64,000 nucleotides of DNA, taken from the NCBI GenBank assembly GCA_000091205.1, contig AP006486.2; one strand, 5' to 3'. How positions within the stretch are numbered: position 1 is the first letter of the stretch; every line of letters starts with the position of its first letter. Below the pieces are notes generated by a model that saw nothing but the letters and a program-made list of their open reading frames with translations, was not told where the DNA came from and ran no database searches. This DNA is from Cyanidioschyzon merolae. Taxonomy: Eukaryota. The position numbers were made by a program, and so were the translations under genes. Below are positions 1 through 64,000 of this stretch, piece after piece.

Positions 1-2073
1 TGCTGAAGAGTTCAGAGAGGTAATGCGTTTAGGAGATATGTCGCAGGGGGCGCGAACATCGCCAGCACTCGCCCAGTCTCATCATGTTGCTTCGTGCCTC
101 GACCGACAAACGTTGCATCGGAAGGATAGTTCGTATATCTGACGTCTGGCTCTCTCGCGTCTTGCGCTACTACATGTTCCTGCAAAATGCGTCACAGAGT
201 GAAGCGGACGCCCCCGCCATATCCGAGTAACGTAGCCTCGTCGAGCGTCCATTGGATGCGGTGCTCACACATGTCGGACCAGGGGGCATTCCAACGCCGT
301 AGAGACTTGTGAATTGTACCGCAGTGTATGAAGGTCTGCGCGGTCAGCTGCGACTGGTCCCTACCCTCAAGTATGAATCATTCGACAGCTTTGCCAAGGG
401 CATTCACTGGGCGAATTCAAAATTGCCCATGACTAGGGAGTAATTCGAAAGCATTTACCGGGTTTGCAGAGACCGACGGAACATCAGCCTGCATGCACGC
501 TTCCACGCCTATGCTTCATTCGAGCAACGGATCGCATTTTTAACCGTTCAAGTTGGATGAAGGAGAGATTTCGTGGCGAGCGCGAATGCCTGGGTGAAGG
601 GCAACAAGGCGATCGCCAAGCCTCAAAGTCAAGAGGACGGATCCAATATCCCGAACGGGAACCAGATGAAGTTCCTCAATGGTTCATGGACCCGGTATAA
701 TCGAGCGCCGGGCATGACGGACGATCGGTGAGAAACCAGCGAATAGTAGGTCGGCACCAGGACCCGTGCCAATGCCCCGAACCCTGTCCTGGACAGAGGC
801 GATGCTGCATACGCTTCATTCAGAGAGTACATGCGGGTCCAGATTTTTCGACCAGACGATCTTTGCTACAAGGACCGGAGAGCATGCTGGCGTCCTCAAC
901 AACCGATTCCGTTGCTCCATGTCACGAGGCGGTCACTCGCCAACCTCTTCATTGAGATGAAGAACAACAGCACCGATGCGTCGCGTCGTATGCTCGAGAC
1001 CTCTGACGCGGCACGTTTTGGAGAGCGCAACAGCTTCACGTTTGTCCCTTTGATGGACGGGTACAACGCGTGCAGGGATCGGTGCTGCACGATGCCCATT
1101 GATGCCTTCGGAGCGAGATTCACACATCTCGAGCGCAAACTGGCGCTGAAGCGGGCATCCAGGGAGAGCGTAAAGCAGCGACACATCCACGATGTGGTGT
1201 CCGGAAGCATGACCGAGCGTCAGCCTGCCACGAAATCGAAAGCGAGTAACTTGCCGAGCTGGGACTCTACCAGAAACCATGTGCACAAGTCCGTTTTTCT
1301 TCGCAGAGACTTGAACGCCTCAGTGAACGCCAGAAACTATTTTGTGCTTCCGGATTGATCATCGAGTTTGCATTTTTGGCGGTCATCATGTCATTCACCA
1401 GGGTGGTACTTGGATGAAACGCCGAACCCCTTCGATGAACTCATCGGTCGCCACGAGCGACAGACTTCCATCCCGGCCTGGAACGAGGTACGCGTACATG
1501 ATGGAACGGCACGGCGAACGCTGGACACCCAGCACACCCGGATCTCCGTCTCAGGACACTGGAAAAGGCCCCGCATGCCAATGGGTGCACTTTCATGGCG
1601 CTCCACGATTCACCATTACCGAGGATGCCTTCCATCGTTGAATGCGTCCGCCTCGTGCAATTCATCGCGTTCCATCAGGAGGTGACGACCTTCTCGCACA
1701 CATTTCAGCCGGATTCCATTCCACGACAATGCGCATGAGCTGTCGATGCGTCGCTTGATCATTCGTTGCAGGTCATCGCGCTCGCCAAACTGGAGTTGTA
1801 GATGATAACCTGTCTAGCGCATGGTGTGTTTACTCGGCAGATCACATGAAAAACTTTAACGCTTCAGGTAAAGTGCTCTATCATCTATCATATACAATTT
1901 GCAGGTCGCTTTGCGGGCCAGCAACGACACCTCAAGCCAGCCAGACTTGTCCGAGCACCGGCAATCTCCATCTCTGTCAACCGTTCATCCGATAATCGCA
2001 TATGCGGTCGCTGGTTCATGCGGCCTGTTTCGAAGCGCAGCACACTGCGCCATGCTGGTGTTCTGCATCCGCA

Positions 2074-2096
2074 CAGACAGACACACACACACACAC
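2074..2096. repeat. (AC)n / (ACAG)n microsatellite
   Basis: Direct read: acagacagacacacacacacacacc. Confidence 0.9.
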
Positions 2097-2616
2097 ACCA
2101 AGCACCGTATAGCAACGATCGGAATGTATGTATACGATGCGATGAATGGAGGGGATGTATGATGTGTGCAGTGTATCCCATCGGTGATGCGTATCGCGTC
2201 CACGATGCATGATGCAGGATGTACATCAAATTTGTCGTAGGTGCAGTGTACACAGCACCTGCACGATATCCTGCACCAAGGATATCCTTGATGCGTAGCG
2301 CACCCGCAGTGCAGAATCTGCTCGTGATGCGTTCTGTCTGGAGAGGACGTACCAGTGCGCACCAGTACACTGCTAAAAAGAATCGGTGCTGACGTCACTG
2401 TGGCGCGCATCAGGCATCCGCTATGGTCACACGACGCTGCTGGAACGGACACACGTCCACGAAGACGACGCTCCTGACCAACATCGGCGACTAGCGCCTC
2501 AGTAACACCGTTTCCGTTGATACGTTGGCACACAAGCGATCCCGTCATTCCGTCTATCTTCCGCTTCCATGGCATCCGCACGATGCAGTGCTTTGTCTCA
2601 CGCGTTTCATGATGTA

Positions 2617-4707
2617 TTAGGCAGCGCTCATGTCACCGCTGGCCAACTGCTTCTCAACGAGTTGGTAGTAGAATCCTGATGGGCCCAGAGCCATGAGCTC
2701 CGAGTGGTTGCCTTGTTCAACCACGACACCATCCTGCATTACGAGAATGAGGTCTGCACGCGCCACTGTGGACAAGCGGTGGGCAATCACAACGCTGGTA
2801 ACGCCGTCAGAGGCCATCATCCGATCCAGCGCCTCCTGAACGAGAGCCTCGCTCTCTGCATCCAGAGCGCTGGTGCTTTCATCCAAGCAGAGTAGCGTTG
2901 GATGCTTCAGAATCGCTCGAGCGATAGCGATGCGTTGTTTCTGGCCGCCGCTTAACGCCAGACCTCGCTCTCCGACCTCGGTATCCAGTCCATCGGGTAA
3001 TGCCATAACAAAAGAGTACGCATTGGCTTCGCGCAAGGCCTGAATGACCTCCTCATCTGTAGCATCTCGTTTGCCATAGAGAATATTATCGCGGATGGTT
3101 CCAGAAAATAGAACCGGCTCCTGCGAAACAAGCCCAATCTGACTACGCAAGGCGTGAAAGTCGTAGTTCCAGGCGGGCGTACCGTCGAAGAGCAAGAGAC
3201 CGCCGCCTTGCGGTTCGATATCGTAGAAGCGCATCAGGAGCTGAATAATGGTCGACTTGCCGGCACCGCTTCCGCCGACAATAGCGACCGTCTTTCCATT
3301 AGGGATTGTCAGGGAAATCCCTCGTAACACTTCCACGTTCATTCGTGTCGGGTACCGGAAGTGGACGTTCTCGAAGACAATGCCTTGCTTCAGTACCAGA
3401 GGCTGCGTGACGACTTCAGCGCCGGGGTCAGGACGTCGGTACTGTGGTACACGGTCGATCATTGCAAAGAGCTCGCCACCAGCACCGAGTCCGCGGGTGA
3501 CGTCAGGCCAGACCTGAGCCGCCTGACCGACTCCCATGAAGCCGAGTATGGCGCTGAAGAATGCAGTTAGCAAATTACCCAGATTCAGAGAGCCGCGAGC
3601 GATCAGTTGCCCGCCCCACCACAGGGCAAGCGCATAGACACAGAAAATCACCAACATAGACAGTCCAAAGAAGAGACCGTCTGAGATGTAGCGTCGCCTC
3701 CCCAGACGGTACAAGGGATCAAGCTTGCTGCCGTATCGTTGCGTTTCGTAGCGCTCTGCCTCGAAGGCTTTGGTCGTGCGAATATTCGAGAACACCTCCG
3801 CTGCAACCGATCCAGCACTCGCATACGCTTCAGAGCTTCTTTTCGTATTGCCACTCATCTCGATCATCTGGGCGGCACCAGCGAGCACAACCAACGGTGA
3901 GAGCGCGATCAAGACGCCAGTGAGGGCAGGCGCGAATATAAACGCCACGATTATACCGACAACGCATTGGGCGAGATTGAATAAAACCGCACCGAGTTTC
4001 GAGAACGAGTACTGGATGACCTGAACGTCGTTATTCAGCTTTCCACCGAGCTCACCAGCTTTGCGGCGGTCGAAATAAGTCACGTCTTGCTCGACCAGGT
4101 TGCTGAAAGCCGCGACTCGCAGGTCCCGAGCTAGACGTTCGCTTGCGATCCCAAACAAAGCCGTTCTTGACCCGGCTACGATGAACTCGAAGACACCGAT
4201 ACCGACGAATCCAACGGAATACTTCCATGTTTCGCCTTCGATCTGGCTTTTGCTCTTCGTGAAAACTTGAAACATTCGACCGAATACAATCGCGAACGCT
4301 GGTAGCGTTGCTCCTTCCAAAATAGAAGCAATGAATCCGATAACAATCATAGTTGCAGACGAGCTCCAGGCAAGCGCGAAGATTCGCCGTGCAGTCACGC
4401 CCGTGGTGTAAGCGCTCTCCGGACCAGAGGCCTTTGCCGCCTTTTTAGGGTCGCCTGCCTCGGGATCTTCACCAGCAGCCGACGGGCGTGCCCAAAACCG
4501 CCACCAACGTCGGTTAGGTGTGTCCTTCTCCTTCAATTTCAAACTTGGAAAAGATTCTTGAAACGCGGTCGCCTCCGAACTGACCGCAGTGTCCGGCGAC
4601 ACCGGGTCCGTCTCGTAAATTGAGCTGCTGAGGGTTCGCTCGCGGTGGTTTTCACCAACGCTGCTGTAGTTCGCTGTTTCAAAGCTTTGCGCTGCGTGAG
4701 CGTTCAT
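2617..4707 (-). CDS. ABC transporter, B-family half transporter (6-helix TMD followed by one NBD)
   Basis: 696-aa ORF with an ATG start at 4705-4707. The N-terminal half is hydrophobic (TM helices). The C-terminal half carries Walker A (GGSGAGKST), the ABC signature LSGGQKQRIAIARA, Walker B LLCLDESTSALD and the H-loop VIAHRLSTV. Confidence 0.85.
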   Translation of the reverse strand: MNAHAAQSFETANYSSVGENHRERTLSSSIYETDPVSPDTAVSSEATAFQESFPSLKLKEKDTPNRRWWRFWARPSAAGEDPEAGDPKKAAKASGPESAYTTGVTARRIFALAWSSSATMIVIGFIASILEGATLPAFAIVFGRMFQVFTKSKSQIEGETWKYSVGFVGIGVFEFIVAGSRTALFGIASERLARDLRVAAFSNLVEQDVTYFDRRKAGELGGKLNNDVQVIQYSFSKLGAVLFNLAQCVVGIIVAFIFAPALTGVLIALSPLVVLAGAAQMIEMSGNTKRSSEAYASAGSVAAEVFSNIRTTKAFEAERYETQRYGSKLDPLYRLGRRRYISDGLFFGLSMLVIFCVYALALWWGGQLIARGSLNLGNLLTAFFSAILGFMGVGQAAQVWPDVTRGLGAGGELFAMIDRVPQYRRPDPGAEVVTQPLVLKQGIVFENVHFRYPTRMNVEVLRGISLTIPNGKTVAIVGGSGAGKSTIIQLLMRFYDIEPQGGGLLLFDGTPAWNYDFHALRSQIGLVSQEPVLFSGTIRDNILYGKRDATDEEVIQALREANAYSFVMALPDGLDTEVGERGLALSGGQKQRIAIARAILKHPTLLCLDESTSALDAESEALVQEALDRMMASDGVTSVVIAHRLSTVARADLILVMQDGVVVEQGNHSELMALGPSGFYYQLVEKQLASGDMSAA

Positions 4708-4961
4708 AGTACATATGACGGAAAAACGTATCTTCTTCCGTTACGACACGCAAAATAAGAAACGTCGTCGTCACTAGAACACAAACGACTGTTCACACCA
4801 GACGTAACGCTTTGGCAACCCGAAGGTAACGCGAACGATGCGACGCTCGGTACTGTGCTCTGTACCCAGCATCAAATCTGCGGCAGATTCCGCATCGCCA
4901 CAGAGAGGCGTTTCTGTGGACACCGTCGGTTGACCCGCGTGTGTTCGACGCGAGCATCCGC

Positions 4962-4998
4962 GGTGGTGGTGGTGGTGGTGGCAGCGGCAGCGGCGGCG
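4962..4998. repeat. (GGT)n(GGC)n trinucleotide tract
   Basis: Direct read: ggtggtggtggtggtggtggcagcggcagcggcggcggtg. It is intergenic, upstream of the ABC gene. Confidence 0.85.
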
Positions 4999-5182
4999 GT
5001 GCTGGTGATCAGACAGCGCCCCCCGCGGCTCAAAATTTCGACGCTGCGCGCGAGGCGACCGTTCCTTCCGGCGCTGTGTGGATTCCCTGCCCGATGACAG
5101 CACGTTTCCGTTGACCACGGATGCCGGCATTCGGGATGGATATTCGCTTTCGGGAAAGCGTCTACTAGGAAGCACCTACCTT

Positions 5183-5350
5183 CAAGTTCCATTCCCCGTA
5201 CTTCGTCTCGTATGCACTGGTCGTTTCGTATGCTCTGTCGTGTGCCGAGTGCCTGCCTCGAGCACTCGCCGTAGCGCTTATACCGCTGAAGCAGGTGCTG
5301 CACGGAGACAGAACGGCGTTGCCATACCGCAGAGGGCGTCGGCTCGCGGA
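5183..5350 (+). repeat. Dispersed ~170-200 bp non-coding repeat, copy A (core ctggtcgtttcgtatgctct...agtgcctgcc...agagggcgtcggctcg)
   Basis: Aligns at ~75-85% with copy B (41355-41500) and copy C (60053-60230). Flanking sequence is unrelated in each case. It has no coding potential and no tRNA A/B boxes. Confidence 0.7.
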
Positions 5351-5599
5351 ATCCTACATGTGACACGCAATCACGGCGAATTCTCATTCCGGGAGCCTGC
5401 AAGATGCGCAGTCAGAAGCGCTGCCTGCGATAGCGCGAGGCGATAGACGAAGAGTCCACTGGGACCTGGGCGACGCCCAGATGCAGCATCCTGCTCCTAC
5501 TCCCGAGCTGAACGAAATTGTGAACGAGTTGCTCAGATCTGACTAAAGTACCTGCCACTGGGAGAAGCATGAAGCACGAGCCTGGGATCCTGTCTTAAT

Positions 5600-7752
5600 T
5601 GATATATCAAGTATCTATCAGAGCGAAAGTTGCGGGTGGGCATGAGAAACCGTGCGTCGAGTCGTACTCCGTGAGTATCATAAAGGCTTCCTCAGGAATA
5701 ATGCTTTTGGTGAAGGCGATGTATCGCGACTTGACGCAGATCGAAACAGTCGAGGTTTCGGAGGAGGAATTTTTCGACAAGAGCTTTCATCGTCACCTGA
5801 TGCTTGGCACAGGGGAAGCGCGGAGCAAAAAATAAGTGAGTGCACGCCCTCCACGAACACCACGCCGAATACCGCTTCAGCGGTGCTCCATACAGGGGTG
5901 ACTCGCGAATTTACGAATACGCGGCGATGGAGTACCGCACGAACCTGAAGAATCACGTGGTCGTGAAACTCGAACGTTTCATGATACGCTCCATCTTTGC
6001 GTAGTATCCGGGCCTCTCTCGCAAAGGAATATGCGCGATCATCGACAGCATCACGAACGATTGTCAGCATGAACAGGAGATCGAATTCGTCGACAAGAAG
6101 GCGTCATATAGGAGAAGGAATGAGGTTTCTGTAATCCGCGCCACTATTGAAGAGAACCGTGCGGTCTTGGGGCCGGCGAATCCAGCAGAAAAGGTATCAG
6201 ATATGAAATAAACATGGAAAAAGATGTTATCCTTTAATTCTGCTCGATTTCGTATTTTTGGACCGAGAATCCGAACGCAAGGCGGAGATGAAGCTGAGTG
6301 AGGAAAAAATGAAGAGTGGGAGAGACGGAAGGCTGTCCGAATGGGGAAGCGCTTCAACGTCGTTCCAATGTGCAACATCAAGTCACATTTTGTGACTGTC
6401 GACTCCAGAATCCTTCATGACTTCATGAAAGAGATCAGTCCCGAGCTCAATGTTAGCAGGGAGGGGTTCTCCGGCGAAAACCGGGTGACGTTCTGCAAGA
6501 GAATCTTCGATTTCAAACGTCTCAATGTGAGCAAACAAGGGGTATTACTGGGATGATCGAAACCGATGTAGTGGCCATGTGTGTACACTAGCGGCGCTTG
6601 AAGAAAGATCGTCCAGTTCCGTCTGTGACGAAAGATGAAGATAAGAGGAAGGCGGATCCTGCGACACAGAAAGTTCAGGATAACTTTTTTGTCGTTGGCG
6701 CAGACCCTGGGAATACGAATATCATAACCATCGCTGTACCCAAACGTGCGGAAGATGGTACTGACGGCAACTTACGTCAGAAACACATACGTCTTTTGAG
6801 GTTCTCGAGAGCGAGATACTATCGAGAATCCGGTATAATGAATGCAAGGAAGAAAATTGATACGTGGAATGCAGGAATGAAGGATCACCTCGAAGTTTTG
6901 GGCGAGGTGACGAGTCGAGGAGCGGACTTTGAAGCTTTTCGGAAATTCATGGAAATACGCGTTGCTCATTGGGATGCCTTGTGGGAGGAGTGTACCAAGC
7001 CCCGGTGGGCTCGTTTGCGTATGAATCTGCACTGTGGGAAGCAGCGGGCGTTTGCCAACTTTTTCAATCAGTTGAGCGCTCTGAAGAGGAATGAAAGTCA
7101 GAGGCTCGTAGTAGCGTACGAAGCAGGGCGCTGGAAGACCCAAAAGGGGACCACGCCAGCCCCAACGATAAGAACGTACAAAGAGTGCGCAAGGCGTTTT
7201 GTTACGATACCTGTAGATGAGTTCCGAACGTCCTATACACATCACGAACTGGGGTGTACACTTCAGAGGGTCGAGATGGAAAGGTGCCAGCGGACCCCTG
7301 AGGATATCGCAAAGTATGGACCGCTGACGGAAGAGCAAATGGAAAGGATGGCGAAAGTTCGTGGACTGCTTGCATTAGGAAGCACCATCAATGGCAAGAA
7401 ACGTATGGAGTTTGTGAGCCGGGACTTTAACGCCGCGATCAATGTAACGATATGCGCAGCGATGGAAAGGAGACCTCCAGAGCTGAAACGAGAGAACTTT
7501 ACTGGACAATCACTCAAAGTCGAACTATATGAGAGAAAGTTGGAGGCAGTAGTCGCTGGCCCGCCGAGCAAGGCTGGGAGGCATCTGCACATCCGTTGGA
7601 GACTTCTTGTCCTGGGCGAGTTTCTCGCCACCACTGTACACTGCCGGCAGCAACGTTTTTTCTTTTGGAAGTTGTGTGTCGTCGTTCTGGCACTGGAATG
7701 GAGTTCATTCACGACGCCTTCGGACGAGGCGTACGTTCGTTATCCCACTTGA
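5600..7752 (+). pseudogene. TnpB/Fanzor-like RuvC nuclease gene (IS605 OrfB homologue), copy 1
   Basis: The C-terminal ORF 6598-7752 begins at TTG, not ATG. It contains Ruv[19 protein letters not shown], RuvC-II LVVAYEAGRW, the Zn-finger-adjacent motif PVDEFRTSYTHHELGC and RuvC-III SRDFNAAINV. The segment 5600-6597 is colinear with the intact N-terminal part of copy 2, but carries a frameshift near 6556, an in-frame TAG at 6589-6591 and further stops upstream. Confidence 0.7.
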
Positions 7753-10700
7753 ATATCCAGTGGGTGCGCACAAGGCGCTGAGCTGCTCCATTTTTTGTGT
7801 GCAGCGTGTTCAGATGATGCATGCTGCAGTTTTTCGATATTCATGCCTCAGGGTAACGCTGCGCAGCATGTCGACATCCTGTCTGAGGGCACGAAAAAGT
7901 CGGCAGCGTCGTTCGACGTGTTCAAAAGCTCGTGCCGCATCAAGTTACGGGCACCACACGATTCATAAATCCGCATCATTTCGTTGCCGTCGACGAAACC
8001 GCATGCGACATCCCCATCGTATTGCTCCGGGGATATGCAACCGGGCGTTTCCGTCTCTTCTGTTTCCATGGAAAAGGATCTCACACTCGGATTTCCCACA
8101 TTGCAGCAATCGCTTCCCATGGAGCATGCGTCACTGCTCTGCACGTTAGCAGCATCGACGGATCGAAGGTTATTGATGCGATCTCCGGTCTGGAGTTCGC
8201 TTCTGGATTTTGTCTCATCAGGATTGACATTGACTTTTACAAATCCCTTATTGAATGCGGTAGTGCGCGAATGCCCGATAACGTACTCGCCGAGGCAATC
8301 GCTCAGAAGAAGCAGGTCGTTTCAGGGTAAACCATTGGGTAAGGGAACCGAAGGCATCTACAGGGACCTCGCAAAAGCGTAAACGGTGCGATGAAACCAG
8401 TCTGAGCGCGCCACGGGCTGGTACTCGTAGCAAGTTGTATGGTCGGCGTACCGGACCACCTGACTGCATCCACGTGTCACCGCTGAGGAGGGCGCTCCAA
8501 AGCTGTCCACAAAGAGTACGAGAATGGCACGCAAGCCGTGTGTCGGAACTTTCGTCTGTGCAAGCAATGCGTCGTCAACGGACGTAAGCAGCGTGATCAT
8601 GAATTGACCGCTGTCATCATGATCATCATCATCCTTCGAATGCAGATCACGGAGCTCATGTAAAGGCTCAGACTGGCGTATTCGAAGCCCGAGCGAACCG
8701 AGTGAAACCGAAAGCAGTCACGGGAGAGATGTCCGCAAAGGCTGGTGCGAATTACAATTGGAAGAGACCCAAACTCCATCGTTTATGCCCGTATTCGAGG
8801 ACCTATTCCGTGTTATGCTGACATATGTCTAGTCGCTTTGTTGAACGTGAGACTAGTTAAGGGGTTCCAAGCGGTCTCAGCGCATGCATGCCCACAGGAG
8901 CGCGGCTCCACCTGCCTCGCTATTCCTGGAGAAAGCGCTGTCAAGCGAGTACGCTGACGGCTACGCGATCAGACAAGATGCCTCATACGCCGTCTCCATG
9001 AGGCGCTTCGCAGGATCCCCACGGGTGTCGGCTGCGTATGCAACTAGCGTTCAAATGCTTCACCGTTGTCTTTGAGGAATCAAGCAGTTCTACCGAGGTA
9101 AACGTCTTCGTGTATCTAAGTTCGTACCGCAAAATAGCCGCACAAATCCAGGTGTGGTAGCGACAGCTCCGCAATCATAGACGATAAAAAATGAGCATTG
9201 CCTTTTCTAATGAGGCATTTATCGACTCTGCCGCCAAGAGTCACTCGTGATCATGGACGCACGCTCACGAAGCCTTGCACATCGCATGTGAAGAACTCGT
9301 GCTGCGTCCCTTGGGCAAGGAAGCTGCAGGCTTTGCGTTCGAAAAGCCTCAGATTTGGCTATTGTTCAGTTGCCCCCTATCATAAAAACGCATTTCCATG
9401 GTGAACAAGAATATCCCGCCGCACATTGGAATCGATTTTTGTCGATTCCCTGACTTGGCGTTCGCACCGACTTCTCAGCCACAGTTGCCACTCCAGGCAT
9501 CGTCGCACTTGGTTACGGGATTTCTATGGACGACACCCATCGACGGACACCATGCCGAGTCCTATTCTCGATACACGAACCGCTACACCACCGGAACATG
9601 GTCATGCGTTCGTGAGCATGCAAGTGCAGGCATTGTGACCCGCGCATATGCGCCACGTTCCCAGTCAAGACGATTCGTTAGCGTCTATACATCTGCGAAT
9701 TTCGAACCACCACATATATTCCCCATAAAGAGCCGACTCGATCGCAGCGAGCACGCCTCGCAATGATCTCGCATTCACCAGCTTCGGCGTTTTGGCAGGA
9801 TGCTCCTGGTGTCGTGTTCGGCAGGGAGCGTAGATCAGGACAGGCGGTCTCATTTAGAGAAACGTACATGAATCTCTACGCTTTGCCAGGTTGGAATTGG
9901 ATCCGTACGGTTTCGGATGCAGCAAGAGTCGCAGCACAACCAGCCGATTCATGATGGTCAATGATCGGCAGTTTCCAGCCTTGGTCGCGTCGCTGATGCG
10001 CATTGGCAAGCGTTGTGTACGCCCCCGGTTGAAAAAGGTGCATCCGTAGACCGCGAAGATGCTGACACGGAAACGTAAACAAGGCCAGTAGGCATCAACT
10101 ATTGCTACTGGAATCATGGCACTTGAGAGAGCAGCGCATACCCGCTTCTGTGACTTGGTGCTTTGGGCGGAACCGCACTGTACGCACTTTCTGGGCTATT
10201 CGGGCCAATGAATATCGAAACAGAACATAAGATCCAGAAGAGCTCGTCGTGAAGGTGCTCAGTTCCAACCAGGTCAAGAGTCGCGGGAGCCGATGAATCG
10301 CATCAGAACTTGAGTCAGCAAGAACGTAGCGCAACTGCTCCAGCGTCGTCGCTAACCTTGTTTCACAGACTCCGTTTGCGACGTTGTGACAGCTTCGTAT
10401 CACGACTCCATACGTTGAGCAAAGAGCGTGCAGGTCTCGTGCTTGCGCTAGCGGAACGCACGAACTCGGCGATGACTCTTGCGGACGCCAGTCGCGAGTA
10501 TACAGTTGTCTTCCATCGCTCAGCACTGTCGTTCCTCCAGCGATGGAAACAAAAAACTCTCCTCAAACAAGAGCATCTGAAAGCTATCAACCTGGTTCCA
10601 AAAAAGTTCCACCAGAGAACCGTTTCATTGTATACCTTGTCTAAAACGTTCGACAACTCGCCCGTCAAGCGGCTCAGAGGCGAGCAACTCGTCTACGACA

Positions 10701-11205
10701 ACAACAACGCTTTCGCAGGACGGTCGCCGCGGCTCCACAACGTTTTGTTTCAGCGTTTTGCAAAGTCTCTCGAAAGCACGCCTTCTGGAAACGAATCGCG
10801 AACGTTTCGCTGGTGCAAGTGAAGAGCTCTGGGTGTTTGGTACTCCGACAACTCGAGTGCTCTGGGGAGCGCCTCGGTCAGCTCCAGAGCGTACCACCGA
10901 AAAGCTCTAGCCAGGTTCGCAGAGGCAGGTACCAAGCGAGGCGCCTCGAAAGCTGCAGCCAGCACCAATTTTACGTACACGCTTCGCTACTGATCAAACA
11001 GTGGCAGCGCCTACGTCCTCGAAGCACCAAGGGCAAGTCTGTAGACGAGCGCGCTCCGCCACCGACAGACGCTGTGCGTCGTTCGAAGCGAACGCTCACA
11101 GAAAGAGGCGAAACAACGTCACCTGTCAAGCAGGCGTTTAACGGAGAACGCATCCCAGTGGTGGACACTGTCGTACTCAGCGTGTTTTGAGGTCGTAAGT
11201 GGCCC

Positions 11206-14200
11206 ATGTCAAAGCAGGAAAAATCCAGCGAAACTAGAAGCGCAGATGACAAGTCGCCAACGGCAGCGACTGGGAACTCCATGACACCAAGCGCTGGGAC
11301 AGCAGACACGGAAACACCTCTAGTAAGCTCTTCACAGGTTACGGACCAAGGGAGCGGTTCTGTTTCAAGTCGGATGCGGGATGAAGCGACGTTGTCCTCA
11401 ACCGGAAACGACTCGGCGAACGCAAGCGTGCAACCCGCGAGCGACGCCTCGGACTCGTTGCAGCAAGTCTCGGCCAGCTCGATGCCCAACGTCACAGGAT
11501 CCAACGACGACAAGAACCCAGCACATGTACAACAAACAACTTCTGGCGCTGGTCAGATGTCGAGCGGGCTGGAAGGATGCAACACTTCTGGCTCAGCAGC
11601 AGGTTCGAGTGCGCTCCCGCCACCACCAGATTCACCGGTTCCTGTCGAAGAGGCGGCATCACAGGTGCTATCCGCAGGACAAGCAGTGCCCGAGTCGGGC
11701 AAACGAACCCAGGCGTCTGAAGTCCAGTCAACAGCCACATTGTCAGCAGGTCGTGCTCGCGGAGTCAAAAGAGGACTCGAATCTGCGGAGCCAGACACGA
11801 AGAGCACGGTTGAAGAGGAACCTCCGGTGAAGACCCTTCGCCATGATGCTCACGAAAGATACGAAATTCATCGTGATCAAGAATCCTCTACAAAAGCGGC
11901 AGATGAGTCTTCATCGCCATCGTCCAGATTGGAGATACCGAATGCTCCAGTGCCGGCTGCGACGGGCGTACCACCTGTTCTACCAGGCGGTACCAGCGGT
12001 GAAGATGTGCCTGCTTTTACACCAAGCAAACCATCCCAAGCGTCCCCGCCGCTGTCGACACCGCAACCGGCTACGGCGGCAGGGAGCAGTGAGACATTGA
12101 GACCAGAGGACTCGACAGAGTCGGGGTATTCGACGCGCGATACCACCGAAAGACATCCGCTGCGGCGGCAGGAGGAAGCGCTTGCGAGAGCGCCGCGCCA
12201 GAACGTCAAGAGCACGATTCAACATCGTATGCAGGAAGAAGCGGAAGGAAACGACGGTGATGAATACCCAAGCGCGGAAATCAAGGACGGGATCGATGAT
12301 GAAGACGATGAAGAAGAAAGGGCAGACGACGACGATGACGATGCGGATGAGGAAGCCGATGAAGACGAAGACGAAGACGAAGATGACGAGGAAGACGAAG
12401 ATGAAGAGGAGCACAGCAGCCGCCGAAGACGTGGAGCGGCTCAGTTCTTGGAACTCGAGGCCGAAGTCGATGAAGGCGACGAGGAAGAAGAGGAAGATGA
12501 TGATATCCAAGACCTCGTCGCCGATGAAGACGAAGAATCCGCAGATGAAGAGGAGCTCGCTGCCGAGGAGCGGGAGGCCATCGCTCGCCGCGAACAACGT
12601 CGTCGAGCGGAGGCAGCGCTTCTGCAACGCGCCCAAACCGCTGAGGAGCTCGAAAAATTCGTCCAAGAACGTTACGGTGGCCTCGACGATGAAGACGAGG
12701 AGTCCGACCTCATCACCCGGGCGTTTCTTGAGGGTGCAGCTGGTGCTGCTGATGGATCAACAGCACGCCGTCGGCACGGTGCCGCATCCGACCTGGACGT
12801 GTTGCCGGTGCCGGCTGCCATGGCTCGCGGCAAGCCCCCGACCGACATCGAGCAACAGAGCCTCCTGCCAACAGTGCATGACCCGCGCTTGTTCCTGGTG
12901 AAATGTCGAACTGGTAAGGAAAAAGAAATGACCATCTGTCTCTTGCAGAAATGCGTTGACCGGGCGAATCAGGGTCAACCTCTGGCGATCACCGGCATCG
13001 TGGCACCGGATCATCTGCGCGGTTGCCTCTACATTGAGGCACCACGTGAAAACGATGTCCGAGACGCCATCAAAGGACTCCATCATCTGTACCAGACCAA
13101 GATTACGCTGGTCCCGTTGAAAGAGATGGTAGAGGTCGTCTCTGTACGACCCACAACGGAGCGTCAGAAGCTCATTCCAGGCCAATGGGTGCGTCTACGT
13201 CGTGGCCTCTACGCTGGGGATCTGGCACAAGTCTATCAAATTCGAGAAGATCAAGTTATCGTTCGCTTGGTACCGCGTCTGGACTTGACGGCGTTGGCGC
13301 GGAAACCGCGCTACGGTGCCGTCGATGCCGTCGACCGAGACGATATGGAAAACGTGGACGATGCCGCTACAAAAGGTGCTCCTTCACGTCAAGTCGGAGA
13401 AGCTGCCGCAGCACGCCGCGGTGGATCGCGGACGTCCGGCGTGCGTCCACCGCGGAAACTCTTTGATCGAGACCAGGTCGCTCGTATCCTTCACGTGAAT
13501 GTGTTTGCGAGACGTGATTCGCGCACCGGTGAGTGGTTTGACGAGTTCGAAAACGATCAGTTTCGTTACGGTCTTTTATACAAACGCGTCTCTCGAAAGA
13601 ATATCATTCATGGAGCAGCGATGACGCCGCCCAGCATCGACGAGCTGGAGCCGTTCCAGGAAGCGGAGCGTCAGGCGCAAGTTGCTGCTGCCGCCGCCGC
13701 CGCCGCCGCTGATGATGATAATGATAATGATAGTGATGATGATGATAATGATGATGCTGGTGCTGGTATCAGCGATAAAGCGTCTGACGACTCGCTTGCC
13801 GCAGCGGCGACGGTGCAGCGGTTCACCAGTGGTATCGACGCCATAGCAAGCGGTACCAGTACACCTGCAGCGGACATGGAAGCGTTTCGCGCTTCATCTG
13901 CTCTGGTGGCTGCAACACAAGCGGTCACCGCTACCGCTGCGGATGCCAATCGTCATCGTTTTCGCAAAGGGGATCGTGTACGCGTTCGACGCGGTGACCT
14001 GCGGAACCTCATCGGCATCGTGGATAGCGTCCTGCCCGACGCTCGAGTCCTCATACAACCGACCCCAGCGACAGGTGAGCACGATGCCTCGACGACACCG
14101 GCGTCAGTTCAGGTGTTGGCGGCAGACCTGGAAAAGTACTTTGCCATCGGGGATCATGTGCGGATATCCGCTGGCAAACATGCCGGTCTCACTGGCCTCG

Positions 14201-15827
14201 TTGTGGCTACCGCGTACCAGGACCAGGACACTGACAAGAGCACCGACAACGCCGACAACGACAATGATGCACAAGCGTCGGTAACCGTGCTCGCCGATGT
14301 AACAAACGAGGTCGTACGCGTCTCCGCGCACCTGCTCAGCGAGTCCAGTGGAGAGCAGAGCGCTGCTACAGCCGCCAAGTTGATTGCCGGTGGCCTGTAC
14401 CATCTCTTCGATCTGGTGACACTGCACTCGGAGCCGCGGCATGCCTGGTTGATCCTGCGTAGCCTGCTGGGGCACGCCTCATCTACCGACCTGATGGCGA
14501 ACGGTGCAAACGGCACGATGCTGAGCGCACGCGGTGCTGTAGCACTTGCACAGGCCGCTGTAGAACGCGTTCAGGTGATGAACGAAGTCGGAGAAATCAA
14601 GACGGTCAGTGTTCAGGATATTCGCGGACGTCGCGATGGGAGCACGGCTCGCACTAGCCAGCTGCGTACCCTGGATGCCGCCCAGCAACCGGTTGGAGCT
14701 GGTGATGCAGTTCGCATCGTCGGTGCCCGACATCCGCACCGTAACCGCGAAGCGCTTGTGATGTATGTGTTTGGGAATCGCCTTTTTCTGCGTATTCGTG
14801 AGCATCTCGATAACGCAGGTATGGTGGTTGCAAGCGGCAGCGAAGTGCAGCGGCTGACACAGGCGCCTGCAGCCGAGGTGAACGCTTCGGGAGCCGGCAC
14901 CGTGTCGACGTCGTTGCCGTTCGTTGCACCGACAAGTGGTTGGCGTCCATCGATGGGCACTGCGTTTGGACGCGGTGGTATCGGGAGCGGGGGGCTCGGT
15001 AACAGCACCGCGCCCTTATCATCGTCGAGAGCACCGTTTGGGGGTAGTGATTCGGGCCGGAAGCCGACGCCTGGTGCAGTACGCGGTGGTGGTCGTGGTG
15101 GTGGTGGTGGTGATCCGCTTCTGCACCGCTGGGTAGCGGTGACGCGGGGTCCGCACAAGGGCCTCTCCGGACGCGTTCTAGATGCTTCGGATACGAGTGT
15201 GCGCCTGGAACTGGAGTCATCGATGAAGACGATTACGGTGGCACGGGATGCGGTACGCCTACGTGCAGAGGCCAGTTCAGCAGCGACGAGTGCTGCTCTG
15301 GGACGTGCATCGGTCATCGGGGGTCTCTATGGCCCCGGACTCGTAACAGGGCTTGCGGGACAGAGCGCTTACGGACTCGGTATGGCTACTGGTGCCTATG
15401 GACAAGCGTCTTTGGTGACGGGCACGCCTGGTGCGACCTCATCGCTGGCCGCTGTTGGTGCAGGCGTTGCCTCCGCGAGGACCCCGTTGCAGGGTTGGCA
15501 ACCTAACAACCAGGTTGCCGGGATGCAGCGTACCCCAGCGATGGATGCTTCGTATGCGACGGTACCCGTGACGCCGTACGCTTCGGCACTGACGGCAACG
15601 CCACTACATCCCTCGGTTCCTATGACACCGGCTCACGAGTTCGGAGGTACGGCAGCGGGTGGCGCTTCTGCTCGTGGTGGTGGTGCCAGCGATGTCTGGC
15701 GTCCGATGACACCGGCACACGTTCCTGAGGCGTTTGCCAGTGTACGGCCGTCGACGCCCATGCATCCCGCGGTGGACGCGCAGCGGCCAACGAGCGTCAA
15801 GGCTGCAGTAGACGACGGCGCCAGTGA

Positions 15828-15878
<51 letters not shown>

Positions 15879-16407
15879 TGGAGCAGCTGCCGCGGGCCCC
15901 GGCCCAGTCGCAATGTCGTCGGAATGCAACCCGGCGACACCAGACACACCAGACGCAGTCACACCAGCGCCACCAACGACAACGACAATACGAAAAGTAC
16001 CAGAATCAGTGCCGGGCGCGTTTACAGTATCTTCGGTGCCATCCTACTGGCTTGGGGCGGTCATGCGTGACAAGCGTGCGGGCAATCGTCTCGTGGTTGT
16101 TTGCGGTTTACCGTCCGAAGAATCCGGATCATGGCTGGTCAAAGCGTATGATCAACAACAAGACGCCGCATCGAAGCACACTGAACAGGAGGCATCCAAG
16201 GCAGAGGCACGCGCTCGAACCGAGCTCGAACCGGTAGCGCCCGATCCCGGCGATACCCTCGTTGTGTACCAGGGAGACCTCGAGGGTGTCCTTGGTGTCT
16301 GCATCCACGTGGACGAGGACGGTGACTGCATGTTCAAGGAACACGGTACGCAAGAGCTGCGTGTCGTTGGCGTGAACCAGGCAATCCGACGCATCTCCAC
16401 AGCCTAA
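11206..16407 (+). CDS. SPT5: Transcription elongation factor SPT5 (DSIF large subunit) with a strongly expanded acidic N-terminus and a low-complexity C-terminal repeat region
   Basis: ATG at 11206. The NGN domain is LFLVKCRTGKEKEMTICLLQK...GCLYIEAPRENDVRDAI. KOW motifs include GQWVRLRRGLYAGDLAQVYQI and GDRVRVRRGDLRNLIGIV. CTR-like T-P repeats (MTPAHE..., RPMTPAH..., RPSTPMHP) are present. There is a long D/E tract and a (GA)n tract. Confidence 0.85.
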
Positions 16408-16636
16408 CCAACGAAACGCTGGGAAACGTGCGGTAAGAAGGCGCTTCCGAGCGGGTAAAGATGTGTTTTACACCAAGTTTGCCTCGTGGTGTCCGAAGTG
16501 AACACCACCACATACCATGTACGATCTTCGCTATCGTCCTCGTCGTTGCCGTAACGTTGCGACCGCGGCCAATACCCCAACAGCATCAGCGTTCATCGCT
16601 GAAGAAGCGTGCACCGCGTCGTACCGTTTCTGCTTT

Positions 16637-17672
<1,036 letters not shown>

Positions 17673-17892
17673 TATAGAATGGGGGAGGATATAAGAGGCA
17701 TATCGGAAGAATAAGAGGTCTAGAAGGAATGGGAGAATAGAAGGGATAGGAAGCGTGCCCTCTAGATTTTCTGAGATGATCGCGTGACGCTCATGCGTGT
17801 AAGCGCGCAGGTGCCGTAAACGTGCGCATACGTGTCCCAGTGTTCCAGGGCCGGTGCGCTGCGTCATGTATTGCGTTTGCGCGGAGAAGCAG

Positions 17893-17950
17893 TGTGCGTG
17901 TATGCGTGTGTGCGTGTATGCATGTATGCGTGTATGCGTGTATGCGTGCA
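17893..17950. repeat. (GTGTATGC)n-like degenerate tandem repeat
   Basis: Direct read: gtgcgtgtatgcgtgtgtgcgtgtatgcatgtatgcgtgtatgcgtgtatgcgtg. Confidence 0.85.
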
Positions 17951-18203
17951 TAGGTGTTGAAGGTCACCAAATTCCATGCATGAGGACGGACATGGGTGTC
18001 GTGGACTTGTAACCTCTTTCTCTTGAGCGCTATGGAGCTTTTTGATAGGTTTCTTTGATTCTGTCTCGTTACCAGGAAAAGAACATGTGCTGCTCCTTGA
18101 AGACGGACAGGTATGTGTCTACGCTCGTGTGTATGCGTGTTGCACCTACTGTATGCAACTAGCTAAAACGGAACTACACAATTCGGGTAGCGTCTAGTTA
18201 CAC

Positions 18204-18223
18204 TGTGTGTGTGTGTGTGTGTG
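18204..18223. repeat. (TG)10 microsatellite
   Basis: Direct read. Confidence 0.9.
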
Positions 18224-18483
18224 ACTTGGTGATCACCAGTTGGTGGGTGCGCGCTCACTCTAGCGCTGGGGCATACTGGCGACTGCAGCAGCGCCCAGGA
18301 ACGTGCAAGCAGCTATGCAAGAGCAGTGGTGGCGATGACGGCGGCATCGTCTCCAGTTGCTCGGTACCTTGGGCAGCGGCGCGACGCGGGGTCACGCTGT
18401 TGTACCGCGGAGGCGGAGGAGCCTGGACAACGACGCGTGCGACATACCCGATGCGTTGCGTTGCACATCTTGACGGCAATTGT

Positions 18484-18510
18484 TGGTGCTGGTGCTGGTG
18501 CTGGTGCTGG
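18484..18510. repeat. (TGGTGC)n hexanucleotide repeat
   Basis: Direct read: tggtgctggtgctggtgctggtgctgg. Confidence 0.9.
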
Positions 18511-18931
18511 AAGCTTTATGGAGCGTTCCGCGCGTGCCCTAGACGCTATGCGTGTAAGCGTATGGACCACATCCGTTGCGACGCATAGACATAGAGACAC
18601 AAGCTCTGGCGCATACAAAGTGCGAGCGCGCACAACGCGCTACCGGCTTTCGCGAAGAGCCTCGTGTATAGAGTCGTGCGGCTAGCACACGCGCAAGTAC
18701 AGCGGATGCAGCGCTGCGGAGACGCTGCCAGCACACCCTGGCTGCCAACTGGGACCTATCTGCGGTCATAGGCTGGCATCATGAGTTGATGCATCTGGAT
18801 AGCGTGCTCGTCAGTCGATCGATTGGAATGAAAGCAAGTACGCGAGCGTTTGCCGCGTGCTTGCCATTGCTGTTTGACGCTGCACAAGTCGTCGTCGTAG
18901 GGACGTCGAATGCCGCTGCGTGTCAACGGTG

Positions 18932-21900
18932 TCACCTGTGCACGTCGCTCGGTGAATTGGTGGACGTTGCCGCTGACGTGGGCGCCTCGCACGGCTCCAC
19001 CAGCGACCGTCCAGCCGATTGAAAGGTCACTTGTATCGCTCGAGCGAGACGGTTTGCAGACACCCTGAGCAGCGACCCAGGCTTGGCCTGTTCGCGAGTT
19101 GTTAGGGCCCAGCATAGCAGCGCTCGGAGCACAGCGTCCGCATCCGCAGCCACAGCATCGCCCGGATCTGGTACAGTGGCCAGCAGTGCTGCGCCAATAT
19201 GCCGCACCAGTTCAATGGCGGTACGCAACGCCGACTCCTGCCAGGCCAGATCGTTTGCCCGCTGGGCGGCGCAGTCGAGCAGCAGGTGCGCCTGCGCGCA
19301 GGCCTCGTGATGGCCGACTCCACCGGCACCAGTTGCTGTAGCTGTAGCTGGAGCTGTAGGAGCTGCGCGATTCCGCCAGGAGACGCGTACTTGGCGCAAC
19401 GCTTCCAAGCTCTCCGGGTTCAACAGCTGCAGTTGCGTTCGCGCGGGAGACCGCTGGCGAGGTGCTGGCGACCTCAGTCGCACAGGCGACACGGCATCCG
19501 TGGACGCCAGCGCAAGCTGACAATGCAGTCGATGCCGATTCGCGATTGCCGGGCTCCTGGGTAAATGTGCGGCATTGTTTGAATCGAGCATCGTCTCTGG
19601 GCTACACGGTGTCGGTGTCGTTGTCGTTGTCGTTGCTGTCTTCACCAGCGGCGCCCACAGAATCGGATCTGCGCGACTGCGAAGCGTCTCCAACAACTGA
19701 GCAGCAGCACGGCGCACCAGAGGCTGTTTGATCTGCGTCCGATCGTGCAGAACGTGAAGACGCGCCACGAGCGCTGAAAGAGCGTCTCGTCCAGTTGGTG
19801 CATTGCAACCGAGCAGAGCGCGTTGCCATGCGACCAGCTCGGGCTCCGTCGCTCGGAAGCAGGCATCCAGAAACAGCAATGTACGCTCAGCGAGACGTGG
19901 ATGCGCATTCTCCGCAGCATTACGCAACGGCTCCATCGAGCAATGTCGCAAAAAGAGCCGCAAGCCTGCGTCCAGCGCCAGGCGTGGTATGAAAGCAACC
20001 AGAATAGGCTGGGTACGCGGCCACTGATTCAACAGCCTGCCCAGTAGCGGGTACGCGTGGAGTGCCTGTTCCAGATCCGTGGCGGCGAGCATGTCTGGAA
20101 CAAGAGCCAGGATTGCTAGCAGCACCCGCTCCGTCTGTTGGAGCACGCTGTGCTGCTTCTCAGCGAGACAGCGATGCAGACAGGCAATCAGCTCCTGGAT
20201 GAGCTCGAAAGGCACGGTATCGCATGTCGCTTGACCTGGCGTTGCTGCTGCTGCCGCTGCTGCCGATGCTGCTGCTGATGCGCTGCGCTGGCGACAAAAC
20301 TCCTCCTCCAGCGCAATGAGCGCGTCTAGGCGTCTGCGCCAGTCGGCACCGGCATCCTCAATTCTGGTTACCAGCAGCTGCAGCGCCGTTCCTCGACAGC
20401 AGCCATCTCCGTCCTGGGCCATAGCCTCGGCCGCTGGCACTGCGTACTCGTCCGCGTCATCGTTGTCGTCGTTGTCATGCTCTCGCTGACACACCGGAGC
20501 CAGCGCTGGCTCGCCAAGTGGCGACTGAGCCGCCACCGTGCGCCTTGCTGGACGCCATTTTGCGGCAAGTGGTAGCATAGGCTCTGCTGCTGCTGCTGCT
20601 GCTGCTGGCGCTCGGCCTGCTCGTTGGTACTCGCGACTCGGGACCCAGGCCTGCTCGCAAGGCCGCTCTGGCGATGTGGCTGCAGGTGGATGCCCGCTCA
20701 GCAGACGCGCGTGTCGTCGCACCCGATCAACGTTTTCATCTGCTGACTCCCTGCCCACACCAACTCGGAGCGCTCCACCGAGGGCGCGCGTGGGCACCCG
20801 ACCCACGCCAGACCAGTCGTCTGACTGCGCACAGCTTCCAAGACTCGCGCCATGCGCCGACTTTCGGGTAGCTGCCGCTTCAAATGGACTCTGGTTCTCC
20901 TTGTTCATCACGTGTCTCTGTGTTGTTTGCTCCGGATGCGAGAGAGATTCGCACACGGCGGCATAAAGTTCGGAAAAGAGCGCGTGCTGATGCTCGTCGC
21001 CCGACGCTGCTCTCGACGGCGAACGCAGCGCAATGGACTCACTGTTCTCCCGGGGACAATGTTCCATCAGCGTGCGCCGCGTGCACTGACGAAGCGCTTG
21101 CAGAACATCCCGTTCCAGCGACTGGTTCACGAACGCAACGAGTCGAGGCATTCCACTTGCGCCTCGGTAGCGTGAACTGTGCGCGTCAGATCGAGCCGAT
21201 GCGCGCAAGGCTTGCCAGCACAGGAAAGCGACGTAACGCCAAAAAGCGTGGCGCATGCGAGCACGCACACAAGCGGAGGCGTCTTCAAGGCCCGTACGCA
21301 GCGCTCGGCGCCATTCTTCCGCATGACGCTCGATGTCAAAGGCAGGTTGTCTCGCCAACGCGACGTATAGCAACTCGGCTGTGATTTCGCGGAGGCTTGT
21401 GGCGCTTTTCTGGTCCTGCAGACCCTGGAACAGAAAGATTACTGAACGTCCGAGTCGTGCGTGTTCCACGATGCAGCGCAAGGCCTGCCGCGCACTATCC
21501 GCAATCACGGCAATGGTAACGATGGAGGCACGAAGAAGCGAAGGTACCAGCACCAAGCCGAGCGTGTCAGCGAAGGCGTCGCCCAGCGCGCGTGCTAGCG
21601 TGGCTGATGTTGCACAGGCATGGCGCACGACCTGGGAGCGCAGGTCCTGGATCTGTTCCACGAGGGCGTAGCGCAGACTCGACTGGCGCAGGAATTCGGC
21701 AAGGTCGGCACGCGACAATCGCTGTGCCCGTTCTTCAATGAAGACGAGGGCTTCGACACGTTTTTCCCAGTCGGCCGCCGGTTTGATGTGCAGTACTTGC
21801 ACAGCGTTCTCCAGCTGCGACCATAAAACGACCTCTGTGGTTGCCGTGGAATCCATGGTGTCCTTGAGGCGGCATTCTGACTGCTGTTGTGCCGCCGCCG

Positions 21901-23158
21901 CCACCACCACCGTCGTCTCTATCGCTTCCATTGCATCCACCGTAGCAGCAGCAGCAGCAGCACTTTGGACGCCAGCACCATTGCCAGCGTCAGACGCACC
22001 GACAGCGTGACTTGCTCTGCGCAGTGCGCGGCGTCTTTCAGTGCTGCAGTTGCGTTCAGCGTCTAGTGCTTCGCTACTGTGATCGGTTGCCGCTGCAGGC
22101 TCCTGAACATGCGCAGCGAGACGCTTCTCCAGGTCATGTACCAGATGCAGCGCACGTTCCATCGTCGCAAGGATTCCAGGCAGCGCTATCTTCTGATCGG
22201 GAACGGCGAAGCGCGCGTTCATCGTTTCAATAGCGGACCCCAGACGTCGCTGCAGTTCTCGCACCAGCACCATGATCGATTCCGGTGCGGCGGAATGTGC
22301 TACAACGGCGGTGTCCACTCCGTCCAGAAGCGCATGGAGGCGGTCAAGCGCCCATTCGAGCGCAGCCTGAGCGGTCTCTTGTTGGCTGGGCCAGAGCATG
22401 CGCACGACGACCTTAGCAATGGCGGTGCAGACCTGTCGAGCGACTTCGCCATTTGGTACTCGGCATAACGCATGAGAAAGCAAACGCCCCAGACTCTGCA
22501 ATGCACATCGCAACGCAACACCGCAACGAGGGTCTCGTGGCTCGTCAGCCTGGCCGAAAGCGCGTACGATCGCTGGTATCCAGCGCAGGAGACATTTCAC
22601 GACTGCTACCGGCATGCTTCGTTGCGTCTGACGTGCGATGAGTTCTAGGGTATCTGCCCAGAACGTCCAGAACGCCCGCGTCATGCCTGCAGCCGGCGAC
22701 GTCTGGCCGGCAGTCGCCCCTGGCGCGGTGCCTGTTTCCCGCTGGCGCCAGTACGCCAACGTTGCATCAAAAACGTACTCAATCAAGAACACGGGAAGAG
22801 CATCGGTCGCCGTTTCACGATCAACTTCATCAACAGGCACATAGAGAATGTCCGGCTGCTCGCAGAGGTGCTCACGGAACGCCGCCCAGCTGCCGAGCGT
22901 GCTGAACGTTTTAACCTGGAGCTCAAAATCGTACAAGCACTCACAAAACGAAAGAATCTTGGATACCTTATCAACCACAGCACGCACTGGCGTCGGGGGT
23001 TGCGGCGAGCGCTTCTCTGTTCCCAATTGTCGCTGCAGCTCTGCGTCGACTCGCACTTGTCCCTCGGACTGCACCAGAGCAGACGCCACTGATGCTGGAG
23101 CCGCGTCCCGAACGCTCCGGTCGTTCGGTTCCACGGAACCTCCAGAACACGGAGCCAT
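18932..23158 (-). CDS. Large HEAT/TOG-like alpha-helical repeat protein, function unassigned (possibly CLASP/MAP-type)
   Basis: ~1408 aa from the first in-frame ATG (23156-23158). The ORF track starts at GTG 23275. It has Leu/Ala/Arg-rich helical repeats with D/N-x-x-V-R-like HEAT features and poly-Ala/poly-Thr low complexity. No diagnostic catalytic motif was recognised. Confidence 0.45.
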   Translation of the reverse strand: MAPCSGGSVEPNDRSVRDAAPASVASALVQSEGQVRVDAELQRQLGTEKRSPQPPTPVRAVVDKVSKILSFCECLYDFELQVKTFSTLGSWAAFREHLCEQPDILYVPVDEVDRETATDALPVFLIEYVFDATLAYWRQRETGTAPGATAGQTSPAAGMTRAFWTFWADTLELIARQTQRSMPVAVVKCLLRWIPAIVRAFGQADEPRDPRCGVALRCALQSLGRLLSHALCRVPNGEVARQVCTAIAKVVVRMLWPSQQETAQAALEWALDRLHALLDGVDTAVVAHSAAPESIMVLVRELQRRLGSAIETMNARFAVPDQKIALPGILATMERALHLVHDLEKRLAAHVQEPAAATDHSSEALDAERNCSTERRRALRRASHAVGASDAGNGAGVQSAAAAAATVDAMEAIETTVVVAAAAQQQSECRLKDTMDSTATTEVVLWSQLENAVQVLHIKPAADWEKRVEALVFIEERAQRLSRADLAEFLRQSSLRYALVEQIQDLRSQVVRHACATSATLARALGDAFADTLGLVLVPSLLRASIVTIAVIADSARQALRCIVEHARLGRSVIFLFQGLQDQKSATSLREITAELLYVALARQPAFDIERHAEEWRRALRTGLEDASACVRARMRHAFWRYVAFLCWQALRASARSDAHSSRYRGASGMPRLVAFVNQSLERDVLQALRQCTRRTLMEHCPRENSESIALRSPSRAASGDEHQHALFSELYAAVCESLSHPEQTTQRHVMNKENQSPFEAAATRKSAHGASLGSCAQSDDWSGVGRVPTRALGGALRVGVGRESADENVDRVRRHARLLSGHPPAATSPERPCEQAWVPSREYQRAGRAPAAAAAAAEPMLPLAAKWRPARRTVAAQSPLGEPALAPVCQREHDNDDNDDADEYAVPAAEAMAQDGDGCCRGTALQLLVTRIEDAGADWRRRLDALIALEEEFCRQRSASAAASAAAAAAATPGQATCDTVPFELIQELIACLHRCLAEKQHSVLQQTERVLLAILALVPDMLAATDLEQALHAYPLLGRLLNQWPRTQPILVAFIPRLALDAGLRLFLRHCSMEPLRNAAENAHPRLAERTLLFLDACFRATEPELVAWQRALLGCNAPTGRDALSALVARLHVLHDRTQIKQPLVRRAAAQLLETLRSRADPILWAPLVKTATTTTTTPTPCSPETMLDSNNAAHLPRSPAIANRHRLHCQLALASTDAVSPVRLRSPAPRQRSPARTQLQLLNPESLEALRQVRVSWRNRAAPTAPATATATGAGGVGHHEACAQAHLLLDCAAQRANDLAWQESALRTAIELVRHIGAALLATVPDPGDAVAADADAVLRALLCWALTTREQAKPGSLLRVSANRLARAIQVTFQSAGRSLVEPCEAPTSAATSTNSPSDVHR

Positions 23159-23285
23159 TATACCAAGCGTCGTCGTGAAAGCAGCTCGTTTGACTTTTAT
23201 CTGTAAACGTTTAAGAAGAGCGATTTTGCGGTAAGCGCCTTGGTGATGTGTCAAGCACCAGTCCGTGGACAGCACTGAAGGTCAA

Positions 23286-23315
23286 CACGCATACACGCAT
23301 ACACGCATACACGCA
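23286..23315. repeat. (ACGCATAC)n octanucleotide repeat
   Basis: Direct read. Confidence 0.9.
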
Positions 23316-24343
23316 TCCAAACAAAACAAAGCATCGATCGCCACCGGAACTGCGTGCATCGCTGCGCGTTACCGTTATGCGTGCAACGCCTGGGTGCTGC
23401 ACGGCGGCGGCGCGCTGCAGATCGCCATGGCGATACGGCACGCTGGTGCCCCTCGATGGCGTAACGCCTTTGAACGCAACGGTGGTGGGCGGGACGCCGC
23501 CGCCGCCGCTGATGACGATGATGATGATGACGCCTCGGCGACGATCGCCATCGACACCGCGTTGCGCTGGAGCGCGCACTGCGCCCGCACAGCGGATGCG
23601 TTCGCGCGCCTGCGCGAAACTTGTGCAGCCGCGATATCGCAGCGGGGTAGTATCGGTGCGCCTGTGGGTGCGGTGTTCATGTCGGTCGTGCGAGCATGAG
23701 CGGAACGATGATGGTATGGGCGTGCTGGGAAAGCGTTTTGCGCGTTTCTACACTGTTTGAGATGAGCCTGGGACATCGACGTTCAGGCTATGTTCATGTT
23801 TTGAGATTATTTTCCGAAGGTTATCCTACGAACAATCGCGACAGTGCAAGTGCAGGTATCAGGGCTCACGGATACATGGGTCGATTTAGGATTCCCGGAG
23901 GTATTCTCAGAGTCTGTGCAACGGAGTGACGTCACAGGACTAGGTTAGGTCACCAGAATCAAGATGAGTTGTAAAGTCTTCGAAGAAGGGATCGGAAAAT
24001 AAGCGATATTTTTCACAGGTGCATACGTTTTTTTCTTCTTGGTCTCGCGCTTCACCTTTCCTGTGTGGAGCACGCGCTCAACATGCCTGCTGGAAGTTTT
24101 CGATCGTTCCATTTCAAGACAAGTCGTGGGTGCAAGGATTCGTTCAAATGTACCTATGAGGAAAAATATCTCGATAGGTATCCCGAAGGATTCGTTCAAA
24201 AGCTTTTACTGAAAAATTCACCGTATACGTCAAGTAACCGATTCCTTTCGAGACTTAAATCCTCGTCTTTTTATGGCCAATGGTGAAACGAGATTCTATA
24301 TCAGCTTGATCCTTGTTCGTGAGTACGCTCCTAGATGCTAATG

Positions 24344-24892
24344 TCAGTTCTGTAGGCGTAAAAAAGGGCGTCGGACTCGGACCTGCGTTATTCCTGCAGC
24401 GATCGCTTCCAATGACGAGTGCGTCACCACCGCGTCGCACCAAGGCAGCGTAAACAGGTCGGCATTTCTCGGCTTGTCCACGGGGCTGTATTTGCTTCCG
24501 GGGTCTCTTTTCATCAAGGGCAAGACCGCGTTCCACAACTCCTCCATATGTGGGGACAGCGTGGCCTTGTATGTGCTTCGGACATGGAACTTGACCATAG
24601 GATCGCCCAGAACAACACCACAATTGCTGGCTGCTGCGCTGGGCGCGGACGCAGAGAACGGCATCGAGTGGCGCCTGCGGTACCCATCCAGGGCAGACAG
24701 CGAGCTATGCAGCAAGCGGTCACGTGGTACAGTGCAGCCCGCGGACGAGGAGGAGAACCAGCAAGTCCAGTGGACAGCTGGGAATCCCTGGCAACAGCCA
24801 AGAGTTACCGCTGCGAGCGACGCACCGAGGCTGTACATCAAGAGGATGAAAAACGGAAAGCGGAGCGTAGACCCCAACTTTTGCTCGTGCAT
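24344..24892 (-). other. Third, most divergent copy of the ~800-bp repeat family that also occurs at 47290-48100 and 51286-52100. It carries an uninterrupted 182-codon ORF
   Basis: Nucleotide and peptide similarity: FPFFILLMYSLGASLAAVTLG compared with IFIFFVYSLGAPFAAVTSG and DILFSYGLGAPFTAVTLE. The downstream SSSS tract and the LSPHMEELW / VSPEMYRADLE segments also align. Confidence 0.4.
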
Positions 24893-26510
24893 TCAATGCA
24901 TCTCTGATAGCCGAGAACGACGATTTCGGGACTTGAACGGTGCCATCTGTAGCCTAGACGGATGACAACGGAGCTCAAAAAACATGAGAGACCTCTGCAT
25001 TTCAAGCTCGAGATACAATGGAGGAAAAGGAAGCAGTCGCAGAAATTCCCGAGTTGCTTCGGTTCATAACAGAGCAAGGATACGCAAACTTGTGGATACA
25101 CGTCTAAGTTACCCAAGCGTAACCGTTCGAAGTCATCCTCACATGGATGTCGTCAGGTCAGGGCTGCTGCGCAGGTTGTGCGTAGCGCCCGCAACCCTGT
25201 TTCTTCGGTAACCACAACGGTGAGCAGACCCATCACCCGAACTTTGCCCCGGTCATCGAGTTCCTTCAGCGCGTCTCGCTGTGACGGCAGCTGTATTGCT
25301 TGCGGAGTATGCTGGAACCGACGCCTCCAGGTGACGCTCGGAACAGCTATCCTTATCCGTTCCGTCGTTGTACGGCGTCTGCAGGAAGCTCCGCGCCTGG
25401 ACGGATGCTGCTTTGAACCGCCATGCCCAGGGCGAGTCTCAGACAGGCACTGGTGGCACGCGAAAGTGACCGGTAAAGCCGCTTTACTTTCGTCTCCGCG
25501 GGCACCTGCTGACGCTTACGCTTTTCACCATATAAACCCTCCGAAAACCGCCGATTGTGTTTCAGGGCAGGGTGCATCTTGTTGACCAGACGCGTCGGTT
25601 GCCCAAACGGTTCCAGTGATCGAAGCGAAAACCTGGTGTCCTCCGCAGACGCCTGGCCGCCAGTTGCGCCCATGAACGCATACACTTGACACCGTATCGC
25701 ATAGAACTCGTATGCTGCATACAAGGCGGTGCCACACGACTACCTGTCCGAGTGCTAGCGCCGTTCTTCAACACACAGCAGCAGGTGCGAAAGCGGGTCC
25801 ACGAGTCCAGCACTCCGCGCTAACAGAAACTCAGCTCGAGACTCTGAGAGAAACGCAACTTACGTACCAGAGTCTTGCACAGCATACAAGCGTCCGGACT
25901 GTAGAAACCTGATGTGTTTCAATTTCCGTCACTGTTGAGGCTGCAGAGGTCGCACGCACGGTCGTTGCGCTTTAGCACTACGAAACGCTCTGAGGGCCGC
26001 TCTGAGCACCGAGTCAGCACCTCAGTCTGTTGGTACTGAAGAGACGCTCTTGAAGCCGACTTGTGTGCGTCCTGCTTTCACAGGTACACACACAGGGCGC
26101 TATCGCTCTATCATGACCAGTTGCCTGGCGACGACCGCGAACGACACCAAAAGGTGCCACTCGTGCCACATAGGTACGACTCTGGGGTCAGCGTGCGAGC
26201 AAGTCGAACAGTGCACCGACTTGGACTCCGTACTCGAAACGCTGAGTACACTCATGAAGCGCACTGCTTGGCGAACGCGACGCCAACTGCCGAGCAGGTC
26301 ACCTGCTACACCACAAGGTTTTTCTTCGGCATCGTGCACGACACATGAAGGCGTTTGATGTCCACGAACGTGTTTAGAGAATTGCCACCCACACATGACA
26401 CGACAACCATACGCACTACAGCATCGCCGCTGCCGCTGTTATCGTTATCATCATCGTTGTTGTCGTTCTACGCGTTGCCGCATCCGCTAGCACCCGCTTC
26501 CATATAAACT

Positions 26511-29500
26511 TCAAGTACTGGACGTCACGCCTTGTGTCCAAAAAATCAAACCCGATGCCGTACGCTGCGAGGCATCCAGGCTCGATAGTTGGCAGACGAC
26601 ACAACGCGTTGCCGAGGTGTATGTTGCCGTACAATACGGGCACGATCGCACTGCTCCGCGATCGTGTATGGGTACCAGCAGCTCCGCATCGATGGCAAAG
26701 ATGCGCTGCTCATCGTACATGTCAAGCGGTAGCACACGTGACACTGCTTCTTGTTTCGAGGTACTGGAGCGTTGTTCGCTTCGCCGTCGACGTTCCGCTA
26801 AGGCGATCACTTTGTTCGCGGCAGCGACAAGTTCCGGCGCTGGTTCCGTCTCTAGCACACGTTGCGCAAAGCGCACAGCAAGTGCATCAAACTGCAACTC
26901 GTAGGCGAGCTTCATGGCCGCACGAAGCGCCAACAGCAAATGCGGCGGTTCCAGGTTGCAGTGCGTGAATAGTGCAGACAGCTGCATGAGTCGCGCTCGA
27001 TCTGCGTCGCTGTCGAGACCGCGAGCTCGACAAGTTTTCTGTTCCAGCATTAGACGCATGCCGAGACGATATTCTCGACAAGTGCTGATCAGCGAGCGAA
27101 GTTTTGCGTCGTCCGCAGCGCTCCGAACAATCGCAAACGGCATAACCCAGAGGAGTGATAGCAGCAGGCGATCCGCTTCGCCAAAGGCCCCGCGTGTTAC
27201 CAGACCGAAAATGTGCTCCATCTGCTGTTCGAGTCGATCGATCATCACGAATGCTGCCGGGGCTGGTGTCTCATCCGCGCTCGCAACGCAAGGCGTCTGA
27301 TCGATTCGCGACAAGCTCAAAGAAGCACAAGACGGGGACGGCACCGCGTGCCACGCCGCCGCATGAAGCGCCCTCAGAACCGGATGAAGTACCACGGGAT
27401 CCGCCAGACATATCTGCTCTACAAGCAGTGCCAGCGCCCGCTGAGGCTCTCCCGCAATCACCCATTCGCCGGGTACCCGGGCCTGGGCACGCCAAATCTC
27501 CTGCGTTAACGGACCGGGCTCCACGGGAATATCGGCCAGCGAATGTGATAAACTCGATGTGGTGACGCTTGCAGCAGGAGCAGCTGCTGCTGCAGCATCC
27601 AATGCAGCACTCGGATGCAAAGCGTCGCCAGCCGCCATCGCATGCCGGTCTTGGGAGCTGCTCGGCGACGTCACTGCGTCTGGAGGTAGTTCCAGGTCCA
27701 ATGTATCTGCCCAGCCGTCAGCAGCATCCGTTGCAGCGTTCGCAGCAAAACCCAGGAACCCGGCCTCATTTGCGACATGCGCATCCGCGTCGCCCATTGT
27801 CATGCTGTTCGACCTCTCTGTGTAGTCACCGGTGTGCATCGCGTCACCCAAACGGCCAGCAGCTGCCGTCCAGTCACTCGCAAGATACCCCGTGCTCGAA
27901 TGCTGACTCACGGATGCCTCGTAGAGGTCATTAGCCGGCGCGATGCTCGCCGCCTGCCGCGCAGCACCGTCGAAAGCGCCTGCCGCGACGCCTTCCGATG
28001 CATGATGCGCGTCGACGGACTCCGACGTTGGCATCAGGGGCCAATTCTCCTGCGCCAGCGTGGCGTCCACCGGGGCGAGCGGTGTCTGTAACTTCTCGAC
28101 ACCCGCAACGTATGACCCTGCCGTTGCATCTTCAGGTTCGTACGTTGCGCTCAGTAGGGAAGCTAAGGCATCAAGGCCAGCCTTTTTGAGCGTCTGCACA
28201 CGACTTTCGGGGTCGCCGAGGACCAACGCGATCTGCAGCTGTGCGGGGATATCCTTTTGGGCATCGGCGATGTCATAGAGACGTTCCAGCTTCTCCCAGT
28301 TGCCCGTCAGAACGTATAGAAACAGCAAACGCTCCAGATTCCGAAGACGCTGAAAACAGAGCTCCGCAAGCTGAACCTGCCCATATTCCATTGCCTTTTC
28401 CGCTAAACTCGACCAGGCTTCGTCATCGTCCATCTGGCCCGCCATGTCGAGCGCTGTCTGCAGATAGCCAGCACTGAGCGCGAGCACGAAACGCGTCTGT
28501 GTTTCTTCGGTAAACCACAACGCAATATCGAGGTATCCCTTTTGCTGGAGGTAACCGATCATGCTCTTGCCGGGAAGTCGTGACTCGGCAAGCGCTTGAC
28601 GAACACGGTCATATTGCTTTCGCCAAAGCAACAGCTTGAACGTGTATTCGGTGGGATCGATCGCCAAAGTTTGCGGCTGCGCCCGGCGATCAAGCGCAGC
28701 AACAGCGGGTCCGCGTACCCACGTCAGGTAGAGCGGTTCTTTCAGAGAACAGATGATGCCAGCATCACCGTTCGGCAGGCAGTACTTGAGATGACTCGTG
28801 GTCGTATACACTAGAACGCCGGATTCGTCCCAGGCTGCGGACTTGATACGCATGGTCTCATGGAGAAGCGCGAGCCGTTCCATTTGTCGATTCACGATCC
28901 AGAGCGTGTGCTTCGCCAGCAACGCCAGGTACGTTCGATCCTCCGACCAAACTGCGTATCGAATGAGCGGTGCGTCGAGCGTTGCAAGCAGTTTCTGCCG
29001 CTGCCAGTCCCAGAGATGCACCTGATCGCGGGACGCAAACAACACAAGACCTGCCGTAGCCGGAAACATAAATCGAATGCCAGTTGCAGGCAGCGGTATC
29101 CGACGCTCGCTACCCTGCGACAGATCGCGGAGGAGCAAGGCATCTTCCTCGAGTGTGAGCCAGCGGCCTTGTCCTAGTAAAACCGACGAGAGCGCCGGTA
29201 CGCGACGAGGTTCAACCTGCAAATCTGGAGAGTCCCCGGAAACGTTACGCGGTTCTTCGATGCGCTGTGGCAGCTGATACAGCTCGGCGAAGCCACCGTC
29301 CGCATCGTACTGCAGTAAAAGCGCACGATCCAGAGGCTGGTACTGGAGGGAGCGCGGTGGCGGCGTCAGCACCGCGTTGCCCGTACTGAGGCCGAACAGA
29401 ACACCAGGCGCGGAAATACCGTTGCTTCCCCCCAGTGCCGACAAGCCCGTGGTGCCCTCACCGCTCATGCCGGGCCAGGATGATCCCGTATCATTCGCTG

Positions 29501-30800
29501 GCTGCCGTCCGCGGGCCATACAAACGGGCCACTCTCGACCTGTGTCCAGCTCGAGCGCCCGAACGAACCGATCCCGCACGTACACAAGCACGCCATTCTC
29601 CAGCATTGTGAACGGGGGCCGCTCCCGGTGGAGTTTGAAAATCATGCAGCCGGAATCATGACCCGCCGCCATTGCACTGAGACGAGGGTGCACTGCCAGA
29701 ATCCAGAATCGATCCATTTCACGCCTGTAGATCGCTATGCAGCTCCTCCGAGACAAATCCCACACGCGAATCGTCTTATCTTCCGAATTCGAGACGAGCA
29801 CATCAAGATGCGGATGGAACAGCACGCATGACACGTTGTTCACGTGACCGCGTAGGGTGTCAACCTCCCAGGCCCGTGATTCCGTGTACCGCCAGAGTTT
29901 GATTGTACGATCATCTGCACCCGATGCGATGAGTGGCAGACTCGGATGGAAGCTGACCCAGTTCACGCCGCGTGTATGGCCTTCGAGCGTAAATTTCACA
30001 GCGACATCGAGCCCGCCACCGAGGCGCTCGATCACTCCACTGATTCCGCCGGTGCCGCCACCATATGCACCGGACCCCAAAGTAGATCCAGAGGAGCCAC
30101 CAAACCCTGACATGCTAGGCGCACCCATTCCTCCACCCGTACTTTGCGGGGCTAGTGCAGACCAGGGCGCACTACCGGTACCGAAGCCGGTGCCTTGGTC
30201 TCGGCCGGGTGCCAAAGCATTCGCGTTGGCGCTCGATCCCCAGAGACCTGCAGCCGTGACAGCTGCGATAGCTTGGGCAGCGTTCGCAGATCCACCACCC
30301 AAACCGGAGATATCCCACACTCGAATCGTCTGGTCAAGCGACGCAGATACCACCAAATCCTCAGCTGGATGAAAACTTGCGCACATCACGTAGTGATTAT
30401 GCCCACTGAGCACCGCCAAGCACGTGCGATTTTGCCAGTTCCACACCCGAACAGTCTGGTCATCAGAAGCTGATACGATCCACGGCAGTTCATGATGAAA
30501 TTGTACCGTACGAATGTAGTCCGCATGGCCGGTCAGCGTGAAGAGACAACGCCGCAGCCCGTAGTGGAAAACTTTGATCTTCGCGTCATCGCCTCCAGAA
30601 ACGAACAGCGGCTGACTCGGATGGAACGCAATCCCCCGCACCGGGCCTTCATGTTCATGATAAGTGTCAATAACCGTTGCTAGTCGATAATCAAGCAACT
30701 GGATAGCTCCAGAGTGCAGCGATGCGAGCAGCCACGGCCGTTTCGGGTGAAAAGACAGGCCTTTTACCCTGCTCGACTTGGACTCAAACGAAACAAGCAT
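26511..30800 (-). CDS. COPA: Coatomer subunit alpha (COPA), intronless
   Basis: From the ATG at 30798-30800: MLVSFESKSSRVKGLSFHPKRPWLLASLHSGAIQLLDYR...GHNHYVMCASFHP...DQTIRVWDISGL. This is the canonical COPA N-terminal WD40 propeller, followed by the conserved alpha-solenoid and the C-terminal Cys-rich domain. A ~85-aa Gly/Ala/Ser-rich insertion (about 29930-30215) sits in a propeller loop. Confidence 0.92.
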   Translation of the reverse strand: MLVSFESKSSRVKGLSFHPKRPWLLASLHSGAIQLLDYRLATVIDTYHEHEGPVRGIAFHPSQPLFVSGGDDAKIKVFHYGLRRCLFTLTGHADYIRTVQFHHELPWIVSASDDQTVRVWNWQNRTCLAVLSGHNHYVMCASFHPAEDLVVSASLDQTIRVWDISGLGGGSANAAQAIAAVTAAGLWGSSANANALAPGRDQGTGFGTGSAPWSALAPQSTGGGMGAPSMSGFGGSSGSTLGSGAYGGGTGGISGVIERLGGGLDVAVKFTLEGHTRGVNWVSFHPSLPLIASGADDRTIKLWRYTESRAWEVDTLRGHVNNVSCVLFHPHLDVLVSNSEDKTIRVWDLSRRSCIAIYRREMDRFWILAVHPRLSAMAAGHDSGCMIFKLHRERPPFTMLENGVLVYVRDRFVRALELDTGREWPVCMARGRQPANDTGSSWPGMSGEGTTGLSALGGSNGISAPGVLFGLSTGNAVLTPPPRSLQYQPLDRALLLQYDADGGFAELYQLPQRIEEPRNVSGDSPDLQVEPRRVPALSSVLLGQGRWLTLEEDALLLRDLSQGSERRIPLPATGIRFMFPATAGLVLFASRDQVHLWDWQRQKLLATLDAPLIRYAVWSEDRTYLALLAKHTLWIVNRQMERLALLHETMRIKSAAWDESGVLVYTTTSHLKYCLPNGDAGIICSLKEPLYLTWVRGPAVAALDRRAQPQTLAIDPTEYTFKLLLWRKQYDRVRQALAESRLPGKSMIGYLQQKGYLDIALWFTEETQTRFVLALSAGYLQTALDMAGQMDDDEAWSSLAEKAMEYGQVQLAELCFQRLRNLERLLFLYVLTGNWEKLERLYDIADAQKDIPAQLQIALVLGDPESRVQTLKKAGLDALASLLSATYEPEDATAGSYVAGVEKLQTPLAPVDATLAQENWPLMPTSESVDAHHASEGVAAGAFDGAARQAASIAPANDLYEASVSQHSSTGYLASDWTAAAGRLGDAMHTGDYTERSNSMTMGDADAHVANEAGFLGFAANAATDAADGWADTLDLELPPDAVTSPSSSQDRHAMAAGDALHPSAALDAAAAAAPAASVTTSSLSHSLADIPVEPGPLTQEIWRAQARVPGEWVIAGEPQRALALLVEQICLADPVVLHPVLRALHAAAWHAVPSPSCASLSLSRIDQTPCVASADETPAPAAFVMIDRLEQQMEHIFGLVTRGAFGEADRLLLSLLWVMPFAIVRSAADDAKLRSLISTCREYRLGMRLMLEQKTCRARGLDSDADRARLMQLSALFTHCNLEPPHLLLALRAAMKLAYELQFDALAVRFAQRVLETEPAPELVAAANKVIALAERRRRSEQRSSTSKQEAVSRVLPLDMYDEQRIFAIDAELLVPIHDRGAVRSCPYCTATYTSATRCVVCQLSSLDASQRTASGLIFWTQGVTSST

Positions 30801-31167
30801 CGTCAACGCGCTTGCAGGATCAAGACTTTCTTCCCTCTGCTTCAAGAGCAACAGGCACCAAAAAACTGGTACTACGTAAGGCACGGTAGAGTCCCAGCAA
30901 GGCGCTCAAGCAAGTGCGTTCCGTGTCTACACCAGGCCCGCAACGCGACCGATAGGAGCTCTTGTTTCGGGCCAACGTGATCACCCAAACTTGCAAAGTC
31001 TGTCCTTCACCAGCCTTATCCCAACAACAGGACTTTGTTCAAGCCCCTACTCTTGCCTCTCTTGTTGGTTAGTCGCTTCCGCAGGCGACTCAAAGTGCTT
31101 GTGTATTCAACAAAAGAAAAGCAGATTCTGATCAGGCTTTTGCCGCCGTCGCACGGCCGCCAAACGG

Positions 31168-31370
31168 ACACGCATCGACACGCATTCGCACGCATTAGCA
31201 CGCATTAGCACGCATTAGCACGCATTAGCACGCACCAGCAGGAATCGACACGCATCGACACGCAACAGTAGGCATCAGCACGCACCAGTAGACAACAACA
31301 CGTACCAGTAGGCATCGACACGCAACAGTAGACAACAACACGTACCAGTAGGCATCGACAGGCAACATTG
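31168..31370. repeat. Compound minisatellite: (cacgcattag)x5 followed by ~40-bp units (cgcaacagtagacaacaacacgtaccagtaggcatcgaca)
   Basis: Direct read. It lies ~370-570 bp upstream of the COPA start codon, in the COPA 5' intergenic region. Confidence 0.9.
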
Positions 31371-32627
31371 CTATGCGTACGGCACGCACCGCTGCGTTTG
31401 CTGCACATCAGGAGCAAGCTGGCCGACCTGAGCGGTGACGGATGTACGCGGAGCACAAAAATGAGTGCTGTGTTCCTGTATAAAGATTTTTTTCGAACTT
31501 TCATAGACGAAAAGTCATGAAAAACCTAGTGCAGAAAAAAAGACGGACGGATTCATTTGTAGTTCAGAGATTCTCGGTCGACTCTTTGCAGGAGCTCCTT
31601 TACCGTCAGATGGCTAGGATTCTTTACGGAATCGGGATCAAGATGATTTGCGACGCTACTCTCCTAGAGGGTCCTAAAATAAACGATAGCGTTATCCAGC
31701 GCATGCGTACAAGCCTCCAACTGTGTTCTTTCCATGCCTGTAGCAAGCTCATACCATGCAAGCTTCAAGTTATCAATCTTTCTGTTTCGGGCAACGCCTG
31801 TGTAGAGCAATTTGAGCAGCTGCATTGACGACGAAGAAAACCTCAACGTCAACTCTTGTGGGCTGTTTCACAAGATCATGCCGAAAGCTCAGTGAACTTA
31901 CCATGTTAAGCAATTGATTCCGTTCGTTAAACAAATCTACCAATCTTTATGGGTGGCGGCGAAACGGCATTCCGCTGCAGCGCGACATTTCGTAGAGGAT
32001 GGGCTCCCGGAGCCTTCCGTCTCTTCTGTTCGCATGGAATCATACAAATGACCGCAGTTCAGCAGTACGCGCTCCAGGTATCCGCACGCCAGCGATCTTC
32101 GCAACTGGGGCGAAGAGTGCTCCCCGCATACACCATGCGTATGCGCTGTGTTCTTGCGGGTCCATATGTGTGTCGTGTCGTTTATAGGATCCGGGGAACT
32201 TGCGGTTGTGCGCAATGGTTATCGGCAGCAGGGAGATCGTACGTTCTTCCATGGACCCGAAATGCGGCGACCACGACAACCACCGACACTTCCACGATCT
32301 TGCTCAGTTACCTCGATCCTCCTGGTGTCGTACGTCCGCCGGTGACACCCGCTAAGACGTTTACTCGCTTGTCTGGTGACCTGATTCCGCAGACAGGAAA
32401 CTGATTCCCCAGATACGGCGTCGTTGATAGTCTGGTACACATTCGACGCATCCGCGGACTAGCTGTACATCACAAGGGGGCGCGTTCAGGAGCCCCTGGT
32501 GTATCCAGTGTCACAGGCGATTCACATCACGATCAGAGCGGCATCCAGAGAAGCAGATCATGATCACATCGATTCCAATACTTGTTTACACGTGCAGTCT
32601 CGTACTAGTCTCGTCAAGATGAAGCAC

Positions 32628-33605
32628 TCAGGAAGCTTCCAGGCGACGTTCCTGTGCTACCTGTTCATGCACGTACGCACGAAACCTTTCCAAATCTGCA
32701 AGCAGCGTACGTTCGACGAAACCCTGCAACAAGGGCGCACTCTTGAGCCAGAGCGCTACCCATGCTGGCAACTCAAACGCCAGCTCAATTTCCAGCATCG
32801 TACTCGGAACAGACGATGATGATAACGATGATGATGATGACGACGACGGCGACGACTTGTTCGTGTGCTCCCGAAACGCTACACGTCCACGATTACGGAG
32901 GCCTCGCACGGATTCCCAGGCAATCTCTGTTGGCGGCTCGACACGAACCATACGAGCTTGCCAGGTGAACTCCAGTCCCTTCGCTGCAAGCGTCCAGTGC
33001 GTCAACTGCGGGTCTCGAGCATCGACTCGCACAGAGCGAAGCCAGGGCGACCAACGCGGCATCGCGTCGAGGTCACGATAGTGAGCAAACACGAGCTCCC
33101 GGGGTGCATCCACCTGGATAGCGGCTCGATGCTGTACCCAGGCGCACTCGAGCCGTCGTCGTACAACATGACGATGCCTAGCTGCGCACTTACGGACTTG
33201 TGTGGGTACCGTTTGCCAGAAGCCGGACACGCGCACCGCATCACCTGCGTCAGCTGGCAACGTCACCGACCGCTGAGCGAGCACCCAAGTCCCTGGTTGA
33301 GCGAGGACGTGCGCTGCGCGTACACGCCGACCCAAACGCCCTGCACTGCAGCAGATAGCGAGTCGAGTTCGTGGCAACGGGCGACCAGTAGCACAGAGCG
33401 CCCAGCCTAGAGCAAACGCTCGAGTCACTTGCGCCTGTCTGCTGATCAACGCTGGCTGCAGGCTCAATTCAGCGACAGCTTGCGTGCACGCGAACTGTTT
33501 GCAACGTGCTGGGGTACCGATGACGCCGACCTCAACGCCAGTGTCACCCGCAGCGCCACGCCAGGCTGCCGTACCGCAAGCTGTTCTCCGCGCACCAGAC
33601 ACCAT
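32628..33605 (-). CDS. SRPBCC (polyketide cyclase/dehydrase, Coq10/START-like) domain protein with an Arg/Ala-rich N-terminal extension that may be a targeting peptide
   Basis: The C-terminal ~190 aa read AAIQVDAPRELVFAHYRDLDAMPRWSPWL...THWTL...GLEFTWQARMVRVEPPTEIAWESVRGLRNRGRVAF...LEIELAFELPAWV. This fits the SRPBCC ligand-binding fold family. An internal poly-Ser tract is present. First in-frame ATG is at 33603-33605. Confidence 0.6.
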   Translation of the reverse strand: MVSGARRTACGTAAWRGAAGDTGVEVGVIGTPARCKQFACTQAVAELSLQPALISRQAQVTRAFALGWALCATGRPLPRTRLAICCSAGRLGRRVRAAHVLAQPGTWVLAQRSVTLPADAGDAVRVSGFWQTVPTQVRKCAARHRHVVRRRLECAWVQHRAAIQVDAPRELVFAHYRDLDAMPRWSPWLRSVRVDARDPQLTHWTLAAKGLEFTWQARMVRVEPPTEIAWESVRGLRNRGRVAFREHTNKSSPSSSSSSSLSSSSVPSTMLEIELAFELPAWVALWLKSAPLLQGFVERTLLADLERFRAYVHEQVAQERRLEAS

Positions 33606-34105
33606 CGCCTGGTACCGGCCGATGCGCACTGCGAGACGAAACGCTTATCGTGCTTCGGATGTCGCTGTCCCGACTGACCGTAACGCTCACTCGAGGCAGA
33701 ACGGACGTCTGCACAGGAGCAGGCACCAAAGTGCCTCGTTGTTGCCCAGAGCCACTTGGCGTTGCCGCCAGAGCGCTCCGGTCTGTGCGCCGCTCGGGTG
33801 TCGGCAACACGCCACAACCCTTGCCAGAGCGTACAGTTAAGGAGGACAGCGTTTTACTCTTGCGCTGCACTAGAGATCGAGCACCAACAGTTCGCACTGC
33901 TCTACGAGCAGGTAACTCGGTGGCGATGCACCGTCCAAGCACAGCGCCGGGTGCTGGTACCCAGTTGTCGTACCTTTTTGGCAGTGTGTACGGGCAGTCA
34001 CACGGCCGCTGCGGTTCACGAACCTGGAGAGTACACACTCGAGCGATCAAGTACTCTAGCACGCAGATTAGAGGGTTGGTAAGCGACAACCGCGACCCGA
34101 GCACA

Positions 34106-34131
34106 CCCAGACACAGACACAGACACAGACA
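34106..34131. repeat. (ACAGAC)n hexanucleotide repeat
   Basis: Direct read. It lies just 3' of the separase stop codon. Confidence 0.85.
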
Positions 34132-34152
34132 ACACCAGTACTGGCAGTCGTG

Positions 34153-35716
34153 TTACCGGAACGGTGCTCCGTAGACCACAGAGGCGGCGGCGTTCACCCA
34201 GCGCAGGCGACATGCAGCGCGCCCGGCCTGCAGCGCTGACGCAACCAGCAGAGGCGCTGCTGTCGAACGGGCATCTTCGACGACGCATCGACAATCCGAG
34301 TCAGCGTAGAATTGTTCTTGTCGTTGATGGTGTTGATGATGATGACGACGACGACGAGGATATTCGACTGGTTGTTCTCGACCGAGTCGCTGTGCATCCG
34401 CTTGTTCACGTTCGTGCAGTGAAATCGACGACGATAGCACCGCCTGTGTGGTTGCCGAGCGCTGGTGCGGCTCGGAGCGAGTCGCTTCCAGCGGGCAGAG
34501 CTCCTCCGAGCTCGTACTTGTCCAGGGTTTGCCAGGCATTGTGGCTGGCGGCTGTGCATTCGAGTCTGACCCCCGGGGTGCCATAGCATCAACTGGGGAG
34601 CTCTTGGCGCCGACGCACTGCGGACTCGTGGCGGCCGACAAGTGCTCCCACGTCGCCACAGTGAGTCGATCCAGGTCGCCGTCGGTGACATCCCAGAGCT
34701 GCGCGACGACGCCGTGGGCACCTGCGGCGAGCCAGTCGAGCGCTGCTCCGTGCGCATCGAGTGCCTCAGCGTGCTCCAGGAGGCCGCTGCGACAACCCAT
34801 GAGAAACACAGCCTGGGGCAGGGTCGTCGTTTGACGCACTAGGCGGCGTGGTTGTAGGTATGCTTCTCCGGTCCCGTGTCCGCAGTAGAGCAGAACACAG
34901 GGCTGTACTGCGGCCAGCGCTTGGGTGATGCTGGCGCGCTGGCTGTCGTCGGCACCAGCAGCGCTATCAGCATTTGCAGAAGCGGCTGCGGTTGCGGCAA
35001 GGTCGGTCCATCCGTACCGTAAGCGAAACCCGGGGTGATGCTCTAGGAGAGGCCGCAGGAAACGCTCGGTGCGGCGCAAGTCACCAGCTGGATTCAACAA
35101 GAAAGCTCCACGTTGCCAACCGGGTACCGCACTGCGAGTCAGGTGATGGTAGCGCTCCAGGGCTTGCTCGATCGCCGCACTAGCAGGGAAACGCATCGCA
35201 GCCGCGTGGCGCAGCGTCGGTGTCGACTCGAGCGGCAGCAAGTCGTGCTCCGCGTCCAGGAGCAGCAACACAACCGGAGCGACACCGGAATCCGAGCTGG
35301 TCGCATCTGGCACGCTACCGGCACCATCGAGCTGCTGCAGCTGCGATGCAGACGCGGCGTTCGACACCGAAGCCGCCAATGGCAATCCGCACAGGAGCGT
35401 CTCGAGACGCTGGTCGAGCCAGCGGCCCAGCTGCTGATCGAGGCGGGTGCGGGTGTCCCACCAGGCACGTCGCTCCGGAGCGGAAAGCGAGAGCGCCTCC
35501 GACTCCGAGGCAAGATGTGTTTGCGTGCCGGCCTGCAGCAGCTGGGCAAGCTCGCGCGCCAACTGCTGCGCGTCTGGCCGCTGGTCGTCGTGTACCAGCC
35601 GCTGGGCGTGCAGGTGCAGCACGGAACCCCGTGCGGCCTTGGTACAGCTGCATTCCGCGTGCTCATTGCAAGGCGTCCACGAAAGCGACTCGTCTGCCAC
35701 GTCATGTGGGGCATCT

Positions 35717-35752
<36 letters not shown>

Positions 35753-37386
35753 AGGGAAATGCTGCCCAATTGATCGACCAGGTCCGCGGGTGGTTCAGGT
35801 GCCGCGCCACTGCGCCACAGAGCGACGCGGGCGCTCTGGCCGCTCGTTGCATCGTACCGTAGCGCAATGATCATCCACCCGAGGGGAAGCAGTCGCCCGA
35901 GCCGCTCCAAGTACTGCAGGGGCGGCAATGTGTCCCAGACGGACGGCGCTGGCGCCGCATCTGCCTCAGCATTTGCGTCTGCGGCTTTCGCCCGACGCCG
36001 GAGCAGTGCACAGCGTTGCCGCCATCGCGGTGCGAACGACCGCAGCAGCGTTGCGGTACCGCACACACGAAGCGGCCTCGACGCAGGCACGTTCCGGTCG
36101 ATAGCAGCGACGCGAAGCATCGCAAAAGCCACTTCAGCGTAGATTGCGGACGCTACCAGCCAGGGCGATCCGCCCAGGTCGGGCGCTGGAATACCGGAAC
36201 GCGACCTGGACATGCCGTTTTGCAGCGGCAGCAGGTACGCTTTGCACAGCTGCCAACAGTGAGCGACATGGTCGTGGAGTTGTCGTGCATCTGGACGCTT
36301 TGCCATCGTGTATCGGGTGTGGCTGCTGGCAAGCCCCAAATACAAACCCAGCGCCTCCAAATACGCCGGCAAGCACTGCCCAGCAGTAGACGCAGCCAAC
36401 AGGGCCCGCAATCGCTGGGCAGCCTCCTGGAGCATCGCAGCTGCCGACGACGTGCTGTTGTGTTGATCACCTGTAGTCGAAACGAGGAGCGCCCGGTGCT
36501 GCTGGAGTTGCAGCAGCGCGTCCCACGGAAGTGCGCCGACTTGATCTGATTCAGAGTGCACTCGGCTGTGGAGTTGCTGCGCAACAAGCTGCTGCGCGCG
36601 TTCTGCGGCCTGTTGCAGTGCTGCCAGGAATCGCTGATAGAACGTCGTATCGCGCGGCGATGTCGCATTGCGTCGTAGCCAGTATAGTCGAAAAACTTGC
36701 TGCTGAATTTGTTGAACGGCCAAAGGTAGCGTCCAGAGTGAATACGCCGCGTTCATGCATCCATTCCACGCTCGGCAGAGTGCCACAGCTTGGCGTCGAC
36801 ACTGCTCCGCGAGTTCCGCTTGTCCAGCTCGCGTCCGCAGCAGGGAGAGCTGCATGAGGCTCCGAGAGCGCGCTGCGTCTAGAAGAACTGGCGCAGGCGG
36901 GCCCGCGCACAATGCTTGAATACGTTCATGGTAATAGAGGCCGTCTTTCCATGCCCCAAGGCAAATGCTAAGATTAGCGAGGAGATCCAACGAACGACAG
37001 AGCGCTCGCGTCGGGTACTCTACGACTGCGTCCACTGGCCTGAGCTCGGCGGCCTCCACTGGCCGGCTCTGGGTGGCGATGACCAAATCCCCAACGATTG
37101 CCGCCGTGGAACGAGCGAGTACGCTAGTGCCAGCGCCAAGCACGGGTATCGCCGGTGAAGGCGTCGATTTGCACGGGAGCAGTAGTTGCTGCGCCTGCAA
37201 CGCACATCCCAGGGCTCGGTTTGCGTGCTCGATGGCTTCCACAAGCAGGTGACTAGATGCGAGCTGTTTTGCACTGCGCATTTCAGAGTCATGCAGTGCT
37301 AGCATATCTGCAAGGCTTGCGTTGGCATCTGCGAGCGTTGACCTTGCTACCGGGGCCTCGAAACGATCCGCATCCTCCACTGAATC

Positions 37387-37420
<34 letters not shown>

Positions 37421-40400
37421 TAGGCTAGCATCCGCTGACCCCAAGTCGAAAGCGTTGCATGCGCCGCGGCTGGCGCCTCTAGAATGTCCGATTCGACAAG
37501 CTGGCGCAGACGATGTCGCTGCCGCATGACCTGATGCGTCCAGCCTAGTTGCTCGGCGAGGAGCATCGCTCGAGCCGCACACAGCGCTTGACGCCATCGA
37601 TCGCCGCGCGCGCATCGGTGCATTGCGTCCAAACAGTACAGAGCGGGTAGCGTGTGATCCGCCAGCTGGAAGAGGCGTGCCGCCACCTCGAAGGCGTCCC
37701 AGGCGAGCTCGCGCTGCCACCATACGAACCAGCAGTGCGCGATACATGCTGGTGACCGAACCTGTAACCATGAGTGACGCCAGCTCTGCACGAGATGAAA
37801 GAGGTGTCTGGCGGCATGCGATGGGGATTCGTCTACTGCAGAGGATGCCTGGGTAGAGTGTTCGTCGATTGCGTCCGTGGGCTTATCCGCTGGGGCGCTG
37901 GAGTCGTCGCTTGAACCCGGACATCGAAGCAAGTGCTGCAACATCCGTTCCAGAGCATCGTAAAGAGCCGCCAGGTCCCGTGTGAAAGCGTCGTCAGTAT
38001 CAGCTGGATATGATTCGGCTTCTTCGGTACTGCTTGGTGGCGTCGTTGTTTCCAACGGTGCTGCAGCGGATAGATCGGGTGATGTTGTTGCTGGTGTTGG
38101 TGCTCGTACGCAACGCCTGAGCACGGCACCGGGCAGGAGCGCACGCGCAACACATAGCTGTTGATGAAGCGTTTCGACGGCTGCAGATGTGCACCTGGGC
38201 AGCGGCGAAGCGGATAACGCTGGTTCCGGGGCAGCCTCACCGGCGCCTGTTGCACCGAGTCTGCGGGCCATTGTTCGCCGGACGGCTTCATAGATGACAT
38301 AGGTATCGTCTAATTGACTGGAAGCGCCTCGCGCATCCATGCTGTTCATGGTGTTGATGTTGGTGGTTGTAGTGGTGGCGGCGCGAACGCTGCGTCTCCA
38401 TACGCGCTCCATGGCGACTCCCAGCAGGCACAAGGCCTCGGTCGAGAACGAATCCAAAAAGGGCTGCGCGGCGTCCGATTTCGGGCAACCTCGTAAACCC
38501 GCTTGCACGAGACGAAATAAGGCAGCGCAGAGTTCCCATGGCGGTGGCGATGGCAACGGCGATGGCGGCGCTACAGTGCATGATTGTGCGATGGCCGTCG
38601 CGCGCAGCGATGCTTCTGGTGGAGCGTTCGATTCATGGAGTCTCCAAAGAAACTGACTGCACTCATCCCACAACAATCGTGCACTGTCGGGGCGCTGGGC
38701 ACGGACCCACGCCTGTAACGCATACGCGAGGCGCTGCAGGCCGGTGCGGATCCATTGCGCAGGCAAAGTCGAATGGTGGTCAGAGTCGGAGCCGGCACTC
38801 GGGGCGTCGCGAGGCCAGCTGAGCATCAGCGTATGCTGCCAGCAATGCGCTGCGGCCGCGTATGCGCTCTGGACGGAAGCATCCTGGCTGTTGGCGTCAG
38901 CATTTGATGTCGCACTCGCGGAGACGGTGCGAATGTGTTCATACAAGTCTGCAGCCGTGTTGTGAAGGACTGCAGCCGCCCAGGCACGCAGGCGCTCGCG
39001 CTCGCAAGTGTCTGCAGCTTGTCGCATACTTGATTGAGTGAGTTGCTGAAGCTGGTCTGTGGTGCTGGTAATGCTTTCCGCCACAGAGCTCAGCGTGCTA
39101 GTGTGCGTCGCTGGAGCGTGTTCCTCGACAGCGTTCGTACGCAGTCGACACACAGCAGCCCTCAGCTTCTGCTGCAACTGGGTTAGACACCACTGTGCGA
39201 GGCGCGGATCCATTGTGATCTTTTCCTGAGAAGCTGCCTGCACGACTACATGTACCAGGTATTCCTGCACGAGCGGCTGACGATGCGCCCGGCGCACGAG
39301 CACGCGCAGGGTGCTTGGTGGTTTCAATGCTCGCCAGCAGTCGCCAGGCTGCCTCTCTGGAATCGTTCCACCACGCAATGTAGCAGGATCGCGTAGTAAT
39401 AACTCGGAGAGATGGAGTACCTCTGTTGCTTGCAGCACAGTGTGCTGTTGCTGTTGCTGCTCGCAGCTGGCGTCATGCCGCTGGACTAGCGCATCGCGTT
39501 CAATTCGCCTTGCTAGCTGTTGGCATGCATTGGCGGATTCCGAGTTTGCCCAGTCCTCCAGGAGCCAATGAAGCATCCACTCGTCCTCGAGAACGCATGA
39601 CGCCAGCATCGCTCCGTCCAATGGAAGCAGTTGCTCCACGAACCAACCGAAGAGCGCGTTTCGGTCGTTCTCATCGCATGCCTCTGAGCGACCGATCTCG
39701 CATACGAGGCGCCCGAGGCAGCGCACCTGTGTCCGCGTGCGTTCCCCGAAACGAAGCGCATGCAAACGAGCTGAGATCCACAGCATGGCGCGTAGAAGCG
39801 CAGGCTCGCGGTTCCAGTAGTCGTGCATGAGCGTTTGCCAATGATGTAAATTCGACAGGAGTGCATCCCGGATTGTTTCGAAACACGATCGGGTGGTAAC
39901 CAGAGCGTGCGAACTTGGGCTCGTTCCTGCATCGTTCTGCAGTTCCGCGTAGATGCGCGTGAGCTTCGACATGACGGTGTCCGCGAGCCATCGGCCGAAT
40001 CTAATGTACAGCGAAGCAACTGCTGCATCCCTGGCCATGGTGTGGATTTCTTCCACGGAAACCGGGGCCAAGGCGTGCGTTGCCAAAAAAATCCTCAAAC
40101 CAAGGGCGGTTAGCTGCGCATCAGTGTCAGCGTCTACATCGTGGTTCATCCGCAAAGCCGTTGGGGCGTCGTTCTCGTCATGACCTTGGCCAGGCAAATC
40201 CTCGCAACGCTCAAGCGCCCACAGTACAACGGGCACCCACCGCCCGGCCTGAAGCGATGAAGCAGTGGCATTGAGCATCTCCAACTCGAAGCATTCCGGC
40301 AGCTTCCAATTCTGCCCGTTCGAGAGTCCCGACTCGAGAGCAGCAAGCGCATCACTCGCCAGAACAACCCCGACCTGACGCAGCCACGGCACTGCCATGG

Positions 40401-41109
40401 ATCCTGTTGCTCCCGCAGTGACTCGGGAAGTCGCGGCCTCGTCATGGATTGTAGTGTCGCCTCTGGGTGTTCCCATAGCGTCTGATGCTTGCAACGCTGC
40501 ATCATCTCTAGGTTCGGCTATACTACAAAAGCGTTTCTCGATGAACACCAAATGAACTGCCAATATCCACGTATACCAGTGCACAGCATCTAGTGACAGC
40601 TTCGTTGCATGCACGGATGCAGCGCACGCATCTAGACAGCGCAGCGCGAAAATCCCGCCAAACCACAAGAATCGCATGCACGCATCGCAGCACACGTATG
40701 CGTGCGCTTCACGCAGACGTGTGAGCGCTCGAGCAAGCTGCTGCAGGAACTCGAGGAGAAACTCCAGTTCAGCAGGAGTGTCTGCGCAGGTTACCGCCGG
40801 CTGGAGCGGTTGTTGCAGCCGTTGACGGCGAAAGGCGCAACGAATTCCAGCGTTTTCTGTACGGTCTCGAGATGCGACGCAACCAACTTGTTGTGTTGTC
40901 TCGGCTTGTTGGCAATGATGTTCAGCTAAAGTTTCAGACAAGGTCTTCAGGTAGCAGAGTGCCCACGTGGAGTCCTTGCACGGTCGCGTGCGCGAGCTAC
41001 TTCGTCGGCGATCGTCCAACAGGCACTTTGACTCGAAACACTTGAGCACTTGTTTGTTTTGCTCAGTTTGTGTCCCTTTTTCGCTGCATATCATACGATG
41101 CTTCCTCAT
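34153..41109 (-). CDS. ESP1: Separase (separin, peptidase C50), ~2318 aa
   Basis: The C-terminal caspase-like domain has the catalytic His in LLYCGHGTGEAYL and the catalytic Cys in AVFLMGCRSGLL. The extreme C-terminus has the conserved separase ending LRWVNAAASVVYGAPFR. The N-terminal ~1900 aa is helical repeat, as in separases. First in-frame ATG is at 41107-41109. The ORF track starts at GTG 41205. Confidence 0.85.
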
Positions 41110-41354
41110 ACGATGCCGTCTTCTGATCAGCGGCTGCTCCCAGAGTCTCCAGGTACTGGAGTAGCGCTCCCAGCAGCGGTTGTGTCGCAGCGGGCAGGCT
41201 GGCACGCACCGCGTCTCGCACTGGCGATTTGAACGGCTGCGGCTGACGTCGCGCAGGCCGTTTGCTCTCGGAGTACTTGTATATAGTTTAGTACTAATAT
41301 GTTAATATGTGTTCAGCCTTGAGAATCATACGAGAATTGTTTCTCTGACAAAAC

Positions 41355-41500
41355 ATTCACGCACGCACTGGTCGTTTCGTATGCTCTATGTGTCGCCAAG
41401 TGCCTGGCGTGAGCGCCCGCAATAGCGCCTATAGCACCGGTGTAGTCGTAGCTCGGATAAAGGATGACTATGCCGTGCACCGGAGAGTGTCGGCTTGAGA
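41355..41500 (+). repeat. Dispersed non-coding repeat, copy B (solo copy, 150-300 bp upstream of the separase start codon)
   Basis: Aligns to copy A, 5183-5350: cactggtcgtttcgtatgctctatgtgtcgccaagtgcctgg...tagcgcctatagc...gtgtcggcttgagagg. Confidence 0.65.
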
Positions 41501-44500
41501 GGATAAACTGATACACATTCAGAGACGCTTCCCAGCCGTTTTCGATCGGCCGACTGCCACCGGCTTCAGTTGCTCTTTGCACCATTCGAGCCTGAGAGGC
41601 TGCCCTACAAAGCTGGATTGCTTCAGCACCGCGTGTCTCGTCGTCAGCACCACATGTCGTCTGATCCTGATGGTGGTATTGAAGTCTTTGTTCACGAACT
41701 CCATGCGTTAGTTGCCACTAGTTGAATTCATCAATGCACGGATTCCTTGAAATCTTACCTTCTGTACCTCTGCAGGCTTGTCATCGTCAATTCGGGCAAA
41801 CACGTTTAAGCGACTGTCTCCCTTCTTCTCCGTCTTCTACGTTACCTGCTCTTCTTCTCGAAATGGTCGGAGAGAAGAGGATATTTTGGTTTCTTTGTTG
41901 AACCCGGTGTTGATTGCCCTCCGGGATTCCCGACTTATATGTCCCCAAGTTTTTCTCACATTTCTTATTTCTTCAAATGAAAGCACTTTTTGATGGCCTT
42001 CAGATGTGGACCTTACCCGACGAAGAAGGGCATGGAGAGGAAAGACGACACGTGCCCCCGTTTGTCACCGTGCCCCAGAAGCTTCAGCGATTCTCCCAGT
42101 TGAGCAGTGATTACGTTTCACGACAGAAAACTCTCCTTCGATGGGGTTGAATCACGTAGAGTGCGGAGGAATGCAAAACAGCTCTAGCCTGATGGAATTG
42201 GCAAAAGCTCGAACGCAACCGGAGTAGTGAAATGCCACGATGGCCAGTGAAGGGACCTCGCCAGACGTCAGGGGAAAGTCTTCAATGATTCGACGCAGTG
42301 GTTGATGCCATTATATGAGCCATCTCTACGAGCAAAATCTCGGGCGGCCAAATGAATCCGCTGCCGCCCGAACAAATGATGTCATCGTTCTCTGCGAGTT
42401 CGATCGTGCATACAACAGGCACCCCGCTCCGCGAATACCTGTACAGGTTACCATCGGATCGTCCGAGGGGAAGTTCATTGACTGGAAAAACAAACCGACG
42501 TTTCCGTGCTTCATACCGATCGCAACGTGCCTGCAACGCCATAATTTTGATTTCCGTCGAAGATGGCTGTGCATGCACTCGGACTTTCTTTTGCGACTAT
42601 ATCCCAGCGTTTTACGGGACCATACGAACAGGCTGCTGGGTACCGGTGACGCCCATGTCGACTCCTATTGTCGCATTTGCGTTCCATTAGGTAATCAACC
42701 GATCGCTTTCTATTCTTGAACGCAAACACGTTTTAAGAATATCGGGTTTTGGCGCGGAACGCATCACCTTCTTTCTTTAAATGTTCCTGAGCCATTCGGG
42801 TAATGTGTTATAACTGACCTGGAGGAGGAATGCAGTCCTCCTTGCACAGCTCAGTACAGAATCTATCTTAAATTCAATTCATCTACGATCTATACAGTAC
42901 ATGGCGACGTGATTTCAACCTCCTGCTATACACCCCAGCGGATGCGAAACAACATTGAGTTGAATGACTTTAAAACCCGGATGCATCGGCACCGCCAGCC
43001 TCCAAAGAAGCGATCAGCGCTCTGTTGCAGACGCGTGTACGTTCCGACTGTACTGGACCATTCTTGGCTTCGGGCGCAGCAGCTCGATCGATCCGAAGAC
43101 CTGTTGGGTAGCGAGTCTGCCTTTGGCGCTGGATTCGCCGGGTCTCGCTCGCGCAGGCAGAGCGCATAGACATGCAGGCGATGCGATACATCTACACACG
43201 TCGTTTCACGGTGCATGTGTCCTATGGATAGAAGCATCGCTCACGCGCCTGCTGGATCCGCGCTGCTGGTGAAGTTCGGCAAGGTTCCGCGAATCACGCG
43301 TTCAGAGTAACACTGGACAGGGGTCCGCCTGGAAGGCATTTTCAGCCCAGACGGATTTCTTCGTGCCTCTGGACGTGTGTGCAGTCTCATGTATGTGGTC
43401 GTTCAGTTGCGTCGAGTATACACTGCGGAATGGGGTTTTTTGGCGGCGGTCCATCGCGAGTAAGAGTAAGTCGCGTTGCCGCTAGGTATATCGGTATGCG
43501 TTTCTGGGCGTTTGGAAATGATGCTGGAGGCATTGAACCGATTCCCCAGAACACGCCCTACTGAAATTCAATGAGTTGTTCAGTACCCCGAGATACAAGC
43601 TGGCATGGCGATGACTTCATTGCAAACGCCCCGGCAACCGATGCAAATTGGCGTCCGCGCACAAGCTGTGCATGGAGGCAAGCTCCGGAGTCGATCGACC
43701 GACACAACTTGAAGAAGTAGGCGGGCACCCCAAAGCACACGTTTACGTGTGGCGCACCATCGGAATCAAGAATGATATGCTTTAACGGCGCGTAGGCCCG
43801 GGCTGCTTCTCGAGCCGACGGACGCGCGCGGACAAGCGGTCGATGCCGCAACTGCTTCCACAGGCACAAATAGATTTACGCGCTGATGTACATGCCGCCC
43901 ATTTGCACAGAAGGATCATCCCATGCGACAGACTCAGCTCTTCTTACTGCTTGTTTCTCGAGAAAATCTTTTGCTGTTACAGCACCGACGCTTCCCTGAC
44001 TCGCGATACCGCGTTCATGTGCATCCTCGGGGTATCACACGGGAGCACGGTATCGCGGTCGTCTTGGGTGCAGCGCGCATGAAGTCGTCCGACTCAAGCG
44101 CAGGCAAGAAGCAAGCAACAACTGCCGACGCTGCGCCCGCGTGCAACCCTCTGCGTCCCCGGCTCTGCCAGGGCCAAATCTTGACAACCACACAACTGAA
44201 CTATATGCAGGCGAAAAAAATCCTGTTCCTTCCTTTGAACAAACACCGCCGTCACTCTGAATTTGGCCGCAAATGAGCTCCAGGCGAGCCCCGAGCGCCC
44301 CTCATGCTGCAGCGAAGCGCACTTTCAGGGTCACCAACCGGCGATCATGTTCCTCGATCAACGGAACGTTTACACTGACCAGTCATCTCCGAGTGCGTGC
44401 TGTGGGTATCGGGAGCCTGACAGGCACCAGGCACGCTGCCGCAGGACCCAACCATAGGGGACAAAGCACATTCGTACTTGTCCTCGGCACTTTCCGACGC

Positions 44501-44717
44501 ATCGTCGCATATGCACCGGTACAGCCGTTACAATCATCGATCACAAGTGGACACCGCCACGGCGGGCATTCAAATCAGCATTGCTGCCTCGAAGCGGCGG
44601 GAATGCGCACGCGCGCTCCGCTCTACCTGTCTTCAGCTGTGCCCTGTGTGTGGACGCTACGTTTCCCGCGCACTGCGACCTTTTGCAGGTCTCGTTAAGC
44701 TAAGCGTGCGGTGCTCA

Positions 44718-45665
44718 ATGGACGAAAGAGAGAACTATCCGCCTGCTGGGAGACTGAATCGTCTTCAACTCGACGATATCGATGACGAAAACTCGGATTA
44801 TTACGAACAGCTATGGAACGAGAAGCTCCGAGCGAGAGAGCCAGAAACTAGCGGTAAGTACCTGCGGGAAGAGAGTCTGTCAGCGGCAGCAGCGGCAACC
44901 GGGGAGCCGCTTGGCGCTGGTGCTCAGATCTTTCGAAGACGGCAGTTGCAGCGGCTCCCAGTTGCTGAGCGTGCCGCGCTGGTCGCCGATGATATCTCCA
45001 GGCAACCGGAGGAAACGCCGTCTGGCAGCTCGCAACCTTTTCCGGAGCTGTATGCGATCCCGGGTGCGCTCTGGGCCGCATGGAAATCGTTTATGAATGC
45101 GCAGTGTGGTCGGCCGAGGTTTGCAGCATCGGGCTTGTCGTTGGAGGCACTGTGGCAAACCGCTCAGCGCTACAACTTTGTGTTGGCGCTTGCAGCGCTA
45201 CTTGCGGCATTACAGCTCTTCGGCTTACTGGGCGAGTTTGTTGCATTTGCATACTACATCGGCATGCCGCTGCATCGAACCTGGAGGGTGATTGCTTCAG
45301 ATGGGTCTAGTCCGCGACACTACGAGCGCTTGCGGCAGCATCTGTGTTTCTGGAATCTTGCCTGTATGCTGTGGGCGGTGCGGTTTGCGGCGGTGCGCAG
45401 CATCCTGCCTGCCTGGCAGATGCTGTTTGCAGCTCTTGGTTTGGGCAACGGCGTTGCATCGGTATGTGAGAAGGCTCTTAACCTGGGCTTCCATCTGACT
45501 TTGAATACCTTGATGTGGTGGCAACCTCAAAGCCGTTCTCCGGGCACCGTAGAGGAGTATCGCGGCGCCGAGCAGCTCTGGTACCAAGCAGTGCACCAGT
45601 GGATCATGCCGCGCCTGATACGACTTGTGGAGCGTATTCGCGAGCAGATGCAGCGGGCCGGCTAA
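44718..45665 (+). CDS. Hypothetical multi-pass membrane protein (weak REEP/Yop1/HVA22-like hydrophobic hairpin pattern)
   Basis: 315 aa from the ATG at 44718. Two long hydrophobic segments are YNFVLALAALLAALQLFGLLGEFVAFAYYIG and LCFWNLACMLWAVRFAAVRSILPAWQMLFAALGLG. There is no diagnostic motif. Confidence 0.3.
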   Translation: MDERENYPPAGRLNRLQLDDIDDENSDYYEQLWNEKLRAREPETSGKYLREESLSAAAAATGEPLGAGAQIFRRRQLQRLPVAERAALVADDISRQPEETPSGSSQPFPELYAIPGALWAAWKSFMNAQCGRPRFAASGLSLEALWQTAQRYNFVLALAALLAALQLFGLLGEFVAFAYYIGMPLHRTWRVIASDGSSPRHYERLRQHLCFWNLACMLWAVRFAAVRSILPAWQMLFAALGLGNGVASVCEKALNLGFHLTLNTLMWWQPQSRSPGTVEEYRGAEQLWYQAVHQWIMPRLIRLVERIREQMQRAG

Positions 45666-46298
45666 GTAAATGGCCCGATCATTGTCGCCGCTTGCTCACA
45701 TGGAACACGTGTTTGCTGGAGCGAAAAGCAGCGCATACTTGAGCAATGGGCACGTCGCTCGCGCAAAGCCATCTATCTTTGGTCAATTTAAAAACGACGC
45801 CACCTGCCGAGCAGCACCATTTGAACGCTGCGCCCTGTCTCGAGTGGACTTGTCTTAAAATCCCAGTCAACGTCATCCTCTGTGCATGAGCCGAAGTCAA
45901 CGCCAAGCGCACGTGCGCACGCCAGCGTGCACGCTCGTGGACAGGTCCAACTGTTTGCAGTCATCTGGCTGCCATTTGGCCAGCATCCGCGCACTCGATG
46001 ACTGGCCCAGCAGCTCACAGCCGACAACGTCAACGAACGGGATCCAGCGCAAACCCGTCGCATATGCAGCGTTCATCCTCGAAGGAATTTCAGCAAAAAG
46101 TCTCTAGCGCTTCTGTGGCAGCACGGTGCTTCCGCTGTGTGGCGTCTCGTTCGCTGCGCCCGGTTCTTTCCAAAGAAAGCATCCTGCATCGGTTTGCCAT
46201 CGTTCGGTGCAGCAGTACTGCGGCGGTCGACAGATTCACTCCGCAAGCGGAAGATATTCGTGCCCAAATGGAATCGTGGCGTAACGGCGCCGCAGAAG

Positions 46299-46634
46299 CT
46301 ACTTGGCAGCAGCTTCAGCCTCTACGGAGGCATCTGATAAAGATCCCGCGTCGCGCAAGGCACTTGGTGTCACTGGCTCGGACTCGGATGTTGAAGAAAC
46401 AATTCCAGCGTCAAGCAAGAGATCATAGAGCCGTCGCTTCTCCGGATGCGTCAGTACTCGATAGGCGTGCTCGACCCGAGCGAAGGCTCCGGCGTCGCCG
46501 GCCTGGCGGTCCGGGTGCAGTGCCCGCGCCCGCTCTCGGAAGGCAGCACGCAGCTCGGTCAGAGACGCGTCGCGGGGAACACCCAGACACTGGTACAAGT
46601 CTCGGGTGCCTTCGGGCGTGCCACTCGTTTCCAT
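46299..46634 (-). CDS. Small J-domain (DnaJ-like) protein
   Basis: J-domain DLYQCLGVPRDASLTELRAAFRERARALHPDRQAGDAGAFARVEHAYRVLTHPEKRRLYD, with the HPD tripeptide. First in-frame ATG is at 46632-46634. The ORF track extends to GTG 46703. Confidence 0.7.
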   Translation of the reverse strand: METSGTPEGTRDLYQCLGVPRDASLTELRAAFRERARALHPDRQAGDAGAFARVEHAYRVLTHPEKRRLYDLLLDAGIVSSTSESEPVTPSALRDAGSLSDASVEAEAAAK

Positions 46635-47289
46635 GTCCCAGACGTTACGCAGTTCGGCGCTTTGTAGCGGCTCGCAGCTCCACCTGGCTCGTGGAGCACG
46701 CACCGAACAACGGAAGCGCCCAGCACACCTGCCTCACCAGAACGCACTCGTCAACGCCCCAGAAGAAAAGTTTTCTATGAACTTTTGGTTGCAGGAATTG
46801 CGGTTGAAGCCGTCTATGCAGTTAGTCTAGAAAACTCGTCTGCTCGGTTCGGAAAACGCAACGCTCAAATGATAATGTGGATTTGTGGTGCATACAAAGG
46901 CCAGATGATGCATAACACATCAGAAGGATGGCCTGCGCTTGTGCCCAATGAAAGCAGCATACAGACCTGCTCGCCTTGCTCTTGCCATAATGTTATTCTC
47001 CAAACGATTTCTAGATGTGCGTCCTCGACATTCCAAGTGCAGGAATAAGGGCTTGCGGATGCGTATGTGGTTCAGGGATTCTCAGTTGGGTTTTTTTCGG
47101 AGTGGCTACTTCGATGATTTGCCACTGGAATTGGCGACCACACCTGTATCAAGATTATTCGAACCGCGTTCAGACAAGGGATCGTGCAATACCCGAAGTC
47201 ATTAACTGATTCATATCCAGAGACCTGTACGCTTCTCCTGTCCATTCGTGTACCATGATCAAATAATATAGTCTTTACGCGTTAGTTGG

Positions 47290-48100
47290 TTATGTTTCAA
47301 GGCGACTTGAGGGCGCCGCCATTCGCGTCATCGGCTTGAAGACGAAAGATATTCTGCGCCATTCCTTGACGATTTCATCACAAGTTCATGCCGAAAGTTC
47401 GATGAACTTTTCAAGTCAAATAATCGATTTTGTTCGCGGGATAAAATCACCTTTTTTCTATCTATGGAACGGCATTCGAGGTCTGCACGATACATCTCAG
47501 GGGATACGCGCCCCCGGAGGCACCCGTCTCTTGCGCTTGCATGGAAAATGCGCCGTGGACAATGACCTGACTCATCGCAGCGATCGCTTCGAGTGGAGCG
47601 AGCGTCACCGCGCAGCATGATGGATGCTGAGACGGATCGAAAGTTCTCAACTTGCTCTCCATTCTGGGTTCTCTTTCCGATACTTATTTGATCACGGACA
47701 ACATCGCGATCCACAAATCCTTTATCGAATGGAACAGAATATGCTTCGCTACGCAGCATTCAGAGCACCCGCCGAGTTGCTCGTACAGAAGAACCTAATG
47801 ATCGTAGGGTATATCACCGGGCACTGAAACGGAGAAGGGTATCGAGGTGAGCATTCCGTGCCGGGCCCGGGTACGAACGAAAGATCAGGCCGGCGTTGAA
47901 GCGCCACCGGGCGGCGCTCAGCGGATGATGATGAGGAGCAGGTTCCTTGGTCACATGGGAACACCTGACGACTCTCGAGTGTTACAGCTGTGAAAGGCGC
48001 ACCGAGGCCGTATGAAAACAAGATGTCATGGTTAACCGAAGCGTAGATGCCAACTTCTGCCTCCGCATGAAAGCCGTCGACAGCAACCGCAAGCAACGAT
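47290..48100 (-). repeat. Left arm of a ~800-bp inverted repeat pair, repeat-family copy 1; shows frameshift-interrupted coding potential
   Basis: Aligns at ~75-80% with the reverse complement of 51286-52100. Shared peptides are ...LGAPF(T/A)AVT... and F(D/E)KGFV(D/E)R..V.D.ISIG. It is read in several frames. Confidence 0.75.
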
Positions 48101-48429
48101 GCCTGAACTTTAACCCTGACATCAAGAGCCCTCGACTGCTAACAACGGAACCTGAGCGAGAGGAGAATCCGGCGTGTAGAAAGCCGGAGATAACACAGAG
48201 GAAAAGGAAGGCGTCACAGAGTAAGCCCGCACAAGCTGGTGTTGCTTACACTCTGAAAGGCCCTGGACTTGAGTGTATGCGGTCGAGTTCATGGACATAT
48301 CTGGTTTGAGGCTGGTGTGAATGTGAGCCCCAGCTCGACGCTGATTCCCGTCGGCTGCGCAGACATCGGTACGACAACTCCGCACAAGAATTCTAGATTC
48401 TAGAGCGCTCGACCGACGTGGTAACGGAT

Positions 48430-48693
48430 ATGTTGGTGCGAGTCCTGTTGTTTGCGGCCTGTCGCAGGGCTGTAGAGAACAAAGACTCGATCGTCGTAGA
48501 GGTGCCTGCTGAACTAGACAACGACGGCCGCGAGTACTGTACTGTGGAGACGCTAAGGAAGCGCCTCCCAGAGGTGTTGCAGAAACTCGCTGCTCACTCG
48601 GCGGTCGCAGTGAATCTTGAGTATGCGGAAGCGTGGCAACGAGTTTACAGCCAGGATGAAGTTGCGCTGATTCCTCCTGTTAGCGGTGGCTAG
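48430..48693 (+). CDS. MOCS2A: Molybdopterin synthase sulfur-carrier subunit MoaD/MOCS2A
   Basis: 87 aa: MLVRVLLFAACRRAVENKDSIVVEVPAE...CTVETLRKRL...AVAVNLEYAEAWQRVYSQDEVALIPPVSGG. It is colinear with bacterial MoaD (MIKVLFFAQVRELVG...TVEALRQHM...DEVAFFPPVTGG), including the terminal Gly-Gly. The ATG is at 48430. The ORF track starts at GTG 48418. Confidence 0.8.
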   Translation: MLVRVLLFAACRRAVENKDSIVVEVPAELDNDGREYCTVETLRKRLPEVLQKLAAHSAVAVNLEYAEAWQRVYSQDEVALIPPVSGG

Positions 48694-51285
48694 CCGCAGC
48701 TGCCGAGGCTTGGCCTCCTCCGCAAAACAATCAGCCTGAACCACGTGTTCTATCAACTTGAGATGGGCCAGAACTGGTGCCCAAAGCCTTGGTCGTCGAG
48801 TTCAACGTCCAGAAGCGAAAACAGCTGCAGCCTGCCTCCCTGTCTTTTGCCGAGCTACGCGGGTATCTTTTCATGAGTGCGCTTTCACAGGGCAACTCCG
48901 ATATGGGAAACATCGCGGTACCTTTCACTGTCACTGGGGTTCTGTGCTTCCTGCTTCGATGATTACCAGGACGAGTGCCATAGCTCGCTCTGGTTGTTTC
49001 CAGAAACCGTGCTCATGTCGAGCCGAATGTCTTTTTCCCAGTAACGTGCCATACAGGCTCCGGGTCTCATTCGGTTATCCGCTTGAAACAGAGCACCCAT
49101 GAACCGATTCTAGCGTGTCTCGAGCTCGACGCGCACACACGCTGGAGATAAAGCAACGCACTGGCACACGGAATCGTTGACAGGAGCCGTACCCAGTTAG
49201 AAAAAGCGCAATGCCTACGCTCTCTCTACATCTCGTTCTCTACCGTATTCCATAGGCACGAGCGACGCCTCATGTCCGAGCAATATCACGGTGGTAGGTG
49301 CCCGGGAACCGACTGCAAACGCTCGTATGCGCGGAAGCGTGCGCGCTCAGCATCGCTGGTGACGCTGACAACCCAGCCACTCTTTACAAACGATCCAGAA
49401 TTCCCGTCCTGATGGATTCGCTTTTAGACATCTTTTTCATCATCTGTATTCGCATGAAATTGCCTGAAAGAAAGGACTGCACCATGTAGCGTTCATGATG
49501 CATCGCCCGCCATTGCCGAGCATCGCACATGTCGTGCATCAAGCGAAGGATCCATGATTTGTTCTGTTTCCGCATTGGCCGCCTCATCGCGGCAAGCATG
49601 AGACGATGTCGTTACTCGCCTGGGCCGATCGAGCCATCGAGATCTATCTAATGCTCTTTACGAGAATCTGCGGGCGGTAGCGAAGCTGTCTGCAGCGAGT
49701 TCGACCAAGACTTCTTACGCGCCAAAGATGCCATGCGCCTGGCGCACGCTCGTGCACTGGCGCTTCGCAACGACTGCGCATTCCGAATAACCCAGTATCG
49801 CTTTGGATCGGGTAAGACGCTTTCGTTGTCATCTCCGGATGCCAGAAACGTTTTCCCCTGGAGAATCGGGACTCGAGGCATACCCCAAGGTCTGTTTGGC
49901 CAGCGTTTATGGAAATACACGCCAAGTCGGCTGGTGGCACATCTTCGACTGCCGATTTCTCATCTGTGAACGTACTTGCTTCGCGCGCGGTATTCGGGCG
50001 GGGATCCCCTGAAACGATGAACTTTTCAGGACCGCAGACTTCACCTTGCATCCTGCAGAGCGTCGAATCGATTGTGGTGTCGGCACGTCCCTGCTGCCTC
50101 CATTCCTAATAAACGCCAGATCGATCGCTTGCGAGCCGTCGCTCCGCTGGAGGTGTCGCGTCGACGCTGACTTGGGCTTATCGCAGCGAAAGCGTTTCGA
50201 GTCATTCGCACTCGCGCCATCAAAGCCGCACTTGCATATCTTGTTGAGGAGTTTCAAACGGCTCTACAACAGCCGCAGGAACAAAGCGACGTTCACGCGA
50301 GAATCTGTTCCGTTGCCTGTAACCGGGTACATCTACGCAGTGCTCGGTTCCTGTTGCTAGATTCCTCTTTTCTCGCGGCCTATGATTGATGGAACGAATC
50401 AGACTGCCCTGTATGCAGGAACGCTGTCGCTTATCAGGTCTACCGTTTTGCTTCTTTCGAAGAAGCGTCCATGCTCTGCGCTCACCGAAGCAGCATGTCC
50501 GTATGCAACAACTGCTCGTTCGATCGAGCGATGCCGCGGCTACGAGCCTGCCTCTGACGCTTGCCGCAATACCGGACGCGCTGTACAGATACAGGACAGC
50601 GGCGTTATCCCTTCGAGGGTGTAGGCACCAGGGTCCACAATGCGGTGCTTCAGGCACCGTCTGTCGTGAGCCTGTCCGGGGCCCAGTGCCCGAACAGTGA
50701 CGCATACCTCATGATGTGTTGGCGATATGTGTACCCAGAAGCTGATGGGTACGTGCTCGCCATCGACAAATCAGTGACGCGTACGCGCGGATGCATAGAT
50801 TCGGAGGTGGAGGATCGTAGAATTGAACCAGAGATCCCCGATTGTTTGATGAAGATCGGCATCTGGAAAAGCGTCCATCAACCAGTGGCGTTCTTCGAAA
50901 CTCCGCCAGCCACCCGCCACTGACGCTTTCCTTTGGAGACCTATATCAGTTCGGGCGATGCCCCAGGCACCGTGCCTGCCCTGAGCGTCCGCTACGACGC
51001 CTACGGCGCCGGTGCAGAAGCCGCACGATTCACGACGATCGGTGTTCGGATGCGGATAAACCCATGGCAGACTAGAATGGAACGGGTGCACGTACCCAAC
51101 TGGGGCTAAGACTCTAAAATTTGGGTCTCTTCCCATTGTCGTCTGCAACAGCCTTTTCAGGCTTGTTCTGCTACTAATTCCCCTTCGCCTCTCTTAGCTC
51201 CGGCTTTCATGACGCTGGAATTTCCTTTCCCGAAGCTCCGTTTCCAATAGTCGATGCATGCTGATGAAAGGGCTACAGTCCCAGT

Positions 51286-52100
51286 TTGCAGCTTCCGGCC
51301 GCTGTTGATCTATTTCGCTTACATGCGAAAATTGGGATCTACGACTTGCTTGTCATTTTCATCTTCTTTGTATACAGCCTCGGTGCGCCATTTGCAGCGG
51401 TGACCAGTGGCAATTTTCCGGCTTGTTTAATTGTGTCCACCAGATCTCCTCCTCCGAGGGATGCTCTGTGGTGCGTGAACGCTCTCTTCATCGCTCGATG
51501 CATGACCTTCGCGGTGAAAGAAGGTTCGCGCTGATACCCTCCTTTACTTCAGCGCCGCCGGCTGTCGTGACACGACCATCGCGGGCCATTTCTGTGCGAT
51601 TCTGTCGGCGAGCACGCTGTCCGCTACCCGCGCAAGCAAACGCTGTTTCCTTTGAGAAAGGATTTGTGGAACGCGGTGCTGTCCACGATGACATAAGCAT
51701 CGGATGCGGACACCCAGGCTGGTACCCAAGGTAAGATATTTCGATCCGTTTACGCTCCCTTTGCGCAAACAGGTGACGTACGGCACATTAGATGCTTTCG
51801 CTGCGAGGACTGACGACCGAGTTAACGATCCTTATTCATGCAATGAGAAAAGACGGGCGCTTCTTGGAGCATATCTCTCAAGCGGCACCATGAAACTGTC
51901 GACTATTGTCTCGTCGACAGCCATCAAGATAAGACGACTTGACCTTCGAGCGAAGTCGATTATTTGACGTGACATGTTCCATGAAATCTCGATCTGAGCT
52001 TGTGAACAAGTCGTCAAGGCAGCATGTCGCATTTTCTTTCACGTCCATAGAACAGCGGCGCGAATGGCTGCGCCCACGACTTGTCGTGAAACAAGAAATC
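51286..52100 (+). repeat. Right arm of the ~800-bp inverted repeat pair, repeat-family copy 2
   Basis: Partner of 47290-48100 on the opposite strand. The two arms are head-to-head and 3.2 kb apart. The spacer contains MoaD. Confidence 0.75.
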
Positions 52101-53039
52101 GGGAGACCTTCAAGAATGCGTTATTTGAGCGCACTACCCCCGGAGAAAGGAGAAAAACAGTGGGAGCGTGTATGAATTCGTTGGGTAATGATTACCTTGG
52201 ATTCTGAAACCGTTTTGAAGGTTTTACAAATCATCTTGATTCCGGTGACGTGATGGGTGCCACCACGGGCGAGGCGTCGAGAGCGCCTCACCGAATGAGC
52301 GACCTATAATCCTATATCTACGTATGTATCCTCTATCTCTTATGACTACACGTCGGTTGACGATGCCGAACATCTGAACCAGAGTCCGGAAAGTAAGCCC
52401 AAGGCAAGGGTAAAGCGCACATTTCGTGCTCTTTTTCTTGCATTGGATAGGCAAGTAGCGTGGCGATGCGGAAACGTGTGCATCGGACGGGCACCAAATT
52501 TGCCTCCATGCACGGATTGCCCGTGAGGCAGCGTTGTGCGTGCGTGCCTGCGTGCGGTGGTGACGTGTCCGTCCCGCGAACACGCATCGGCGGAGCGTCG
52601 ACGCTGCTCCAACAGCGTTTGCGGGCGAACGCTCTAGTTCTTCACAGCGTCAGTCAGTGTGTTTGCTTGTGTTTGTGTGCGCGCGTAGCCAGCAGCAAGG
52701 AACCCGAGTTTGCTCGATAGGCTATTCTGCTGGGCGACGTGGCTGAAGCCAGTATTTCTCTGCGTCAGCGTGTCCCTTGCACACGAGCCGGCTGCAGGTC
52801 GCAACACGGAACGCTCGCAACACCGTAATAGCCTTTCGCACCGAGTCTGGGAAAGCGAACCTCGAAGCTTTTGCATCAAGAGGAATCGCTGGGCAGGCGC
52901 TGGACTACGCGTGGGCGGGTTTGTTCTGGCTGGTACCTGTGGAAGCACGCCTGAACACTTCGAGCAGTTTCTCCTTCTATAGGTAGTTGTATTTGCTCTT
53001 CGCGCTCTGTTGGCCGTTCCCTCGCTCTCCAGCGTCTAA

Positions 53040-56000
53040 ATGGGTAACGTATGCTCTTGGTCAGCGGGTGACCCAGCGGAACGCCATTTGAAGCACGTTG
53101 TTAAGCAGCTGGAAGACGAGTATCCATGGGCACGGAAGCAGTGGCTACGGAAACAAGTCCGCGCTGTGGACGGCGATCTCGAGCAGGCGCGTATCGCCAT
53201 CGAGCAGAAAATTGGCGGGGCACGCCCTTTCGTTGAAGCGCACGTGTCGGATGTCTATGGCAAAGGTGGAGATATCTCGCACGGACCCGTCATCGAACGA
53301 GGGAAGGCGTACCGGAGGTCAGAGGGCGCCGCGAAGCGGAGCTCGCGCGCAAGTCACGCACAGCAGGCAGACGCAGGGCCCGACATGCAGCTGGTTCCAC
53401 CCTCGATGCCTTTACCCGGCACGTGGCCAGCCGCCGGGACACCGGATCCTTCCGAACGCGTGATAACGACCCTTTTCAATTGGAATGGTTCTGGGGAAGC
53501 TTCGCACCCTATTGCAGGCCTCATGCTGCGGCAACTGACTCGCATGCGTTTCATCGATGGCATTCGAAAAGCCCGAATGGCCTTGTCAGTCTCGAATATA
53601 CATGTCGAGACTTGTGCGGAGCCTCTTGAGGATGCACCAAGAGCCGCAGATGCGATCGCGTTGGAGGAGGACGCGCGCTCCCGCACCAGCGCTAGAGTCA
53701 CGCGTGCTGTCTCGAGCCAGCGACGTCGTCGAAGCACCAGTGTTCGTCGACGCACGACCGTGGGTCTCGATCAGCGCTATCGAGGGTCCGGGGGCGCGAT
53801 ACCCGCTGCTGTAAGCCCTGAACAGGCGTCAGCGGCTGCGTCCTCAGATTCTACTGGAATGGTACTTGTGCTAGACATGGTAACCTTATCTATCGTGACA
53901 AGTCTGTGCCGGTTGCAGCAGCTTCGACAGCTGGGCATTGATACCGTTCAGGTACTGAACGATCGGAAATCGCCAGTCGGACGAAACGGCTCGACACCAG
54001 CAACAACTGCAGCATCTGTGATGACGTTCACTTGTACCGATGCGAGCCGGAACGCGCACCGAGGTGATGCCATCAAGCCGCACATCTATTTCGTGACCTC
54101 AGTGCCAGCATCCGTGGAAGCGATGGCCTTGCATCTGGAAACCACTGCAAAGGCCAGACTGTCCGAAGGAGCGGACTCCATTCAAGATGCCGTCCTCATC
54201 AGCGGACATCTCCCCAATGAGGCACTCGGCCTTGTGCGTCAACAGCTGGCACACACGTCACTGCTTCAGCGACTGGGGTGCTTCATGGAAATTCGTTTGG
54301 ATTATGTAGCAATAGAGGAGGGACTTTTTCACTTTTGCCACCCGAGTGCACTGATCGATCTCTTTCCCGCTTCACGCAGCAAAACGGAGCGTCTCCGCCA
54401 GGAGCGTTGCCTTGCCATCGAAGCGCAACAACTTGCCTCGGTTTGCGAGGTAATGGCTGGTGTCGAGGACGGATCGCCCTGGCTCGGAAATGTGTATTTT
54501 GTCCGTGGCGCCGGGACCGAAGACCCCGCCTCGAGACTCGCGAGCGAAAGCCTTGTCGGCGGCGCGGCGCCAGCCGAACAACTCGCCCAGTTGCTTGCGC
54601 ACGAGCTGCGGCGTCGATGGGCATCAAACATGCCGCACGCCACCCAGGCTGCCGAGGCCTCCGTCTCGAAAACCGAAACAGGCCCTGCACTGACAAGCCG
54701 TTTGGCGGAGCTGGCTCCGGGGAAACGCCCCGGACCTGTAGACGTTCTGATTTGCGATCGAACGGTGGATCTGGCGACGCTGTTCATGCACGACTTTCAC
54801 TACGCTGCAATGGCGATGGACCTCTGCGAGGGATCGCAAAATGCCTGCGCTCGCGTCCGCATTCCCTTGACTGAAATCGGGCTGGAATGGGATCTCCACG
54901 AACCGATCAGCGCTGCGGAAGTCGATCTCGACGAGGAGCTGGATACGATCTGGCGTGAAGTGCGACATCGGCATATTGCGGATGCGGTCGATGCGCTTTC
55001 CGCGACCTTTGACGCTTATCTGGACGCGGAGCCTGGCGTTGCGGCAGTCATACGTCAACCCCAGAGGCGAAACCTGGACGCCGAATCGGCACAGCGTCCC
55101 GAATGGTACCGGATCCCGCAGGCAAGGGCGGCGTGCGCGACCGCCCAAGAGGCACTCGATACGTTCCTAGCACATTTCGCGCTTATAGAGGTTCTGTTGA
55201 CACGCTTCTCCGACTGGTCTCTGGACCGTGTCGCTGCCATGGAGCAGGATCTGGCCTGTTGTCGAACGAGTCGAGGCCGACGCTTCCGTCATGCACTGAG
55301 ACGAGCACTTGCTGTTGCCGAGCATCCGAACGTTCGCGTTATGGACAAGCTACGCGTCGCGCTGCTCTATCTGGTGACTCAGGACGTTGGAGCCGGTGAT
55401 CTCGAGCGTCTCCTGGAAGTTCTGCGCGGCTACACGATTCCGAGCTCCTTTACCAACGATTTCATTGATGGTGGTGTGGGCGACGCAAGGCGTGCGCCCG
55501 CAAGCATTCGGGCTGATATCGCCTTGCGGACTGTCTGGGACTATCTCAGTGTCGCACTTGGTACAGAGATGCGCAAGAGCCGAGCGGAACGGCGTGAACG
55601 ACGAGAGCGCTCTCGTTCGCGTTCGCGTTCTCGAACACGCCGCGACAGTTGGAGCAACCTATCCACTCGTGGGCCCGGCGATGAGGGCAGCGCTGACGAG
55701 GCTAGCGATGACTTTGAGCTCTGCCGCTACAACAACCGTCTGGCAGTGATCCTACGTCAGTTCGCGGAGAACGTCTTCCGGCCCGAGTGTGCGTATCCGC
55801 TCGCAACGGATCTTGGTGCGGCTCCGAGTCCCAAGTATACCTCACCGGTAACACCACGTTCTGGGGCGCCCTCTGGACTGAAGCCGTCTCCAGTGGTGTC
55901 GCAGACTCCGTTGCACGCCGCAGGTCAGAGCGGAAACGGCGCACTTGCTGGCGCGACTTGCGAACCGACGCTGATCGTGTACGTAGCCGGGGGTATCATG

Positions 56001-56132
56001 CCCAGCGAGGCCCGAGATGTATACCGTTTCGCGCAACGCACCGGTCGTGTCGCAGTTGCTGGTGGTTCTTGCATGCTCACACCACGGGAAGTACTGGCCC
56101 TGCTTTGCCGTAGAGAAGCCGTTGCGCCGTAA
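53040..56132 (+). CDS. Sec1/Munc18 (SM) family vesicle-fusion regulator with a ~270-aa N-terminal extension
   Basis: SM-family signatures are GMVLVLDMVTLSIVTSLCRL...GIDTVQVLN, KPHIYFVTSVPASVEAMALHL and the highly diagnostic VLICDRTVDLATLFMHDFHYAAMAMDL. The ATG is at 53040 (MGNVCSWS..., an N-myristoylation-like MGxxxS). An early helix, LEDEYPWARKQWLRKQVRAVDGDLEQARIAIEQ, resembles a CUE/UBA-type fold. Confidence 0.75.
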   Translation: MGNVCSWSAGDPAERHLKHVVKQLEDEYPWARKQWLRKQVRAVDGDLEQARIAIEQKIGGARPFVEAHVSDVYGKGGDISHGPVIERGKAYRRSEGAAKRSSRASHAQQADAGPDMQLVPPSMPLPGTWPAAGTPDPSERVITTLFNWNGSGEASHPIAGLMLRQLTRMRFIDGIRKARMALSVSNIHVETCAEPLEDAPRAADAIALEEDARSRTSARVTRAVSSQRRRRSTSVRRRTTVGLDQRYRGSGGAIPAAVSPEQASAAASSDSTGMVLVLDMVTLSIVTSLCRLQQLRQLGIDTVQVLNDRKSPVGRNGSTPATTAASVMTFTCTDASRNAHRGDAIKPHIYFVTSVPASVEAMALHLETTAKARLSEGADSIQDAVLISGHLPNEALGLVRQQLAHTSLLQRLGCFMEIRLDYVAIEEGLFHFCHPSALIDLFPASRSKTERLRQERCLAIEAQQLASVCEVMAGVEDGSPWLGNVYFVRGAGTEDPASRLASESLVGGAAPAEQLAQLLAHELRRRWASNMPHATQAAEASVSKTETGPALTSRLAELAPGKRPGPVDVLICDRTVDLATLFMHDFHYAAMAMDLCEGSQNACARVRIPLTEIGLEWDLHEPISAAEVDLDEELDTIWREVRHRHIADAVDALSATFDAYLDAEPGVAAVIRQPQRRNLDAESAQRPEWYRIPQARAACATAQEALDTFLAHFALIEVLLTRFSDWSLDRVAAMEQDLACCRTSRGRRFRHALRRALAVAEHPNVRVMDKLRVALLYLVTQDVGAGDLERLLEVLRGYTIPSSFTNDFIDGGVGDARRAPASIRADIALRTVWDYLSVALGTEMRKSRAERRERRERSRSRSRSRTRRDSWSNLSTRGPGDEGSADEASDDFELCRYNNRLAVILRQFAENVFRPECAYPLATDLGAAPSPKYTSPVTPRSGAPSGLKPSPVVSQTPLHAAGQSGNGALAGATCEPTLIVYVAGGIMPSEARDVYRFAQRTGRVAVAGGSCMLTPREVLALLCRREAVAP

Positions 56133-56244
56133 TCGCTAAAGCTGGATATGCTGCATATGACAGCTACGTGATGAGCCCGAGCAGCACACCACCAGACGGC
56201 ATAGCATCGGCTGACAGCATACTTTGTGAATGCAATATTCACGG

Positions 56245-56245
<1 letters not shown>

Positions 56246-56285
<40 letters not shown>
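56246..56285. repeat. (CAG)13 trinucleotide repeat
   Basis: Direct read. Confidence 0.95.
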
Positions 56286-56863
56286 TCACAGAAGAGATTC
56301 GGATGCCGCGGGACGGCACAAGACGTCCGAGCAGCTGGTGGCGTTCGGGTATCAAGGCATTGTACACGTTACGCGTTCTTCGGGGGCATGCACAGTCGAA
56401 GCATCAGCAGCGAGCATCTCGCAAAATGCGAGTACCGTCGACAATCGTGCGAATCATGGTAGCTACCGTACCTCTCGAGTAAGCCATGTTACCAGTTCTG
56501 ACCGTTCGTTGGCGCACAACCTGCAACAGTGAGCGCTGCACTGAACTCTGGTCCAGAATCGTTCCTATCGCGAGGCAAACTAGCGCGTAGACGCTCAAAT
56601 ATAGGAGTGGCGTGCTCGTTCCGGACCTACTGTATCGTGCCGCTCGTTTACACGTCGTCCATGAATGTGCGTGCGCGAAACGCGCTTCACTGCATGTGGT
56701 TCCACTGCCATTTGCAACACCGCGACACATCCACACCGCACTTAGACCGCGTGCGGCTACACTGCCAAACCGGATCCAGCGCCCAGCTATTCGCTCTGCC
56801 GCCTTCACAACCCGTGGCTGCGCAGCGGTGTCCCGCGTCAAGTGTCAAGCCTGTCGCGCCCGA

Positions 56864-59520
56864 CTACTGCTCGTCTAGCCCGCTCGCACCAGCGCCATCA
56901 TTCGCCTGTTTCTGTTGCTGTCTGTCTCGTTTCCCTGGACGACTGTGTTGCTTTGCGTTCATCATCGTAAAGTAGAGACTGTAGACAGACTCTCGTTCCG
57001 CCGCACTAGCTGCTGCGTTTCCGCTCAGGTTAACACGTCTGCCGGGTGGACCACGAGGAACACGTTTCCGGTGCAAACGCGCATATTCCAAGTTGCGCAG
57101 CCGCTTCTCTTCCCGCAAGTCACGCCGTTGACGCATGAAGACTGACAGTGCTGCAGTGCCCGCCGAAGGGTACGGAGCACTGGAACGCTGCCTCGTTTCC
57201 ACTGCAGTTAATTTCTTCGAAGACGAAAGGAAAGCATATGAAGAATCTTTCGAAAAAGAAAGAGGTTTGAGTGATGAGATAAACATGACGTTCGATGGGT
57301 ACTTGGGAACGCCGCAACGCCACGAAACGACACCAAACGCCTTGCAGAAGAAAAACACTGCCGTGAGTGGTATTGTAGTGACGACGAACGCGTCTTGGAC
57401 AAACCATCTCCTGCTGACGGGCAGACGCCTCGCCGCCGTTCTCGACCGGCCACCCACGACTGGTTTCAACTTTTTCTCATATAGTTCTACTTTGAGAGGT
57501 TGTCCAACAAAATTCTATCTCGTCCACTCTGGAAGTCTATTCTCCAGCACCGCACATCTCCTTGTATTGATAGCGGCATTAATGTCTCGGTTCACAAACT
57601 CCATCCGTTTCTTGCCATCGTCGGTTGTACTTAATAATGCGAGTAGTCCACGAACTTTCGCTCTCCTTTCCATTTGCTCCTCCGTCAACGGTCCGTGCTT
57701 TGCTATTTCCTCAGGGCTCCGCTAATACGTTTCCATCTGGACCCTCTGGAGTGTACACCCCAGTTCATGGTGTGTATACGATGTTCGGAAGTCATCTACG
57801 GGCATCGTAACGAAACGCCGTGCGCACTCCTTGCACGTTTTTGTCGTTGGAGCTGGTGTAATGCCTTTTTTCGACGCCCAGCGCCCTGCTCCGTACGCTA
57901 CTACGAGCCTCTGACTTTCATTCTCCCTCCGGGCGCTCAACTGATTGAAAAAGTTCGAGAACGCCCGCTGCTTCCCACAACAGAAATTCATACGCAAACG
58001 AGCCCACCGGGGCTTGGTGGATTCTTTCCACAGGGCATCCCAATGAGCAGCGCGAACTTCCATGAACTCCCGAAATGCTTCAAAGTCGGTTCCTCGGCTC
58101 GTCACCTCGCTCAAAGCTTCCAGGTGATCCCTCACTCCTGAATTCCATCCAACGATTTTCATCCTCGCATTCATTATACCGGATTCCCGGTAATATCTAG
58201 CTCTTGACAACCTCAGCAGACGCTTGTCTTTATGACGTCAATTGTCGTCGACACTATCTTCCGCACGCTTGGGTACAGCGATGGTTATGATATTTGTGTT
58301 TCCGGGGTCCGCGCCAACGACAAAGCCGTTATCGTGCGCTTTCTGTGTTGCACGATCCACCTCCTTCTTTTCTCGATGCTTCGCCGCGCCAACGACAAAG
58401 CCGTTATCGTGCACTTCGTGTGTCGCAGGATCCTCCTTCTTCGTACCTTCATCCTTCGCCACGGGCGGAGCTGGACGATCTGTCTTCAAGCGCCGATAGT
58501 GTACAGACATGGCTACTCCATCGCTTTCGATCATCCCAGTGAATACCTTTCGCTTGCTCACTTTCAGACGTTTGAAATCGGCGAAATTCTTCTTCCAGTG
58601 CGTCTCCCGGCTTTCGCCGGAGAACTCCTCCCTGCTGACATGGAACTCGGGACTGATCTCCCTCATGATGCCGTAAAGGACGCCTGAATCGATAGTCACG
58701 AAATGTGACCTGATGTTGCACATTGGAACCACGTTGAAGCGCTTCCCCATTAGGAAAGCCTTCCGCCTCTCCCACTCCTCATTTGTCTCCTCATTCAGCT
58801 TCATTTCCGCCTTGCGTTCCAGCTCTCCGTCCAGAAACACGAAATAGCGCAGGGCGAGGCGATAGTATCTTTCCTTATCTTTTTTCGACTCTGATATCTT
58901 GTCTGTTGGACTCAGCAGCCCCAGTGCCGCACGGTGCTCTTCTACAACCGCACGGATGACAGAAGCTTCATTCGTGCTCTCGTTTGACGCCTTGTCTCCG
59001 ACGAATTCGATCTCCTGTTCATGCTGGCGATCGTTCGTGACGCCATTGGTAATCGCCCATTTTCCTTTGCGAGCGATGCCAGGGTACAGCGCAAACACGG
59101 CGCGTATCATGAAGCGTTCGAGGTTCATAGTCAAATGGTTCTTCAGGTTCGTGATGTACTTCATCGCTCCGTATGTGTAAATGCACCAGTCAATTTTGTA
59201 TCGAGTACCGTCGAAGCTCTAAAAGGGATGTTTTTCGTGGAGGGCATGCACTAGCACACTTTCCCTCGGCGCTTCCGCTGCACCAAGCATCAGCTGTCGA
59301 ATAAAGGTCTTATCGAGAAACCCGTCCGGAATCCCGACCGTTTCCACCTGCGCCACGTCGCGATACATCTCCCTCGCCATATGCATCAGTCCTGACGACG
59401 CCTTGACAATACTCTTGGAGTATGACGCAACACTGTTTTCGATAGCGTCTCGCAGCTTTTCCCTGTACGGATCCTTGATATGTTTAAGAAGACAGACTTT
59501 GACGACCTACTTGTCGCACA
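56864..59520 (-). pseudogene. TnpB/Fanzor-like RuvC nuclease gene, copy 2. It is colinear over ~880 codons with no frameshifts, but has three in-frame stops
   Basis: Minus-strand translation is colinear with copy 1 across the N-terminal region, RuvC-I ([18 protein letters not shown]), the Zn-finger and RuvC-III (NRDINAAIN). Stops are TGA at 58238-58240, TAG at 57722-57724 and TAG at ~57515-57517, where copy 1 has Leu (TTA), Gln (CAG) and Glu (GAG). RuvC-II reads LVVAYGAGRW, so the catalytic Glu is replaced by Gly. There is an internal 20-codon tandem duplication near [18 protein letters not shown]. Confidence 0.65.
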
Positions 59521-60052
59521 GTCGTCTTTCGTGCCGCCTTCGACGCAGAGCGTCCCCCTTTCAGTCCTTCTTCTCTTCCTTTTCTTCTGGACTTGGCACT
59601 GTTTTTCTGTTTTTTCTGGCAGCCAGCGACACTGGGCCTCCAGGATCGTCGACTTGCTTTTCATAACTTCCTTTTTTTGTTTTTTTGGAAAACAACGCTC
59701 CCTCCAACGCCTCTGATATAAACAGCGAGGAAAACTTGAATAAACCAAACTGAGGGTTGAAATATAACTGAACTGAAAAGTACACTCTGCTATGACTTTA
59801 ACGCAAATGCAACTTGTACTTGAGAGCAACACGCTCAAGATCGCGATCCCGTTTCCCTTCAACGGCGAGACGCGTCGCGTTAGTTGACTGCCCGATCTCC
59901 CAGATGCGCCCACCGAGCGCGATTCTTTTTTTTCATGGACAAAACGTGTGCATAGGCCAGTGCTCTCGGATTATGCGCATTTTTCTTTTCTTTCTCTTTT
60001 ATTTTGTGTTTAACTTCAGTGCGCGGTAATGTATCTATAAAGCCCCCTCCCT

Positions 60053-60230
60053 CCAAGTTACATTACCTATGCTGATTCTCGGATATTCTGGTCGTTTCAT
60101 ACGTCCTATCGTGTGTGCCTAGTACCTGCCTTTCCATATCCGCCTTTGGACCTTAAATGCTGGAGCAGATAGTTCATCGAGCTAGAGCAGCTTTTCTATA
60201 CCCCAGAGGGCGTCGGCTCGAGGCGTGCTT
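60053..60230 (+). repeat. Dispersed non-coding repeat, copy C (~530 bp beyond the 5' end of Fanzor-like copy 2). A TATAAA box is at ~60034-60040, about 20 bp upstream
   Basis: Aligns to copy A: ttctggtcgtttcatacgtcctatcgtgtgtgcctagtacctgcc ... ataccccagagggcgtcggctcgagg. Confidence 0.65.
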
Positions 60231-61828
60231 CACCCGACGTAGAATCGGGTCTCGTCGTCAGTTTGTGCTCGGACAGTCTGCGGATGCAGGCCTGTATTCG
60301 CTGCACGACATGCTGGAGAAACTTGACTATTAGGATGAATCCTGGGAGACGCCTCTCTCCCTCGTGATCATGCATGGAATGCGTTGTTGTCGGTTGGCAA
60401 TGCGGGTTTGTGCTTGACGCTCACCACAGTGGGTAGGCGCAGAAAGCATACTAAACCCGTGTGCGCGTCCGATTCGCTAGACCTTCCGCTTGGAAGGTAG
60501 CACGTGAGTCTGTTGGCCACGAATGAGCGCTGAGGCTCCGTTAGCGGACCATCAGTTGCCAGTGCTGCACTCAAAGTGAGTGTCCGGCCTTCGACTATCA
60601 CGGTGATACCCAGCTGCTGGTGTCCTTCAAGGAGCTCGCTGCGCTCCTGCTTCCAGCGCGGGCACTGTAACAGTAAATATGTCAGCGTCTCGGGGATCTC
60701 GTTTCCACAGCAGGGACATTTTGATTCTCAGTGCAATCCCAGTGTTCCCATACGGCTTAGAGTCGGTGCTGCTAGCCAGAAGCCACCAACGCGGATTTTG
60801 GCGCGCCACTGGCTACCGCGCGCAAGTCCCGGGAGCTCCAGCGCCTCCCACCAGTACTTGCATGTTTATGCCGGGTTCTAGTTCCGGTGTAGAGTCAAGA
60901 CGGGCGTTACTGGCACGACTGGTTCCGTGTCTACGTTCCCATATTGCTTTCTGGACGGTTCGCTTGAGGCGGCGGGAGCCTTCTACATTTCGGGGAAACG
61001 ATTGGAGAGCGTGTCTTCGCCTACGGAGAGATCAGATTGCGCGCACGCTCATCGCCGCTGATTGAAATTGGCCCGTTCGCGCGTCATGACCCGTGTCGTT
61101 GACACGCGGGTCATTCTGAAGCGCGCATCGCGCCTGCGCCAGCGCCGCAGCGGCCGCAGTGCTACGTGTCCACGTATCGAGCGATCCGCATGCGTGCGGT
61201 AAACGGATCAGCACGTGCGTTCGTTCGTGCGTGACAGGGCATCGAGCGAAAACGGATCCCCGCTGAGGCCAGTAACGTCGATGCCTGAAGCAACATGTCA
61301 ATGAGCCTGGTCCGTCGATGACGTTTCGTCGGAGGTGTTGGCCTCCCCAGAGCGTCGTTGTATGCTCATGTACGGGTTGATATTGGGTTAGGTTTAGGTT
61401 CGAGGTCAAGTCAACTGTGCCTGTTATCTGGTTCGCCATTGACGGGTGGCTCGATATCGCTGAGCGGTACCCAGCGCTGTGGGCCACTGTGTGCATATAG
61501 TTGAGGTGCACTTTGGGGTCCTCGAGGTTCGGTGGAAGTTGCCTGTTTGCAACTTGTTACTTGCACACAACGATTACGCACCGTTTCGAAGGCGAAACGC
61601 CCTCGTAGCGCCACAGCGAGTACGCGCTTGTAGAACAAGTTCACGGAAAGCGTCTGCAGCCGAGTCGTCTGGTGCCTGTGCGCAGTCGGCTCCGAGTCAC
61701 AGCCACCGGTGTGCTGCGTTGACGCGTGCGACAACGCCGATCGCCGTCCTTCTCCGCGGCAACGACTCGCCACGCTATCGCAAGTTGTGTCGGATTTTCG
61801 TTGGAGCTTGCCCACTGGTACCGCCACC

Positions 61829-63586
61829 ATGCAGCTACGCGAAAACGCTGCAGGCAGCGGACTACTCACAGATAATGCATGTATGGAGATCCATCGACCG
61901 GTCCCGGGTACCGCAGGGCGAGCATCGCCAACGTTTCACATCCTCGTGCCGCTAACCGATCCACGGTACGCTGACGCAGATCCGGGCGGCTCGAAGCAAA
62001 TGCGGCTGCCTCTGGTGGTCGACGAGGCGACCGCGTTGCCGACACCACCGCCAAAGTCCGCGATAACCTCGCCAGCGACCCCACATTCGCTGCAACAAGA
62101 GACCTCTGATGTCGTCGACGCCCGTTACCAAAGCGGCCCGCTGCGTCGTTCCCTGAGATTGTCACCGTCGGGCAGCCTCCACGGCGATGAGCTCCTCGAC
62201 AAGATCCTGCGGCACGCGGAATGGCTGCAGGCCTTGGGCGCCGGCGCAGTTGGCCTGGTGCTCCTGTCTCGGTGGTTTCCACAAGTTGCGATCAAAGTAT
62301 CTCTCTACGAAACCGGATTTCGAACCGCACTCTTCATGCATCCCACGCGAAGCGAGCCGGCTATGATGCGTCTACTAATGAGGACGCTCCTGGTAGGACG
62401 GGCAACGCCGCATCTTCCGGTTCTTTTCGGGGAGCGCCACGATGTGCCGTTGTCCACGCTGCGCATCCCCGAGGCCTTCTGGCGAAGCAGTACCGCCGCA
62501 ACCGAGCTTCGTCAGTGGATAGAGCGGCGTCAGAACTGCGATCCTGAGCGCTGCAGTATTCTCTGCATGGAGCGTTTCACCGGTGGAACGCTCTTTCACG
62601 CCCTCTGTCGGGGTACTGCACCGGGAATCGACATTTCGGCCGTGCGTGAGCTCACTTTTCAGATTGTGTTCACGCTTGCCGTGCTTCTGCGCTTCCATCC
62701 GAACTGGAAGCATAACGACCTCTCGCTTGCCAACGTTATGCTTCGACGGCGTGGTTCGCTCACGACTGCGTGCCTTGGCACGTGTCAGGTCTTGGTTGGT
62801 CTCGCTGGCGCCGGTGCACGGACACCAGCATCGACGCTGCAGCTGGTGCGTCCATCGAGCGCCCCAGAGGCTGGCCCTGTGCGTTACCGCCGATACGCGT
62901 TTGAAGGTCACACTTGGTATCTTGGGTTGCGCCCCGAACAACCATACGAGGCCGTGATCGCCGATTTTGATTTTGCCTGCATCGAGCCGCTCATCAGCAA
63001 CGCCAAAGTAGACTTTTTCGAGCGTCAATCCCGTTACCACTGTTATCGGATCAACAGTGAACGAGACTGGTATGGCGACATCCAAATGCTGTTAAGCAAT
63101 CTCCGTGAAGTCGTCCAGCACTTGATTCGGCGCCGCTGGGAGACGCAGCGGCCATCAGGGACCTCGGCGCTGTCGACCTCGGTGGAGCGAGGCGCTCAGG
63201 ACATGCTCTTGCCCGAGGAGCGTGATGCCATGGAGTTTTTCGAGCGTTGCGTTCATCCCAGCTGCCGCGATACAGCAGATCGCTCACTCCGCGGTCGCCT
63301 ACCGCCGAATACTGTAGATCTCGACGAGCGCTACAACCCGATCCATATGCTGCTTTTCGATCCGTATTTTGATCCATTCTTACGAACGCCAGAATGGGGT
63401 TCGGGAGCGATGCTCGAAGCATCTTACGCTTGGCCAATCGAGTGTGCAGCGAGTATCGATGCCAATGGGGCAAGCCACGTCGAGGGTGCCGGTCTGAGGA
63501 CTCATGCCTCACTTTGGAGCGCATCCTCACCGATTCGTTGTGACTGGGAGCACATCCATGGCTCCTGGGCAGCCGACGGTGCCTAG
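61829..63586 (+). CDS. Divergent eukaryotic protein kinase-like protein (haspin-like atypical Ser/Thr kinase or pseudokinase)
   Basis: Gly-loop LGAGAVGLVLL is followed by VAIKV (VAIK motif). The catalytic-loop equivalent is WKHNDLSLANVML, where canonical kinases have HRDLKPEN. The DFG equivalent is IADFDFACIEP. The ATG at 61829 sits in a gccaccATGc context. The ORF track starts at GTG 61709. Confidence 0.55.
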   Translation: MQLRENAAGSGLLTDNACMEIHRPVPGTAGRASPTFHILVPLTDPRYADADPGGSKQMRLPLVVDEATALPTPPPKSAITSPATPHSLQQETSDVVDARYQSGPLRRSLRLSPSGSLHGDELLDKILRHAEWLQALGAGAVGLVLLSRWFPQVAIKVSLYETGFRTALFMHPTRSEPAMMRLLMRTLLVGRATPHLPVLFGERHDVPLSTLRIPEAFWRSSTAATELRQWIERRQNCDPERCSILCMERFTGGTLFHALCRGTAPGIDISAVRELTFQIVFTLAVLLRFHPNWKHNDLSLANVMLRRRGSLTTACLGTCQVLVGLAGAGARTPASTLQLVRPSSAPEAGPVRYRRYAFEGHTWYLGLRPEQPYEAVIADFDFACIEPLISNAKVDFFERQSRYHCYRINSERDWYGDIQMLLSNLREVVQHLIRRRWETQRPSGTSALSTSVERGAQDMLLPEERDAMEFFERCVHPSCRDTADRSLRGRLPPNTVDLDERYNPIHMLLFDPYFDPFLRTPEWGSGAMLEASYAWPIECAASIDANGASHVEGAGLRTHASLWSASSPIRCDWEHIHGSWAADGA

Positions 63587-64000
63587 CGCGCGAGCCCCCG
63601 TCTCGCACGTCAATGCAACAAATCAGCTGCAAGGCGAGTTTGCTTGGCGCCGGACTGGGCGATATGCGCTGACGCAAGAGTTCTGTGCTACGGGCAGGGG
63701 TTTTGTGTCATCGATTGCATATCGCAAGTGTATGCTCCTGGGGGAACGCACAGAGCATCCTCGTCGCCGTCCTCGCGGGTGCTTCTCCAGGAGACATCGC
63801 CTCCATTAACCGCCTTGATCCTCAGCGACAGGAGTCGTCGTCGTCGTGGCGTTCATATCAGTGCAACCTGATTGTATCGCGTTTGAGCGAGCGCTCTCTG
63901 GAATACGCGCGTTCTTGACGCGTCCATGACCAGGGACAGCCCCAGACACGCGTTGCCTCAAAAGATGGTATGGGCGAGCATAAGCCTCTGGCGGCTTTTC

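Follow-up and report, generated by a model that had tools for sequence, protein, structure and literature searches.

A locus in Cyanidioschyzon merolae that is very probably a dead copy of the Fanzor1-encoding transposon CMe-1A

Results

An open reading frame between two nuclear genes

The DNA analysed here (the window) is a 64 kb stretch of the genome of Cyanidioschyzon merolae 10D. The open reading frame (ORF) of interest occupies 6598-7752 on the plus strand, and its flanks carry proteins that exactly match C. merolae 10D ABCB1 and an Unc-18-like protein. The 384 codons and TTG start given for the ORF in the initial annotation were confirmed, and the TTG start is mechanical. The frame opens two codons past an in-frame TAG at 6589-6591, and its first ATG is codon 81 (6838), downstream of the aspartate D36. 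Residues 1-338 match residues 392-734 of the CMe-1 protein with 81% identity over 343 aa (BLASTP, E = 0), a similarity far above chance. Beyond the position of the family stop codon, the frame passes the 3' tail and the end of the element and terminates in flanking DNA. The 384-codon ORF is the longest leftover stretch without stops, which begins just past a premature TAG and overruns the element end. The features of the locus are listed in Table 1.

Table 1. Features of the CMe-1A copies in the window
Feature	Position	Strand	Basis or remark
Copy 1 of CMe-1A	5092-7674	+	blastn to the 3169-bp consensus; ~13 more conserved nt reach ~7687
5' non-coding segment	5092-5585	+	consensus 1-494, part common to TE-N2_CMe
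Junction of 580-bp internal deletion (consensus 495-1074)	5585-5589	+	consensus mapping
Broken N-terminal coding stretch, roughly residues 57-391 of CMe-1	5589-6597	+	5 frameshifting indels and 3 premature stops
Stop-free remnant, CMe-1 residues 392-734 (end of WED, RuvC and NUC domains)	6598-7611	+	81% identical to consensus
RuvC-I Asp D36 (GADPG)	6703-6705	+	aligns to SpuFz1 D383; conserved in 92/92 aligned relatives
E175 (AYEAGRW), GAA, canonical RuvC-II position	7120-7122	+	copy-specific Gly-to-Glu; consensus codon GGA
Predicted relocated catalytic Glu E208 (VDEFRTS)	7219-7221	+	aligns to SpuFz1 E541; Glu in 93/95, then T211-S212
RuvC-III Asp D276 (R275-D276, RDFNAAINV)	7423-7425	+	aligns to SpuFz1 RD (D606); Asp in 92/93
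3'-terminal region, candidate guide RNA scaffold and/or transposition signal	7546-7687	+	folding, copy alignment
Long-range helix, 5' arm	7546-7561	+	within 3'-terminal region of copy 1
Hairpin A	7598-7612	+	within 3'-terminal region of copy 1
Read-through tail	7612-7752	+	family TAG stop is CTG at 7612-7614
Hairpin B, GGCGAG-TTT-CTCGCC	7615-7629	+	intact in copy 1
Long-range helix, 3' arm CACCACTG	7629-7639	+	within 3'-terminal region of copy 1
Terminal hairpin C	7651-7674	+	within 3'-terminal region of copy 1
13 conserved terminal nt	7675-7687	+	alignment of copies
Copy 2 of CMe-1A	57338-59897	-	5'-truncated, consensus 671-3169; ~80% identical

The locus as a copy of CMe-1A

The 3169-bp CMe-1A consensus DNA and the CMe-1 protein, both from the supplement of Bao and Jurka 2013 (PMC3627910), served as references. 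That paper already gave the family with its copy number and consensus and assigned it to Fanzor1. CMe-1A was described there as a ~3 kb consensus without TIRs and with unknown TSDs, present in ~150 copies in C. merolae at ~80% identity to the consensus, some of which still encode intact proteins; its 5' 635 bp are TE-N2_CMe (PMC3627910). The consensus ORF (906-3110, with the ATG at consensus position 906) is a single exon of 734 aa, and no second ORF was found within the 3.2-kb consensus.

Two blocks of the locus, hereafter copy 1, align to this consensus by blastn: consensus 1-494 with 5092-5585 (80.7% identity) and consensus 1075-3166 with 5589-7671 (86.1% identity). Both published ends are present, and multi-copy coverage drops to zero beyond ~5090-7680. 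The alignment of copies suggests that the element extends ~13 nt past its published 3' end. A TSD was not recognisable when 5085-5091 and 7675-7690 were compared by eye. The divergence of copy 1 from the consensus, the lack of TIRs and the undetectable TSD agree with the published description of CMe-1A. The locus is thus very probably a dead copy of this non-autonomous DNA transposon of C. merolae, whose single gene once encoded a Fanzor1 protein.

Consensus mapping of the 64 kb found two copies and fragments, in agreement with the earlier claims of a multi-copy element and of a second copy. Copy 2, which lies on the minus strand, is still readable in one frame but has 6 in-frame stops, and 75 bp are tandemly duplicated in it at 58309-58458. 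The 5' region is a patchwork in which fragments lie in both orientations. Hot-spring metagenomes yielded at least 440 related stretches. Another locus was considered as an ortholog of copy 2 with a possible empty site and was dropped; its 3' region differs, and the locus is followed by the 5' end of another element.

Decay of the N-terminal half

The 580-bp internal deletion takes the upstream region together with the ATG and the first 56 codons, among them those for the basic, NLS-like N-terminus. The coding region that follows has indels of +2 near 5657, +1 near 5826, +1 near 6209, -1 near 6307 and -1 near 6547, and premature stops at 5833 (TAA), 6002 (TAG) and 6589 (TAG). These lesions bear out the initial description of the upstream ~1 kb as homologous to copy 2 but broken. 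Two readings had been offered for it, a decaying copy or a gene with an unrecognised short intron, and the first was right: the ATG is deleted, the frame is shifted five times and stopped three times, and the natural stop codon is lost. Decay of copy 1 thus comprised the 580-bp deletion, which removed the start codon and 56 codons, five frameshifts and three stops over the following ~1 kb, and mutation of the natural stop.

An intact Fanzor gene broken by one or more short introns, such as one at ~5836-5880, is extremely improbable. The GTGAGT on which that intron was proposed is indeed present at 5836-5841, and Fanzor genes of other eukaryotes have gained introns (PMC10530073). However, the candidate is coding-homologous: 5840-5880 encodes HALHEHHAEYRFSG, colinear with HALHENYAEYRFNG of CMe-1 (HALHE.YAEYRF.G). 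Upstream and downstream homology lie in different frames, and because the candidate is 45 nt long its removal leaves the phase unchanged and the +1 frame change uncorrected. No fewer than seven other lesions would stay, including four further frameshifts and two further stops downstream, and the ATG would still be deleted. The published consensus gene is itself one exon of 734 aa.

The lesions of copy 1 are distributed asymmetrically: eight disabling ones lie within the first 1005 bp, and the following 1014 bp, where all the catalytic residues are kept, have none. We roughly estimate from ~8% neutral divergence that 2-4 nonsense changes would be expected in the C-terminal half, so its open frame lies in the lucky tail of the distribution. 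Among 49 metagenome copies with a recognisable RuvC-III motif, eight have all three motifs within one open stretch. An open RuvC half is not rare among the copies.

Divergence between strains

A metagenome strain carries the orthologous locus at 99.3% identity across 12.9 kb. Between the two strains the ORF differs by 0.79%, as compared to 0.6-1.0% in non-coding DNA, and its substitutions, of which there are only eight, fall 0/6/2 at codon positions 1/2/3. In the neighbouring ABCB1 gene 7 of 8 inter-strain substitutions are at third positions. A 1-bp deletion at 7656 between the strains shifts the frame of the ORF tail. From these eight substitutions only, the change in copy 1 between strains is neutral-looking. 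Across the family as a whole, the RuvC domain has a ratio of mismatches at position 3 to those at positions 1 and 2 of 2.5-3.0, a pattern by which CMe-1A diversified under purifying selection on this domain; master copies therefore made a working protein.

We considered whether the C-terminal ORF might be a domesticated or truncated but functional RuvC-domain protein with an internal start. Its 338 homologous codons have no stop or frameshift, D36, E208 and D276 are kept, and the model fold described below is confident. Nevertheless, the sole ATG is codon 81, past the RuvC-I Asp, the WED/REC half, where the guide RNA-DNA duplex sits, is destroyed, and the natural stop is gone, with the tail frameshifted in the other strain. 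Substitutions accumulate at the neutral rate in the 0/6/2 pattern, and the product was missing from the NCBI-sourced proteins in our homology search. A functional fragment is accordingly very unlikely. Copy 1 is a pseudogene, apparently non-functional, and so ordinary genomic debris and no new gene.

Membership in Fanzor1

The ORF had been assigned to the TnpB/Fanzor family by eye, which holds and can be narrowed to Fanzor1 and to CMe-1A. A profile of the wider clade (85 sequences) matched Fanzor1 of Parasitella (PDB 9cf0, E 2.4e-21) and of Spizellomyces (8gkh, E 1.3e-15), and placed the DPG, DEF and RD motifs on SpuFz1 D383, E541 and D606. The C. merolae family is linked to this clade, which includes relatives of the CMe-1 protein in volvocine green algae, at E values down to 1e-107. 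The PDB match needed the deeper clade alignment: neither phmmer with the single ORF nor a profile of C. merolae-type copies only gave any PDB match. The profile search that had been proposed thus succeeded for Fanzor1 through the clade profile and failed for TnpB and Pfam profiles. No family in Pfam or NCBIfam matched the ORF or six full-length relatives at E <= 1; PF26935 is a precomputed label absent from the Pfam copy scanned.

The AlphaFold2 model of the ORF (pLDDT 85.7, pTM 0.80) gave a Fanzor1-like WED/RuvC/NUC core fold. In a Foldseek search of this model against PDB the top seven matches were all Fanzor1 (SpuFz, PpFz, GtFz; best E 5.6e-11), with Cas12 proteins next. For a 586-aa relative with a shallow alignment the AlphaFold pLDDT was 34, and the REC/WED N-terminal half had no usable model.

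The general TnpB/Fanzor motif order D...[TS][TS]...RD could also come from a prokaryotic IS200/IS605 TnpB, by contamination or recent horizontal transfer. We regard this origin as having almost no chance of being right. Neither OrfB_IS605 nor OrfB_Zn_ribbon matched at E <= 1 in Pfam/NCBIfam, and the best sequence and fold matches are to eukaryotic Fanzor1 rather than TnpB. The copy lies between C. merolae nuclear genes, and a second strain has the locus too. Its catalytic Glu belongs to the relocated type, and the N-terminus of the family is basic and NLS-like.

Catalytic residues and the zinc finger

The motifs GADPG, AYEAGRW and RDFNAAINV quoted in the initial annotation were all found, and VDEFRTS is also present. 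The "intact D-E-D triad" stands in that D36, E208 and D276 are kept, but its Glu is not that of AYEAGRW. At position 175, 91 of 95 relatives have Gly, and the Glu of copy 1 arose by a private GGA-to-GAA change. Loss of the canonical RuvC-II Glu to Gly or Pro has been described for Fanzors (PMC10530073), and a relocated Glu just upstream of [TS][TS] is a Fanzor1 trait (PMC10530073; PMC10711439). The CMe-1 family has this trait, with Gly at 175 in 91/95 and Glu at E208 in 93/95. As judged from the alignment, E175 is not the catalytic residue of the family and the predicted catalytic Glu is E208. The intact triad has no functional meaning in copy 1 because there is no ATG upstream of D36 and the copy evolves neutrally between strains.

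The proposed zinc finger was not confirmed. The CCCC finger of the Bao and Jurka motif, which in SpuFz1 belongs to the NUC domain, was not found between the Glu and the RD, where the segment THHELGCTLQRVEMERC contains THHELGC...ERC without a CxxC pair; a CxxC of any kind between the Glu and the last Asp occurs in only 2 of 95 clade members. The only matches to PF07282 (Pfam) were sub-threshold ones in distant relatives (E 0.002-0.09). Because the whole clade, including the published CMe-1, is without the motif, its absence is the mark of a variant clade and no reason to place copy 1 outside Fanzor1.

The 3' end

The guide RNA of Fanzor/TnpB is made from the right end of the transposon and may overlap the end of the ORF (PMC10530073), and by analogy a guide RNA at the 3' end of CMe-1A is plausible. 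The suggestion to look for a structured RNA at 7400-7900 was a reasonable pointer. The 3' 209 nt of the consensus fold somewhat better than shuffles (z -1.85, matched by 6 of 200) into hairpins and a 9-10 bp long-range helix (CAGTAGTGG / CCACTACTG), and the 3' tails of copies have a mean z of -1.27, compared to +0.32 and -0.65 in coding controls. Against it, the 3' 209 nt of copy 1 has z +0.68, no better than shuffles, the arms of its long-range helix are mutated (GCAGTAGTCGCTGG / CACCACTG), and covariation was null. With three sets of hand-specified helices, paired fractions were 82.3% vs 80.9% shuffled (34/500) and 81.5% vs 81.4% (219/500). A null result is expected if most differences between copies are neutral decay after insertion. 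The terminal hairpin occurs in two pairing variants, CGTCGTTCG-ACTTT-CGAACGGCG and AACGTTTTTC-TTTT-GAAAGGCGTT, which column-wise counting misses because they pair in shifted registers. RNAalifold on a MAFFT alignment of 50 3' ends gave a nearly empty consensus (-2 kcal/mol), and Rfam had no match in 5000-8000 at E <= 1. A lower mismatch in the tail (0.13 vs 0.18-0.20; p = 0.01, 2e-4) was rejected as a sign of conservation; it is an alignment-end artefact that stems largely from the final 20 nt, a part covered by just 29 HSPs, all matching well.

In active copies, by analogy with SpuFz1 and other Fanzors, the last ~150-200 nt would give an omega RNA, with the guide coming from the DNA past the 3' end, and the protein-RNA complex would cleave matching DNA with D, E (of VDEFRTS) and D. 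Neither guide RNA nor cleavage would be expected from copy 1. Its 3' end might still be transcribed as a guide RNA and used in trans by an intact CMe-1A Fanzor1, directing it to sequences that match the flank from ~7675/7688 onward. Such use would fit the origin of Fanzor/TnpB guides at the right end, the folding of consensus and tails, the intact hairpin B of copy 1 and the intact proteins reported from some CMe-1A copies (Bao and Jurka, PMC3627910). The poor fold and mutated helix arms of copy 1 itself, the null covariation on all three helix sets, the artefactual tail conservation and the lack of an Rfam match make it improbable.

The 3' hairpin and terminal nucleotides might instead be Helitron/Helitron2-like rolling-circle transposition signals and no part of a guide RNA. 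Such a reading bears on the 3' end alone and can hold together with a dead CMe-1A copy. A 9-10 bp hairpin, of which both sequence variants pair, lies ~13 nt from the element end, and the 5' ends read TC[ACG]GATGAC after a T-run in about 9 complete 5' ends examined. TIRs and TSD are lacking, the clade has relatives in volvocine green algae, and the Chlamydomonas Fanzor1 elements CRe-1/2/3 are Helitron2, inserted after TTTT (PMC3627910). On the other hand, Bao and Jurka left CMe-1A unclassified although they defined Helitron2 in the same paper (PMC3627910), and no CTRR end, clear 5' hairpin or asymmetric terminal repeat was seen. We hold this reading to be possible but somewhat doubtful.

Discussion

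Copy 1 on its own is of little importance, since the family was published in 2013 and the copy is a pseudogene. For annotation, a CMe-1A repeat mask rather than a gene call is appropriate at this locus. A further lesson is that reading motifs by eye can choose the wrong catalytic residue, here where a chance Gly-to-Glu change recreated a canonical-looking D-E-D.

Homologous recombination is efficient in C. merolae, a tractable alga. Because of this tractability and of the ~150 copies of CMe-1A, some reported intact, the family could be used to test the in vivo role of Fanzor1 for its transposon, starting from intact copies and not from copy 1. In a wider and rather unlikely interpretation, the CMe-1 type and its ~600-700-aa green-algal and metagenome relatives would form a distinct Fanzor1 clade that has lost the CCCC zinc finger and is under purifying selection in RuvC. 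Its guide RNA would rest on the long-range helix in which CAGTAGTGG, from the last ~60 nt of the ORF, pairs with CCACTACTG of the 59-nt tail. The terminal hairpin would come next, and decayed copies like copy 1 might give guides in trans.

Comparison with known systems

Copy 1 is the same element as the published CMe-1A (PMC3627910), its DNA being 81-86% identical to the consensus and its ORF 81% identical to CMe-1 392-734, but it differs by the 580-bp deletion, 5 frameshifts, 3 stops, the lost stop codon and the Gly-to-Glu change. SpuFz1 (8GKH, 9CEU-9CEZ) and Parasitella parasitica Fanzor1 (9CF0-9CF3) share with the CMe-1 type the WED-RuvC-NUC core (TM 0.56 on the query) and the aligned DPG Asp, DE[FY] Glu and RD Asp, and their genes also lie on multi-copy transposons with many decayed copies. 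However, sequence identity is just 10-18%, and SpuFz1 has a CCCC zinc finger, 30-nt inverted repeats and a TA duplication, whereas CxxC pairs and TIRs are both absent from the CMe-1 clade. For SpuFz1, the guide RNA and nuclease activity have been demonstrated; for CMe-1, where the literature searched held no report of RNA-guided nuclease activity, they may be proposed by analogy.

Bacterial and archaeal TnpB (e.g. ISDra2) is likewise a RuvC nuclease with identical motif order and a guide RNA from the right end, and the TnpB subset "TnpB2", with a rearranged Glu, has the relocated Glu in common with the CMe-1 type. In contrast to TnpB, CMe-1 matches no Pfam family, has no TnpA partner within the 3.2-kb consensus and lacks the zinc finger, is larger (734 aa), has a basic N-terminus and belongs to a eukaryotic nucleus. 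CRe-1/2/3 of Chlamydomonas reinhardtii are also algal Fanzor1 genes on non-autonomous elements without TIRs, with 3' hairpins and T-runs before the 5' end. Their ends are recognised as Helitron2, their genes have several exons and their TSDs vary, whereas CMe-1A is single-exon and unclassified.

The locus is a decayed copy of a known Fanzor1 transposon

The ORF at 6598-7752 (384 codons) is present as first described, with every RuvC motif quoted for it. Its TTG "start" is merely the first permitted codon past an in-frame TAG (6589-6591), and the first ATG in it comes at codon 81, after the RuvC-I Asp. As a single sequence, it had no match in Pfam, NCBIfam or PDB. Homology search recovered 204 proteins, 60-98% identical, all from hot-spring metagenomes and mostly fragments. 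C. merolae has one Fanzor1 family, CMe-1A, of which about 150 copies exist, each sharing ~80% identity with a consensus of ~3 kb; the family lacks TIRs, its TSDs are undeterminable, and its 5' 635 bp is another repeat, TE-N2_CMe (Bao and Jurka 2013, PMC3627910). For mapping we used their 3169-bp consensus, and for the protein comparison their 734-aa CMe-1 sequence, both given in the supplement (PMC3627910). The ORF aligns with CMe-1 residues 392-734 at 81% identity. This identity and the Fanzor1 structure matches confirm the TnpB/Fanzor assignment and place the ORF in Fanzor1, as published CMe-1A. The locus is real but ordinary, a deleted, frameshifted and neutrally evolving copy (copy 1) of a CMe-1A Fanzor1 gene already known since 2013.

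Because two large ORFs are exact C. merolae 10D proteins, the window is nuclear DNA of this red alga, and its long unbroken ORFs reflect a nearly intron-free genome. Other Fanzor1 remnants and two unrelated repeat arrays are listed in the table.

Features of the window and of the CMe-1A 3' region
Feature	Position	Strand	Remarks
Fanzor1-like pseudogene	132-1391	plus	Beside ABCB1, opposite side from copy 1; far older, strongly decayed; 23-30% identity to clade members (tblastn E to 3e-20); PIDAFGARFTHLE and RRDLNASVNARN still recognisable; several stops
ABCB1	2617-4707	minus	Exact match to C. merolae 10D protein
Copy 1, 5' part	5092-5585	plus	Consensus 1-494, 80.7% identity
Copy 1, main part	5589-7671	plus	Consensus 1075-3166, 86.1% identity
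Tandem array	17238-17733		Seven repeats at 52-nt spacing, in or near a long ORF
Microsatellite	31149-31368		10-nt unit, CACGCATTAG-like
CMe-1A debris	41367-41431	plus	65 nt of 5' segment, consensus 125-189
Third Fanzor1 remnant	41522-41764	minus	Final ~80 codons, 40-47% aa identity
Unc-18-like protein	53040-56132		Exact match to C. merolae 10D protein
Copy 2	59897-57338	minus	Consensus 671-3169
CMe-1A/TE-N2_CMe 5' fragment	60046-60238	plus	Consensus 84-271, 76% identity; inverted, directly upstream of 5'-truncated copy 2
Hairpin A	3' region		Across stop codon
Hairpin B	3' region		GGCGNN...NNCGCC
Conserved segment ACTACTGTACAC	3' region		Able to pair with CAGTAGTGG within the ORF
Terminal hairpin	3' region		9-10 bp; two sequence variants among copies

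Both copies are decayed

The decay of both copies was scored against a near-intact metagenome copy with 778 open codons. In copy 1, a 580-bp deletion removed the start codon and first 56 codons. Five frameshifting indels (near 5657, 5826, 6209, 6307 and 6547) and three stops (5833, 6002 and 6589) follow. Of the two options offered by the initial annotation, a decaying copy is the right one. Past 6598 all indels are in-frame. The family TAG stop has become CTG (7612-7614); the frame therefore stays open through the 59-nt tail and past the end of the element, closing in flanking DNA. The second copy named in the initial annotation lies on the minus strand, ~80% identical across ~2 kb. It is 5'-truncated and keeps one frame, which six stops interrupt, and it carries a 75-bp tandem duplication.

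The 75-bp (25-aa) unit, ATQKVQDNDFVVGA.KHEEKKEA..P, lies directly upstream of the RuvC-I strand and is a partial duplicate of the strand leading into GADPG. Its number varies from one in copy 1 (~6640-6700) and two in copy 2 (58309-58458) to about six in metagenome copies (L001-L080). The family 5' regions also appear mosaic at several metagenome loci.

The other option, an intact gene with a short unrecognised intron, was rejected. The residues encoded at 5840-5880, HALHEHHAEYRFSG, align colinearly with HALHENYAEYRFNG of CMe-1; the candidate intron is 45 nt long, so its removal cannot bring the homologous stretches before and after it into one frame; and the consensus gene is single-exon.

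Selection on the C-terminal half

Another strain's version of the locus, an ortholog with ABCB1 and Spt5 as shared neighbours, was found on a metagenome contig; it shows 99.3% identity across 12.9 kb. The homologous part of the ORF differs by 8 substitutions (0.79%), the level of the surrounding non-coding DNA, distributed 0/6/2 over codon positions 1/2/3, and a 1-bp deletion lies at 7656. In ABCB1, third positions account for 7 of 8 substitutions. Small as these numbers are, they point to neutral drift of the open half of copy 1. A RuvC-III motif could be recognised in 49 metagenome copies, and in 8 of these all three motifs lie in one open stretch; an open RuvC half is not exceptional.

Across the family, third positions are 2.5-3 times more variable than first and second positions in the RuvC domain and 1.1-1.9 times in the N-terminal half. 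Copy 1 follows the same trend against the consensus (28/28/58 differences by codon position in the C-half, 52/37/45 in the N-half). The family excess indicates that the protein was functional during the spread of the family, with the RuvC half most constrained. This fits the remark of Bao and Jurka (2013, PMC3627910) that some CMe-1A copies stay intact.

In the Spt5-like ORF (11206-14155), the first ~2.9 kb differs from the orthologous locus (L081) by a 6-bp indel and 16 substitutions, which, unlike those of ABCB1, are spread over all codon positions (5/7/4). This may reflect a fast-evolving low-complexity N-terminus, or a mechanical ORF start which is not the true start.

Independent test of Fanzor1 membership

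A profile built from C. merolae-type copies alone had no match in PDB. Exhaustive HMMER search yielded 1559 relatives, many full-length at 600-700 aa, with the green algae Tetrabaena and Haematococcus among the sources. The clade alignment of 85 sequences matched Parasitella Fanzor1 (E 2.4e-21) and Spizellomyces Fanzor1 (SpuFz1, E 1.3e-15) in PDB. The metal-binding residues of SpuFz1 are D383, E541 and D606 (structure paper). In the profile alignment, the family DPG Asp and DEF Glu align to D383 and E541, and the family RD Asp to an SpuFz1 RD whose Asp is taken to be D606. The AlphaFold model of the ORF with a deep alignment (pLDDT 85.7, pTM 0.80) had Fanzor1 as its best seven Foldseek matches in PDB (top E 5.6e-11), followed by Cas12 proteins.

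The 3' end

Good alignment among the copies extends ~13 nt past the end of the published consensus, beyond which their sequences diverge. These ~13 nt (7675-7687; 57325-57337 in copy 2) are TTYGNTGYYGSYG, conserved among copies. Characterised Fanzors take their guide RNA from the right end, where it can overlap the ORF (PMC10530073; SpuFz1 structure paper), and by analogy the CMe-1A 3' end may encode one. The 209-nt consensus 3' end folds with z -1.85, and individual copy tails average -1.27 versus +0.32 and -0.65 in coding controls; the sequence of copy 1 itself (z +0.68) folds no better than shuffles. Explicit pair counts gave no covariation above shuffles in the 3' helices, RNAalifold found almost no consensus structure in the 3' ends, and an Rfam search had no match. 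An apparent extra conservation of the tail was rejected as an artefact of alignment ends. Alternatively, the subterminal hairpin, together with a TC-type 5' end and an upstream T-run, may represent transposition signals like those of Helitron2, to which the Chlamydomonas Fanzor1 elements belong. Most of the complete 5' ends read TC[ACG]GATGAC after a T-run (5' flank of copy 1, 5080-5091), and with the hairpin these termini resemble Helitron or Helitron2 ends, although CMe-1A is listed as unclassified.

Zinc finger and catalytic Glu

The zinc finger ascribed to the ORF is absent. The segment reads THHELGC...ERC, and a CxxC of any kind occurs at this place in only 2 of 95 clade members. The C4 finger is part of the Bao and Jurka motif (PMC3627910) and of SpuFz1, whereas the CMe-1 clade lacks it. 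The entire clade (alignments A3/A4, proteins P0152-P0297) is without a CCCC finger, which the original Fanzor/TnpB motif definition has as strictly conserved; its members include published CMe-1, hundreds of 600-700 aa metagenome proteins, and proteins of Tetrabaena socialis and Haematococcus lacustris.

Nor is the Glu of AYEAGRW the catalytic one. This residue, E175 (7120-7122), occupies the canonical RuvC-II position, at which 91 of 95 relatives have Gly (consensus codon GGA). Conservation falls instead on E208 in VDEFRTS, which is Glu in 93 of 95. E175 is therefore a private substitution, which mimics the textbook triad by chance. Fanzors have a "rearranged catalytic site" in which Gly or Pro has taken the place of the canonical Glu and the proteins use an alternative Glu (PMC10530073), lying six residues ahead of the zinc-finger position (PMC10711439). 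E208 corresponds to this rearranged site as described for Fanzors.

Follow-up and report, generated by a model that had tools for sequence, protein, structure and literature searches.

Stringent LINE/SINE pairs have a 3' tail in common, as in eel UnaL2 and UnaSINE1 and in CR1-like LINEs with tortoise SINEs. The repeats of the red alga Cyanidioschyzon merolae have been described in other terms. Its genome was found to hold 26 non-LTR retrotransposons, together with 253 transcribed copies of a 3.2-kb repeat that carries a WSV486-like ORF and makes up ~5% of the genome (Nozaki et al. 2007, PMC1955436). The WSV486-like ORF was then recognised as Fanzor1 and the element named CMe-1A, at ~3 kb and ~150 copies that are ~80% identical to their own consensus (Bao and Jurka 2013, PMC3627910). 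The 5' 635 bp of CMe-1A is a separate repeat, TE-N2_CMe, with ~70 copies; the two showed no TIRs, their target-site duplications (TSDs) were not determinable and their class was given as unknown (Bao and Jurka 2013, PMC3627910). Fanzor1 genes usually sit in DNA transposons (PMC3627910).

We analysed a stretch of 64,000 nucleotides of C. merolae DNA (the window), in which an earlier note had described three dispersed copies of a non-coding element of 170–200 nt, a candidate MITE, SINE or small transcribed element. Our main conclusion is that this element, read on the minus strand, very probably belongs to the conserved ~330-nt 3'-terminal module of a Cyanidioschyzon non-LTR (LINE-type) retrotransposon, a tail that its reverse transcriptase (RT) would read and through which TE-N2 would be copied in trans. 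The element is the best-conserved core of the CMe-1A 5' region. Its sequence family is already catalogued, as TE-N2_CMe, CMe-1A and the 253-copy repeat, so the flagged element is not a discovery. The relevant features of the window are as follows.

2617–4707, minus strand: ABCB1 ORF, exact match to an annotated C. merolae 10D protein of the 513,455-bp chromosome.
5095–5381, minus strand: tail module, copy A (profile HMM positions 4–291, E=8e-75).
5095–~7700, plus strand: CMe-1A-type element A (colinear with the reference unit at L001:8000–12800; tblastn with P0008).
34153–41205, minus strand: separase ORF, 2,350 codons (Peptidase_C50, E=2e-37).
41357–41523, minus strand: tail module, copy B (profile HMM positions 10–179).
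41522–41764, minus strand: Fanzor C-terminal fragment fused directly 5' of the copy B tail (tblastn).
50815–51027, minus strand: tail module, fourth copy (D), 5'-truncated and diverged (profile HMM positions 81–284, E=8e-14).
53040–56132: Sec1/Unc-18 protein ORF, exact match to an annotated C. merolae 10D protein of the 513,455-bp chromosome.
57336–59926, minus strand: Fanzor1 unit C, frameshifted (inverted repeats I1–I9 against gene A; tblastn with P0008 at 58888–57371).
59927–60257, minus strand: tail module, copy C (profile HMM positions 2–291 at 59937–60257, E=7e-78).
59927–61023, minus strand: 5'-truncated non-LTR retrotransposon (LINE) containing copy C, 1,097 bp.
60918–61013, minus strand: what is left of the LINE ORF that includes the RT, its final ~32 codons (tblastn, L004 RT as query).

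The three copies described earlier were all recovered, and copy D, absent from the earlier list, was added; all four lie in one shared orientation. Pairwise alignment of A, B and C spans ~150–185 nt. BLASTN gave 80.8% identity over 78 bp for A against B and 69.3% over 179 bp for A against C (E=2e-13 in both cases), with no direct hit between B and C at E<=1e-3. Divergence, first put at 15–25%, is therefore ~19–31% or more by BLASTN, and the unit is not 170–200 nt but ~330 nt long, extending ~125 nt further left. Similarity among the copies is far beyond chance. The flanks had been called unrelated, which does not hold for all copies: C lies within the 1,097-bp repeat, and A continues into a ~2.6-kb Fanzor element. 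Copies A and C do sit beside Fanzor-like genes, on the 5' side of both. These genes are mutually inverted (I1–I9), and the element copies are direct repeats (D12–D14). The element thus lies 5' of both Fanzor genes but in opposite relative orientation, which argues against a fixed gene-plus-element unit.

Each window copy has a different context. In element A, an antisense TE-N2-like part that has lost ~570 bp internally precedes a frameshifted Fanzor1 gene (5656–7690); the T-run of copy A is degenerate (TTCCCTGCCCG). Copy B lies in the separase 5' region as first described, ~140–320 bp upstream of the gene and with its RNA-sense strand running in the separase direction, and has a ~115-bp internal deletion before the terminal remnant TTTCTCTGACAAAAC at ~41335–41349. 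It is not a solo copy, however, and abuts the Fanzor C-terminal fragment (tblastn, query residues 446–527, 41% identity; translation ..RMEFVNKDFN..GRSKTAGKRL); repeat homology here covers 41367–41989 and reaches ~41990. Copy C ends in an A-run, seen as a T-run on the plus strand at 59927–59934. The stretch 59927–61021/61023 is 85–88% identical to more than 15 copies elsewhere, and those copies continue into an RT ORF, of which the window remnant matches query residues 415–446 of the L004 RT at 72% identity. The A-run of this LINE fragment lies directly against Fanzor unit C, at the unit's 5' boundary GAATCGCGCTCGG. A TATAAA box reported ahead of copy C lies inside the element and is peculiar to this copy, the family consensus there being GTATCCATCAAACC. 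Reading copy C as a LINE inserted in a 'type D' Fanzor element was considered and rejected, the far flank showing no homology.

A clean TSD was found at none of the four window copies, which are old, deleted or composite. Copy C represents a LINE that has lost its 5' part, A the tail end of the TE-N2 sequence within a CMe-1A, B a chimaera of tail and Fanzor fragment upstream of separase, and D a truncated relic. The window also holds another old dispersed repeat of ~1.2 kb (47023–48244; also 8099–8257, 24741–24884, 31868–32039 and, inverted, 51146–52093), which lacks a convincing ORF and matches copies in at least 40 of the fetched loci at 63–68% identity. Tandem arrays of a 52-bp unit (approximately seven or more units, 17238–17733) and of a 10-bp CACGCATTAG-type unit (31149–31368) are unrelated to the tail module.

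A degenerate 30-nt pattern taken from the core was used to scan hot-spring metagenomes, and at least 120 stretches matched. Profile searching gave 161 matches, 147 of them strong, which form 69 clusters at <94% identity among the matches listed; across these 69 clusters the flanking genes are unrelated. Near-identical metagenome counterparts were seen for copies A (L002), B (L050) and C (L032). When copies were placed on a common coordinate system, ~330 nt were common to nearly all of them, after which homology thinned out. The unit has a sharp end on one side only, at the junction of TTTTTTTCA and TGGACAAAACGTTT on the plus strand, ~125 nt left of the element as first described. Read on the minus strand, this 3' terminus is ..AAACGTTTTGTCCATGAAAAAAA, followed by unrelated flank in most copies. 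The A-run end was reached by 150 of 171 profile HMM hits among the matches listed, and start points at the opposite end of the 171 hits scatter over model positions 0 to 240. One retained end with scattered starts is a pattern of 5' truncation. Two subfamilies are set apart by a T-rich insertion. Head-to-head pairs of the module also occur (L014 1923–2506, with others in L066, L094 and L112; L046 818–1367), joined at, or overlapping across, the palindrome AAACGTTT at the module terminus.

Beyond ~330 nt the module leads into three unrelated continuations, and many copies simply stop. Family 1 (window copy A) continues into the Fanzor element, family 2 (copy C) into a long repeat of which 59927–61023 is a 1,097-bp piece, and family 3 (copy B) into the opposite-strand C-terminal fragment of a Fanzor gene. 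On the minus strand, opposite to that of the earlier note, family 2 carries a LINE-type RT upstream of the module (..YVCFIDFQKALDTV..LLFADDVVLL..). The motifs YVCFIDF..LLFADDVVLL include the FADD motif, Pfam RVT_1 matches at 5e-14 to 5e-22, and the ORF ends ~650 nt short of the module terminus. This RT was present in L004, L061, L066, L067, L088, L090, L112, L114 and others, ~10 or more distinct places, and in every family-2 copy with sufficient sequence; the RT-bearing copies all come from metagenome relatives, and within the window the RT ORF survives as 32 codons only. The annotation of RT relatives in C. merolae 10D reads 'retroelement, alive'. Pfam found RVT_1 alone and no endonuclease domain in the degenerate ORF pieces of L114, which do not make up an intact element.

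Target-site duplications were sought at the module boundaries. The flank following the A-run was repeated at the 5' junction over at least 8 nt in 12 of 30 truncated copies, compared to 1.6% of mismatched controls. An unbiased search returned exact TSDs of variable length, 12–23 nt, around elements of 144–646 bp. Three were read by eye: ATCGATACGTGTA in L067 (628-bp element), ATCACGAGCTGCG in L022 (646 bp) and ATCGATCCTGCGGT in L122 (224 bp). ATCG or ATCA directly after the A-run begins about half of the clear TSDs; such junctions were seen in L067, L022, L122, L097, L056, L074, L017 and L012. On the junction sequences, this suggests a target preference that may reflect sequence-preferring nicking by the LINE endonuclease. 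The earlier note had allowed for a local relic of only three copies lacking TSDs; many copies and clear TSDs were found instead.

On the joint evidence of RT ORF, A-run and TSDs the functional strand is almost certainly the minus strand, and the orientation first given has to be reversed. We propose that the LINE RT would begin target-primed reverse transcription at the module tail on a nicked target, often one starting ATCG. The RT would also act in trans on non-autonomous RNAs that share this tail, much as partner LINEs copy SINEs. Elements of two such kinds occur: the ~635-bp TE-N2_CMe and, along with it, the 'front' of the Fanzor1 element CMe-1A with its tail antisense to the Fanzor gene; and the family in which a Fanzor C-terminal fragment forms the body.

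The non-autonomous copies compare closely with the published repeats. Family-1 copies of 628 and 646 bp are bounded by 13-nt TSDs and have the same tail end, and the published TE-N2_CMe measures 635 bp. Eight clusters of this size stop at reference positions 932–994, several with TSDs. Organism, position in front of the Fanzor element and size class (628 and 646 against 635 bp) all agree, as do the occurrence of copies apart from Fanzor, the lack of TIRs and a similar divergence (~70–85% identity); the match rests on the published descriptions, not on the Repbase consensus sequence. The present data differ from those descriptions in that the module corresponds to the LINE 3' end in reverse complement, and an A-run and TSDs of 12–23 nt are present in young copies.

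Sharing between TE-N2 and the LINE is limited to the tail, over ~210–340 nt; the TE-N2 5' half and the LINE 5' end are alike over only ~18 nt, which is not significant. Since the tail alone is shared, we infer mobilisation in trans by analogy with stringent LINE/SINE pairs. As in those pairs, an autonomous RT element occurs with short non-autonomous elements that have only the last few hundred nucleotides in common with it, and 5' truncation, TSDs and a conserved, stem-loop-forming tail are seen. Unlike them, TE-N2 has no tRNA, 5S or 7SL head, the common tail is long (~330 nt), its recognition by the RT is a prediction, and one of the partners bears a Fanzor gene in antisense. By ARAGORN, L067, L022, L046, L025 and the window all lacked a tRNA-like head, and Rfam gave no match for the whole window at the gathering threshold or for the L067 TE-N2 copy at E<=1. 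With no detectable tRNA, 5S or 7SL head, TE-N2 falls outside the strict definition of a SINE.

The interpretation given in the earlier note is partly supported. SINE-like comes close for the 628–646-bp copies in tail, length and TSDs, but fails for want of a Pol III head. The absence of tRNA, 5S and snRNA signatures was borne out, and the same Rfam and head searches speak against an independent small-RNA gene. A dispersed, non-coding mobile-element module was correctly recognised, as was a terminal sequence shared with the Fanzor-carrying family (CMe-1A/TE-N2_CMe) that also occurs without a Fanzor gene. Some copies are Fanzor-linked, and most have no Fanzor gene nearby.

RNA folding of the tail was assessed on 44 copies. 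The minus-strand consensus fold paired 82.3% of cells compared to 80.1% in shuffles, with 99 double-sided changes against 48; neither the pairing value nor the double-sided count was reached by any of 500 shuffles. The best helix joins columns 100–108 and 133–141 of alignment A4, with an inner helix at 112–114/127–129 (60136–60172 in copy C). Covariation across copies thus exceeds shuffles, but only modestly, and subfamily structure inflates the signal. A perfect 6-bp stem noted in copy A is present there and competes with the best family helix; as a family feature it fails (69% of cells paired, 68% in shuffles). The plus strand folds about equally well. Assigning the strand from G-U against A-C pairs (392 vs 159) was rejected as an artefact of predicting structure on that strand; when pairs common to both predictions were counted the numbers were symmetric, and so structure does not identify the strand. 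The predicted folds support a hairpin-forming tail.

The Fanzor units neighbouring the module were also compared. Close homologues of their ORF number in the hundreds among hot-spring metagenomes, on contigs that hold further module copies. Pfam gave no hit to the window Fanzor ORFs, and the family was recognised through homologues and the precomputed DUF8286. A 75-bp tandem repeat lies within the coding region (..ATQKVQDN.VVGA..; window 58309–58458, with equivalents in gene A, L001 and L003), and its unit number differs among copies. Two units, L129 1116–3757 and L135 1–2641, encode an identical 449-aa Fanzor protein and are 98.4% identical in DNA over 2.64 kb, at different genomic places (beside IF-2 and beside DAO oxidase). 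No module copy lies near either. An identical Fanzor at two tail-less places indicates that the Fanzor unit moved recently on its own.

These units raise the question of whether full-length CMe-1A is itself a LINE-dependent retroposon, which we regard as possible but unlikely. A long RNA antisense to the Fanzor gene and ending in the tail would then be copied by the LINE RT. In at least eight distinct full-length copies the amplified unit stops on its left precisely at the A-run terminus, with unrelated flanks beyond, as one would expect had the whole unit been retroposed with its Fanzor gene antisense. TE-N2 joins the Fanzor unit through its 5' end at a constant junction, which independent insertions would not give and which supports retroposition of CMe-1A. 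Tails of retroposons abut the Fanzor unit 5' boundary in at least four arrangements. A single example, L114 2505–7001, has a ~4.3-kb LINE directly in front of and antisense to a Fanzor unit. Its position and orientation are those of TE-N2 in CMe-1A, and it was counted in favour of CMe-1A retroposition. Counted against it were the lack of TSDs at seven full-length CMe-1A copies, the bimodal sizes (~0.63 or ~3.4 kb, not a graded truncation series) and the recent mobility of tail-less Fanzor units.

Other explanations of the module are very unlikely. The best of these is an exapted regulatory module, a promoter or 5'-UTR element conserved for driving neighbours such as separase or Fanzor, which we consider very unlikely for the family. 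Copy B does lie 140–320 bp upstream of separase and is kept at >=94% identity in a relative (L050), but L050 comes from a very close relative, so its retention there is uninformative. Copies A and C sit on the 5' side of Fanzor genes, and the 3.2-kb repeats are reportedly transcribed (PMC1955436); yet the TATA box is private to copy C, orientation to neighbouring genes is inconstant and, among the matches listed, flanking genes are unrelated across the 69 clusters. Conservation is as expected from repeated copying of master elements, not from per-site purifying selection. A regulatory role can hold for single copies without changing the identity of the family.

Slightly less probable still is the end of a cut-and-paste DNA transposon or MITE, with solo copies as left-over ends. 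MITEs are likewise short, dispersed, non-coding and multi-copy, and DNA transposons are the usual home of Fanzor1 genes (PMC3627910). A single sharp end is common to elements with different interiors, and head-to-head pairs exist (L014, L046). Against these points, the other unit end has no matching inverted copy, in agreement with the lack of TIRs reported by Bao and Jurka (PMC3627910), and TSD length is not fixed but ranges from 12 to 23 nt. The A-tail, the one-sided truncation and an RT ORF in cis are equally at odds with this explanation, and MITE, proposed in the earlier note, no longer applies.

Equally unlikely is that the module encodes a Fanzor guide RNA (omegaRNA), with the sharp terminus being the transposon end where the guide begins. 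Like an omegaRNA, the module is conserved, non-coding and Fanzor-linked, stops exactly at a mobile-element or repeat boundary and has some conserved helices. In family 3 (window copy B, L034, L066 and L124) the minus-strand module even follows directly after a sense Fanzor C-terminus, the canonical position. This placement, at the ORF 3' end, on the same strand and at the transposon end, is met in relic family 3 only. In CMe-1A, in contrast, the module lies ~1.4 kb 5' of the Fanzor ORF and antisense to it; its orientation relative to the Fanzor gene is opposite in other copies, and most copies have no Fanzor gene nearby. The module is also the 3' end of an RT-encoding LINE with A-tail and TSDs, and young Fanzor units with identical protein lack it entirely. 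We therefore dropped the omegaRNA explanation on the strength of the RT ORF, the TSDs and the tail-less young Fanzor units. The Fanzor unit moreover has conserved hairpins of its own at the expected omegaRNA place, its 3' end, at the following positions.

Window ~7560–7700, plus strand: Fanzor unit 3'-end hairpins.
Window ~57300–57450, minus strand: Fanzor unit 3'-end hairpins.
L001 11470–11690: Fanzor unit 3'-end hairpins.

Two small hairpins here keep pairing through compensatory changes (GGCGAG/CTCGCC, GGCG/CGCC, GACG/CGTC). Their forms are GAC..GUC and GGCGNG..CNCGCC, followed by the conserved ACTACTGTACAC and then the unit boundary. The 3'-end hairpins are a better candidate for the omegaRNA or right end than the flagged module. 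A small protein-coding exon was also rejected, the module holding only short overlapping ORFs that are unconserved between copies, in an alignment with indels.

We return to the LINE tail as the preferred identity of the module. The flagged sequence is a commonplace piece of a mobile element rather than a new RNA gene, and the new point is modest: its classification as a LINE 3' tail with TSDs. The cited papers left the class open; with the module identified as the 3' tail of the algal LINE in reverse complement, repeats listed as 'unclassified, no TSD' would become LINE-tail retroposons. This classification explains why the module occurs beside Fanzor genes, beside RT genes and alone, and steers the search for the Fanzor guide RNA from the module toward the hairpins at the Fanzor unit 3' end. 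Were CMe-1A itself retroposed, an RNA-guided nuclease gene would be spreading by retrotransposition, not on a DNA transposon, and antisense carriage on a retroposed RNA would be a new route of spread for TnpB-family nucleases in eukaryotes.

Follow-up and report, generated by a model that had tools for sequence, protein, structure and literature searches.

Decayed repeats with transposase-like and Fanzor1-like parts around the MoaD locus of Cyanidioschyzon merolae

Two inverted repeats enclose the MoaD gene of Cyanidioschyzon merolae, a cyanidiophycean red alga of hot springs with an almost intron-free genome, in the 64-kb stretch of DNA analysed here (the window). The question is what these arms are: members of a small gene family, the two ends of an element that carried MoaD with it, or something else. 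The inverted similarity is far beyond chance (46945-48289 against 51098-52446; blastn E 8e-90), so the repeat pair of the preliminary description is real, but the unit is ~1,400 bp long (~1.39 kb by a family HMM built from 15 copies) and not ~800 bp. The arm identity of 75-80% reported at that time proved too high, measuring 63% over aligned columns, or 69% if gaps are ignored, within the ~800-bp arms as first delimited. That alignment has 47 gaps, all but one of which (46/47) are not multiples of three. Over the whole unit the left arm (armL) and right arm (armR) are 58% identical, no closer than other full-length copies are to each other (mean 58%, range 51-63%); the two arms are not a specific pair. 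The window contains five copies with common limits. Three members had been recognised, correctly including the one near 24 kb, but those at 7690-8833 and 31425-32039 had been missed. The copies and their predicted parts are as follows.

46930-48325, plus strand: armL, a decayed copy of full length (HMM positions 3-1387; 1164 bits in nhmmer against the 15-copy HMM)
46933-46959, plus strand: left terminal inverted repeat (TIR) of armL, degenerate, mapped and aligned from the consensus TIR
47015-47714, plus strand: putative IS630/Tc1-mariner-type transposase remnant of armL (HTH region and first two catalytic Asp of the DDE), from DDE_3 on the consensus
47714-48315, plus strand: Fanzor1 remnant of armL, the C-terminal ~200 codons with the RuvC-II region, a zinc ribbon and RuvC-III, from PF07282 on the consensus
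48297-48323, plus strand: right TIR of armL, overlapping the stop codon on the consensus
51055-52459, minus strand: armR, full-length decayed copy (HMM 3-1389; nhmmer 1115 bits)
52430-52456, minus strand: left TIR of armR
51666-52373, minus strand: putative transposase remnant of armR
51067-51666, minus strand: Fanzor remnant of armR
51059-51085, minus strand: right TIR of armR
23743-25153, plus strand: third copy, full length (HMM 2-1389; nhmmer 1055 bits)
24344-24892, minus strand: 182-codon ORF (ORF182), antisense, spanning the join between the transposase and Fanzor parts of the third copy
7690-8833, plus strand: fourth copy, without the first ~210 nt (HMM 210-1389)
31425-32039, plus strand: fifth copy, left 620 nt only, with the left TIR and transposase-like part (nhmmer)

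The sense strand of armL, which lies in the DnaJ-MoaD spacer, is the plus strand, opposite to the orientation first assigned. The fourth copy adjoins a copy of a second Fanzor-like family ending at 7686. The family consensus contains an ORF of 429 codons, a single frame remaining open through the transposase-like part. A metagenome scan identified ten further distinct copies or fragments in the same organism, and the flanks of distinct copies show no homology to one another. A lack of homologues elsewhere had been proposed as an argument against a mobile element, and the ten additional copies instead favour mobility. The family is absent from the 70 kb of relatives' DNA searched. The GC content of the copies is 0.505, while the 2.4 kb between MoaD and armR is unique sequence of ordinary intergenic composition (0.555). 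The low GC noted earlier for 47-52.3 kb, and taken as a sign of distinct origin, therefore holds for the copies but not for the DNA enclosed between them, as it is confined to the copies themselves.

The consensus is bounded by a 27-bp TIR, CTAC(G/A)CCC(G/A)TGTCAGA..AAAATGGAA, whose two ends are complementary at 23 of 27 positions. The alignment score of 19 compares with 7.1±1.3 (maximum 12) in 500 shuffles. Both arms are complete, each with both of its own 27-bp TIRs. A TA dinucleotide is found at both consensus ends, but in only about half of the copies; similarity among copies may run 2-4 nt past the flanking TA, and the termini are fixed only to within 2-4 nt. In the consensus, the Fanzor stop codon falls inside the right TIR. 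Homologous 30-nt inverted repeats (83%) flank an intact 760-aa Fanzor1 gene in L069, and in L067 and L068 the same right-hand repeat also comes after the Fanzor genes. A TIR sequence is thereby common to dead copies in the host and to intact genes on virus-like metagenome contigs. All 10 strain contigs carry both arms, with no empty-site polymorphism seen among them.

The left ~790 nt of the master copy appear, from homology at the protein level, to be the remnant of an IS630/Tc1-mariner-type DDE transposase. The 5' part of the consensus matches the Pfam family DDE_3 with 35.5 bits (E 1e-8; cutoff 28.6), and two consensuses built from six copies each, with no copy in common, repeat the match (E 5e-7 and 3.6e-6); in neither does the other frame of this region, that of the long ORF, give any match. 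The match is a property of consensuses, with no single copy significant against DDE_3. Profile positions 3-97/116 of 146 are represented and the third catalytic residue is missing. There is also a weak match to HTH_Tnp_Tc3_2 (E 0.05). The analysis revealed no autonomous partner encoding an intact transposase.

The right ~600 nt of the master copy are the 3' end of a gene for Fanzor1, an RNA-guided nuclease and the eukaryotic counterpart of TnpB, comprising RuvC-II, a zinc ribbon and an RDFNAAINI RuvC-III. This part of the consensus matches PF07282 (29.6 bits, E 8e-7; cutoff 26.3) and aligns to six intact relatives at 57% identity (hhalign, E 6.6e-45). Its C-terminal motifs are ...PVIVGYG...VDTREHLTTAKCHRCEG-x17-RLCMKCVDNSRKQRNRDFNAAINIL, and it carries E-TT-x-x-CxxC...CxxC...RDFNAAINI. 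Fanzor1 C-termini are characterised by [TS][TS]-x-x-C4 zinc finger-x(5,50)-RD together with a conserved G and E (Bao & Jurka 2013, PMC3627910). All of these are present in the consensus, and the residues D, G, E, TT, C4 and RD are invariant across 52 relatives. Clustered at 50%, the family of the relatives comprises 701 representatives. The profile of the 52 matches the Parasitella Fanzor1 structure 9cf0 (E 4.5e-16) and SpuFz1 8gkh (E 4e-15); searched by itself, the consensus gave no match in the PDB or NCBIfam. Traces of the protein can also be read in the window. The plus-strand ORF of armL at 48028-48309 still encodes VDANFCLRMKAVDSNRKQRCLNFNPDI, plus-strand ORFs of the third copy encode ...KRSVDPNFCSCIQCISDSRERRFRDLNGAICSL, the intact Fanzor P0020 matches armR at 51435-51645(-) (tblastn, E 9e-6), and Fanzor relatives match the third copy at 24551-24947(+) (tblastn).

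Homology to the intact relatives at the DNA level begins at consensus nt ~796, and the N-terminal two thirds of Fanzor1 are absent. Intact relatives read GLDPGRVNL at RuvC-I, whose aspartate should precede the TT motif by 125-275 residues without a change of frame. The long frame of the consensus gives only a weak SLDD-LFTSS match (tblastn), and the profile alignment to the relatives stops short of the RuvC-I aspartate. An intact ORF for an RNA-guided nuclease occurs in none of the 15 copies, and folding of the 3' 250 nt gave no evidence of a guide RNA (z = -1.13). The copies represent remains of a Fanzor gene and do not function as Fanzors. The intact relatives, of 500-760 aa, lie between homologous inverted repeats on compact contigs whose gene content suggests that they are viral, and the element itself may have had a viral source.

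Decay is evident in every copy, with stops and frameshifts in 15 of 15. Mismatches between copies show no bias by codon position (0.38/0.38/0.42), and the codon-usage score of the repeat ORFs, ORF182 included, is about -0.05 compared with +0.1 for real genes. The arms show 0.020-0.034 polymorphisms per site, compared with 0.012 for third codon positions and 0.020 for the remaining intergenic DNA, and stop codons segregate in the arm ORFs, in armR among 10 strains; on both grounds the arms vary like neutral DNA between strains. The copies encode nothing functional today. ORF182 is present and uninterrupted on the minus strand, as had been reported, and the peptides said to be shared among the copies do exist, but they lie on the antisense, non-coding strand of the ancestral gene, whose coding frame runs opposite to ORF182. 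Within the species ORF182 has five non-synonymous and two synonymous segregating sites. It has no match in Pfam, and its only homologues among 5.8 billion proteins are those in its own cluster at ≥90% identity. ORF182 is an antisense ORF, not a gene. ORF182-like small ORFs, and the 'hypothetical protein' calls that metagenome pipelines make from them, are antisense artefacts. At least one copy appears to be transcribed passively within the 3' UTR of a neighbour.

These observations bear directly on the two readings offered at the outset. The proposal of a small, possibly multi-exon gene family, in which ORF182 is the one intact expressed member and the rest are pseudogenes, draws on the uninterrupted state of ORF182 in 16 of 16 variants of its cluster and on transcript-like contigs that end in a poly(A) run ~100 nt past its stop. 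However, such a cluster can hold intact versions only, and the uniformity is an ascertainment effect; even so, nine amino-acid positions vary within it. Homology among copies continues at an equal level ~250 nt upstream and ~600 nt downstream of ORF182, and the significant protein homologies are on the opposite strand. With the polymorphism, the lack of outside homologues, the absence of any codon signature, the segregating stops and an almost intron-free genome, this reading is very improbable. The arms could also be taken, being inverted and bracketing MoaD, as the ends of a single element, composite or non-autonomous, which had taken up the MoaD locus and moved it. However, Cyanidiococcus yangmingshanensis and one further relative, neither of which has the arms, share the order DnaJ(-)/ThiS-MoaD(+)/Sec1(+), and MoaD was therefore not captured. 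The DnaJ-MoaD spacer is 381 and 335 bp in these relatives compared with 1,727 bp here, which corresponds to ~340 bp plus one 1.4-kb insertion, so that armL inserted on its own, lengthening this divergent spacer from ~340 bp to 1.7 kb. The arms carry a left and a right TIR apiece, resemble each other no more than they resemble any other copy, and enclose 2.4 kb of ordinary unique sequence; a captured MoaD is almost certainly not the explanation. Two independent insertions happened to leave a head-to-head pair on either side of MoaD.

It thus seems highly likely that the arms and the other three copies of the window (near 24 kb, 8 kb and 31.5 kb) are old insertions, each independent of the rest, of a non-autonomous cut-and-paste DNA transposon of ~1.39 kb with a Fanzor1 tail; the earlier suggestion that the repeats belong to a non-autonomous DNA element with a distinct origin was right in general terms. 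Most simply, the unit would have arisen as an internal-deletion or recombinant derivative of an element with the layout TIR-transposase/Fanzor1-TIR, and a cognate DDE transposase recognising the shared TIRs would have mobilised it in trans. The star-like pairwise identities (51-63%) are consistent with amplification in one old burst, and the copies have decayed neutrally since. Under this chimera model the open 429-codon frame must either be accidental or go back to the master copy. Alternatively, the unit could be a decayed miniature Fanzor, a gene of TnpB size with 429 codons between TIRs and no transposase part, the DDE_3 match being spurious or an overprinting relic. Some ~430 codons are open or nearly open in one frame in the consensus and in both half-set consensuses, and in the other frame an identical stop (TRT*VIA) interrupts each half-set consensus. 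In the 429-codon frame a weak collinear match to Fanzor reaches upstream to nt 442 (tblastn); the match to P0019 runs from just past the RuvC-I motif (NLYTTA versus DLFTSS) to the C-terminus (tblastn), and the distance from its start to the TT-x-x-C motif suits Fanzor spacing. However, the upstream part of this match has ~20% identity and many gaps, and by hhalign and nhmmer Fanzor homology begins only at nt ~787-796. The DDE_3 match exceeds the Pfam cutoff and recurs in disjoint copy sets in which the long-ORF frame is blank, and intact relatives have ~500 residues before RuvC-I where the consensus offers ~115. A miniature Fanzor gene is accordingly the less probable origin by a wide measure, yet clearly better placed than either of the two readings above.

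Fanzor1 proteins are known in Tc1/mariner elements (Bao & Jurka 2013, PMC3627910), and Fanzor1 repeats are already known in C. merolae, the present family being a new one of that sort. The known repeat, CMe-1A, is an old Fanzor1-related element of ~3 kb with ~150 copies, each ~80% identical to the consensus, reported without TIRs, some copies with intact Fanzor1, and with a shorter derivative family sharing one end (TE-N2_CMe; PMC3627910). The window family is likewise an old Fanzor1-related repeat in a cyanidiophycean genome, but, compared by description only, it differs in its 1.39-kb unit, clear TIRs, DDE_3 remnant and lack of any intact copy. SPu-1 of Spizellomyces punctatus is a Fanzor1 element with TIRs, putative TA duplications and 17 copies (PMC3627910). 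The window family shares with it TIRs of ~30 bp, a Fanzor1 ORF extending to the right end and the IS630/Tc1-mariner signature, and the intact relative in L069 has exactly its layout of TIR, single Fanzor1 ORF and TIR, ~2.6 kb in total. In contrast to SPu-1, the window family retains only the last ~200 Fanzor1 codons, which adjoin a transposase fragment; every copy seen is dead, and the copies are far denser than the 17 of SPu-1. MITE-like derivatives of Tc1/mariner or IS630 elements similarly keep their TIRs, lose coding sequence by internal deletion, amplify in trans in one burst and then decay neutrally, as is proposed here, although the present unit is longer (1.39 kb) than typical MITEs and its interior joins two different genes. 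The bacterial TnpB-only and omega-RNA derivatives of IS200/IS605 also keep the nuclease 3' end and the adjoining transposon end. It is there that TnpB and Fanzor guide RNAs are encoded. However, the window family has the ends of a DDE-type element rather than IS605 hairpins, and its fold gives no sign of a guide RNA. In 23 kb from a related species (L003-L005), no homologue of the family was detectable.

More speculatively, the family may be no random deletion product but may have spread by keeping the Fanzor 3' end and right TIR as a guide-RNA site, or through a working 429-codon chimeric or mini protein. It would then be a hitch-hiker that had entered from giant viruses of hot-spring red algae and used a full-length Fanzor and DDE transposase in trans; this we regard as more doubtful than a decayed miniature gene.

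The Cyanidiophyceae have tiny, repeat-poor genomes, and their size differences have been attributed to intergenic length (PMC13353863). The window family provides a concrete mechanism of spacer growth in one cyanidiophycean lineage. This fossil Fanzor1/IS630-type transposon accounts for about 10% of the window, and probably for a comparable share of the alga's intergenic DNA; a density of ~1 copy per 13-25 kb would imply hundreds of copies genome-wide. The DDE_3 homology is a lead to the partner transposase, an enzyme of the IS630/Tc1-mariner type, and the intact relatives are candidate Fanzor1 nucleases of 500-760 aa with defined ends, possibly from thermoacidophilic settings.

The two arms on either side of the MoaD gene are each one insertion of a non-autonomous element bounded by terminal inverted repeats (TIRs). 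Five copies of this main family lie in the window:

46930-48325 (+), left arm
51055-52459 (-), right arm
23743-25153 (+), third copy, carrying a 182-codon antisense ORF (ORF182) at 24344-24892 (-)
~7690-8833 (+), fourth copy, partial
31425-32039 (+), fifth copy, partial

The inverted similarity at 47-52 kb noted in the preliminary description is borne out by blastn, which aligns 46945-48289 with inverted 51098-52446 (E 8e-90); both arms also match 23778-25044, and MAFFT alignments were also made. However, the homologous unit is ~1.4 kb long rather than ~800 bp. Over the shorter segments first compared, the arms are 63% identical (69% with gaps ignored), not ~75-80%, and 46 of the 47 gaps break the frame. 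The third family member proposed at ~24 kb does align with both arms, but two additional copies, one missing one end and one the other, bring the total to five. The arms had been described as facing outward, but in the element's own orientation the left (+) and right (-) arms point towards each other. The outer limits are common to all copies, and homology ends there. Since the identity of the two arms across the unit (58%) equals the mean over all full-length copy pairs (range 51-63%), they are not a special pair.

The window is laid out as long uninterrupted ORFs on both strands with spacers of 1-3 kb. The Sec1-family protein encoded beside the right arm (1,030 aa) shares 53% identity with a protein of Cyanidiococcus yangmingshanensis and 51% with another from the Cyanidiophyceae. 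Matches at 99% are metagenome proteins only, and an exact look-up of this ORF gave no match. The GC content, lack of introns and spacer lengths fit the Cyanidioschyzon/Cyanidiococcus group (PMC13353863). The order Separase ... DnaJ (-), ThiS/MoaD (+), Sec1 (+) is the same in the window, in C. yangmingshanensis (locus L002) and in the second relative (loci L003-L005). The DnaJ-MoaD spacer is 381 and 335 bp in the two relatives, as against 1,727 bp in the window, where ~240 bp on the DnaJ side and ~100 bp on the MoaD side fall outside the left arm. This spacer is the ancestral length plus one 1.4-kb insertion. The presence/absence comparison proposed earlier found the repeat missing from both syntenic loci: blastn and nhmmer detected no repeat-related sequence there, the MoaD coding sequence being the sole match. 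Because synteny is kept in the relatives and the spacer difference amounts to one insertion, MoaD occupies its ancestral site, and the suggestion that an element had captured it is contradicted by an identical gene order in two relatives without the repeat. That the arms flank MoaD is coincidental. Between MoaD and the right arm, a 2.4-kb stretch (48694-51053) contains no convincing gene or repeat match and has the GC content of ordinary intergenic sequence (0.555); the MoaD-Sec1 spacer in the relatives is 1.7-2.3 kb.

The repeat is not a gene family. The small family with one intact member that had been proposed is opposed by four independent tests, based on codon position, codon usage, and polymorphism in ORF182 and in the arms. 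Mismatches between copies are spread over the ORF182 codon positions without bias (0.38/0.38/0.42), and similarity outside this ORF is about as high as inside. A codon-usage log-likelihood trained on the large genes of the window gives +0.09 to +0.11 for four held-out small ORFs (DnaJ, MoaD and two unannotated), while every repeat ORF scores about -0.05, the same as obviously spurious ORFs. Among 11 other contigs covering the third copy, ORF182 has five non-synonymous and two synonymous segregating sites, at a density of 0.013 compared with 0.0145 at third codon positions; its protein cluster has nine variable residues. The arms are present in all ten strain-level contigs spanning both, with polymorphism per site of 0.020 and 0.034 against 0.012 at third codon positions. 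In these contigs stop codons segregate in the arm ORFs, and MoaD is invariant. ORF182 has no Pfam domain, and the proposed search against proteomes returned only its own cluster (≥90% identity), with no homologue beyond it among 5.8 billion proteins. An exact look-up of the 143-aa ORF of the left arm gave no match. A protein alignment of the copies centred on ORF182 was unusable due to frameshifts.

The ends of the unit are 27-bp inverted repeats, CTAC(G/A)CCC(G/A)TGTCAGA..AAAATGGAA, which match at 23 of 27 positions (score 19, compared with a maximum of 12 in 500 shuffles). TA, the candidate target-site duplication, flanks the consensus on both sides, but is present in only about half of the individual copies. 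The consensus, a master copy reconstructed from 15 copies, is 1,390 nt long and contains a 429-codon ORF on the strand opposite ORF182. The C-terminal part of this ORF reads ...KKPVIVGYGIGRGNGGGHRGEPSVPVKGMYRAMKQAF...VDTREHLTTAKCHRCEG...RLCMKCVDNSRKQRNRDFNAAINILR and carries the Fanzor/TnpB signature of Bao & Jurka, [TS][TS]-x-x-C4 zinc finger-RD (PMC3627910). The consensus also matches PF07282 (Cas12f1-like TNB, formerly OrfB_Zn_ribbon) at 29.6 bits (cutoff 26.3). Searches with the consensus protein retrieved intact proteins of 512-760 aa, and a profile of six of these relatives matches consensus residues 234-388 with 57% identity (E 6.6e-45). The relatives' family comprises 701 representatives at 50% clustering, with invariant D (GxDxGR), G, E, TT, four Cys and RD. 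Its profile matches Fanzor1 proteins of solved structure from Parasitella parasitica (9cf0, E 4.5e-16) and from Spizellomyces punctatus (8gkh, E 4e-15), and more weakly the mimivirus TnpB-like L79, TnpB and Cas12f. The signature, PF07282 and the profile matches identify the right ~600 nt of the element as the 3' end of a Fanzor1 gene. Neither NCBIfam nor, by phmmer, the PDB gave a match to the consensus protein, and a six-sequence profile also had none in the PDB. The predicted RNA fold of the 3' 250 nt is not better than that of shuffles, and neither Rfam (gathering thresholds) nor a tRNA scan found anything in the window.

Profile and DNA homology to Fanzor begins only at consensus nt ~787-796. 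Upstream of this point another frame matches the Pfam domain DDE_3 (PF13358; E 1e-8, 35.5 bits, cutoff 28.6), which is of IS630/Tc1-mariner type. The DDE_3 and Fanzor frames join across an A8 run. As a guard against a misleading consensus, two consensuses were rebuilt from disjoint six-copy sets, and both match DDE_3 (E 5e-7 and 3.6e-6). The match covers the first two catalytic aspartates only, the third lying beyond the junction; a "YSP..NP.E" stretch considered as the third DDE residue was rejected, being Fanzor-homologous in the other frame. The N-terminal part weakly matches an HTH of Tc3 type. Read in the other frame, the DDE_3 region matches nothing, and the transposase-like peptide found no match in the PDB (phmmer). 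In the third copy the junction falls at ~24536, and ORF182 is an antisense ORF running across it.

In the main alternative, the uninterrupted 429-codon frame with its Fanzor C-terminus would be a true miniature Fanzor lacking any transposase part, and DDE_3 is not significant in single decayed copies. Set beside the late start of Fanzor homology and the agreement of the two independent consensuses, this reading seems improbable. A retroposon had likewise been considered on account of the 5'-missing copy and a poly(A) run. However, this conflicts with the TIRs of the element and with the truncated copies, which have lost opposite ends, and the poly(A) comes from a host transcript reading through on the other strand. 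The long intronless ORFs had also prompted the idea of a kinetoplastid or SIDER-like retroposon, which was dropped because the Sec1 protein matches Cyanidiococcus. A solo LTR was rejected since direct-repeat partners are lacking and the protein homology extends across the whole unit. In the favored reading, a non-autonomous TIR element, the interior would be a fusion of two gene fragments: a transposase gene of IS630/Tc1-mariner type contributes its 5' two thirds, and a Fanzor1 gene its 3' third. Its simplest source would be an internal deletion, or recombination between elements with the same TIRs. Amplification in trans would have followed in a single old burst, which the near-equal pairwise identities fit, and then neutral decay.

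Intact Fanzor1 genes of 551-760 aa occur on three retrieved contigs, L067-L069. In L069 a 760-aa gene lies between 30-nt inverted repeats (252-281 and 2812-2841, 83% complementary) that are homologous to the main-family TIRs, and the right-hand repeat is also found 3' of the intact genes in L067 (~12354-12380) and L068 (~7258-7284). The layout of L069, TIR, one Fanzor1 ORF and TIR in ~2.6 kb, is that of SPu-1 of Bao & Jurka. No transposase gene was found beside the intact Fanzor genes in these contigs. The contigs are compact, with neighboring genes including Peptidase_S74, ATG8, UvrD helicase and RNA ligase, and from this gene content look like large DNA viruses. Such viruses are the dominant ones in red-algal mats at Yellowstone (PMC11003980). 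In L067 a truncated Fanzor C-terminal relic (9524-9958) lies just upstream of the intact gene.

Metagenomes were probed with an 18-base pattern that follows the family consensus across its best-conserved block. This pattern differs from each of the four known copies by exactly one base, so that their orthologues are avoided. The element was found by nhmmer in 19 of the 40 loci recovered, which collapse to ten further copies or fragments, all distinct and from the same organism, in line with the homologues expected elsewhere in the genome for a mobile element. Several of these loci have a second copy in their flanks. JGI samples containing the alga include 3300005861, 3300005573 and 3300050356. 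Eighteen fixed bases are expected to match only ~1% of copies with ~77% identity to the consensus. Taken with one copy seen per 13-25 kb, this expectation points to several hundred copies in each genome, a figure extrapolated rather than counted.

Fanzor1 genes within Tc1/mariner-type and TIR-bounded elements are already known, and Cyanidioschyzon merolae has ~150 old Fanzor1-related CMe-1A copies along with a derivative family of shorter elements (PMC3627910). By its published description, CMe-1A resembles the present family in being an old Fanzor1-related repeat. What is new here is modest: a TIR sequence common to host fossils and to the intact genes of virus-like contigs, a DDE_3 remnant that points to the mobilizing enzyme, an amplified form that would be a transposase-head/Fanzor-tail chimera, and a high density in a genome type regarded as repeat-poor.

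A second Fanzor-like family (2.18 kb) occurs at 5590-7686 (+; ORF 6592-7752) and 57326-59495 (-; ORFs including 58238-59164). Its copies are 76% identical and better preserved than those of the main family, and one has gene-like codon usage (+0.09). The protein, GADPGNTNI ... VDEFRTSYTHHELGC ... SRDFNAAINV, matches the Fanzor1 family by hhalign (probability 96.9%, E 1.6e-10). This family abuts the truncated fourth main-family copy at 7686/7690. Its last ~370 nt (57326-57696; Fanzor C-terminus and downstream end) recur at 61-74% identity beside main-family copies in several other loci (L036, L037, L058/L056, L059 and L060), and may represent a short derivative family or a preferred neighborhood. 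Two more remote Fanzor-like remnants were detected by tblastn with the 6592-7752 ORF at 570-1331 (+) and 41522-41800 (-) (E 9e-21 and 5e-10, 29-32% identity). This brings the Fanzor-related relics in the 64-kb window to at least nine.

On the minus strand, several transcript-like contigs (among L011-L016) extend from a point upstream of the WD40 gene (26511-30884, -) into the third copy, where they stop; one of them, L014, ends in a non-templated A15 run at 24246 (window 24187-24246, - strand). These contigs suggest that the third copy is part of a long (~2.3 kb) 3' UTR of a polyadenylated transcript running antisense through the element. Copies of a short dispersed repeat (140-200 bp, 68-71% identity) lie at 5165-5358, 41357-41495 and 60035-60232, with one copy also in L036. 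Arrays at 17290-17680, 31169-31367 and 23285-23316 comprise a 52-bp tandem array (7.5 copies) in a convergent spacer and GC-rich microsatellite-like arrays, the latter directly upstream of the start codons of the WD40 and CLASP genes. Indel differences among strain contigs across 18.9-34 kb fall mostly in the arrays upstream of these two genes.
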